A stretch of 58,210 bases of DNA, filler included, from Jimgerdemannia flammicorona (GCA_003990765.1; 3 parts of 3 records of this genome joined end to end with filler, not necessarily neighbours in it); one strand, 5' to 3'. Counted from the whole stretch's first letter, positions 1-58,210 are shown. Numbers and translations: made by a program. The notes: generated from the sequence alone by a model not told the origin.

Positions 1-366
1 ACCCACCCTGTCAGCAAATCTGCCACCAACTCCTCCCATCTTAATAACTTTTCCTGGATCCCTATCTGTCACCCCTCCTCAAAAACAAAGAGCCAATGTC
101 CAGCCAACCCCACCCACACTGCCACAACCCAACCTACAGTAAGCCACCTATTGCCAACACCTCCCACAAGTCTAGATTCCAGATCTTCCCAGCGACCTCT
201 CTCCCCATCTGGTCTCCTTTCAACCCCAAGGCGGTCCCCTACAGCTATCCAAAAGTCACCCAGAACCTCACACTCCCTCAGCCAATGTTCAGGCATTTGC
301 ACAAAACCCCCAACTTGCCCAACATTAAGCTCACAACAATGTTGATGTACTTTCCCACCAGCTCCA

Positions 367-1446
367 ATGAACCAGAAGAAGGGTGTCCCGAGGAACTACA
401 TCCTAAAGGAAGCTCCTCAGACCATCAAGGAATAAGAAAATCTCATCTGACAGGAACACCAGAAAGCTCACTAAGGACAGACATGCATAGAAGACAAGAT
501 TCGAAAACAACATCAACATTGGCCCCACCTCAGAACCCAAGTCTGAGACATCATTCAGAAATGTGACATCTGTCAGAAGTATCAAGGAAAGAAGAACTAT
601 CAAGCCCCTCTGCAACTGATTCCCACACCCACTCATATCTTCCAAAGATGGGGAGTAGATGTAATTGGACCTCTACCAGTTATACCAAGAAGAAACAAAT
701 ACATCCTTGTATTTATAGAATATCAGACCAAGTGGCCCAAGGCTTTCCCAATGGAAATGACAGATGCCTTAACTATTGTAGGCCTCCTCCATGGACTCAC
801 ACTCAGATATGGACCTCCAGAAGAACTTATCTCCGACCGAGGCACAGAATTCATCAATAACATAATCACAAGTTATGTCTGAATTCACAAGATCCACCTC
901 AAAAGGACCACATCATACCACCCCCCGACCAATGGCATGACAGAAAGAATGAACCAGACCATCAAGAAAGGACTTGCCCGAGTCAACCCTACTAATTGGG
1001 ACCTCTGCTTACCTGAGATCCTATGGGAAATTCAGAACACCCCTGCCATGTCCACCAAACAAAAGCCATTCGAAATGATGTTTGCCAAGAGAACCAGAAC
1101 TACTGACCATGAGAATCTCGGAGACCTCCTCAAGAAGGCAGAACAGTTATGAAATCAAGCCCAAGGACAGATTATCAAAGCCCAGGAAAGACAAAAGAAG
1201 TACTATAACCAAAAACAGAAGGATCAGGAGATCAAGATTGGAGATCAAGTCCTAGTTTGGAGAAGCATGATTGAGACAAACTTTGCTGCCAAACTAGAAC
1301 CGAAATGGGAAGGACCTTATCTTGTACATAACATCAGAGGAACCAGCATCTATTTAAGAAGCATGGATGAACGAACCCTGAGAACACCAGTACACATCAA
1401 TCGCCTCAAGTTATACTTCTCCTCATACCATAAATCAGAGAATTGA
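367..1446 (+). pseudogene. Gypsy integrase (HHCC, DDE core, GPY/F module), interrupted by point stops
   Basis: Manual translation: EHQKAH...KCDICQK, RWGVDVIGPLP, ISDRGTEF, SYHPPTNGMTERMNQTIK, LEPKWEGPY...VHINRLKLY. Confidence 0.93.
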
Positions 1447-1940
1447 CAACTGCCTCCAAACTCTTGTTCTCAGTTCCCTCCAAGCCCTACTAGTTGCCCT
1501 GCCTCAGTTCTAGGAACCCAATGGAACATATCTTCAGAGAATCTAAGTTCATCAAGAGAACCTCACCTTGGCTGAGAGGCTGCTCCAGGTCCACCAGCTG
1601 CAGGCATATTATGCAATTGGAGAACAATTGCAGAATCTTCCTCTCCCAGACCTAGCCTATGTCCAAAACACCACTGGCCTGAACAGAAGGAATACTACTG
1701 TTGCAGACAGATTATACACAATATATAAACGAAATCCTTCTGCCTTAATCCAGGCCCAGTTTTCCCTGAATGACCTCCAAAGATGACACTGCCCACCTAC
1801 CTCAGCATTATTCACCAAGTGGAGACCCTATTTCCTGAGGAGGAAGAGAGCCCCTGGAATGGAGTGACCATAGCTCAGATGATAATGATGGAACAGATAT
1901 AGATACAGAAGCTGCTTATGCCTATTGGGATAATGACTGA
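1430..1940 (+). pseudogene. Accessory ORF of family A (~170 aa, unknown function) between pol and PPT
   Basis: Includes track ORF 1568-1786 (QAYYAIGEQL...VADRLYTIYKRNP). Colinear with the 513-nt in-frame copy at 36623-37135, which keeps the ATG. This copy has ATA at the start, two 1-nt deletions and point stops. Acidic tail DDNDGTDIDTEAAYAYWDND*. Confidence 0.75.
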
Positions 1941-1979
1941 AGAATAGTCTGGGACAGACTACCCTTCAGTGGGGGCTGA

Positions 1980-3343
1980 TGTAACAGACCAAAACATACC
2001 ACCTGAATTATAACTTAGCCAGATGACGTGAACAATTAGCATACTCACTCCACATGATGTGACTTCCAGTGTATCATAGTTACTTATGCCCGCCACACTT
2101 ATAATTTGCCAAGACACCAGATCAGGATTGTTTACCTGTGTCCTGAGGACACACTCATGTCCTGTAGACACACCTGTACCCAGAAGACACACCCAAACAT
2201 TACCGAAGATAGCAAATCTATAGTTAGCCACATAGTAACCAGATAGCAACCAACTTGTATAAATTACCCCAGAGATAAGAGTGAATAAAACCTCAGTCCG
2301 AATTGAAGTGCAAACCAAAGAAGCCTCTAAAGATTGAGCAATTGGTCCCCTTATTCCCACTCCAGTCCACTTTCTGATATAAAGATTGATTGGTTCGCTT
2401 GCCAGATAAGCCTGAAGATTTGCTGCCTAAGTTCAAGAAGAACTTCACCACCTTTTGAGTAACCTGCCACTTAAGGAATAAGCTGCCATTTCCAAGTTAT
2501 CCTCCGCCTTCCCAAGAAAGCCACCTTGTTCAAGCCAGTTTCCAATGCAACTTCGCAGTGATTTGTCATGCAAACAAAGCCAGTCTTTAACACAACTTTG
2601 CCAAGAGACCCTTTCCCAGTTGAAGCCGCCGATTCAGGAAGAATCTGCACCATCGTATTCCCAGTTGAAGCTGCCGATTCAGGAAGAATCCATGCCATCG
2701 TATTCCCAGTTGAAGCTGCCGATCCAGGAAGAATCTGCGCCATCCAAGCTAATTCCCAGTTAAGCCACCGATTTCAAGAAGTCTGCCGATTCAGGAAGAA
2801 TCTGCGTCATCTGCTATTTCCAAGTTATCTGTATTCCCAGAAGAATCCTGCCAATTCAGGAAGAATCCGTGACATCTGAGTTATTCATTGTTCCCAGTGA
2901 GCCCATTATAGAAGAATCCATGCCATACAATTCCCAGTGAGCCAAATTGAGCTATCTGCCAGAAATCACATACCTTTGGAAATCATCACGCTACACGAGG
3001 ATCACCATACAGAGATCATTGCGCTACACAGAGATTGTCATGCAGAAATCACATAAGGAGAACCTCTAAATTACCAGACCATCACGCATAAGGAGATCAT
3101 CACACTACACATGAAATTCTGCCATTCCCAGTTGACCCAAGAAGAAAAAGACACACAAATCACCACTACACTCAGAGAACTGTCCCAAAAAGGAAACCAC
3201 TCACATAGTATCCAGATCTTGACTATTATACCACTAAACACCAAGAACATTTTGTTGCTTTTAACAAAGTAACTGGGGGCTCAAGCCAAACTACATCAAC
3301 CCCCCAACCTTGTAATTTGCCTCCATTGAGCCAGCCCGTTACA
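1980..3343 (+). repeat. Family A 3' LTR (~1.36 kb)
   Basis: TGTAAC/GTTACA inverted ends, GTATAAAT at ~2257, AATAAA at ~2284; homologous to 35391-36585 (minus). Confidence 0.88.
2613..2940 (+). repeat. ~45-bp tandem array in the U5 part of LTR A
   Basis: Unit TTCCCAGTTGAAGCYGCCGATTCAGGAAGAATCYRYRCCATCGTA at 2613, 2658 and 2703, then degenerate copies. Confidence 0.9.
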
Positions 3344-4015
3344 ATATATATAAGAATAATAGGAGAATAAATAAATACTGTACAGAAAAGATTAATATTA
3401 GGTAACTAGAAGTATATAGTATCCTCTAATAAAACAAAAATCAATTATTTTGGATTCTGCATATGATATCTATCTTTTTCTATCAACTTTGAATTTTTAT
3501 ATCAATTGATGTCATGTGACTTACATTAAGTGATATTTTATATCTTTGATTCAATTTTATAGTATCTTAGATATTTGAAATAATAATAATAATAATAATA
3601 TATTATTTGAGTATTTGCAGTCAATTTAAAGTAGTTTTACAGTCAGTTTAAAGTAGTTTTGCAGTATTTTCAATGTGGAAAAGTCATGTGACATCAATTG
3701 ACATAGAATTTGAAGTTGACTAAAAAAGCAGAAATCATATATAGAATCCAAAATAATTGATTTTTTGTTTTATTAGAGGATACTATATACTTCTAGTTAC
3801 TGTAACAGTGACCTCAGAATAATGACATCAGTACAGGAGACTGTCTTTTCTTACAAGCCATCAGATTAGAGCACAAGAAGATCATACTGCATATGAGATG
3901 AGCAATGATGACCAACTGTGAGTCATTGTGACCATAGTATAAACATCCTGAGAAATATAAAAGAAGGATCAAGAAACCACAGTAATAGCAATCAATAAGA
4001 CCCACCAATCTCAAA

Positions 4016-4882
4016 ATAGCTCAAAGACTCACTATAAATGAAATGCCTACTATCTGCCAAACCTCAAGGTCAAGGAATCACCAAGGTATCTCAGTCAAAG
4101 AAAGGATGTTCCAAGACATCAGAAGAGCCATAAGGACTTGCTCAAGAAGGACTCCTAGTATCAACCTGGGTACTAGTGATCCTTATCACTATATCCTCTA
4201 CCACTATAAAATGGAAACAAGAATTACTATTGCTACTGAATGCCTCCAAATGTGGCAGGAGTATGAAATAGAAAACCTCCTCTGCTGGGAGTTCCCACAG
4301 GCCAGTCCTCAAGAGCTATAAGATGCCACTTCCATGGATATATGTAAGATATGAATAGCTAAGAAGATCCATCAGATCTTCAGACATATACTATGGTTGA
4401 TCCTCAACTTGAAGTATGTTAGAGTCTCAGATTTCAAAGATCTATCATCCTGTCATATCAATACACTAGAAGCCAGAGTGGCCACAGAAGCTCAGTCCAC
4501 TATCACCCTCAATAGTGATAAAGTAGAAGACTTCTGGTACCCCATCCTCCAGGACAACCTAGACCAATTCCTGCAAGGATTGATCTCAGTATTTCAAGGC
4601 CCAAGCATCCAGGTTAGACCTCTCCAAGATCCCACATTTGTTCTCTATTTTGTGGAAGAGAATCTCATAGACTAGAGAGCTCCAGACCTCCTTTCCACTA
4701 CCAAACATAATGATGTCATCAGTGATGATGTCATCCTGCATGACATATATGAGATGTGCAATGAAGCATATAAAGTACACAAAACATGTGACCTACACAA
4801 TGAATTCATGGACCTCATCTCCTTCAAAAACATCCTGACCTCTGATGATAAAGCTCTTATGGTCTTGAACATTCTGCTCTAA
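4016..4882 (+). pseudogene. LTR-internal accessory ORF of family B (~290 codons), 5' LTR copy
   Basis: Track ORFs 4043-4321 and 4397-4675 are in one frame broken only by point stops; ends ...MVLNILL*. Start uncertain (ATA in all copies; upstream in-frame ATGs exist). Confidence 0.75.
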
Positions 4883-4890
4883 GTCTCCTG

Positions 4891-5025
4891 GTTATACTGA
4901 ATAATGCCAGCACCAGCATTCTGAGGTGATACAAATTTGTTCCAGCACTGGCATTTGATGTAATACTGAATAATGCCAGCATCAGTATTTTGATGTGATA
5001 TCGAATTATACCAGCATTCTGAACC
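4891..5025 (+). repeat. ~35-bp tandem array with palindromic core (AATGCCAG-CA-CTGGCATT) in U3 of LTR B
   Basis: About 4 units here, about 4 at ~12558-12690, about 3 at ~34688-34785, and units at ~57960-58062 (minus). Confidence 0.8.
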
Positions 5026-7580
5026 TGAACAATTATCAGTGCCAACCCTAGAACTTAGCAGTTTTTTCTATCCTGGCATTTTATTTTAGTTATTGGAATT
5101 TATATTTATCTTTATATCTTAGCAACCATTGAATTATATTTTGTATAAATACTCCTCTTTTTTCCTCTGAAATAAAGTCAGTTTCAGTTCACTTATACAC
5201 AATCTCTTACAAGCAATCTAAAAGATTACAAGACAGTTAAAGATAAGAAGTTTGAGGACTATAAGACCTTGGGAAGGCACTCCAATAAGAACTTGCTTAT
5301 AACAAACTTGAGTTAGTCTAAGAGATATATCTTGAAGAGAATCTGATATATTTGAAGAACTCAGCAATCACTACATGACAACTTAGTGTCCATTGACTGG
5401 TAATTCAAGATGAATTCCTCACTTATAAGCTGAAAAATGAACAACCCCCACAACAACTACCCTGACTACAAGAGTCACCCCTGTAAGAATTCAAGACAAG
5501 ATGGAAAGGCATCCCCCCACATTCTATGGATATACTACTGAAGATTCAATCCTGACCTTCATTGAAGACTTGGAATAATTTGCCACCATATGAGCCCTTG
5601 GTGTGGATGCACAATTGGCCCTTCTACCAGTCAGTCTCAGAGGACCTGCCAGAGATAAGTTCAATGCAGCCACTATTGCCAATAATAGTGCAGCCAAACT
5701 TGCCAACATGAAGGCCTTCTTCAGAACAACATATTATACTGAAGAGATCAAACAAGCTCTCAAGGATCAACTCAATACTATCTGCCAGAGACTTAGTGAA
5801 GATCCCAACTCATTCTATACCTGAATCTGCCACCAGATTGTTCTGGCTGGCTATGATGATTGCCTTAAGGAACAAATAGCAGATTTAACCTTCCTCAAAG
5901 GAGTTCACCATGAAATTGCCCTAGCAATCTGGTCTACCCCAGCTGCACTAACTCTTAATCAGAAAGTGGTCTTTGCACAGAGATATTGGACTGCCAGATA
6001 CTCTGTCAAATACTCAATGGAGAAAATAACTGGCATCAAGATGGAGCCATCAAAGCCAACTAGTATCATACCTGTCACAGTTGTAAACAGACAACCAACC
6101 CCACCTACCCCCAAGGCAGCCAAAGCTGACCCAGTGGAAGAACTCACTAAGCAGTTCGCTGAGATGACTGCACACCTTAGTGATGTTATTAGAGATGTCC
6201 AAAGTGCCAACAGGAGACCAGTGCAGAGATTTGTAGCTACTATAGAAGAATGTAATATCACATGCTTCAGATGTGGAGAAGAAGGCCACTATGCAAAGAA
6301 TTGCATAACCGAAACAAGACACAAAGTCCAACCAAGCAATGCTAGCAGAACTAGAGAACAAACCAATACAGTAGTCATCGAGGAGATTGGTGACACTGAT
6401 GATGAAGAATACTGTGAGGAGCTCGAATTCTACCCTGCTACTAAAGGTACCAGAACCCAGTCCAAGCCCTATGACAAGAAGAGCAACAGCAAGCTAGTTG
6501 GAAGACCAAAGAAGACCCCAGCTGTCACCATTCAAAGCAAGACCTAACTTGAGGAGATTGATCAAGATATGAAGTTAGATGAAGCTGCCTACCAAATCAT
6601 TGAAGGCACTACTCCAGTCTCAGGAGAAAGTGAGAGCAAGAAGGAACAGAAGCTGCACAAGATCAAGATCCACCAGTATAATATCTATAAGGACCTCAAG
6701 GAACAGAAGGTCAATGCTACTTTTGGACAACTAGCTGAAGTCCCTGCCTTCAGACAACAGTTGAGAGTAGGACTTGCAACTACCACTAAGAATCAAGAGT
6801 ACAAGATTGTAGAAGCTCACAATGCACAGGAAGAATCCAAAAACTCAGATAAAGAATCCGAAGACCAGTGCAAGACATCAGCCTATAACCTTTATCAGTT
6901 TGAAGACTGTATCTTTGATGTCATCATTGATACCAGTGTTGAAGGATGCCTTATGAGCAAAAAGACAATTGACTGCCTAGGTTGGGATATTGAAGAGTCT
7001 ACATATCACAGCAGATGGTACATGAGCTACCCCCCTTAGCAAAATCTGAGAAGTCCCCATTAAGATAGGAGGAGCTACCATCCCAGTAGATATGATTGTT
7101 TCAAGTGCCACCAACTATAACATCCTCATTAGCAATCAATGGCTTCACAAGGCCAAGGCCATCATTGACCTCAATGCCCAGAAGATGCAGATCAACTATA
7201 GAGGAAGAAAGGTATGAGTCTCTATCAATGTCCATAAAGGAGTTCTACCAGACATAGAGGAAGGAGATGAAGAGGACACAGAGGTCTTCATGCACTTGGT
7301 GAATAAGAACAAGAACAAGACACTCAAGCTCACAGAAGAGCAGTGGTACAATAAGATCATTGATGGCTATGCCCCTCAAGGAAGATGCCCCCATGGTACT
7401 AGGATGTACTGCTCTGAACACCTGAATGACTGCTGGTCTTGTATCAGTGAAGTTAGGAAAATCTGTCAACAGAAATATGAGCAAGAAGCCACCGAAGCAA
7501 AAAGGAAAGCCAAAGAAGATGACCAGCCCCCAGAGCTTCAGGCTGACAGTGATGATAAAGAGGAACAAGAATCGGACATC

Positions 7581-7993
7581 ACTCTCAAGGTCAAGAAATT
7601 TCACCCTAAAGCTAAGATCCCAGAATACAAGACTGAAGGAGCCATAGGAATGGACCTTATCAGCATTCAAGATGCTACACTCGAACCACAGACCAACACT
7701 CTACTTGGCACTGGAATTGAAGTCAAGCTGCTAGAGAACTATACTGGAATTATCAAGACCAGGAGCAGTCTTGCCAAAAGTGAAATCTAGTTGAAGGAGG
7801 AGTAATTGATCCTGATTACACTGGTAAGATCTTCCTTATAGTTAGGAATTACAACCCCACCACCCCATTCAAAGTCAAGAAGCATTACAGGATTGGCCAG
7901 ATGCTGATCTATGAAATCAAGAAACCCAAGATCACTGAAGCCATCGAACTCATCAACACCAAGAGAGGAGAACAAGGCTTTGGATCTACTGGA
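7581..7993 (+). pseudogene. dut: Trimeric dUTPase domain within Gypsy pol
   Basis: All five motifs: GMDL, RSSLA, GVIDPDYTG, RIGQM, RGEQGFGSTG. A 1-nt deletion at ~7788 is absent from the copy at 30109-30519. Confidence 0.92.
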
Positions 7994-10275
7994 AGAGGAG
8001 TCTATGCCACCACCAAGATTACACAAGAAAGACAAGGACCAGAACAAGTACACATATACCATTGGAGAAAACTTTCCCCTGGAGGAACAATTTCTCAAGA
8101 TCCTGCATCAGAATGAAGGAGTACTTGCTACAGACTTTAGGGATATATACAATCAAGAACCCAAGTACTACCATGAAGTTGATACTGGTGATACTAAGCC
8201 TATATATCAGAAAATCAGATCCATACCACCTGCCTACAGAGAATAGCTGTGAGCAGAACTGAAGGAAATGAAAGAAGCTGGAATCATCAAGCAAGCTATC
8301 AGCCCCTGGGCTTCACCCATTGTCCTTGCCCCAAAGAAAGGAAGCAAGCCTGGAGAGTTTGTACCAAGACTCTCATTGACTACAGGAAGCTCAATGCCAT
8401 CGCCAAGAAGGATAGACAAATATTCAAGAAATCCTTACCACCCTTGGAAGCAAATCAAAATACTACACCACCCTGGATCTGTTCTCAGGCTTCCATCAGA
8501 TTGGTCTCACTCAAGATGCCAGTGAGAAATCAGCCTTCATCATACCTAATGCCACCTATATCTACCTATGAATGCCATTTGGAATGTACAATACCCCAGC
8601 AAGTTTCCAGTGAATGATAAACAGAGTCTTCAGTAACAAGATTAGAAAATGGCTCTTTGTCTATATTGATGATGTGATCATCTTCAGCAATACTGTATGG
8701 GAATATATCAATCACATACAGCTAGCCCTCAAGAAGCTCAAGGAGCATGGCCTTACATCAAGCCCAAGAAATGCAAGTTTGCAGCTCAGGAAATCACCTA
8801 CCTAGGACACCTCATCAACCAGACTGGAATTCACACAGACCCCATGAATATTGAGGCTGTTGCAGCCTACCCAAGATCCAGAACAACTACAGAAGTCCAT
8901 GCCTTCCTTGGACTGGCCAGCTACTACTGAAGATTCATCAAAGGATACTCCAATATTACAGCACCTATCTATGAGCTACTGAAGAAGGAAACCAAATTCG
9001 AATGGACCAAGAAACACTAAGAAACCTTCAACAAACTTAAGACCAGGTTGAGTCAAGCACCTATCCTCAGAAGACTAGATTGGAACCTATAATTCATCCT
9101 ACAGACAGATGCAAGTGCTATAGGACTTGGAGCAGTCCTAGCTCAGAAGAAAGATAGACAGGAATATGTCATCTCCTATGCAAGCCAAGACACCTGTGGA
9201 GCAGAACAGAACTATGAGTCATGTAAGCTTGAATGCTTGGCAGTAGTCTGGGCAGTAGACAAGTTCCACTACTATCTAGCTGGGAAATACTTCACCATTC
9301 AAACAGACCATTCGGCTCTTGCCTGGCTATTCCACACTCTGAACCCCAAAGAAATATATGCCAGATAGATCTACAGACTGCAAGAGTATGACTGTACTGT
9401 CAAGCACCACTCAGGAAGAACCAATACCAATGCCAATGCACTCTCAAGGATACCCTGAAACACCCTCTATCAAGATTACTCAATATGAATAAGGAGCTAT
9501 ACTATAGATTAATTAGCAATCTTGGGTAGTGGAAGATGCCCAACCACCTTGAACCCTGGACAATCACTATCATCAACTGGACTTAGAAACAGTTTGAACT
9601 AGACAACACTATACTCAAAAAAAGAGGAAAGCTAGTAATACCCGAATACAAGAAGTATTAAGTAATGAAGGAAGTACACAAGCAAGGATACCTAAGAGGA
9701 ACCAATACATATGACAAGACAAGAAGAACCATATGGTGGCTCAAGATGGAAGAAGACCTGTACCAATTTGTCAAAAGGTGTGATAAGTGCTAAAACAGAA
9801 ATAAGATCAGCAAGACCAGGTACCCAGATCATCAAGAATTGAGCCTATCCCCTTCCACTACATCACAATGGATATGATTGGGCCACTACCAGTAATACTA
9901 TCAGAAAACTGCTATATTATAGTTATTGTAGACCTCTTCACCAAATGGATAGAAGCAGGAGCATTATAAGAAGCCAATGCCCTCTCTATAGTTAACTTTC
10001 TGCACTGAGAAATCATCTGCCACTACAAGATACCAAAGCAAATCACAACAGACCATGGCACAGAATTTGTCAATGGATTTTATGAGATAATATATCAGAA
10101 ATACAAGATCCAGCACATCAAGACCACCATGTGCCACCCTCAAGGAAATGGACAGACAGAGAGAACCAACAAGACCCTCAAAAACATCCTGGCAAAGATC
10201 TCAGAGACATATGAGAGTTGGGATAATTATCTCCCAACTGCCCTCTCTATTCTATGAGATATATGATCACAGAGC

Positions 10276-10711
10276 TAGTGCTCCCGATGAATCAAATCCA
10301 ATCAAATTTGACCCAAACTCAATTTGATTTGATTGAATCAAGGGTCCAATTCAATTCAATTCAAATCGAATCAAAGGTCCAATTCGATTCGAAGTTCAAT
10401 TTGAAGTTCAATTCGAACCTTAATTTTCAAAATGTAATAACTCGACGGAAACTCATCCAAATTTAACGTATATTAGCATGTTAGATTCACCGTATTAATG
10501 TTATTCTAACAAGCTAAAGTACATTAGATTTGGATAAGTTTATGCTGAGTTATTGCATTTTGAAAATTAGGATTCGAATCAGACCCTCAATTCGATTCGA
10601 CTTTTGATTCAATTTGAATTGATTCGAATTGAAAAATCCCCAATTCGATTCAACTTGTTTAACCCTCAATTCGATTCGATTCGAATTGATTTAACTCATT
10701 TGGGAGCACTA
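10276..10711. mobile_element. hAT-type MITE (436 bp) inserted in the integrase of element B
   Basis: TIR TAGTGCTCCC/GGGAGCACTA; 8-bp TSD CACAGAGC (10268-10275) / TACAGAGC (10712-10719); empty site in copy B2 at ~32805; subterminal TTCGAAT-like repeats. Confidence 0.9.
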
Positions 10712-11477
10712 TACAGAGCACACACTTTACCCCAAGAGAACTGCTCTTTAGAGAAGAAGATTCTGATGGAACCTCAGCCACAAATCTAGACCTAACTTGG
10801 AGATGGGTCAATGCAGAAATCAGGAGACTACACCAAATCAGGAAGAAGGCTGAAGATTACATCATCAAGTCATAAGTACTGATAAGGAAGAATGCAGAAA
10901 AGAATTACAAGACCCTAGAACCCATCCAAATCGGAGAAAAGGTTCTACTGTATAGAAATATGGTAGAAGCCTCATGGTCACAAAAACTGGAGCCCAAATG
11001 GGAAGGACTCTTCTACATATAATATATCAAGAGAACTACCTTCTGGCTTAGAAAAATCTCAGGAACCATACTACCCACCACAGTATATAGGAACAGACTC
11101 AAGAAGTATCATAAACCTATACAAGAGAAGTAAAATATAATGACCACCTGTAAGGTTCTAGTCCATGAATCATAACAGTATATCTTGTGACCAGCAGGCT
11201 ATCTGTCTGGACCATTCTCTAAGGGATATGACACCAGCAACTACTCATCCATGAGACTTTTGAAGCCAGAGGAGTTCGAACTGACAACTGATTGGTCAAG
11301 ATCAGAATCAGATCCTTGCTCTATATGAATAGAGTGATCCTTCACCATCATAAGAGAAGATGCCAGCCCATAAACACCACTTTTTGACCCCTTGCCAGAG
11401 GTTATGAGATCAGCAAATTTTTCAGAACTAGATCAATGAATAAGGATGCTCGAGAAGATCCTTATTCAGGAGAAAGA

Positions 11478-13046
11478 TATAATGGTGACCCAGAATGATG
11501 ACATTAGCACAGGAGACAGTCTTTCCTTACAAGTCACCAGATTGGAGCACAAGAAGATCATATAGCATATGAGATGAGCAATGATGATCAACTGTGAGTC
11601 ATTATGACCACAGTATAAGTATCTTGAGAAATATAAAAGAAGGATCAAAGAACTATAGTAATAGCAACCAACAAGATCCACCAATCTCAAAATAGCTCAA
11701 AGACTCACTACAAATAAAATACCTGCTGCCCACCAAACCTCAAGGTCAAGGAACTACCAAGGCATCTCAGTTGAAGAAAGGATGTTCTAAGACATCAGAA
11801 GAGCCATGAGGACCCACTCAAGAAGAACTCCTAGTGTCAACCTGGATACCAGTGACTCTTATCATTATATCCTCTACTGCCATGAAATGGAAACAAGGAT
11901 CACAATTACTACCAAATACCTCCAAATGTGGCAGAAGTACAAAATAGGAAACCTCCTCTGCTGGGAGTTCCTACAGGCCTGCCCTCAAGAGCTACAAGAT
12001 GCCACTTCCATGAATATATGTGAGGCAAGAAGATCCATCAGGTCTTCAGGCATACACCATTATTGATCCCCAACTTGGAGTATGTTAGAGTCTCAGATTT
12101 CAGAGATCTGTCATCCTGCCATATCAATGCACTAGAAGCCAGGGTGGCCACAGAAGCCCAGTCCACTATCACTCTCAATAGTGATAAAGTAGAAGACTTC
12201 TGGTACGCCATCCTCCAGGACAACCCAGACCAATTCCTGCAAGGATTGATCTTAGTATTCCAAGGCCCAAACATCCAGGTTAGGCCTCCCCAAGACTCCA
12301 CATTTGTTCTCTATTTTGTGGAAGAGAATCTCATAGACTGGAGAGCTCCAGACCTCCTTCCCACCACCAAACGTGATGATGTCATCAGCAATGACATCAT
12401 CCTGCATGACATATGCAAGAAGCATAATGAAGTATGCAAAGTATACAAAACACATGATCTACACAACAAATTCGTAGACCTCATCTCCTTCCAAGATATC
12501 CTGACCTCTGATGATGAAGCCCCTATAGTCTTGAACATTCTGCTCTAAGTCTCCTGGTTATACTGAATAATGCCAGCACTGGCATTCTGAGGTGATGTGA
12601 ATTTGTTCCAGTACTGGCATTTGATATAATACTAAATAATGCCAGCACTGGTATTTTGATTTGATACTGAATTATACCAGCATTCTGAACCTGTACAACC
12701 ATCAGTGCTAACTCTGGAACTTAGCCATTTTTCCTGTCCTAGCATTTTATTTTAGTTATTGGAATTTATATTTAGCTTTATATCTTAGCAACCATTCAAT
12801 TATATTTTGTATAAATACTCCTCTTATTTCCTCTGAAATAAAGTCAGTTCCAGTTCACTTATATACAATCTCTTACAAACAATCTAAAAGATAACAAGAC
12901 AGTTAAAAATAAGAAGTTTGAGAACTATAAGACCTTGAGAAGACACTCCAATAAGAACTTGCTTATAACAAACTTGAGTTAGTCTAAGAGATATACCTTG
13001 GAGAGAATCTGGCATATTTGAAGGACTCAGTGACTACTACGTGACA
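11478..13046 (+). repeat. Family B 3' LTR, containing accessory ORF copy 11692-12548
   Basis: Direct repeat of 3801-5380; includes track ORFs 11806-12066 and 12063-12548, split by a 10-nt deletion. Confidence 0.93.
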
Positions 13047-13526
13047 TTACCTAATATCAGTCTTTTCTATACAGTATTTATTTATTCTCCTAATATTCTT
13101 ATATATATATTTAATACTCTAGTAATTTATATAATTTCAAACTATAACTAATCTATTTAATAAATAAATTATCATTTATTATAAGTAGAAAGCATGCTTA
13201 AAGAGTCTTCTTTAGACAAAATATCATTGCTTTAATGTTTGAATTCAGTATATTAATAATATATTATATATATTTATATATATTTAAAAAGATTTTTTTT
13301 ATTATTTTTTTAAAAGGTAAAGTAAATAAGATTTTATAAAATAAATTATATGAGATTATAGAGAAATATTAAAAGAATAATTATAATAAGTTTTAAATAT
13401 TGTGACGTCTACAATCGACCCTGTCCAAATTCGGAGTATCCTGTGACCACAAGATCAGACAACATTATGGAGTGATAACTGGTGACCAGCCCAATCCGTC
13501 AAGTGATTTTACCAAAAGAAGACAAG

Positions 13527-14603
13527 ATGATTCGAGCCAAAATGAAGACCACGTTATTTAAGAAACCATACTCCGCCTCAGGGATCGGCACCAAAGAACC
13601 AAGTATCCACTACATAATGCCTCCCATTCACTGATCCAAACAGACCTCCCGCCACTCTACCCCTTTGCCTGGCCTAAAGACCCTGATCTTTGAAGCTATC
13701 AAGAAGGCCATCTGGTGCCCAGATACTTCTGAACACCTGAACTTCTACACCGAGGACCTTGGACACTTCATCAACTACTGGTATATAATGACCCAACAGC
13801 TCAAAGACACTACCGAATGAATGACCCTCTGGCATAACTATGAAATTAGACACCACCTTAACAATAAGACTCAAGAAGACAACTGGGAAGACCTCATTAC
13901 CAAATTGATAACCACCAGCCAGCTGATCAAGAGAGCTCTCTGCGTTCATCAGATATTCTGCCACATCCCCTGGGCCATAGCACACTTGCAAGGAGTAACA
14001 GCCGGCAGTCTTGCCTGTCTCTCAACTGAAGATCCAGACTGGATAGAATCAGAAGTAGCCAACTCTATTGGTAGCAACCGGGTCGCTGTAGGAAGCCAAC
14101 AAACCGAACCTACTCAGCCAGGTTTCCACACCACCTCACTCCAAGACAACCATCAAGGTCACCTAATGAGCCTTATGGAGATATTTGAAGGACTGCCCAT
14201 TACCATAGAAGTACCCGTTGGAGCTACCCCAACCACCCACCACCCTGACAGCCACAATTTACATCTCATCATTTGGGAACCGAATCAAGAAGAAGCCCAA
14301 GAGGTCCCTGTCTTTGAAGAGGAAGCCCTAGAACTCCAAGACCCTGCCCCTGAAGAAACCCCCTCTGACACTGAAACTGACGAGTCTTCAGAAGAAGAAG
14401 AGGAGCAACAGAGAGTCTACCAGTCCTCTGTCTGCATTCAAGCTGTTCAAGGGTTGGAGAATATTGTTGAAGATGACTGGCCACTTTTCTACCCCCTCAC
14501 CTCTTGGCCGGTGCTTCCCCCTTTTGAGGAGAGATATGATGAAGAAGAAATCGTAACCCAGCAAGATTTGCCTGCCGCGGATGAAGGGTACTATTTCCTC
14601 TAG
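13527..14603 (+). pseudogene. LTR-internal accessory ORF of family C (~358 codons, acidic C-terminus)
   Basis: Track ORF 13821-14603 extends in frame to ATG 13527 through two TGA codons (probably decayed CGA); homologous to the family B LTR ORF. Confidence 0.78.
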
Positions 14604-14650
14604 AAATACCACCCATCAGCCATGAGAATTGTGCAGCCATCATGTCAGCA

Positions 14651-14922
14651 TTTTGTCAGCAAGTCCGAATCCAGCGTTGCTACCCAGCACAACTGTTTCC
14701 AGCATTGCTATCCAGTGCCACCGTTTTCAGTGTTTTGTCAGTAAGTCCGAATCCAGCATTGCTACCCAGCACAACTGTTTCCAGCATTGCTATCCAGTGC
14801 CACCATTTTCAGTGTTTTGTCAGCAAGTCTGAATCCAGCGTTGCTACCCAGCACAACTGTTTCCAGCATTGCTATCCAGTGAGCAAGTCCGAATCCAGCA
14901 TTGCTACCCAGCACAACTGTTC
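14651..14922 (+). repeat. 82-bp tandem array in U3 of LTR C
   Basis: Units start at 14651, 14733 and 14815 (third unit truncated), then a partial unit at ~14882; core CCAGCRTTGCTAYCCAG. Confidence 0.92.
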
Positions 14923-15702
14923 CTGGCAACAATCGTCATATCCATATCCATCTGTATCAGCAAGTCAGCCCTTCACATTGTGCAAGCCAATAGTATAGCG
15001 AAGTTCGCCACAACATAGTATATCTTAGCCCCCCCCATAGCTAGCAAATTTGTATAAATAACCCTATATCTTAGAGTGAATAAAGCCTCAGTCAGACAGT
15101 TTTACAGAGAAAACACACTGCCTCCAAGAGAACGGAATTCCAAGAACAAAATAACTAGAGCAATGGATCGCTTGAGGTTTGAGTTAAAGAATTTCTCTTG
15201 CCATGGAAAGAAAGAAAATGTTACCTGACCGCCACTATTCGAGACCGCCATTCGAGATTCAAGACCCCGGCAACACAGCTAAAGAACCCAAGGAACCCAA
15301 GTTACCCAGCCAAAGGATACAAGACTGCTGCCAAAGACCCAAACGACTGCCAGGAACCTTTCAAGTTAACCAAGATGGACGAGCGAGCTGTCAACCTCCG
15401 TTTTCCCTGACCTACTGCACTACAGACTGCTTTAATTGACCGCCTAAAGAGCAAGACCATCAAGACCATCGCCGCCAAGTTATTCGCCACCCTTTTCCAC
15501 TAAACAATTGAGCTATCGACGTCCTGAGCCAATGAACAATCAAACTCCCACTATCAATTATCATATGAATCAGACAAACTGATCACATGACCATTGACCT
15601 GCAACCATCGCAAATGCACTCAGTCATATACTGCATGCTCCACCAAGTGGCACATTGAGCCATGCCAGAAGCAACTAGGGATACAAACCCAATGCCACAT
15701 TT

Positions 15703-15720
15703 TGGGGGCTCAACTGGGAA
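15703..15720 (+). promoter_or_regulatory. Primer-binding site, tRNA-Pro type
   Basis: TGGGGGCTCAACTGGGAA versus canonical tRNA-Pro PBS TGGGGGCTCGTCCGGGAT; two of the differences are at CpG sites. Confidence 0.75.
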
Positions 15721-16592
15721 AGATTTCAAAGACTTGACCATTTGGTTCAAGAACCCAGCTATCTACAGTGGAGAACTTAGCAGGACCAAGTCAGCAACCA
15801 AACCAGGGGCAGCAACAGCCCTCCTCAGTAGAAAAGAAAGCCCACACCCTTGTCAGAACAGTAGCCAGGACCCTATTCAACACCAGTAGCTAGAAAACCG
15901 AATCAGAAGAAAGAAGTGACCCAGATTACGGTTTGACTTCAAGAGAAAGGAGACGACTCAGAGGACAACCAGAACCGCCCCTTCAGATCCAAGACTTAGG
16001 CCAAGAAGAAGAAGAGGATATCCCCAAGGAGTATCAGACCCTTATCCATAGGAAGAACTAAGACAGAAGTGACTACATAACTACTGTTGTTACTCGAGTC
16101 ACTCCACTAGACTGGGTATACTTTGAAACATCAGAAGGAGAAGAGGACTACCATCCATATCAACCAGAGCAAGACGACGTTTGGGGATCAGACCATCAAA
16201 GGGACGAAATCAACCTATACTATTATCCAGACAGCAACACAAACCCACAATAAGGCAAACAAGACCTCACTACTTCACAACAGCAAGGGGCAGACGAACT
16301 CACTATCAGTTATATCAGTCCACTCCCACCATCAGTTGCTCGAACTTCAGTACCCTGGTCACTCACACCTCGCCACTATCACCAGTCAATCAGAAGATCT
16401 CCACTACTACCCAGGACTTCAACCCCAGCATTAATTAGAAGAGCCAGATTACCCTCACCCTCACCAAGACACCGCCCTCTGCCAGCACCACTAGATCATC
16501 AAGTACTAGCACCACCACCTTCCCCATCACCCCGAGAATCCGCCAGATCCCCTACCCCTGAACAATACTCAGATAGTGAAGATGAGCCAGAC

Positions 16593-19342
16593 ATGAGCTA
16601 CCTTCAGAAGTTCCATGGTGCAGACAATGAAGATATTGAGAAATTCTTTAGAGATATTGAAGTTCAAGCAGTCACCAAACAATGGAATGCTGCAAGAAAA
16701 CTCAGAATTGTGGAGTCACTCCTGAGAGGACCAGCCCTACAGAGGTATAATCAAGCCAAGCAAGCCGGAGGAGGAATTCATGCAGAGGAACTGAATGATG
16801 GCCTTCAACCTGATAGAAGCCATGTAGCAAGGTACATGATTCACAAAGCCTGGCTCTGTGCCCAGTTCAATGGATTCAAGCGCCAACAAGAAGTATAGGA
16901 GGCTTTGACCTATATGAGCCAAGCTGCCAATGAAACCCCCAAGAGTTTCTACCATCGGATTGAAGCTCAGATGATCAAGGTGAACCTTCAACCAGTAGTC
17001 CAACTGACTCTAGCCTCAACTACCTTCCTCAATGGCTTATACTCAGAACTCTAAAGGCTAGTTATCAGAATGGGATATTGAAACATTGACCAGCAAGTTG
17101 CTGGAGTACAAAGATGTTGGGAAGCAGATTATAGACCAGTACAACAAGTACAAGGCTATCATGAGCCAATCTGAGCTGAAACCCCAAGGACCCGAGGAAC
17201 AACTATGGAGCAAGAGAATGCCTTCCTCAGAGCCCAGATAGCCAACTATGAGAACAGACCAGCACCCACAAATCCGACTCCATTCAGGCAACCACAGCAG
17301 CAGCCACCATCAAGAGTTCAAGAAGACCCCATGATAATGCTCACCAAGCAAATGAAGTACCTGGCCATCGCAGTTGCCCAGCTGAAGAACCAAGGTAGAA
17401 GACAACAAGACTACTATCATGATAACAGACTAGACTACTGGCAACAAGACAACAGAGGTCCTGCTCCCGCACTACCAGCTGCAACTATAGTCTCATCAGC
17501 GACTAGTTCCTATGGTCCCACCTGCTTCAATTGCGGAAATCAAGGCCACATCCAGAGGAATTGTCCAAGGAACCAATCCACCCAGTCCAATAACAGAAAT
17601 GTCAACCTCTTTCAGGTAGATGAAGAGACTCAGGAGATGGAAGAAGAAGCAGCCTGGCTCCATGGTCAAGAAGATGACATCTACCCATACTTCGAGGCTT
17701 TTCCATCCAAGGTGACATGGGAAGCTGCCCCTGCAGAGACCAGAGGATGAGGAAGACTACGAAGGAACCCCCCACCTCAACTGCCAGTAACAATATCCAC
17801 AGACAAGCATCTGCGACATGGCCATTCTTCTTCAGACACTCCACAAGAACAGGAAAAGTGAGTTAGAAGAGATACTCCTGAACCGGAAGCCAGACCATCT
17901 AGGACAACCCCCAGCTCTACCCTGCCAGACCTTGAAGAAGATGAGCATATGAGCATAGAATCTTCAGCTGATGAAATGCCCATCAGGAATGAGAGACTAC
18001 ACCCCAAGGGACCAAGACACCGAAGAAGCAACAAGTCCCATGCAGCAGCCTCACTTTGGGAACATATCCACCTACAGAATGCTGGTCTTACAGTTGAGCA
18101 AGTCCTCAAGAATGTACTAGAGGTCAGGCAAAAATTCCTGAAAGAAGCCAAGGAAGATACCAAGAGACTTCCAGTCCAAGGACTACACACTCAAGAACCT
18201 AGCACTATCCATACAGTCCATGAGAGCCAGCAACATGAACATCAATCTACAAGACTCGCCAATGGAAAAGTGTATGGTGAAAATGTCAGAATTCTCGTCA
18301 ATACTGGAGCAGCAGTATGCATCATCACCCAAAGGATGTTGGAGCGAATTGGATGGAGAATAGATGAAGGAACCAAAGTAAGAGTTATCATGGCCACTGG
18401 ATCAGCTTCTACACTCCTTGGACTTGTCAGAGACATCCTCATTCAAGTTGGAAAGGCCTGCCTCAATGTACCCAAAGCTGTCATGACCCCCATAACCTCC
18501 TATGACCTGATCCTGGGAACTGACTGGTTAAGCCGAGTTGGAGCCAATGTAGATATCAAGAAACAACTCCTGGTCTTCTCCATTCATGGACAGAAGCACA
18601 AGGTGCCCATTGACTCGAAAGGATTATCCAAAAAGATGAATCAAGCCTCAGAATCAGAATGGCAAGGACATGGCGACACCCTCACTACTACTGAGGATGA
18701 AAGTGAGGCCAATTTCCTACAAGAACTAGGAAGTGATTTCGATGCCCCAAGGGACCAAGAAAGCAAACAAGAAGACTCTTTCATTGGAGTTATTGGTGTT
18801 GAAGGCCTGGAAGAAAGCATTGATAGAGCCATTAATGCAAGGGCAGCACTTGAGTTTGCAGGACCTTCTGCTCAACCATCACCACCACTGGTAGAAAATC
18901 GGATCATGCGAGCCTTTCGTCAAGGCATATGTGAACATTTCATCAACTTCCACTCACCAAGAGATGATTGCAGCAATTGCCGAATCCTGGATCTCAAGAA
19001 GATTCCAATGCCAGAAATTGATGACAAGGACAAATTTAAGCAAGCACCATCCCACAGTCGAATACAACCTCCAACCCTGAAGACCTTTAAGAAGACCTAT
19101 AAGGAAGGACAGAAGATTCTCGCCTGCCAAACATTCAAGTCCCTTACCATTGAAGGAGAAAGCAACAGCTCTTACACTATCACTTGGGCCCTCCAGATCA
19201 CACAGCCCACCTATGACAAGTATCAGAAGAGATTCCCTACCAGTAGGGAGGTCAAACAGCGAAATGAAGACTTTGTCAAGAAGGGACATTGTGATTGTGG
19301 AAAAACCTTTACCTGCTACTGGTGTGAACATTGAGATGTTCA
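16593..19342 (+). pseudogene. gag-protease of family C (gag probably extends upstream as a Pro/Ser-rich region)
   Basis: Track ORFs 16593-16898, 17205-17750 and 17949-19334 with zinc knuckle and protease motifs; catalytic D reads N. Confidence 0.85.
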
Positions 19343-19442
19343 NNNNNNNNNNNNNNNNNNNNNNNNNNNNNNNNNNNNNNNNNNNNTTAATTAATTAANN
19401 NNNNNNNNNNNNNNNNNNNNNNNNNNNNNNNNNNNNNNNNNN
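19343..19442. other. Artificial contig linker
   Basis: N44 + TTAATTAATTAA + N44, 100 bp, stops in all six frames. Confidence 0.98.
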
Positions 19443-20282
19443 CATCACACCACGCCACAAAACCCGGCGCCTTCTCGGCGCAGTGACTGGGGCTGTGTGC
19501 CGAGAGAGGATTAGGCGTCTTGATGGCTTTGAGATTGGATTTTGGAGGAGAATCTGATTTCGGATTCGAACCTGCAAAAGATTGATTGATTTGAATGGTG
19601 CAAATCAAAAGCCAGGTCCTCCGATCCTGGAACAAAAATACCGACAGGCTCTGAAAAATGTTGATGACGGCGAGCTTCTAACCTCTGTTAACGGGCCCTC
19701 GAGACGTAGAACTCTTTGTTGCTTATCTACAGCCGACGCTTCAAAGCGAACAAAGTACACTATTATCCGTCGCGTCATGACAGCTTGTGATGCGACACCC
19801 TTAACTCTGTAACGTAGTGCACATCAAACCGGTCAAATATAAAATTCCGACGCTCTACATGATCCAACTCCTTGTCAGTAATATGCGCCGATGAATCACA
19901 AGACACTACAAAGAATGGTTGGCACATGACAGAATGCTCGTTGATTCCATATTTTACCGGGATGAACCCACCTATTATGATTCTTCAAAAATAAGGACAG
20001 ACGCGTAAGCTTACTAGTTCAGGAAGGCAAATAGCCATGTTTGACCAACCATGCTTGCTTTGATGCAATCTTTTAGAATATGCAGAGTTCAGAACATGGC
20101 AATGACGAAGTTTGAATGCATGTCTGCCACAAAAAATTACTATGGCATATCGAGAGGATCTACCAAATTCAAATTAATCCGTCATATATATAATTACTTC
20201 GATTAAAATATATCCAGCTATAGTGGCATTGTCTATTCGTTTCCGCCACCAAACAGCACCTTAACACACCCACCCCGCCTCT

Positions 20283-21178
20283 TCACATAATGGCGGCGAT
20301 CTCCCTCTTTTCGGGCACCTGTGCGACGTCGCCGCCGAGGAGCTGGTGCTGGACGAGGTTCTTGAACACACCGCCTTCGCGATGGATGAGGTCGCCGTAT
20401 GCGCCAATCTCGGCCACGCGACCGTCCTCAATACACGCAATCACGTTCGCGGTGCGGATCGTTGAAATCCGGTGTGCAATCGTGAACACCGTCCGGCCAA
20501 CCATTAGGCGCTCTAGGGCGTCCTGAACGAGGGCTTCGGATTCGGAGTCTTTGGGCGGGAAGTGAGAGATGAAGTTGGTTAGAAAGCAAGTGGATGTATA
20601 ACGAATTGGCATGGTAGTGATAAGTGAGGTGGATGAATCTCTAGTGAAATAAGTACACCGATAAAAAAGAAGGCTCACCCAAAGCACTCGTTGCCTCATC
20701 CAGGATAAGAATCGATGGATCCTTCAACAAAGCTCTCGCAATGGCAATCCTACAAATGACAAGCCAAACAAACCGTAGTATGAGGCCTTATCTCCTCACA
20801 CCACTACAACGTCTCCAAACCAACTAATTTCCCCGCTTGACCCACCATCACCTCGACCAAGCCACGCCGAAACGCACCTCTGTTTCTGCCCGCCACTCAG
20901 GCTGATTCCACGTTCGCCAACGAACGTGTCGTACTTGTCTGGGAACGCGTCAATGAACCCCTGGCAGTTGGCTTTGATGGCAGCCTCACGAATTCTATCC
21001 ATTGTTGCGCCAGCGCGGCCATAGCTAATGTTCTCGGCGATGGTGCCGGCGAAGAGGACGGGTTCCTGTGGAATTGGGGTGATGTGTTTTTAGTCACCGG
21101 TTGCGTTAAATAATTTCAAACACATGCAAGAACGTGCAACCAACGTCACTCCTTTCACGCGAGACCAATCCAAGAGGG

Positions 21179-21219
<41 letters not shown>

Positions 21220-23891
21220 ACACCTGCGAGACAAGCCCAATCTGTTCACGCCACCATTTGAGGTTCAAATCCCGGATGTCCGTGCCGTTGATCAAGATGG
21301 ACCCCTGCGCCGGGTCATAGAAACGCAGAAGCAGGGAGCCGATGGTCGACTTACCGGAGCCGCTCTGACCGCACACGGCAACGACTGGAACCGAGAATGA
21401 ACATTAATTGGGACGCGCGATGAGCGGGAGCAATTGCGGGACGCGCGATGAGCGGGAGCAATTGCGGGATGGCACGACATACTCGTTCCGGGCTCGACCG
21501 ATAGCGACAGGTTGCCAAAAATGTTGGACTGCTTGCGGGCCGGGTAGGCAAAGGAAACATTGTGGAAGGTAATTTTTCCGTAGGCGTTCGGGAGGATGAT
21601 GCCGGCTAGGATTGGAATTCAAGCAGGAGATAATCGGATATTCGAATCCGTGTCGTCAAAAAACAAACACGAGTTGCTGGAAAGAAAGGCACTGCAACGG
21701 AATACATACTATCGGTGGGTATGCTCGTCTTACGATCCAAAAGCTCGAAAAGACGACCACCAGCGCCAATGCCCTTCATGACCTCGGAGTAGAAAGACGT
21801 CAGGCCTACATGACGATCGGTATCACAAAAGAGCAGATCCATCAGCGCCATCGTTGACTTGCTCACTACACATGGACCACCCACTCATCCGCAACACTCA
21901 CCAGCCATCGATCCGCCTACGTACGCCGTGTACAGAAGGAACGAGGCCAGCTCGCCGACTGTGATGACGCCCTCCATGACCATATGCCCGCCGTACCCCA
22001 GCACGGCCAGCACGACCAGATTGCCAGAGAGACCAGCGCCGCCGAAGAACAAGCCGCTCGCGTACGCCTACGTAGAAGGATCATGTCAGAGAAAAGATGG
22101 GGTCAGTCAGATGTCAGCTGAGATACGAACGAATCACAACATCCATGAATCCTACACGGCCAATATTACTGTGTGACAAATCCAAGCATTCTTTTCTACA
22201 TTAAACGCCAACCACACACTCTCACTCATAACGCACTTCCTTCTTTGCCAGGTTAAACACATCCTTGACGGTCAAACTGTACCGCTCCAGCTCGATGTCC
22301 TCCTTGGCAAATGCCTGCACGGTGCGAATGTTGGTCAGGCGCTCTTCGGCAACCTTGGTGATCTCACCGAGGGCGGTCTGCGTCTTGCGCGAGAGTTCGC
22401 GCACATAACGACCGTAGAAGACGGCGCAAAAGGCTACGGGTGGCACAATCGCCATCATGATCGCCGTGAGTTTCGGGCTGGGGAGGGAGGGGAGAATAGT
22501 AGGATTAGGGTGAAGGAGAACAAGCGAGAAATGGAGGGGTAAGAATGAGGGAATACTTGCATGGTCTGGTGCATGATGAGAAGATGAATGGTTTGTAATC
22601 ACGTACCTGATAAAAACCATCATTGTGAGGCCGACAGACGTCGTCGCAAGACTCCTAATAAGAATGGAAAGTTTAATTGAGCTCAACAATCCAATATTTC
22701 ACGCATATATGATTCATTGTTACCCACTTGGTCTGATTGCACCCTTAATTCCATCTTGCCGTCTTCCTCACAAACACTCCAAACATAAACATAACTCCCA
22801 CCACCACGACAACATACCTTAAGCCATCGCTAATATTCTGCGTCAAGCTCTTTCCGACCACGTTTGTATCGTTCGTCAGCCTCGAGATTAGATCCCCCGA
22901 CCTATTGGCGTCAAAGAAGGTCATGTCCTGCCGCAAGATGGCCTTATACAGATCATTGCGCAGTCGCTGGATGATGCGCTCACCCGCGACGCGAAAGATA
23001 ACGACCCGGCCTGTGTTGGCCAGGGCGCCCGCGACGAAGACGCCGGAAAGAATCATGAAGAACTGCGGGAGCGTCAGCCCCATGAAGGTTGTCGTGCTTG
23101 GGTTCGTCACAATGTCGATGATCTTGCCCATTGAGAAGGGGACAGACTGGGAGGGGTGAAAGAGATTGAGACGTGAGTTGAGAAAGTAGGGAGGGAGATG
23201 CGCGTGGGGTGGAGGTACAAGTTGGGGAGGATATGAACCATTGTGATGGCGGAGGAGATTATCAAGAGAGCGATGGCGGCTGCATACGTGGAATTGGTGA
23301 ATCGTGACGATAAGTGGAGGTGTCAAAGAGAGATTGAATCTATGACTTCATCGCGATCTCTTGTGACAAAAATCACGTTGCCAGCAATATCAATAGAACT
23401 TTACATGATTGATACCAAAAAAGAAATGGTGGTCATCTCATACACTAACCTGTGATCGACTTAGCCTCAGGTCTTGCCAAACTCAACAGTCGCCTCGCAT
23501 CCGAGATGGTATTCTTAAGCTTTTTTTTCTTGAGTGCACCCTCGGCGATGTCCTTTGTTGCAGTTGTAGCTGCATCAGGCGCGGGTTTGATGGCTGAGCC
23601 GGGCTTCGTAGAGAAGAGTGAGCGTTGTACAGGTGCCCGGACTATGGCAAAAGGTGTGAGGCGAGGCAGTGGGGAGGCGAAGTGAATCGAATCAGAGGGG
23701 GTTATTCGCGCTGCTTTCGAGGGTAGCGCGGAGGTTGAGAAACGAGCAATGGGTGGAGTTCGCAATGCAATGAAGGAGGGGAAAGAGCCAGGTGGTTTCT
23801 GGGGTTGTACGGAAGCCAAAAGGGTGTGGAAGGCATTGCGTTGACGGTGTGGTGCTGAACGGGAGTTGCAGAGTAGACGCGAGGGCAGCAT
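20283..23891 (-). CDS. MDL1: Mitochondrial half-type ABC transporter (ABCB10/Mdl1-like), multi-exon
   Basis: Arg/Ser-rich presequence; TMD pieces [25 protein letters not shown] and [14 protein letters not shown]; Walker [10 protein letters not shown]; signature [20 protein letters not shown] introns. Confidence 0.88.
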
Positions 23892-24411
23892 AGCGAAGAG
23901 GAAGGAGCAAGTTTAAGGCGGTGGTGACCTTTCACATTTTTTTGCGAGCACGTGCATAAATTTCTGACGCGACGGGAATCGTGGCTTAGTATGACTCAAA
24001 AACAGAATTTTCAGAGTAGCAAAACCAGAGTTGCTCCGAGACCAAGGATACGTAAAAGGTTAGGTCCAAGACTCAATCCAGATTCCGAAAGACTGCGCCT
24101 CCTCAACGCAGAATTACGCAAGTCGAAGACCCTTATTATATGAGGCGAAGTTTATTAAAAAGTACCTTATGGCCTATCTGGATTGGTACCCTTTTGAAAA
24201 TTTCATCCCATATAATTACATTCTACTATTATCATTATTAAACTTTCGATAATTAAAATATTTCTCTCTTTTAACTCTGGTGTAATGAGGTGTAATGACT
24301 GAAAAGAAATCTAATGGTGACTGTTAACTCTGAAACGTTACCTTTGGCACGTGATGTGGGCGCCTATACATTTCGCGGCGCACTCCTGCCACTCCCGCCT
24401 AACCTAACACC

Positions 24412-26596
24412 ATGGTCACCCCTCTTCTCAGCGAACTCGCCAGTTTCGACAAGAGCTTTTCCACTCTCTCGCTTCACGCCGATGCCCACCTTGCCGACTC
24501 GTCCGACATAGCCCCCGCGATCGGTGTCTCCACAACCTTCCGTTTCCCTGACCCTGACGTTACTCACAGGCACGGCGAGGGCCTGAATGGCGAGAAGCAT
24601 CATATATACAGCAGGGAGTCTACCAATAACCGTGACCGCTTGGAGATTGTTTTAGGCACCCTCAATGAAGGTGAGATAATGGTGTCAGCAGAAATACTGC
24701 GGCGCCTGCCTACACCCTTAAGAAAACAACAGCACAAAGAAAACAAATCACTCAAACTGTCACGCCTTTATTATTAACCATCACGACCAATTCCAATCGA
24801 CTCGAACCCTGATCGCGCAGGCCACTCCGTGACCTACGCCTCCGGCCTCGCCGCCGGCTTCGCCGCCGTGATACATCTCAGGCCGAATCGCGTTGCCATC
24901 CGCGGCGGCTATCACGGTACTCACGGTTTCCTCAAGGTTTATCGTAAGCTTCGCGACATCGTGAGTATAGATATGTATTTCTGTCCTTGGCGTAGAACAA
25001 CCGGTATTTAGCTTAGGGTCGCATCGAATCAATGGAATTTCTCTCTGGCCATGGATATGGTTTGTGGAACCCGACTTGCTGTGCCCGATCAATGACGCAA
25101 TTTTCTCACACATACGCTCTTCTCGTAAGGAAATCATCGATATCGACAGCCCGTTGCTTTCGGGCGACCTCGTATGGCTCGAGTCGCCGCACAACCCGGA
25201 TGGTCTGATTTTTGGTAAGCGCCTGATGTCTCGTTCGTGGGTTCCACGCGCATATCTCTGCCTGACACCCCCAACCTTTGCGAACCGTGATCCCCACCCA
25301 GACATCGCCCACTACGTTGAGCGTTCCCACGCTGTCGGTGCAAAGGTTCTGGTCGACGCCACGTTTGCTCCGCCGCCGCTGCAGTACCCCTTCCGGCTCG
25401 GTATGAGGTTTTCCTCTTCTTGCAACATGTGCCTAGATTTGTTACCCTTAATATCCCTTGAACTTGACCTTGTGTTTCTCTTGGTCGGTTGCGACGCGAA
25501 TGACAGGCGTCGACGTCATCATGCACTCGACCACAAAGTACTTCTCCGGTCACTCAGATGGTCTGGGCGGGTTGTTGGTCGTTAGGTCCAAGGAAGAGGC
25601 CGACGAGGTGTGTACGTTCGCATGTATATTTACATTAATGATGTGAAGGTGCTGGTATCGACGCTTGGGTTCGGTTAAGTGTGATGGCTGTATACTCCTT
25701 TCTCTTGCATTATCGAGAGTCTTATGGCAATCGGAGTGTTCACGTTCACTGGCGCCATCGAATCTTTTCTCACGACGAACCACAGCTCCGCCTCGACCGC
25801 ACCTACACGGGCTCCGTCCTTGGCTCCCTCGAAACTTGGCTCCTCCTTCGTAGCGTCCGGTAAACAATATCCCACCTTATGCCGAGCATTTTTCATCCCG
25901 TTTATCACATTCCCATTAACTCATCCCCCACTTTATCATTGTCCAGTACTCTCAAACTCCGCGTGAATCAACAATCCCAAACTGCCACGGCTCTCGCCGC
26001 CTGGCTCGCAAAGGCCTCCGACCACAAGGAGCACGATGGCATCCCCGCCCACAGCATCCACTCCGTCCTGCATTCCAGTTTACAACATTACCCGCAGGGA
26101 TGGGATGTGGAGAAGCAGCATCCGGGAGGGCACGGAGCCACTTTCAGCGTTCTGGTGAGTGCGGACCTTACGAATAGAGAACATCATCGATGGGAGGACC
26201 CCGGAAGCGGCTTTCGATACTTTATGGAAAGCTTAAAAGGGAGACAAGCCTCACAATCACACCGACAGGGCTTAACACGATCTTCAACCATCTCCCTGCC
26301 TATAGCTCGTCAACCCCGCTCAAGCGCGCCTCCTCCCGATGTCGTTCTGCCTAATGCAGCCCGCGACCTCTCTGGGCGCCATCGAGTCGCTGATAGAGTG
26401 GCGGTACCCCGTCGACCCGACCATCGACCAGCGCTTGGTGCGTGTCAGCGTCGGCCTCGAGGATCTCGAGGATCTCAAGGAGGACTGGCGGAGGGCCCTG
26501 AAGAAGGTCATTCAGGAGGCCGGTACAGAGACGGGAGGGTATTTCTGGGAGAAGGCGGGGACCGGTGGAGAGGTGGAATATTTGCCTCCGCTTTGA
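24412..26596 (+). CDS. PLP-dependent Cys/Met trans-sulfuration enzyme (cystathionine gamma-lyase/synthase family, YHR112C-like), multi-exon
   Basis: YASGLAA, WLESPHNP, VLVDATFAPP, HSTTKYFSGHSD (PLP lysine), ATSLGAIESLIE, LVRVSVGLED. Confidence 0.9.
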
Positions 26597-26837
26597 GGGC
26601 GGATATGGAGAGTTAAAGTGGATCGTCAATGTGAAATAAAATGGGAACGTATAATCTATGAATTTGACGGGGTGGATGTACTGAAGAGTAATGGAATAAT
26701 GATTCTCGAAGCCCAATTCTTGTTTACTCAAGTATATATTAAAAAGGCATTTCTAACCATTTTCACATACCTTCGAGATGCAGCTTGGCAAGGTACTCTA
26801 GAGATTTGGCTAGGGAGTATGTCCCTTGATACTAATA

Positions 26838-29414
26838 TTGTAGTTGATAGAATTAATATATTGCAGATAATCAAGATGACTATTGGCCCTAAGTTCTGAG
26901 TTTATGTGAGAGAAGTACTAAGTTCTAATTATCTGTTATAGCAGTGTAGTCCAGGGTATTTTTTTCAGATTCTTATATTGGGAAAGGTGTTATATTTGTA
27001 TCCCAAGTTGATCAGGCTCAGAATCATTAATAAGTCAGGTCTGAGGGTTCTGTGATAAAAATACTACTTTATTCTTATAGTTAGGAAAGCAGAGTTGAGG
27101 TTACAATATACTCAGTATAGAGGGTATTTATATAGATTTGAAGCTATGGCTAAATATAGTATGCTGGATATATATATCTATATATAGTTATACTATATTT
27201 GATATCTATGACTGCTAGTTGGAAATTCTGTAGAAATTTTTATAGAAATTTCTAGTAGTTTGTAGATATGTAATAATTTGTTATATTCTTTCTTTCTTTA
27301 TCTAAACCTACTTATTGGATTCAGTACTAAACTCTAGATACTCATCAAACTGAAGAGCAATATATTGAACTATTTAAAAAAAAATATTACTTTATTATTT
27401 ATTATTCAAATTAGCAATATTTTTAGGAGATACTCTATAGAGATAAGAACTTAAAGTCAGATATAGAAAAGAATATAAAGTCTTTTGATAATAATATAGA
27501 TATGGTTGTCAATAAAGAGGTGAGCTTATTGCTTAATATTACTGAGAATAGCTTATTAACAAATGAGATATCTGATCTTATAGTACTTCTTTAATTTTTA
27601 TTAATAGTGGAAGATCTGAAAATATTAGATTCTTCTAAGATATTATTGGGCTTTATTTAGGTCTAGGTCTCTAGAGATTATATATTAATAGAGAACAGTT
27701 TGGTAGAATTTTATTTATATTTGATAACTATAAGGATAATAGTAATAATCTTATTCTTAGTTTGTTCTTAGTATCTTTACTAGATACATACTTATATTGT
27801 GATGGGTTATCTTTATAAAATTATTCAGATTATTTATACTTCCCTTTGTCAAAAGTATTCAGATATATATATGACTGTCTTTTGGAAATTTTGTCAGAAT
27901 TTCTATTATATCAGATACATATATATATAATAGGACTATACTTCTCTAAGATCTTAAATAGTCCAATATAGTAGAGCTTGAGTTTTTTTTTAGTCCTATA
28001 TTATCTAGAGTTAGGTATCATATACTAAGTAATATCTGTTTATCTTTTATATATATAACTTCTTTTTTATTTTTATTAATATATATTACTTATATTTTAT
28101 AAGAATATTATATACTTACTAGTAGTATCTTATATAGTATCAGTGATATCTTATACTATTAATATTATTACTTATGTAATAGTTATGAGGGTTCAGAGAT
28201 ATTATTTATAGTTTAGATAAAATAGAGTTATTTTCATACTTATACTTATACTGTTATTATATATAAATTTAACTAAGGTTAGTTTTTCATCTTAATTATT
28301 CTATTTATAACTATAGTAGATACTAAGTATCTACTTTAGAGTTCAATTAATTCATTCTATTTAGCTATCTATCTGTAGATAATAAGCAGTAGATATCTTG
28401 AGTTATACTTTTAGTTCTTTGAAGAGTATTTGCTAGAAGTTACTTATGAATTTTATATCTTGATCAGAGATGATTACTAATAGTAATCTATAAAGATAGA
28501 ATATATCATCAATAAATAATTATGCTATTCCTGGAGCTATTACAGTAGTAATTGTTATAAAAAAATAAGTCTACTTACTGAGACAATCAATAAAGACAAT
28601 AATTATATCTCTTCTCTTCTTCATTTTTGACAGTTGAACAATAAAGTCCATTCTGATATAGTCTCAATTTTGAGTAGAAATTAATAGTAGTTATAGTATT
28701 CTTACTAAGACTTAGTTGCTAGGTTTGTATTTTTGATAAATATTATAAGATATAATATAGTTCTTAATGTCAACTATCAACTTAAACTAGTAGAAATTTT
28801 AGATAATATATTGATATATCTTATCAAATCTTATATAACTGGCTATAGATATATTAGTAATTCTTATAGAATTTATAGATAGATAGAGGTATCAGATATC
28901 CAAATCTTTATATTATTAGAATATATATATCTATTTTGAATAAAAACATTCTTATATATCTTCTTTATAATGATACTTCTTTTTTTGAGAATTTGCTTGA
29001 TAATTTCTTATATATATATTAGTATCCTTGATATACTTCTTTTTAACTTCTTCAAATAAACTAGTAGTGATATTACTAATTACTATAATGTCACCCTTTT
29101 AAGTACTTTAGAAAAGTATATTAGCTATTTCATTCTTAATACTAGTAATGTACTTAATTTCAATATTTATCATGCTTATCTTTTTATAAGAATTAATTAT
29201 ATCTAAATATATTATAAAGCTTGATAGTTTATCTATAAGATAAATTTCTTATTAAAAAGAAAATATCTCTATAATTACAGAGATCAGATGATAGTAAGGA
29301 GTTCTTTATCTTATATTATATAGTTATTTTTATACTTATTCAGCTTCTGAGATAAATATGTAACTATATATTTATACTAGATCAATATAACTCTAATGAT
29401 AATATTTGAGATAT
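26838..29414 (-). mobile_element. Extremely decayed Gypsy element family D (3' LTR, integrase, RNase H remnants)
   Basis: ~26838-27277 matches 56657-57090. The minus strand retains IISDQDIKFISNF*Q and LKISTAY (integrase) and YLSQKL...DKELLTII (RNase H). Boundaries approximate. Confidence 0.7.
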
Positions 29415-30108
29415 CTATACTCCATGTCAGATTGAAGACTATATCTTTGATGCCATTATTGATACCAGTGCTAGAGGATGTCTCATGAGCAAAAAGACAA
29501 TTGACCACCTAGGTTAAAACATTGAAGAGTCCACCAAGATGGTCTATGTTATATGAGCTACCCCCCTTGGCAAAATCTGAGAAGTCCCCATCAAGATAGG
29601 AGAAGCTACCATCCCAGTAGATGTGATTATTACAAGTACCACCAACTACCTCATTGGCAATCAATGGCTTCACAAAGCCAAGGCTATCATTGACCTCAAT
29701 GCCCAGAAGATGCAGATCAACTATAGAGAAAAAAAGGTACAAGTCTCTATCAATGTCCACAAGAGAGTTCTACCAGATATAGAGGAAGGAGATGAAGAAG
29801 ACACAGAGGTCTTCATGTACTTGGTGAATAAGAATAAGAACAAGACACTCAAGCTCACAGATGAGCAGTGGTACAACAAGATCATCAATGACTATGCTCC
29901 TCAAGGAAGATGCTCCCATGGTACTAGGATATACTGCTCTGAACACCTGAATGACTGCTGGTCTTGTATCAGTGAAGTCAGGAAAATCCACTAACAGAAA
30001 TATGAGCAAGAAGCCACTAAAGCAAAAAAGAAAGCCAAAGAAGATGACCAGCCCCCAGAGCTTCAGGCTGACAGTGACAATGAGGAGGAACAAGAATCAG
30101 ACATCACT

Positions 30109-30519
30109 CTCAAGGTCAAGAAGTTTCACCCTGAAGCTAAGATCCCAGAATACAAGACTGAAGGAGCCATAGGAATGAACCTTGCTAGCATTCAAGATGC
30201 TACCCTTGAACCACAGACCATTACTCTACTTGGCACTGGAATTGTAGTCAAGTTATCAGAAAACTATGCTGGAATTATCAAGACCAGGAGCAGTCTGGCC
30301 AAAAGTGAAATCTCAGTTGAAGGAGGAGTAATTGACCCTGATTATACTGGCAAGATCTTCCTCATAGTCAGGAATCACAACTCCACCACCCCATTCAAAG
30401 TCAAGAAGTATGACAGAATTGGCCAGATGCTGATTCACAAAATCAAGAAGCCCAAGATCATAGAAGCCATTGAACTCATCAAGACCAAGAGAGGAGAATA
30501 AGGCTTTAGATCTACTGGA
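30109..30519 (+). pseudogene. dut: dUTPase domain in copy B2
   Basis: RSSLAKSEISVEGGVIDPDYTG...DRIGQM...RGE*GFRSTG in a single frame. Confidence 0.9.
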
Positions 30520-33500
30520 AGAGGAGCCTATGCTGCCACTAAGATTACTGAACTTGAGCACAAGAAAGACAAGGACCAGAACAAGCACATATACACTATT
30601 GGAGAAAACTTTCCCCTGGAAGAACAACTTCTCAAGATCCTATATCAGAATGAAGGAGTACTTGCTACAGACTTTAGAGATATCCACAATCAAGAACCCA
30701 AGTACTACTATGAAGTTGACACTAGTGATATCAAGCCCATCTACCAGAAAGCCAGACCCATACCACCTGGCTGCAAGCAGAACTCAAGAAAATAGAAGAA
30801 GCTGAAATCATCAAGCAAGTTATCAGTCTCTGAACCTCACCCATTATCCTTGCCCTGAAGAAAGGAAGCAAGCCTGAAGAGTTTGCACCAAGACTCTGTA
30901 TTGACTACAGAAAGCTCAATGCCATCACCAAGAAGGATAGACAGCCCTTGCCAAATATTCAAGAAATTCTTACTACTCTTAGAAGTGAAGCCAAATACTA
31001 CACTACCCTGAATCTGTTCTCAGGCTTCTATCAGATTGGTCTCACTCAAAATGCCAGTGAGAAATCAGCCTTCATTATACCTGATATCACCTATATCTAC
31101 CTGTGAATGCCATTTGGAATATGCAATGCCCCAGCAAGTTTTCAGCAAATAATGAATAGAGTCTTCAGCAATGAGATTGGAAAATGGTTCTTTGTCTATA
31201 TTGATGATATAATCATCTTCAGCAATACTATACAGGAATATGTCAATCACATACAGCTAGCCCTCAAGAAGCTCAAGGAGCATGGCCTCTACATTAAGCC
31301 CAAGAAATGCAAGTTTATAGCTCAGAAAATCACCTATCTAGGACATCTCATCAACCAGACCAGAATCTACACAGACCCTATGAAGATCAAGACTGTTGCA
31401 ATCTATCTGAGATTCAGAACAACCACAGAAGTCCATGCCTTCCTTGGACTGGCCAGCTACTACAGAAGGTTTATCAAAGGATACTCTAACATTACAGTAC
31501 CTATCTATAAGCTACTGAAGAAGGAAACCAAATTTGAATAGACTAAGGAGTGCTAAGAAACCTTCAATGAACTCAAGACCAGGTTGACCCAAGTACCTAT
31601 CCTCAGAAGACCAGATTGGAACCTAGAATTCATCCTGCAGACAGATACAAGTACTATAGGACTTGGAGCAGTCCTAGCTCAGAAAAAAGATGGACATAAA
31701 TATGTCATCTTCTATGCAAGCTGAGGTACCCATGAAGCAGAACAGAACTATGAGTTATACAAGCTTGAATGCTTAGCAGTAGTTTGGGCAGTAGACAAGT
31801 TCCACTACTATCTAGCCAGGAAATACTTCACTATTCAAACAGACCATTCCACTCTTGCTTGGCTATTCCACACTCTGAACCCCAAAGGAATATATACCAG
31901 ATGGATCTACAGACTGCAAGAGTATGACTGTACTGTCAAGCACCACTCAGAAAGAACTAACACCAATGCTGATGCACTCTCAAGGATACCCCAAAACACC
32001 CCCATTAAGACTATTTAACATGAATAAGGAGCTATACTATGGATTAATCAGCTATCTTAGGCAGTGGAAGATGCCCAACCACCTCAAACCCTGGACAATC
32101 ACTGTTATCAACTAGACTTGGAAACAGTTTGAACTAGACAACACTATACTCAGAAAAGGAGGAAAGCTAGTAATATCTGAATATAAGAAGTATCAAGTAA
32201 TGAAGGAAGTACATGAGCAAGGATATCTAGGAGGAACCAACACATATAACAAAGTAAGAAGAACCATATGGTAGCCCAAGATAGAAGAAGACCTGCACCA
32301 ATTTGTCAAAGAGTATGACAAGTGCCAAAAACAGAAACAAGATCAGCAAGATCAGGCACCCAGATTATCAAGAATTGAGCCTATCTCCTTCTACCACATC
32401 ACAATGGATATCATTGGGCCACTACCAGTAATATTATTAGGAAACTGCTATATTATAGTTATTATAGACCTCTTCACCAAATGGATAGAGGCAGGAGCAT
32501 TACAAGAAGCCAATACCCTCTCTATAGCCAACTTCCTGCACTGAGAAATCATCTGCTGCTATAAGACACCAAAGCAAATCATAACAGACCATAGCATGAA
32601 ATTTGTCAATAGATTCCATGAGATAATGTATCAGAAATATAAGATCTAGCACATCAAGACCACTATGTACCACTCTCAAGGAAATAGACAGATAGAGAGA
32701 ACCAACAAGACTCTCAAGAACATCCTGGTGAAGATCTCAGAGACATATGAGAATTGGGATAATTATCTCCCAACTGCCCTCTCTGTTCTACAAGACATAC
32801 AGTTACAGAGCACACACTTCACCCCAAGGGAACTGCTCTTCAGAAAAGAAGATTCTGATGGAACCTCAGCCACAAATCTAAACCTAACTTAAAGATAGAT
32901 TAATGCAGAAATCCAGAGGCTACACCAAATCAGGAAGAAGGCTGAAGATTACATTATCAAGTCACAAGCACTGACAAGAAAGAACATGGAAAAGAATCAC
33001 AAGACCCTAGAACCTATCTTAATTGGAGAAAAGGTTCTACTGTATCGAAATATAGTAAAAGCCTCATAGTCATGAAAACTAGAGCCTAAATGGGAAGGAC
33101 CCTTCTATGTATAAGATATTAAGAAAACTACCTTCTGGCTTAGAAAGATCTCAGGAACTATACTGCCTACTACAGTACATAGGAACAGACTCAAGAAGTA
33201 TCATGTACCTATATAAGAGAAGCAAAATATAATGACTGCCCATGAGGTTCTAGTCCATGAATCATAACAGCATGTCCCATAACCAGCAGACTATCTATCT
33301 GGACCATTCTCTAAGAGATACAGCACCAGCAACTACTCATTCATGAGACTTTTGAAGCCAGAGGAGTTTGAACCATCAACTGATTGATCAAGATCAGAAT
33401 CAGGCCCTTACTCTATATAAAGGGAGTGACCCTTCACCATCATGCCAAAATACAAAGGGAAGATGCCAGCCCATAAACACTACTTTTCAACCCCTTGCCA

Positions 33501-33795
33501 GAGGTTATAGAATTAGCAAATTTTTCAGGACTGGACCAATGAATAAGGACACTTGAGAAGATACTTATTTAGGAGGAAGATGTAATGGTGACTCCAGAAT
33601 GATGATATTAGCACAGAAGACAGTCTTTCCTTACAAGTTACCAGATCAGAGTATAAGAAGATTATATGGCATATGAGATGAGTAATGATGACCAACTGTG
33701 AGTCATTGTGACCACAGTATGGATATCTTGAGGAATATAAAAGAAGGATTAAGAAACTACAATAGCAGCAACCAACAAAACCTACCAATCCCAAA

Positions 33796-34680
33796 ATAGC
33801 TCAAAGACTTACCACAAACAAAACACCTGCTGCCCACCAAACCTCAAGGTCAAGGAATCACCAAGATACTTTGGTTGAAGAAAGAATGTTCCAAGACATC
33901 AGAAGAGCCACAAGGATCTGCTCAAGAAGGACTCCTAGTGTTAACCTGGGTACTGCAGATCTCTATCATTATATTCTCTACTGCTATAAAATGGAAACAA
34001 GAATTACCATTGCTACTGAATGCCTCCAAATGTGGTAGGAGTATGAAATAGAAAACCTCCTCTACTGGGAGTTCCCACAGGCCAGCCCTCAAGAGCTACA
34101 AGATGCCACTCCCATGGATATATACAAGGCAAGAATGGCTAAGAAGATCCATCAGATCTTCAGGCATGCACCATGGTTGATCCCCAACTTGGAGTATGTT
34201 AGAGTCTCAGATTTCAGAGATCTGTCATCTTACTATATCAATGTACTAGAAGCCAGAGTAGCTACAGAAGCCTAGTCCACTATCACCCTCAATAGTGATA
34301 AAGTAGAAGACTTCTGGCACTCCATCCTCCAGGACAACCCAGACCAATTTCTGCAAGGATTGATCTCAGTATTCTAAGGCCCAAGCATTCAGGTTAGACC
34401 TCCCCAAGACCCCATATTTGTTCCCTATTTTGTGGAAGAGAACCTCATAGACTGAAGAGCTCCAGATCTCCTTGTTTCCGATTTCTCTGCCACTGAATGT
34501 GATAACATCATTGACAATGATGTCATCCCATACAACATATGTGAGATGTGCAATGAAGTATGCAAAGTATATGAAATGTGTAACCCACACAACAAATTCA
34601 CAGACCTCATCTCCTTCAAAGACATTCTGACCTCTGATGATGAGGATGAAGCTCCCATAGTCCTGAACTTTCTGCTCTAA
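33796..34680 (+). pseudogene. LTR-internal accessory ORF, copy B2 (295 codons, no frameshift)
   Basis: One frame with four point stops (CAG>TAG twice, CAA>TAA, TGG>TGA); MAKKIHQIFRHAPWLIPNLEYVRVSDFRDLS. Confidence 0.8.
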
Positions 34681-35145
34681 GTTCCTTGTTACACTGAATA
34701 ATGCTAGTACCAGTATTCTGAGGTAACACTGAATAATGCCAGTACCAGTATTCTGATGTGATACCAAATTATACCAGTATCCTGAACCTGTACAATCATT
34801 AGTGCCGACTCTAGAACTTAGCAGTTTTTCTGTTCTGGTATTTTATTTTAGTTATTGGAATTTATATTTAGCTTTATATCTTAGCAATCATTGAATTATA
34901 TTTTGTATAAATACCTCTCTTATTTTCTCTAAAATAAAGTTAGTTCCTCTCAGTGCAATATACACACTTCCTTGCAAGCAATTTAAGAGATAACAAGATA
35001 GTTAAAGATAAGAAGTTTGAGGACTATAAGACCTTGAGAAGGTACTTCAATAAGAACTTGCTTATAACAAACTTAAGTTAGTCTAAGAGATATACCTTGA
35101 AGAGAATCTGGTATATTTGAAAGACTTAGTGACCTCTATATAACA

Positions 35146-35390
35146 TTATATTGATCTTCTGTTAGAGTATTTGCAAGATATATATGTCTTTTTTTTATAG
35201 TAAAAATCTTTCTTTATAAATTTCTCTATTTTCTTATTGAATAATCTCTTAAATTCTCCTTATGATTTCAGAGAGTTATTCTGAGATTTATATATATTTT
35301 TTCTCAAATTGACATTATTTGTCTCCTTTGTTATTGTTTTTATTATCTCTTGGTCTTGAGTTACTAAGATAATATATACTTTAATGATAG
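35146..35390 (-). mobile_element. Continuation of decayed family D between B2 and A2
   Basis: Similar to ~54930-55090. Confidence 0.55.
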
Positions 35391-38300
35391 TATAATGTAT
35401 CCAGCTCAATAGAGGCAAATTACAAGATTGAGGATTGATGTAGTTTAGCTTGAGCCCCTAGATACTTTGTCAAAAAGTAATAAAATGTTCCAAGATCCCT
35501 AGTATTCTTATTGGTGTTTAGTAGTATGATAGTTAAGCTAGATATTAGACAATTCTGACAATTTCCTTATTGGAATAGTTTTCTAGATATAGTGGTGATT
35601 TGTATATATAGTAGATAATTTATTATATCATGATAGAATAATCTAATAATTTAGCAGTTTTTTTCTTAGGTAATAATCTTCAAAAATATATGATTTCTAT
35701 ATAATGATCTTGTTTCCAAACATATGCAATTTCTGACATAATGATCTTGGCAGTATTCTGCATTTGGCAGATAACTTAGATAACTTAGTTTAGGTATAAA
35801 TTCTTCTGAATTAGCAGCTCTCTGAGGATATCAGATAACTTAATAACTTGGATAACTTAGATAATATAAATAACTCAGATATTGCAGATTCCTGATAAGT
35901 TACATCAAAGACTGGCTTTATTTGTATGGAGTTATATTGGATAGACTGGCTCTACTGTGAAGTTGCATCAGATAGACTAGCTTGTAATAAGAATAGTAAG
36001 CTCTCTGGGAATGGTGGACTTCTTGAATAACTCAGATTCTTCTTGGCAAAGTTATATATATCAAGACTGGCTTCATTTATATGAACAAGTTTACTACAAA
36101 GTTATATCAACAGACTGACTTTATATAAGATGACAGATTTCTCAAAAATAGTAGTAAAGTTCTTCACTTGAACTTCTGGTAGATTTCTCAGATTCTTCAG
36201 ACTTATCTAGTAAGTATATCAATCAATCTTTATATTGGAAAGTGGACCAGAGTGGAAATGGAATGTTGTTGCTTTAGATTTAATTTCAGACTGAGGTTTA
36301 TTCACTCTTATCTCTAGGGTATTTTATATAGTTATGGTTGCTATCTAATTACTATGTTGCTAATTACAGATTACTATCTATAATAGGTATACTTGGATAG
36401 TACAGTATATCCACTTAGTATAGTATACCTACTCAGTATAGTATACTGGACCAGTATAGATAAACATACTGTTTCTGGTATCTCTGGCTAATTATATAGA
36501 TTAGTATAGTAAAGCAGTCTTGGTTACTTAGTATACTAGATATAGTATATAGCTAATTTATAATTTTGATGATTCAATTCAGCTGCTTATCACTAAAGAA
36601 TAGTCTGTCCTCAGACTATTCTTTAGTTATCATTCTAATGTACATAAGCATCTTCAGTATCAATATCTGAACCAGTGTCTTTATTTAGATCAGAGTTGCT
36701 CTATTGAAGAGGTTCTTCCTCTTCCCCTGGGAATAGAATTTTAATATGGTTGATAATACTTAGGTAGATAGTAGAATTCATATTTTATAAGTCATTCAGA
36801 GAGGATTGTGCCTGTATCAGTACTGGGGTATTTTATTTATAGATTATATATAATCTGTCTATAGCAGTGGTGTTTTTCCAGGTCAGGCCAGTGGTGTTCC
36901 TGATGTAGGTTAGGTCTGCAGCTAGAAGGTTCTGCAACTATTCTCTAATTGCATAGTAGGCCTATAGCTGGTGGACTTGTAGTAAATATCTGGCTAGAGT
37001 GAGGTTCTTTTAGTGAGTCTGAATTCATTGAAGGAGATTTTTATTAGCTTAGCAGAATTGTAGAAGGGGAACTAGAAGTGACTGAAATGAACTCAGGATA
37101 AGGGTCTAGAGATACTAGTCAATTGTCTGATTCATATGAGGGGAGAGATATATCTTGAGGTAGTTGATATATACTAATATCCTCAGGATTTATTTATCCA
37201 GACTATAGAGATCATATTCTATATCTTCTTAGTAAGTTTTGGTCAGGGGCTTGACCTTGGAATATAGCAGAGTATATTAAACAATATTCTTACTATATTC
37301 AGGCTGTCTTTAGGCTAAAGCTCTACTAGCAGGAAGTCTCTAAGCTCTAAGATTGAGATATAGCTATTTGGCTCCAATAGAGGAATCTTGGAGATAATTG
37401 ATTTCTCTTTTTTTTATAGAGTCTAGAGCTTTTATGAAGTTAGTAGTATCTTCTACTCATCCTTGGTGAGTTGCATATCTGATGAGAGCTAGAATGTCTT
37501 CTCCCAAATATAGATCTTAAGAGTTCTTCTTCCTAGTTTCTTAGTCTGGCTTTTTCAGATCTGAGTTCTGTTATCTCCTCTCTTTAAAGTATAGATTACA
37601 ATATTCTGACTAAGGTGAATCTTCTGATATCTGTAGTCTTAGCAGTCTGAGTGTTTTTTATAATTACAATATCTCATTACTTGAAAATATTGTTCCTAGT
37701 TATTAATCTCTTATTGTCTAAGGAATTGGTATCCATCTTGATCATAAGTTGGGGGAAGGGTGGTCAAGAGATATACCTCTGTTTAGGTAAAGAGATCTTG
37801 TCCTCTAAATCAAATTTATAATCTTGTAGTAACTTCTTAAAAGGTAGTTGACTGTGCAACTATGGTTGAGAGTTCTAATCTTTGGAATCTCTATCTTTTT
37901 TATTGGTCTAGTAGATAGCACTGATAGCAGTAGTCTCAGGGGGAGTAGAAGACTATTTGATATAGACATTTTCCTAGCTAGAAGACTCTTTCTTAGTGTG
38001 TTTCTTATTTTGGAATAATAGAAATTGTACTGGGTCCTTCTTTAATATTCCAGAGATCATTATCTTCAGATAGTATCCAGCAAGAATCATATCAGGAAAT
38101 GAGTTTGGAAATCTCTTCTTCTTCAGATACTTCTTGTTCAGAAACCTCCTATTCAGAGATTTCTTCTTCCTTAGATAATTCTTGACCCCAGATTGCTTAT
38201 ACTTCTATAGCTTCAGCTATAGATGTTTCTGGAATATGTCTATATTTCTTCTTCCTTTCTCTGCACTCAGGACAGACTGTGCCAGGTGATTTTTTTGTCT

Positions 38301-38623
38301 CAATAATCTTAAAGGAGTGCTTGGGATACTTATGTCTTTTGAGATAGGTGAGACATTCTTTAATCTCTTCTGCAATGACTTCAATTGTGATAGAAATAGT
38401 GTTTCTGGTCCATATATTGTCTTCTGGTCTATCATCTACTAAGTTGATCTGAGGATTGAGTCTGGGGTTATTTCTATCTTTGGATTCTTCTTTTTCTTCT
38501 ATAGTAGATTCTTCACTGCTGATATATTCCTCCTAGATAGTATTCTTCTTCTTTTTCTTTGATTACTTATAGCTAGTTATCTTAACTTTATACTTCTTAT
38601 CTCAGTAGTTAAACTTGAGTACT

Positions 38624-38625
<2 letters not shown>
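35391..38625 (-). mobile_element. Family A-related copy A2: 3' LTR (35391-~36585), accessory ORF, integrase tail, then probable gag/leader remnant
   Basis: Reverse complement of LTR A end at 35391; similarity to A1 stops at ~37215. Right boundary approximate. Confidence 0.75.
36623..37135 (-). pseudogene. Accessory ORF of copy A2 (171 codons, in frame, ATG retained)
   Basis: ATG AAT CAG...GTC CAC CAG CTA TAG GCC TAC TAT GCA ATT...AAT GAT AAC TAA; only point stops. Confidence 0.75.
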
Positions 38626-38706
<81 letters not shown>

Positions 38707-38779
38707 GTTACTTGGACTTCCCTTTATTATGCACTCTCTATAGATAATACATAAATGCCTCCTTCTTTTTTTTTTGTTG

Positions 38780-38879
38780 NNNNNNNNNNNNNNNNNNNNN
38801 NNNNNNNNNNNNNNNNNNNNNNNTTAATTAATTAANNNNNNNNNNNNNNNNNNNNNNNNNNNNNNNNNNNNNNNNNNNN
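38780..38879. other. Artificial contig linker
   Basis: N44 + TTAATTAATTAA + N44. Confidence 0.98.
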
Positions 38880-39294
38880 TTTTCCAGCATTTTTGCCCCA
38901 CTTAAACAGTCTCACTCCATGTGTATGATGCACCGCAAAACATTGGCCGTACAGCTGAAAACTAAGATTCCCTTTTTTCTTTTTTCTTTCTTTCTTCATT
39001 GATGAATCGCGTTTCTTACTAGAAAAAGCTTCCAATTCCTATCTTATTACTAAGTAGCCTTGATATGTCCAGGTCTTAAAGACTCCACTTTTCTGATCAA
39101 AAAAATTTCTTGTAACTCAGTAGAATGCACACAAATGTTTTTTTTTTTTTTTTTTTTTTTCTTTTTGCCTATCTGTACAGACTCTCCTCAATTTTAAACC
39201 ATGTCGTGTAACGAATGAACAACAATAAGAAAAACATTTCCAATCCAGTGCTTTCCCCTTTAACGCACTCGTCCCCACACCATACATCGCGCTG

Positions 39295-39951
39295 CTACTG
39301 CCTCGCCACGATTTGGATGTTGTACTTCTTCTGGAAGGCTACGAACTCGTCCTCCTTCCTCTTGTAGCTCTGCAGGAACTGTTGAATCACGGAGTTGATC
39401 TGGAAGAGATACCATGTCGAAATAGCGAACATCGTCAAATGCCAATGATGAGATGGAGACGTCAAGGCAACTCCCCAAAAGTACCACACCAGACTACTCA
39501 CGCCTTCGTAGTTCGTTTTCAGCGCTGGCAATACATCCTTGACTGTCCGCTCGACCAGTACACCGCCGACCATACGGAAGCATTTGCGATCGCTGTTCAA
39601 GGGAGCGATCGTGTCAATGACAAGTCTACGAAGACAAAAGAGACGTCAGTCGATGTTCAATAGGGACGGTGTAAACATGATTTCGGGACAATGCAGGTCA
39701 AGAAAGTGCGTACTTGTGCTCCTCCACCTCTGCCTCGAGCTCGCCAACCTTTTGTGCTAGAGACTGTAGTTCGGATTTGTATTGGTTATACTGTACTTAT
39801 GTTGGGAGAAGCGATAGCGTGTCGTTGACATTGGCATGAGTAGGAGTGGTGGTGGTATGGTGAGAAATGCGGCGGCGGCTCAAAGTAGGCTTCAACGTAC
39901 CGTATTCATGATCTCGGTCTCTGTTGGCGTCCTCTCCTTAGATGCAGACAT
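39295..39951 (-). CDS. GIM4: Prefoldin subunit 2, multi-exon
   Basis: LQSLAQKVGELEAEVEEHK / LVIDTI...DRKCFRMVGGVLVERTVKDVLPAL / FQKKYNIQIV. Confidence 0.92.
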
Positions 39952-40093
39952 TTTTATGGGTGTGTGTGTTTGCACAAAAGATGTGGCGTCATCATCTCAG
40001 GTGACGGGCCTGGTCTATGAATTCACCGCCTTCCTTTTCCTCAATGGATCAAATTGTTGTGAGTAACGTCCCCTCTTCCTTTCTCCAGCCACA

Positions 40094-42195
40094 ATGTTCA
40101 TGAGAGCTCTACTGCGACCACGGCCTTTTCTCGCACCGTTCCGCACCACAACCCGGGCACTGCCGTTGTTTCTCGTACGTCGCTACGCGATTTTATCCCA
40201 CTCAAAACCTGGCGAGGGCGTTGCCTTCCAGGTCTTCGACCGCGCCTCCAAGCGGCGTCAACGCGACCGCGCCGCCTCCGACGTCGAGACGAGCCGGACC
40301 GTCGACTACCTGAGGGACGAGGTGGCGGCGAGGGTGGCGGATAGGTTGCTGGTGAGAGGGTTGTCTTGTGTTGGTGGGAAGGGTAGGAGTCATGGGTTTG
40401 AAAAACTCCTTTGATTTGTATCGAATTCATCATTTCTAATCCTCATTTGTAAGTTTGATCGTCTCTTTTTGCGAACCTCAGGACATCAAACGTGGCTTTG
40501 ATACCATCGTCGATCTCGGTTCTGGATGTGGCCACATCGTCAAGCAACTCGATAGCGACATAGCGCGCAGGATAGTCATGTGCGAGATGTCTGGTGAGGA
40601 TTAATCCTCTGATGTCACTGCCGTATCGTAGAAGAATATCATAGCCATCCTGATATGCTCACATTGAGCGTCTGGTTTCGATACTAGAGAGGATGTTGAA
40701 TCGGGATGTTGATAAAGAATATGAAGGTAAGGATATTTTACCGTTTTCATACTTAGTTTGAATATCTTGACTATTAACCGAAAAGTCCCGCGGCTGGGGA
40801 ATGAAACGGAGGTATGAAACTGTGATTGACCTTCGACATCGTCACATCTACTCCCATATTAGTCGAAGTGGAGCGCCGCCTCGTCGACGAGGAATTCCTC
40901 CCGTTCGAAGAGAACTCGCTTGAGGCCGTCGTCAGCAGCCTGTCATTACATTGGGTCAACGACCTACCGGGTGAGCGAACCACGGGATCGATGATTGGTG
41001 CTGTGGATATCTCTGTGAGGAGTTGAGACGGCTATAGCTAGGCGGCAGGCCCTCGCGCTCACGCGAACTGGCACCTGTCGCGCGAACCAGGCGCCTTGAT
41101 CCAGATTCAGCGAGCGTTGAAACCGGACGGCGTGTTCATTGGGGCTCTGCTAGGCGGTGACACTTTGTTTGAGTTGCGGTGAGTTGGATTGGGAATATTA
41201 TATGTTACATTGGAGCGAAGTGGTTATGCTGAACCCTTCTCATTTGTCGAATTCCACACCAACCCCTCAGAACTTCCCTCCAACTCGCTGAGCTCGAACG
41301 CGAGAGCGGCATCTCCCCGCGCGTCTCCCCCCTCACCGGTACGCACGTTCCTTAAACTCGTTTGGCGCACTCACTGTCAACCACACCGTCCTTCTCACCC
41401 CTTCCATCTCAACTTCGATACAGACACCCGCGATCTCGGTAGCCTGCTCTCCCGTGCGGGGTTCACGCTCACTACCGTCGACATCGACGAGGTTGTCGTC
41501 AACTATCCGAGCGCGCTAGAGCTAATGCAGGATCTGAGGGCTATGGGGGAGAGTAACGCGGTACTCAGTCGGTGAGTTAGGGAGGGGTTGTAGATTTGAG
41601 ATCTTGAGTCTTCTACAGATCGGGTATGGTGTGTTGGATTTTGCGTGTGATATTTTATTGTTGTCGTGCTGGTCTAATGGTGATTCGGATTAAAGGCAGG
41701 AACTCGATCGTTATTAGGAAAAAAAATTCTGATTGAATTGAGTTTCTTTCATTTTGACTTGCAGCCGTCCCTTCCTGAAGCGCGATACGCTGTTAGCCGC
41801 GGCGGCGATATACAAGGGTACGTATCGTTTTCTTGGCGTACATATTTTTTAAGCCTCGTCATATAATTTTCGTGATGCGAATCCCTCGGATGTAGAACTA
41901 CATGGTAATCCAGACGGGTCCGTCCCGGCGACGTTCCAGATTTTGTACATGGTGGGTGTCGAGGCACCGGGAGTTGTGGTTTAGGAAGGCATCACGCGAG
42001 AATGATGGAAACTCTTATTAGCAGCGACGTGCACACAAACTAACGTATCAATTCTATGATTTGTTGTTTGATGAACACCAGATCGGCTGGAAGCCCTCGC
42101 CCCTGACACCGCAGCCCAAGGAACGCGATTCGGGCACCGTATCACTCAAGGATATGCTGACCGGCGGGGTCGGGAAAGAGGATGGGAAGGCATGA
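40094..42195 (+). CDS. NDUFAF5: NADH dehydrogenase complex I assembly factor 5 (SAM-methyltransferase fold), multi-exon
   Basis: [74 protein letters not shown]. Confidence 0.92.
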
Positions 42196-43126
42196 GGAGA
42201 GTGGGGCTGTGAAGGATGATTGACGCGAGGGACCGTTGGGAGCCTCGGCCAGAATGGGTTTTTACGGGCTTTTGGAGGGTTAAACTTGGCAAGTGACGTT
42301 ATAGGAATCGAAATTTTTATGTTGTAAAATACGGTCTGTATACATCCAGATAGCTGTTGTGGGATTCTTACTATTGAGATGGCCTAATCGCAAGTTTGGC
42401 AAGGTAATGCCATGAAGGACCACGGTGTCTAGTTAACATAGTACACTGATGATGGGACATGGAAGCGGAAAGTTGAAATACGAATCGCAGATGGGAAAAT
42501 GACTTTTACAATATTACCAATGTCAACAATTGATACTGATGATCGCTAAGATCGGGATGGTTTGTACCTTAAACCAACTATATCAACCACCAGGATGGAA
42601 GGTCGATGTGGCAAAGGCTGTTTCGCCTGTGGCCTGTTGAGTGTATCTGGCCAGTTATGATACGTGAGTAGTACTGGCGGCGGACGCTGTGCGATGAGAT
42701 TAAACTGCTTTTGTCTTGGGCTGCCGAATCGTCAAGGCAAGCGGCCATCCGTTCGTCGAAGAAGGCGCAAAGCTAAATATGTGTTCAATAATTGCATCGC
42801 GTTTTTTTTTTCCTGGGCATGATATTGGTCATGCGTGTGTCGGAAACTCTAAATTCCCATGCTCGCATTCATTCATAGAGTTAGCATCAAAGGCTTTGAA
42901 TAAATAATACGATGATAGAGGGATGAGAAATTGGATTGAAATTAGACGAAGGGTCACGTCGCAGCAAACGAGCCTCATCTCGAGACAAGCGTGAAAACAG
43001 CAGCCGGCATTTTATTATACACATACATTTGGGAAGTCCCCAATTCTAAAAATTATAACTTTGAAATATCTAAACCGCCAAGCTCGCCCACCGTCAACAG
43101 CACTCATTTCAAATTAGTTCGACCCC

Positions 43127-43489
43127 CTATCGAGCCTCGAACTGAACCACTATACAATGTAAGGCAGCCAAGATCAGCGAAAACTACGAACATTTTGTTC
43201 CGTATACTTTACAGAAAAGAGGCACAATAAAAAAACGATTCTCACTTCGTCTGGTTCGCTTCTTGTACATAATGCGGTGTCCGCAATCCTGGCAACGAAT
43301 GGGCTCCCTAGGCTTGATCTGATTCTCCGAACCACAATCTATTTGAGAGGGCCAGAGACATTGGGTAATGGTGAGGTAATTTGGCAAGGATTGGTTAACA
43401 TAAGAAGTCTGAGATAGCCTAACCTACGTACCGGCACAGATGTAAGTCATTTGTTGGGGAGGTTGCCTGATGGCTGGCTGTTGGTTCAT
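43127..43489 (-). CDS. RPC10: RNA polymerase I/II/III shared subunit RPABC4 (Rpb12), 3 exons
   Basis: [44 protein letters not shown]. Confidence 0.95.
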
Positions 43490-43690
43490 GTTTGGAGGCT
43501 GTAAACGTTGTTCTGGGTGAACTGTACCATTTTGTTGACAAATTTTCGTCTCAGGTCATGTGACAAGCCACCTAGGTTTTTTAACATTCCAAAGCATGCG
43601 ACAAGTCTTGATGATTTTCAGCAGGTGTATAGAGCCCAACACTTGAGAAAATATCCTGATTTATATATGTGGTTCTTCTCTCTTTCTCTC

Positions 43691-43726
<36 letters not shown>

Positions 43727-44364
43727 TATTGTTTTTTGCTTTTTTTTTTTCTTTTTTTTTTTTTTTTTCTTCTACTAATATATAATGTAGTTTGCTCTTG
43801 TTTATTCCTTTTTATTTTCTGTCAATTATACCTTCATCAAATCAGTTTTATACTTATTATTAATACTAAACTCAATAATGTGTACCAAATAAACCTGAAG
43901 AGTCTCGTTTGAGACCACAGGTCAATGAATGCATGAATGTTCTTGGCGCCGATGTTCTGGCGCCAAACGCCTTGTCTTTGTTTCGGGCGTTGCTTGTTTC
44001 GCTCAGATTTCCGTTAGTGGACGTATATTTCCCCTTTTAGCTATCAAGGTTATGCGTGCTTTATTCTTCGGCCTTCTCTTCTCTATACGCTACTCTTCGA
44101 ACTTCTACGTTCACTCGTCTTCGTGTACATTCGCACTCGCTTTTATTCAACCACCCTCCCTCCCAGCAATGGTAGAAGGGCCGGTTTTCTACCGTGTGTT
44201 TCACCCAAATACATATTTAACATTTTGTGTGGCTTCGTGGGTCCTCTTGCGTGTTCCGGGTTGTTTGGTCTCATCGGACATCATATCTAGACATTGATGG
44301 GTCCTCTTGCGCGGTCCGATCTGTTTTTCGTTTGGACATTATAGCTAGACATTGATCATCTGCC

Positions 44365-45537
44365 TCAGTTAGCTTTCTTCACCTCAGTCTGAGCATCAAT
44401 GATGTCGGAGTCCTTCGCCTGTTTCTGCCAGACCTTCCGGTCGTTCCTAATCACTGAGTTATATTGCTCGTCTGTTGGCTGGCGGTGGGACCCACCAGCG
44501 CGGTCCCATAGAGTGAAGTATTGGCCGTAATTGTAGTTGAAATACAGGTGGTGCACAGTGTGGTGCGCAGCGGAGTTGATGATACCTGAGCGCAGGAAGT
44601 AGTTGCCTAGTGAACATTGTGATGATGTATACATGAGATGGTGAGAAAATGGAATAAATAAATCAAAGAAATGAAGGAACATATGACTACCCTTGCATGT
44701 CTAAAAGATAATTTGACTTTAAATGGGTTTGAAAAACAGCTTACCGTCATGGATCAAGACAGTCCACAGATTGACAAGGCAGAATAAGATAAGGTATAGG
44801 GCCTTGTTGAGCGGGAAAATGAAGGGAAACACGTGGTAAGGGAGCGACTGCAGCCAGCCGTCGATGGGATGGAAGGCGTGCGAAGCGAATGGGGTGGGAA
44901 CTATTGGGAGAGACATGCATACAAAAGATAATATGTTAACATCGTTTACATCGGAACTACAGCCCTGGTAGGCTTAGTAATAGAAAGATATACAGCAGAT
45001 ACTTACCAATCCACTTGTGATGGGGCTGGGTTTTGCAGAGTGGTTTAGGTGAGTAACGAAATCTCTGCCACGGATCCGATCAAACACATTCTTTGATGTC
45101 GAGTCTCACCTTGTGCACCCACTTATAAACGGAAGGATGATACTCCGCACGATGGATGAAGTAAATTCCCATATCCGTGAAGAACAAGAACAAAGCGGTC
45201 GAGAGCGCAAGGTATGCGAATCCGTACTCTCTAGGATCGTCGTAGAGCCTTGAGTATCCCTTCACCTCCGCCCAAAAAATCGGGCAGTCAGAATTGTGAA
45301 CCCAGGAACGGCGGAAGAGGCGGAGATGATCTCGAGCTTGACCTGATTCTTGAGGAAACGCGGATGCTTCATCTGTTCTTTGTCATAGAACAAATAATAG
45401 GAGGCGGTCGCGAAGATGAAGTAGAAGGCCCAGCCCCCCAGCGAGACGAGGACGAAAAGGGATAGGTTTATCCGAAAGTCATTGTCGCGCGACCTTATTT
45501 CCGGAAACACGTGTCGGAGTCGCCCCATTCGATTCAT
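44365..45537 (-). CDS. ERG3: C-5 sterol desaturase, multi-exon; apparent frameshift at ~45282 and unresolved 5' end
   Basis: His boxes [17 protein letters not shown] and [33 protein letters not shown]. Confidence 0.88.
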
Positions 45538-46295
45538 CTCACTATTAATCCATAGAGGTTGTTATCCGTTCGCGTCGAGAAAACCGGCTGATCTGGAAAC
45601 GCGGTGCGACCGAACTACTGGGTCGGCAAATCTGATAAAGCAACGAGGCAATTGCCCAAGGGGTTGCCTTCCTTCCCTCTTGCCATTCCACAATAGCAAA
45701 TTGCTCTCGCCATGGATTAGCCTCGATGAACGTAAGGTATCGACCTCGACTTCACCAAAACCGACATCACCGTATGATACGCGCAAGCAGAAATTTGGGT
45801 ATACAGGAACTGCACTTAGAATGGCGCGCTTATTCGTGTTGATCACGTAATTGTTCTAATGAAGGAATGAAGGTATCTGAGCAACCAACAAAGTCGACAC
45901 CTCCGATCGTCCGCGCGACACTTATAGACAACTGGCGTTGCACGACGACTTGTATATTCTTCTATTAAAGCAAAGTGGCAGCTTCTTTCGCCTGTAGGCT
46001 GATGCAAAGTGCACAAAGTTGACATGGATTCCCGGTTGCCGAGTATCACGAAGATGAGTTACTACTGACAGCAAGGCTGTCATCATCGCTCTCATTTCAA
46101 GATGAATCCACGACCAAATTATCCCCCGAATAAGGTATATCATGGGTCCATCCGGCATCGATTACTGTACAAGGAAAAATCTACTCTTGCAATGTGCCTT
46201 CTCCAAAACCCTCCTTCTCCTGTAGATCACGCCACTCTCCTTATCCATATGTACGGCCCAAAGTAACATGACCACACGTTCCCGCTAAACTATCC

Positions 46296-48562
46296 TCAGC
46301 CGTGCGAGGGAAAGTCATAAAATCCCGAGCTGAGGAGGTAGCCGATCACGGCGATGATGAGAGCTATGAAAACGGCGAGGAAAGGACTGAATGACTCTAT
46401 AGGATCGTGTGGAGATTCAGAAGGGACGGGTGTGAGTGTCACCGTTGCGAGAGTTGAGCACGTGAGAGATATGTGAAATAAACAGTATGGCGTGATACTG
46501 GAACATGTGTTCAGTCAGACCATCCCGCCACTCCCTCCGCTGTCGCCACATCCGACAAAATACCGCAGCCGCCGACCAATAATTCAAACCCACCTTTCTC
46601 GAGCTTCGCCGGCAAATCCACGACCCTACACCGGCTATCGACCGACCCACTGACCAGGATGCGATCATCACGATTAAAAGCCAAGCAGGTAATCGAGAAA
46701 CCGTGCGCGTTCTTGATCTGAAACAACGGCTAGCGAATCGAGAGAATTTGAAGGGGTCGCAATAAGCACAGGAACATATCAATTGTTCAACCCGAAGTAA
46801 ACCGCATAAGACAACGGGGTCCGGATTCGCGCCGAGCGAGAAGAACATACCCGTAGGTTATCCGCATCCGCGATGCCGATCACCAGGTCCGAGGATGCGT
46901 AGGCGAGGAGATGGCCCTCCGAGCTGTACGAAGAGTGATTGAAGGAATAAGCTCGGGAGAAGATTGATAATTTTCGCGTTACCCGTACCACCGTCCTCTC
47001 TCTGCTCAAGAAGGACCGCAGTTCCCTTTTTAGGATTCGCTCAACGACGCTTGTAACCCCACGTTCCCCGCACCTACCCACCTGATCGTGAACGCCGTGA
47101 TCGGCTTCTTGCTCACGCCCTCGTTCCTGACTCTCTGCAACGTGTCGACACGCCACTTGGAGATAAACCCATGCGTTCGCGACGTCGGATTGACGACGGT
47201 GAAGAGGAAGTCGGAGGTTTTGCCGGCGCCGAAGCTGTGGCGGTGTAATCGGTGTTGAAGGGAGCAGAGGAAAAAAGGAGGTCGTGATCGGCATGGCATC
47301 CATGTCCTCGAAAATGCGATGATAATAGTAGTCCCTCCCGTAAGCGGCAAACCCGTCCTATATTCATCGAATCCAAAACAAACCCTCCAAATATTCAACC
47401 CTTTGTCCTCCTGCCCCACTATCAACCCACCGACACGCCCTGAATTCGCACGTGGTTTTCTTGTTTAAGGTCGGGTTGTCAATCGTCTGCAGCACGCGTC
47501 CGTCTTTGACCGCCATCAACCGCAGGATCTTCGCGGTGACAGCGACGATACGGTCAGAGGCAGCGTCCACGTCGGCGTCCAGAACCTCCTTCTTGTCGAG
47601 GTTGATGGGAGGGAAGGCCGCCTTGAACGACGGATACCGGAGAACCGTCAGACGACCGTCTGTCGTACCCGTCACGAGGTATTTGCCATCGCGGCTGAAG
47701 CGGGCGACTTTCTGCGAGGGCCGGGTGTCGAAGGCAATGAAGCCATGAAAAGGTTTGCCGGTGGTGAATAGAGATGCTGACGTTTATAGTTCAAAGGACG
47801 CTTCTTGCAAAATCCTGAATACTACATTGATAAACCACAATATATTGCATGGTGGGCAAGCTTAAAACGACGAGCGAATGCGAATGAGATAGTTCACCTG
47901 ATAATCGATTGGTTGTCGACTTTCGATTGTCTGGACAGATTTCACAGGCTCAATCCTACAATGGCATCCCAAGTATGTATTCGGCGTAAATTAATACAAC
48001 CTGAACCTGCCCTTTGGCGGTATCCTTCAGTGTAACCTTTGAACAGGACTCACAGGTTATCGCCGTATTTGAACATCCGGAGGTTTTTGTTGTCGCCAGC
48101 CTGGATCGCCTTCTCTTGGCTATTGATGCCACAAGCAAAAATGAGTTCCTGAAGAATGGCGTTGAAAATGTGAAATATATTTCGATTAGTTTCACATGCC
48201 TGTAACTAACAATCATGGCGAGCTGAACCAGGATATGTGTTCATACCTCCGGGTGGACGGACAAGCACATGGGTGCGTCCTCCTCGTTAGACAGGAGACG
48301 AGACGCGTATTCTGCGGCCGTTTCTTTCGGTGCGTCAATGTTATACAGAACCTAAGCATAATAATATCGCCAAGGCTTAACACGATGGTGATTGGATTAT
48401 GGTATCCTAGAACTAAATCAAAAAAGGACGTACAAGCTTGTTGTTCACGCCGGAACGGCCGGGACCACCGCCACCGCCGACGACCAGTTTATTGTCTGGT
48501 GTGAAGGCGAGGCAGAAGACAGGCAGGTCGACATTGACGAGAAAGTGGTGGGGTTTTCCCAT
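46296..48562 (-). CDS. SEC12: Sec12/PREB-like Sar1 GEF (WD40 propeller, C-terminal TM), multi-exon
   Basis: N-terminal LVVGGGGGPGRSGVNNKL (K-loop-like); QKVARFSRDGKYLVTGTTDG; AHGFSITCLAF...LVSGSVDS; hydrophobic tail FLAVFIALIIAVIGYLL. Confidence 0.85.
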
Positions 48563-48700
48563 TGCAATGAAGAGATGAGTATTGAAGGAGGAGGAAAACG
48601 TGGTTCAATTAATTAGAAGGCGGGGTGACGCCATTCCCCCAAGCCACAAATCAAACGCCGTCCCATTTTGCTGTCCACACCACCCCACACCCATCCAGCG

Positions 48701-49421
48701 ATGACCTCTACAACCTCCAACGACGCCAATGCACAGCAACAACCGCTCACCTACATTCCCTACAAGAATGAGATACAGCTACCTCCCATAATGAAGCTCA
48801 TTGAGGATGACCTTTCCGAGCCTTACTCAATATACACGTACCGCTACTTTATTCACAACTGGCCACAACTCTGCTTCATGGCGAACGACAAGGACAAGTG
48901 CGTCGGGGTCATCATTTGCAAGCTGGATTACCACCGCGAGGAAAGGTTGCGCGGGTACATTGCGATGCTCGCTGTTGCAAAGGAGTATCGGAAACGGAAG
49001 ATCGGGACTACTTTGGTCGAGATGGCGATACATGCAATGAAGGAACAGAACGCGGACGAGGTGGGTTGGTGGGGCAGAATAATACGCGATTTAGAACCAA
49101 GAGAGGGAGGTTTAGGGTTACGGAGAGTTTTCACGATGTCATGCTTGAATTGTGAAATATTAGAGGATTTAAATCTACCCGGCCGATACTGACACATTTC
49201 AACCACGCTTTCAATCCGATCAGATTGTCCTTGAGACGGAATACACCAACCAGGGTGCCCTCAGCCTATACCAGCACCTTGGATTTATCCGTGACAAGCG
49301 GCTGCACCGATACTATTTGAACGGTGTCGACGCCTTCCGGCTCAAACTCTTTTGCAAGAGCATGGTGGGGGAACCGCCAGTTGCCAGTGAAGGGAAGGGA
49401 AAAGATGCGATGTGTGCATAA
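48701..49421 (+). CDS. MAK3: NatC catalytic N-acetyltransferase (Mak3/Naa30), 2 exons
   Basis: [35 protein letters not shown]...[23 protein letters not shown]; intron 49061-49223. Confidence 0.95.
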
Positions 49422-50825
49422 GACCTAATAGGTGTGAGGGAGGTCTTGATGTGGTTCGATGGGTCAGGGATAGGAAAGAAAGACAAATAGTCATTAATAT
49501 TACGAAAATTACGGACATTGGACTTTGCGCGTTGATATTCGTATTATGTTCTGAGGGTGTCGCATGTTTATGGTTTTATTTTTGTGCATAGAAATTTGTA
49601 TATGTGCGGCATCGTGTCATTGGATAGATATCACAGATTTTTCGCCTTCATTGTCATCTCTGTCTAAGTTGTATACTGTATGACCATCAAACAAGACCCA
49701 GCATACTCCTGTATGTTGTTCGCATATAATATAACTTTTAACCAACTTGACATGCACAGCACGGTGACACGATGAGATCCATTTTAGTTTTACCTCATTT
49801 CCCCATTAGGAGAATTAGGTGCCGCATTTACATGAAGCCCATCTGGAAAGATTCCAATACGTGATACACAACATCGTCAAAAGCTTAACGTCGCCAACGT
49901 TTTTGTAGACTTTTGGGTACGTGCATTATCACCCGGCTACTTTGTAGTTGGTCATTGTTAAAGCTGAGGCGATTGGGAAATGCGGCGATGAACAGGAAAA
50001 CATAAAACATTGCCAGTATCCACCACACACAGCGAACATCACCGCTAACGGCACATGTCACTACTCCCTAACAGAAGTCGTGGATAGGTCGTGAATAGAA
50101 GCGCTCTCTCGCTTCAGTATTTGGAATCGTTTGGACGTTTTATTTTATTTTATTTTTTAAAAAAGGGGGGGTAGCTGGCTGGTTTCCCATCTGCAAACCA
50201 ACTTAAGTTGTAGCTATGTATCCTGCCCGACGGTACCTGCCTTCACGACAAATGTTACAAATCTGGTGACGTCGAAGCCATCGTCATACACATTCTGTGT
50301 GAGAGGTATCTGAACCAAACTGAATATGATATAGTGGGATACTCAGACGAGCATCTGAAAAATATTCTTATGCATAGTGTGTGTGGAATCTGCATTCAGT
50401 ATATACTCAGTATAGAGCTTTGTACAAAATATGTGTAGGATGCAAGATCCAGTATCAGATTCAGTACTGACTTAAATATGGTGCAAAATTTTGTATAGAT
50501 TTTGCAAAGAATTATTTTGTGCTAAATTAGTGCTGGATAATTATATACATATTATATACAAGATAATATTGCATATAATCAGTATAAAGTTTTGCAAAGA
50601 ATTTTGCATAAAGTAAAAATATAGTGCTAGATATTATGCAAAATTCTGTACATAGTATTCTACTACACAATTTGTCCAGATTCAGTGTAGATTTTGTATA
50701 GATTTGCTAAAGATATTAAGGCTGCAGTTTTTAAAGCCCTGAGGGCTATATATTTACTAAATAAGGAACCTGCTGTAGCAAGTCTTAGCCACCATTGAAA
50801 TAGCATTCTATTTGAAATAAGTAAC

Positions 50826-51378
50826 TGATACTATAATAATTTCACAGTCATATCTTAGTCTTAGTATTTTTTTGCATCTTTTTTCTAGTTTTTTCTTATC
50901 TTTTCTTAAATATTCCACTATATTCCAGTATCTTCTGAATGCCTAGAAATCTTCTCTTAGTACTAAGACATTACTAGAACATTTTTGTCTTCTCTCAGCA
51001 CTAAGTATCTTATCTTAGCTAGTTATAGAACCTTTTGGAACATTGTAGAATTCTATTAGTCATCTTTGCCAAGAATCTATTACTTGGTTTTTCTCTTCTT
51101 TTCTAAGATCCTTTTGAATCTTTCTTTCAGATTCTATATAAATATTCTTATTCTTTACTTAAATAAAGTTTAGAATATTTTCTCTTAGAATTTTTTCAAA
51201 AATACTTAAACCTACAAATATCTCTTTGAGCTACTTTAGATCTGCCAGAATTATCAGTCTTAGCCACTTTCTTTTAAAAAAACTAAAACTATTATACTTG
51301 ATAGCAGCAGTATTATTATATCTTATCTTATTAAAAAATCTCATATAAATTCAGAAACCGGTCACAACTAGTCACATA
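50826..51378 (+). repeat. Probable decayed solo LTR
   Basis: TATATAAAT at ~51136, AATAAA at ~51162, ends GTCACA; CpG-poor. No partner in the window. Confidence 0.4.
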
Positions 51379-51399
51379 AGTCTAATGAGTTATAGAGAA

Positions 51400-54037
51400 C
51401 CAGTCTACTCAATCCTTTCTCTGATAATATTTGGATTATATAAACTTCTAGCAATACTCATGACATCATTTCTAGAGAATAGGTATTAGCAATATAACAA
51501 CTAATGAGTATTCTAAAGTACATGCTGAGCAGGGCAGCTCTAGTATATTCAATTAGTAGTATGTGAAAAGAAGTCATAGCTTGGGGGAGAGTCTGCTGGG
51601 CTCTCTTGTAGATAGAAGAGAAAGTGGAAGAAATAGAGCTAGAGCTAGAAGGTAGGAGCCCAAGAGGATGAGCTTTACTGATAAGATAAAGAAGGGACAT
51701 TTATTGACTGAATTGAAGAATTGGCTAAAGAAGGACAAGGAGATAGCAAGGGCTACAGGGCCTAGTAGAGTGGTCTATGGCAGTAAGAGTAGTGAGGCTG
51801 GGAGAGTAGTAGCTAGAGAGAGCAGAACTATTAATAGCAAGAAGACTGCCAATCTGGAAAAAAATCCAAATATAATAGTTGATGGTAGATCTGAGCAAGA
51901 AGTGGACATGAGGCTTAGAGACCTGACAGATAGTGTAACAGACTCAGTGGTGATACTGTTACTCAAGAAATCAAGATCAGACTTTACTGTCACATTATGT
52001 TTCTGGGGCTTAGTAGTAATAGTAAAGATAATTCTAAGGCTTCTGGCCCAGAAGGTGAAGGGAACAGCCTTGGTAAAATTTTTGAAGAGTTTGAAAGGAG
52101 TGGAGGTAGGCTTTAAGAAGGAGAATATACTGCTAGAAGTGATGGAGAAGAGAGTAGTAGTGGGGAGGAGTGGTAATTCTCATAGCCCAGTACTTATACT
52201 GAGACTCCAAGTAGTGTAGTTAATAGTGGTGGATATACCTACAGTGTTAAAGAAGATAGCTAAGGAGTTGATTGTAGAGGCTGTCAAAGAGTATAGAGAT
52301 ATTGTGGATATTAGGTTTTGGGTCTGAGAAGGTATAGAGTTCAGGACAGAAGATGTGGATATCAGAGTATAGCTGACAGACAAGGAGAATATGGGAAAAG
52401 TGAGAGACTGGTCAGCAGTCCTCAAATAGAGACCTGTGGAGTGCAAGGTCTCAAGAGTAAAAGAGATGCTAGAGGAAGAAGAGAACTTGCTGGAGGTATT
52501 GAGATCTGGCTGAGACTATTGAGAGGAGGAGATTGGTCTGAAAAGAGTTTGAGATCAAGATGGTAGTAGAGATCATAAATGGTAAGAAAGTATAGCTAGA
52601 TCAGACAGTCTGAGAGAGGGTACAGAGAAGGTATATTCAGAAGAATCTGATGGTAAAGTTGAGAGGGAGGGCAGAGGGGGGGATTGCTACTAAAGATATT
52701 AGATTGTAGACAAGTATTTGAGTAGAAGAGAAGAGTATGGCACCAAAGACCTGGGAGAGAGTGAATGCTCAGGATAGAGTATAGTCATGAAAGATGAGAA
52801 GATGGTTGAGAAGGGGCACCCTCAGTATAGAGTACCAGCAGGGGCTGGAGGTGATGATGAACTGTAGAATATACTGAAGGAGGATTGGAACAAGTCAGTA
52901 AGGATGAATGCAGAGGGAGGGCAGGTGGAAGGAGAGAAGAGAGTGGCCCAGAGAGTAGAGGAGACTGTTGACAAGAAGAAATAGCTATGGAAACACTGGT
53001 GAATATGGCAGCTGAGGAGCTGGAGGGGGAGGACTTTTAGGTACTGAGTGAGAGATACTGGGGTAAAATTCTGTTAGGTAAGAAGGTGCTGTGGAAACTC
53101 TGGGATGAGATAATGGTGGCTTGCTGAAGGCTGAGGCATATTAAGTAGATGATGACAGAGAGGCAACACTTCTGGCAATTGCAAATAAATGAGCAGTATA
53201 CTTGTGGGGCCTGAGGAAGAGGCTGGCAAAGTGGCAGGTAGTATGTGAGAAGTACCAAACAGATATAGAAACAGTAGATAGTACTGATAGTCAGGAGATC
53301 TTAGAGATATTAGAGGCTCAGCAGAGAGAGGTAAATAAGCTTAAAACAAAAAGGAACCTAGATGTTGCTAGTGATATAATGAGTATAGAATTGTAGAGTG
53401 GACAGCTGTTCTTTAAAAAACATTATTCAATATGAACAATACAACTAGAATCTTCTCTTTAAATATCAATGGGCTACAAGGAGCAGTGAGATATTGAAAT
53501 ATCTTCAGCTAACTAAAGGGACTGGATATATATTTGTTCTTAATAGGATGTTAAGTATAATAGAGATTTGGATATTCTAGACTGGACAAAGAAATAGAGT
53601 GGTGTGACTATATGGTAAGGACATGTGGGTATTCTGGTTAGAAAGAGTGAGGGGGATATTGAGACATTGGACATTGGGGGAGCAGGGTAGTGTGGGGAGT
53701 TGGAAGAGACTAGGCTAGAGACTCTTGACTGTTGGATCATGTTACTGTCTAGCAGAAAGGGGGGAGAGAGTGGAATGGATTCAAGGACTATAAGAGTCTA
53801 GAGCATTGGTAGAGGCAGGGATTGACTGTCTAGGTGGAGACTTCACATGATATATAATGGGAAGATAGACAGGACTGATGGGGAAAGAGAGATGACTGAT
53901 AGGAGTAGTGGTATAGAAGTCTGAGAGAAAGTTGAATATCTGAGTTCATTAATAGATGCTGAGAGACTTGGATGGAGAGATCATAGGGTCTATACTCACT
54001 GGGTGATAGAGTTGGACTTGAGGATTGACTGGTCTAG
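51400..54037 (+). mobile_element. Decayed non-LTR retrotransposon (L1/Tx1-like): ORF1 remnant plus AP-endonuclease start of ORF2 (from 53432)
   Basis: MNNTTRIFSLNINGL, CLGGDF, LIDAER...VYTHW...LRIDW; upstream LIVVDIP...AVKEYRDIVDI resembles ORF1. Boundaries approximate. Confidence 0.65.
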
Positions 54038-54039
54038 GT

Positions 54040-57000
54040 TATAACCTAATATCTTCTATAGAGATTATATTGGTTCACTAATTGATATAGAAATTTTCCT
54101 AAGTGAGTCAGGATTTTCTGAAGATGAGATTGTATTTAGAGAGGTGTGTAATATGGAAGGTTTGCCTTGTAGTATAATTTCCAAGTTGTAGAAGTGTATT
54201 CTTATATATGTTAGAGAGTTTCTATATTATTTTATTTCTAAATCTAGTAATATTTCCTTCTGGATTCCTCTGTATCTTGAGGTAGAATTTATCAGTAGTT
54301 TCTTTATCAAGGTAGTACTTACTTGCTCCACTGTTGATAAGGACTTCAACAGAATTTCCTTCAATTTTTTCTTGAAGGTGGATATATTCTGTATTATCTT
54401 CTTATCAGATAGCAATTATTTTTGTAATAGTCTCTTCTTTCTAATATTATGTCTCTTTATCTTTATCATTGATGTTCTTGATTCTTTATTCCATCATTCT
54501 GAGATAGTTGGCTTATACTTCTTGGATTTAAGGATATATATAATATATTCTTCAATATACTTAAAATAGTATATCTTGATTCTGTAAGGATATCATTCTA
54601 TAGAGATATATGTATGTAAGTTTCTTTGAGAACTTTTATTCTAACATCTGTACTAATAGTTGCTTACTTGCCTGATTTAATAATTACTTCTATACTAGAG
54701 TAGAGATTATAGCCAGCATTAGATTCATGTACTTTATCTGCAATTTTTACAGTAATGTGAAATCTCTTGATCTTGATTTTTTTAAAGATTCCTTTGAGAT
54801 CATCACTCATTATAGTAATAGTGTAAGGAGGATGGTTCTTTATTCATATTGGTCTTCTTATCAGAGTATTTACAGAATATGTATTCTTTCTTTTTACAGT
54901 AGAAACATACTCCTTTCTTTATAAGTTCTTTTATTTTCTTATTAGATAGTTTTTTGAATCTATCTTGTAGTCTTGAGAACTCATTCCAGAATTTATACTT
55001 CTTCTCAAATTGATATCATATATCTTCTTTATTGTTGTTTCTATTGTCTCTTAGTCTTTGGATTATAAGGAAGGTATATGCTCTAGTGATGGCTTATTCT
55101 AGGCACTATTATTCATATGGGCAATAATAGAGTTATTTTTATTTATAAATTTTTTCTGATAACTATCCAGGGATAATATTGAAGAAGTAGGCAGCTCAGG
55201 TTCCATTTATAGTCCATTCTTGTTAGCTATATTTTGCTCTTATAGTGTTCAGGAGAGTCTCTAGTTTTATAGCAAATGCTTTAAGATCTTCTTTTCTATT
55301 ATTATAGAATTGAAGGTTCTTGAGCTTAGTTCTGGCTTCAGTAAAGTAGACAGAGCTGCAGAACTATTGGATAATTAGTTTCTTTAGACCCACAGTAGCT
55401 AAATAGGCTTTATAGTCAGGATGATCATCATTTCCTTCACTTACATTGATTTTAGCACAGGTTTCTCAGGTGAGAGGGTATATTGGTAGATTGTGCCACT
55501 ACTAGATAGCTGTATCTATAAAGTGGGTGGTGACTTTCTCTACTTATAAGTCTATAGTTATATAGAGATCATCAATCTTATAGTACTCATTATAGTTGAG
55601 AGTACTATCTGAGTTCTGATTGTTATTTTATCTATTGGTATAATATATAATTGATGTTAACTTATCTTATAAATATTGTTACTTGGTCTACTTTATTTTT
55701 ATATAGTGTGAGGTAGAGACCTTTTGTGGGTTTGTTTATTTTAATACTGAGGTGAAGAGCTTGAGTAAGTATAGCTACTTGATCAGTTAGTACTACTATC
55801 TTATCATCTGTTGATGTTATTCTACTATCTCTGTTATCTGTTTAGTGAGATAATTAGAGTTCTTCTTCTGTTGTTATTGTATATCAATTATGATTTAGAG
55901 TTGATTCTTCTATATATATATCACTGAGGTGGGTGAGCTTGTAGACTGATGATCTTAATAGAGTAACTGTCAGATATTCTGTAATTTTTGGTAGGCTTGA
56001 TATTCTTGGTGGTAATTCTGTAATAGTAGTACTGAGGCCACCAATGTTAGGTTCAGATATCTCTTCAATTATCCTCCTAGATCTAAATGATATAGTAGAG
56101 ACCTCATTAGATCCAGTAGCTTATAGTTCTTATTGCTGAATTATTCTTACTTATATATAGAGAATTTGATAATAGAAGTGAGATTTCTTTTAATAGGTAT
56201 AGTATCTCTTATAGTTCAGAAAGGCCTTGACTTTATAGTAGTAATTATTAGAAAGGAGGTTCAGGAAATATTTACTTATAGCCTCAATAGATTCTTATAT
56301 ACGTATATTTCTTATAAAAGTGTCTACCAACTAGCTTGTTGAATTCTTTCTTAAGTTCAGAAGTAGGAGACTTCTTTGTTGAGTATAAGAAAGATATTAA
56401 ATACTTTTTGAATGATTTTATTATTGAGTTTGTCAAACTTCTCTTAGCTGGTATAGGTTTTGGTCTACTTGATAATGATTCTATTGAGTTCTTCAGCTTG
56501 AGTCTAGAGAATATCTAGAGTAAAAGTACTTCTTGACTATTACTAACAATATTATCAATATTGACTGATTCTGATTATCTGTAGTAAATTCTTAAAAAAA
56601 GATTGCTTATAAATAGAGAGTAAATTCTACTACTATCAAATTATAATAAAACTATATGTATATCAATAGAATTAATATATTATAGATAATCAAACTGACT
56701 ATTAGTCCTAAGTTCTGAGTTTTTATGAGGAAGAGTTTCAATTACCTGTTGAGGTAGAGTCTAGATATTATGTACTTTTAGATTCTTATACTGATAGAGA
56801 TATTATACTTATATCCTAAGTTAATTAGACTCAGAATTATTAAAAAGTCAGGTCTGTAAGTTCTGTGATAAGAATACTGCTTTATTTTTATATTTGAAAA
56901 AAGTAGAGCTGAGGTTACATATCACACTCAGTATAGAGAGTATTTATATATATTTGAGGCTATAACTAAATATAGTATGCTGGGTATATCTATATATATT

Positions 57001-57090
57001 TATATCACTTTGAGTATATAGCTACTAGTCAGAAATTCTATAGAAATTTCTATTAGAATTTCTAGTAACTTATAGATATAATTAATAATT
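54040..57090 (-). mobile_element. Decayed family D copy (LTR ~56642-57090 plus internal region)
   Basis: LTR similar to 26838-27277; internal part similar to 35146-35390; very AT- and TpA-rich. Confidence 0.65.
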
Positions 57091-57830
57091 TATTATAGCT
57101 GCTCAGGTTATTATTCTGCTTTTGCTCAAAAAGATATATATTAGGCAAGCTGCTCTGAAGTTTTCTGAGTAATATCAGATAGATAGTAATTTATTAAGTA
57201 AAGCTAAATATTTGAGTTCTAAAAGAGTATTATTAAATATAATTATTAGAACCAACCTCAGACTAGATATTTCTTTTAAAGAGAATTCAGTAGATAAATT
57301 TATACTGCTATTTACTGTATCTGCCAAAATATTATAAAAATAAGATTTTGTTATATTATAGATATTGCATAAGCTGATAGTGATATTATACAATATAATT
57401 AGATCATAAATAAGCTATTAGTGATTTGTTAATAACTATAGATAATTATGTAACTTTTCTAATTGAGAATTTTCTTGTAGATATTTTCAAATACAAGGTA
57501 TGTACAAGCTCTGACTGTAAATTAAATAGTTAAGAATATATATACTAAATGTGGAAAAAGTTACAAAAATATATATTTTTACTAATTACTATACTATATT
57601 TCAAAAGTACACTTTTTGTCTCTAAGTCCAGATCAGGAAGTATATTTTATTAGAGATTTGTTTTTTAACTACAATGTAAAAAAACTGCCAACCAATCTAT
57701 AAAATAAGAGAAAACCTATCATCTATATATAAATATTATCTGATAAATGCTATAGACAATAATACTACTGATAATTCTTCAAGAAAGTAAAGACACCAAG
57801 ATGAAGAAACTTCTAAGTAAAAGTGAGAGT

Positions 57831-58192
57831 TGAGTATTTATACAAAATATAATTCAATGGTTGCTAAGATATAAAGCTAAATATAAATTCCAATAACTAA
57901 AATGAAATGCCAGGACAGGAAAAACTACTAAGTTCCAGGGTTGGCACTGATGGTTATATAGGTTCAGAATGCTGGTATAATTCAGTATTACATCAAAATG
58001 CCAGTACTGGTATAACTCAGTATTACATCAGAATGCCAGTACTGGCATAACTCAGTGTAACCAAAGAACTTTAGAGCAGAATATTCAAGACCATAGGGGC
58101 TTCATCCTCATTGTCACTAAAGGAGATGAGATCTGCAAATTTATCATCATCATATAGGTTGTATGTTTCACATACTTTGTATACTTTACATA
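57831..58192 (-). repeat. Family B-like LTR U3 fragment (accessory ORF C-terminus, repeat array, TATA)
   Basis: Reverse complement of ~4760-5153; encodes ...DLISFSDNEDEAPMVLNILL* with stop at 58071-58073. Confidence 0.88.
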
Positions 58193-58210
58193 TTTTTTTT
58201 TTTTTTTTTT

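Follow-up and report, generated by a model that had tools for sequence, protein, structure and literature searches.

The window analysed here, 58,210 nt of DNA from Jimgerdemannia flammicorona (three parts joined end to end with filler), contains copies of three retrotransposons, A, B and C, each accompanied by an extra sense-strand ORF, and it raises the question of whether these ORFs are genes, whether they belong to one family, and what their products might do. Accessory genes are a mark of "complex" retroviruses, while LTR retrotransposons are usually taken to consist of gag and pol only, and a protein gene inside the LTRs is, to our knowledge, unusual for Gypsy-type elements. The first-pass annotation had proposed that one unrecognised, non-Env protein family is shared by all three elements, placed between integrase and PPT in A and inside the LTR in B and C. 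The placement agrees with what was found, with a putative LTR in the case of C, and the single family holds for B and C (BLASTP E=2e-15, 29% identity over 176 aa), which are indeed distinct Gypsy families, but does not extend to A, for which neither BLASTP nor hhalign gave a significant match.

Placement of the ORFs in elements A, B and C

Element B1 is a complete Ty3/Gypsy element, with direct LTRs bounded by TG...CA, a target duplication and a PPT ahead of the 3' LTR (Table 1), and with the domain order gag(CCHC)-PR-RT-RNase H-IN, in which a dUTPase lies between PR and RT (Pfam matches). Its extra ORF is situated wholly inside the LTR, on the sense strand and upstream of the LTR TATA/poly(A) module, and therefore in U3, the placement for which sag, nef and bel had been named as precedents; being in U3, it occurs in both LTRs, and the genomic RNA carries it at its 3' end. 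The module is common to the three elements, recurring at 12809 and 34905 in B, at 2257-2289 in A and at 15052-15084 in C (five matches versus 0.01 expected by chance). A further TATA-like sequence upstream of the B ORF, TATAAAAG, recurs at 3956, 11632 and 33736, in all three B LTR copies, and at 295-302 of L001, an environmental relative whose positions 285-375 align to the TATA-to-ATG segment of B with a score reached by 13, 0 and 1 of 300 shuffles. With TATAAAAG before the ATG and the LTR AATAAA downstream, the gene would form a self-contained cassette, such that each LTR, solo LTRs included, could yield a monocistronic transcript some 1.2 kb long. Tandem repeats separate the ORF from the LTR promoter in both B and C.

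No second C LTR was found within the window, and the limits of the one present are thus inferred, its end near 15425 (...CACTACA) having been set by analogy with the B terminus ...CACTACATGACA and by an ATTGAC motif in the leader that both elements show 10-11 nt beyond. The C ORF is flanked by the TG start (13401) and the LTR promoter module (15052), with a weaker TATA-like sequence, TATTTAAG, ahead of it at 13553, and by analogy with B the C gene very likely lies inside U3 in the same layout. Both of its TGA stops correspond to R in the intact relative P0018, and 13821-14600 is open (260 aa). The domains of element C seen by Pfam are CCHC and PR only.

The reading frames had been started too far downstream; the starts are MPTIC... 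(4043) in B and MPPIH... (13617) in C. Nine of the ten peptide strings quoted in the first-pass annotation were recovered verbatim in the frames given there (A, 1598-1783; B, 4106-4201 and 34135-34227; C, 13686-14024), while the tenth, TECLQMWQEYEIGNLL, occurs nowhere, and the quoted "B" string is a composite of LTR copies, B1 reading ...EYEIENLL and the 3' LTR copy ...KYKIGNLL.

Of the first copy of element A, the window includes IN as the sole pol domain (Pfam rve, rve_3 and MLVIN_C matches on ORFs 547-879, 883-1149 and 1153-1443) and one LTR, similarity to the second copy reaching 3331. Its 3' ORF begins with ATA at 1430, the second copy having ATG at 37135, is interrupted by two in-frame stops (1511 and 1544) and shifted in frame twice (near 1784 and 1850), and ends in an acidic tail (...AAYAYWDND) 41 nt before the LTR start. 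The second copy, which runs on the minus strand between 37135 and about 36620, is more decayed. Intact relatives exist (P0023-P0027, 67-69% identity), and the A 3' ORF is real, separate and conserved.

Table 1. Features of elements A, B and C in the 58,210-nt window
Feature	Position	Strand	Remarks
Element A pol 3' end (integrase core and C-terminal domain)	1-1446	+	cut by the window edge; stop TGA 1444-1446
Element A 3' ORF	1430-1938	+	about 171 aa when intact; between pol and PPT; overlaps pol stop
Element A 3' LTR	1980-3335	+	starts TGTAACAG after GGGGGCTGA; module 2257-2289; end approximate
Second A copy, 3' end (ORF and LTR)	35404-37200	-	about 70% DNA identity to copy 1; heavily decayed
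Element B1, complete Ty3/Gypsy element			9.2 kb; 4-bp target duplication TTAC at 3797-3800 and 13047-13050
B1 5' LTR	3801-5380	+	1,580 bp; TG...CA ends
TATAAAAG (TATA1)	3956-3963	+	about 87 nt upstream of B ORF ATG
B LTR-ORF copy 1	4043-4882	+	279 codons, MPTICQTS...LNILL; three internal stops, 4319, 4352, 4673
35-bp tandem repeat, x3.6	4894-5017	+	between B ORF and LTR promoter; same array at 12560-12682 (3' LTR)
LTR promoter/poly(A) module GTATAAAT-N20-AATAAA (TATA2)	5143-5176	+	B1 5' LTR
B1 internal region	5381-11477	+	gag (CCHC), protease, dUTPase (7218-8113), RT, RNase H, integrase; Pfam matches
B1 PPT AGGAGAAAGA	11468-11477	+	directly before 3' LTR
B1 3' LTR	11478-13046	+	holds ORF copy 2
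B ORF copy 2	11719-12548	+	start ATA; TAA at 11788; 10-bp deletion with frameshift near 12020; C-terminal 174 codons (12024-12545) open
Second B element, 5'-truncated	29400-35148	+	3' LTR 33581-35148; PPT AGGAGGAAGA at 33571
B ORF copy 3 (second B element)	33823-34680	+	four internal stops
Element C 5' LTR, inferred	13401-15425	+	starts TGTGACG after AT-rich DNA
C LTR-ORF	13617-14603	+	328 codons, MPPIH...; two TGA stops, 13632 and 13818
82-bp tandem repeat, x2.8	14651-14881	+	between C ORF and promoter module 15052-15084
Element C gag and protease	15660-19331	+	CCHC 17175-17747; protease 17862-19331; cut by assembly gap at 19343

A protein family encoded by B, C and environmental relatives

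Elements B and C are 24-31% identical in most gag/protease segments, and the divergence of their ORF products is close to this, which fits a long co-inheritance of the ORF with the element. Comparison of B and C by tblastn inside the window gave E values of 1.5e-14 to 1.9e-16 in the ORF frame only; outside the ORF, no DNA-level alignment was obtained between subfamilies. A profile search of 1,835,955,588 proteins returned seven relatives, five of them at E<=1e-30, with matches to intact relatives at E=1e-40 to 1e-108; P0018-P0020 came in addition from a word search. All the B/C-type relatives are unnamed or "hypothetical" proteins from short environmental contigs, the intact ones being P0007/P0014 (247 aa), P0018 (325 aa), P0010 (342 aa) and the L001 ORF (291 aa). 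Long open frames are kept in four subfamilies with a mutual identity of 26-56%, the environmental ones being named D (L001/P0022) and E (P0010). Elements B and C and at least these two environmental subfamilies thus code for a genuine retrotransposon protein, some 250-340 aa long, that had not been named before.

All six sequences that reach the N-terminus start with MP[PAT], and the motifs WxEYEI, AKKxHQxFRHxP and LQDNPDQ[FW]LQ are conserved across the family, with the hydrophobic tail motifs DLIxF and PxVLNF present in B, D and E and absent from C. The first 30 residues carry a charge of +3 to +6 in P0022, P0007 and P0018 and of +1 in P0010; overall, the intact relatives have a net charge of -12 to -28, with an acidic tail that contributes roughly -8 to -11 per 30 residues, and the maximal 19-residue Kyte-Doolittle mean in six intact proteins is 0.59-1.07, in agreement with the acidic tails and the lack of a TM segment described before. 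The architecture is that of a short basic N-terminus, a domain of about 200 aa predicted to be mostly helical, and an acidic C-terminal tail modelled as unstructured. The AlphaFold model of a B/C-type protein is poor (mean pLDDT 46.8), which leaves a DNA-binding fold without support.

No described domain was recognised, in line with the first-pass annotation, to which the protein was unfamiliar from fungal Ty3/Gypsy elements: a Pfam scan of four intact members at E<=1 returned no family, env families included, a PDB sequence search with both profiles at E<=1 gave no match, and neither did Foldseek; literature searches found no description of the B/C LTR-ORF protein. An identity as Env was rejected, given a net charge of -20 to -28 and the lack of a signal-like or TM segment and of any Pfam env family, and the Pfam (E<=1) and PDB profile searches showed no similarity to Sag, Nef, Bel or Tas.

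Every ORF copy in the window is broken by stops or frameshifts. These copies are dead and have decayed nearly by transitions only (98 of 104, 114 of 118 and 111 of 120 ORF differences), with an excess of C>T at CpA, CpC and CpG, and such transition-dominated decay indicates a host that mutates or methylates repeats. This state of the copies, together with the missing annotation of the relatives and a dN/dS among the B copies of the window (0.40-0.44 between elements) that is at the level of the neutral control (0.49, the two LTRs of one element), would be expected if the open frame were non-functional, with the region under conservation for its cis-acting role in the LTR and with gene-caller artefacts as the source of the environmental proteins. 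We regard that explanation as highly improbable, since the protein match (E=1e-15) is confined to one frame while the DNA outside the ORF is unalignable, no fewer than five independent ORFs, 247-342 codons long, have stayed open in lineages that are 26-56% identical, both the start codon and the motif at the N-terminus are retained, and the identity between subfamilies falls by codon position in the order 2 > 1 > 3. The comparison of substitution rates between subfamilies, put forward earlier as a check, points the same way, with pN of 0.44-0.52 versus pS of 0.62-0.79; four of the five pairs gave pN>=pS in none of 500 bootstraps and C-D did so in 8 of 500, although the protein-guided alignment biases this test and pS has reached saturation.

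Relationship of the element A ORF to the family

The extra ORF of element A is probably an unrelated, independently acquired 3' gene, with the family limited to B, C, D and E. When A was compared with B and C by BLASTP, E was 0.44 and 46, and the pairwise HHalign comparison suggested in the first-pass annotation was negative for A versus B/C, with a probability of 0.3-0.4% whether 2 or 7 A-family sequences were used and with or without predicted secondary structure, the homology of B and C having been established by BLASTP, tblastn and profile search. In an ungapped profile diagonal test, offset 16 ranked 7th and 465 of 1000 column shuffles reached the score of the best diagonal. Element A lacks the best-conserved B/C block, LQDNPDQFLQ...GPxI, its ATG overlaps pol, and it has no TATA of its own; a Pfam scan of two A-type members returned noise only (LST1, E=0.062; Peptidase_C21, E=0.2). 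On the other side stand the top hhalign local alignments of A with B/C, which are the very patches aligned by eye before, in collinear order, and the HMM scores, which fall in the upper tail of the shuffles in seven of seven tests (matched by 2 to 165 of 1000 shuffles, p 0.002-0.165). The predicted helices and loops of A agree by 89% with B/C residues of about 18 to 152 at an offset of 17-18, compared with at most 66% at other offsets, a level reached by none of 2000 element-order shuffles, even though the underlying models are of low confidence (mean pLDDT 47 and 54). Queries of both types also adjoin the same three ESM Atlas clusters, and both genes are 3' of pol and acidic-tailed.

By sequence or profile, then, homology of A to B/C is not significant, and the earlier proposal that the gene "moved relative to the PPT" is not deducible from A. 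In L001, the stop codon is directly followed by a PPT-like run and TGTAAT, which hints, with weak statistical support, that the ORF of subfamily D occupies an internal position.

Possible roles and comparison with known systems

We incline slightly to the view that the B/C ORF, as a real accessory gene in U3, has a trans-acting, non-structural role. A more specific model, the likeliest single mechanism but one that we advance only tentatively, is that the protein would regulate its own element in trans by feedback, much as Tas does in foamy viruses. In this model the helical domain would bind either DNA or a host factor, transcription might be activated by the acidic tail, and the response elements would be the tandem repeats that separate the ORF from the main promoter. 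Points against our reading of the gene come from element C, where the tail motifs are absent, the only TATA upstream of the ORF is TATTTAAG, and the LTR limits are set by analogy. Rather doubtful is the extended version, in which a mobile Gypsy regulatory cassette would have crossed the PPT boundary (internal in A and D, in U3 in B and C), with each LTR, even one surviving alone once its element is lost, being an autonomous gene for a Tas-like activator that serves the whole family in trans.

A post-transcriptional factor resembling Rev, Rex or CERV, which would bind the unspliced element RNA and aid its nuclear export or use instead of activating transcription, could account for the basic, Arg-rich N-terminus of some subfamilies (P0022, P0007 and P0018) and for the tail motifs PLVLNFLL and DLISF, which are candidate export signals; CERV of the C. 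elegans element Cer1, described in the source text as made from a spliced mRNA and acting in RNA export (PMC10309623), shows that a factor of this kind can be required by an element of the Gypsy type. Such a function is nonetheless distinctly unlikely, as neither feature is kept in every subfamily, the protein is very acidic overall, and searches of Pfam, PDB and Foldseek gave no sequence or fold similarity to RNA-binding families. We give equally little credence to an anti-defence protein in the manner of VANC, the second role raised in the first-pass annotation, countering DNA methylation, RNAi or repeat-induced mutation: the transition-biased decay of the dead copies does reveal a host process to act against, but the copies in the window went unprotected, no similarity to known suppressors came up in the Pfam library scanned, and the argument is purely circumstantial.

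A conserved, non-Env orphan gene lying wholly inside Gypsy LTRs would mean that traits of complex retroviruses (a long coding U3, a possible internal promoter and possibly self-regulation) arose independently in retrotransposons, and solo LTRs would be potential protein-coding genes, beyond mere promoters. Annotators would gain a new family to spot in "non-coding" long LTRs, and the elements offer a system for studying how the LTR boundary, with its PPT and att sites, shifts around a gene.

Among known systems, the tas/bel gene of foamy viruses is located 3' of pol, extends into a very long U3, has its own internal promoter and encodes a protein with an acidic C-terminus. The B gene is likewise 3' of pol in a long U3, with a putative promoter of its own upstream, an acidic C-terminus in its product and a proposed feedback on the LTR; it differs in that the whole gene, and not its end alone, lies inside the LTR of a Gypsy element without env, and searches revealed no likeness in sequence or fold. 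MMTV sag and lentiviral nef also lie in or overlap U3, Sag being a membrane glycoprotein and Nef starting with a myristoylation signal. As with these genes, the coding frame of B, and very likely that of C, is inside U3 and thus duplicated in both LTRs, whereas the protein has no hydrophobic segment, starts with MP and matched no Pfam family.

An unexplained extra ORF has also been reported from Gypsy elements of fungi, some of which resemble B in placing a dUTPase between protease and RT; the likeness is one of description, since the source text specifies neither the sequence nor the position nor the family of this ORF. Plant Tat-clade Gypsy elements carry extra genes (PMC2774666), and the ORF3 genes of bdelloid rotifer LTR retrotransposons are described as encoding recognisable enzymes or env-like proteins (PMC5408684); common to these and to B/C is an ORF beyond gag and pol that is of the same type across element lineages, although the B/C protein, unlike bdelloid ORF3, is an orphan encoded inside the LTR. 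The B/C protein also resembles CERV, with its regulatory role, as far as the published description allows the two to be likened (PMC10309623), both being lineage-specific accessory proteins, other than Env, that Gypsy-type elements encode.

The LTR-ORF protein of elements B and C

Two of the three Ty3/Gypsy elements of the window (A, B and C) carry homologous genes for an unnamed acidic protein, within the LTR in B and very probably also in C, here called the LTR-ORF. Their translations align by BLASTP at E=2e-15 with 51/176 identities, and tblastn inside the window recovers the match in the ORF frame only (E=1.5e-14 to 1.9e-16). The core observation of the first-pass annotation holds for B and C and can be widened to an orphan family, some environmental members of which are intact. 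Of the ten peptide strings given in that annotation nine occur verbatim in the window and one B string is absent; its "B" peptide was stitched from several LTR copies. The true starts lie upstream of those it gave, for B at MPTICQTS (4043) and for C at MPPIH (13617). The gene is broken in every window copy (see the table).

A profile of the window copies, run against 1,835,955,588 representative proteins, found seven relatives at E<=0.001, five of them at E<=1e-30, and a word-based search added three more. All of these relatives lie on environmental contigs (JGI/IMG or ENA) with lengths of 633-4848 nt and are unnamed or called "hypothetical protein". Identity among the subfamilies, which include the environmental D and E, is 26-56%. 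The start MP[PAT] is found in all six family sequences that reach the N-terminus, the conserved motifs are WxEYEI, AKKxHQxFRHxP and LQDNPDQ[FW]LQ, and every subfamily has an acidic tail, with the tail motifs DLIxF and PxVLNF in B, D and E. In the intact members the net charge lies between -20 and -28, the N-terminus is mildly basic and hydrophobic segments are lacking; the protein is therefore not Env, in agreement with the initial reading of an acidic-tailed product lacking a TM segment. A metagenome scan yielded one related locus out of 169 candidate stretches, scans of viral contigs returned none, and no fused or longer form was present among 7250 candidates.

That the protein had not been recognised from the sequence agrees with the searches: the family has no match in Pfam or PDB sequences, and Foldseek of the low-confidence B/C model against the PDB gave 0 matches at E<=0.001, with generic helical bundles only at E>0.6. 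The mean AlphaFold2 pLDDT is 46.8 for B/C (poor, mostly helical) and 54.3 for the 3' ORF of A. In the ESM Atlas the closest clusters are unnamed or unrelated (scores 0.89-0.93, recognition of the B/C query being under the bar), and A, in its Atlas model of pLDDT 0.76, matches only helical HisKA/HAMP-type proteins at TM<=0.37.

With regard to selection, a stronger argument than pN/pS is that extended open frames which all begin alike have been kept in lineages whose flanking DNA is unalignable. Between subfamilies, identity by codon position follows the order 2 > 1 > 3, and nearly every bootstrap puts pN (0.44-0.52) under pS (0.62-0.79), the alignment being protein-guided, which introduces a bias, and pS being saturated. 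As a selection test the dN/dS of the three B copies proved uninformative, at 0.40-0.44 between elements versus 0.49 in a neutral control formed by the 5' and 3' LTRs of one element, which diverged after insertion. Among the three B ORF copies 94-97% of the differences are transitions, without codon-position bias, as are 98 of the 104 differences in the ORF between the two LTRs of one B element. The three B LTR copies as a whole likewise diverge almost purely by transitions, with CpG nearly absent; C>T is commoner than the reverse change, and it is mainly CpA, CpC and the scarce CpG sites that have changed. This decay looks like a repeat-directed or methylation-driven host mutation process.

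Elements of the window and the position of the gene in U3

Three Gypsy-type elements, nested or adjacent and all on the + strand, make up the window's first 19 kb. The complete B copy, B1, is flanked on both sides by a TTAC target duplication and has the internal order CCHC gag, protease, dUTPase, RT, RNase H and integrase. The view that A, B and C are distinct families is borne out by identities of 32-48% between the integrases of A and B and of mostly 24-31% between the gag/protease segments of C and B, and the LTRs show no alignment outside the ORF, the promoter module and the other features noted here.

Features of the window and intact relatives of the LTR-ORF protein
Feature	Position	Strand	Description
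Element A	cut by window edge	+	integrase domains up to pol stop 1444-1446, then 3' ORF, then LTR
A 3' ORF	1430-1938	+	
Element A LTR	begins at 1980	+	begins with TGTAACAG
Element B1 LTRs	3801-5380 and 11478-13046	+	87% identical to each other
B1 5' LTR ORF copy	4043-4882	+	three stops
B1 3' LTR ORF copy		+	start lost, one stop, 10-bp deletion
Element B1 PPT (tract before 3' LTR)	immediately 5' of 3' LTR	+	AGGAGAAAGA
Second B element	about 29400-35148		5' end truncated
Third B LTR copy	33581-35148		
Third B ORF copy			four stops
Element C	13401 to assembly gap at 19343	+	starts after AT-rich DNA; gag and protease
C ORF copy	13617-14603	+	two TGA codons, each at an Arg position of an intact relative
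Promoter/poly(A) module	A LTR 2257; B LTRs 5143, 12809, 34905; C 15052		
Host genes with introns	20-27 kb and 39-49 kb		after elements A to C
B-type relatives	P0007, P0014		intact, 247 aa
C-type relative	P0018		intact, 325 aa
Subfamily E	P0010		intact, 342 aa
Subfamily D	contig L001, ORF 376-1251		intact, 291 aa; DNA retrieved

Five matches to GTATAAAT-N19/20-AATAAA are present in the window versus 0.01 expected, the one in A at 277 nt into the LTR. This motif may be read as a common LTR promoter in which the poly(A) signal immediately precedes the start of transcription. Because this putative module lies downstream of the ORF in B and C, the ORF is placed in U3. The earlier claim that the gene lies inside the LTR is firm for B, where it is founded on the LTR pair, the TTAC duplication and the module 3' of the ORF, whereas for C, of which the window holds one LTR and no second, the very probable location in U3 is deduced from a TG start at 13401, from there being no purine tract from the ORF to the module, and from gag downstream.

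The octamer TATAAAAG is located about 87 nt 5' of the B start codon, at 3956, and is kept in all three copies; it is likewise present in the D-type environmental contig L001, 80 nt before the ATG, and the TATA-to-ATG segments of L001 and B align with a score that 13, 0 and 1 of 300 shuffles reach. Before the C ORF there is only TATTTAAG at 13553. The interval from ORF to module contains a 35-bp repeat (x3.6) in B and an 82-bp repeat (x2.8) in C. We infer that a self-contained cassette could be formed by the putative promoter, the ORF and the poly(A) signal which the LTR itself supplies, in B the AATAAA at 5171. The idea that the 35-bp repeats of B derive from an earlier LTR start was not supported by comparing them with the start of the B LTR, their best matches being elsewhere and the score being reached by 27 and 41 of 300 shuffles.

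Several further features of these elements and their surroundings may be recorded. The dUTPase of B lies between protease and RT at 7218-8113 (Pfam E=3.5e-12) and 29995-30498 (E=1.7e-23), a placement which PMC2864245 also gives for PosPlaTy3-5 of Postia placenta. The insertion target of B1 was a palindrome of about 520 bp starting right where the A LTR ends; within it 3402-3800 shows 74% self-complementarity, and 3344-3405 matches 13047-13108 in reverse complement at 93.5%. A 45-bp tandem repeat (x2.9) is found in the A LTR at 2613-2744, downstream of the promoter module, and this LTR continues for about 1 kb after the TATA/poly(A) module, so that either its R-U5 is unusually long or its true end lies before 3335. 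In element C the putative LTR end is separated from the B-alignable gag by some 700-1000 nt (15660-16630), largely a single frame with two stops; this stretch may extend gag at its N-terminus or represent a long leader. The host-gene stretches 20800-26900 and 39200-49200 encode, among repeats, an ABC transporter, a Cys/Met PLP enzyme, a prefoldin subunit, an RNA polymerase 7-kDa subunit, a fatty-acid hydroxylase and a GNAT acetyltransferase, and 52001-54000 is purine- and G-rich with a strong strand skew (GC skew 0.51), adjoining 54-58 kb at 26-30% GC.

The 3' ORF of element A and the D-type contig

The 3' ORF of A is genuine, with five intact or partial environmental relatives of 67-69% identity, up to 172 aa long and ending in ...AYPYWDDD. 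Its placement between integrase and PPT was correctly described: the start codon, ATA here and ATG in a second copy at 37135, overlaps the stop of pol, and 41 nt separate the end of the ORF from the LTR. Two stops and two frameshifts interrupt the window copy. The proposal of one family in three elements is sound for B and C but unproven for A from sequence comparison, with BLASTP at E=0.44 for the pair A-B and E=46 for A-C. The hhalign comparison, proposed at the outset as a check, went against it, at a probability of 0.3-0.4% with 2 or 7 A sequences and with or without predicted secondary structure, and an ungapped profile test of A versus B/C was negative. On the other side, the A-B/C HMM scores fall in the upper tail of their own shuffles in 7/7 tests, if weakly (2-165 of 1000), and the best hhalign alignments are the very patches quoted in the first-pass annotation and keep their sequence order. 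In its predicted helices A agrees at 89% with the pattern of B/C residues 18-152, versus 66% at other offsets, in models of low confidence, and this agreement is reached by 0/2000 element-order shuffles; in the ESM Atlas both queries adjoin the same three clusters. We give somewhat less than an even chance to the possibility that A belongs to the B/C family as a distant and shorter member.

The gene had also been claimed to occupy two positions relative to the PPT, which is unproven; independently of A, the L001 contig gives weak support. Directly 3' of the ORF stop L001 has GGAGGGAGGAT and then TGTAATAAG, in close likeness to the B PPT/LTR junction AGGAG[AG]AAGA-TGTAAT; for the 284 nt after the ORF the best alignment is to the initial 220 nt in two B LTR copies (score reached by 3 and 15 of 300 shuffles) and to another part in the third copy (30 of 300), and the region 5' of the L001 TATA matches the same B segment weakly (71-240 of 300). 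In a scan over the window the L001 24-mer GGAGGGAGGATTGTAATAAGTATT is not the top match to the B PPT/LTR junction, the purine-rich DNA at 52-53 kb scoring higher. On balance we lean slightly towards an internal position of the D-type ORF. L001 also contains a 28-nt motif, GTCAGGCGGAAC...TCAGAACA, twice with 86% identity, at 170-197, upstream of the ORF TATA, and at 1481-1508, about 220 nt past the putative LTR start; it could be a common regulatory site.

Function and comparison with known systems

The LTR-ORF protein may act in RNA export, by analogy with CERV of Cer1 (PMC10309623), or in anti-defence. Extra genes of retroelements are familiar: PMC2864245 draws an "additional ORF with unknown function", PMC2774666 notes extra genes in Tat-clade elements as well as a fungal chromovirus clade, and PMC5408684 reports ORF3 genes that rotifer retroelement lineages have in common. 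The literature search found no protein-coding frame described inside a fungal Gypsy LTR, nor the LTR-ORF family. Accessory genes as such are known; what is new here is a retroelement accessory gene wholly within the U3 of a Gypsy LTR. In its anatomy the LTR-ORF most resembles the regulatory genes that complex retroviruses carry 3', and especially tas of the foamy viruses, which is such a gene with an internal promoter. The likeness lies in a gene 3' of pol and in U3 with a putative promoter of its own, in a predicted helical domain joined to an acidic tail, and in repeats adjoining the main promoter.
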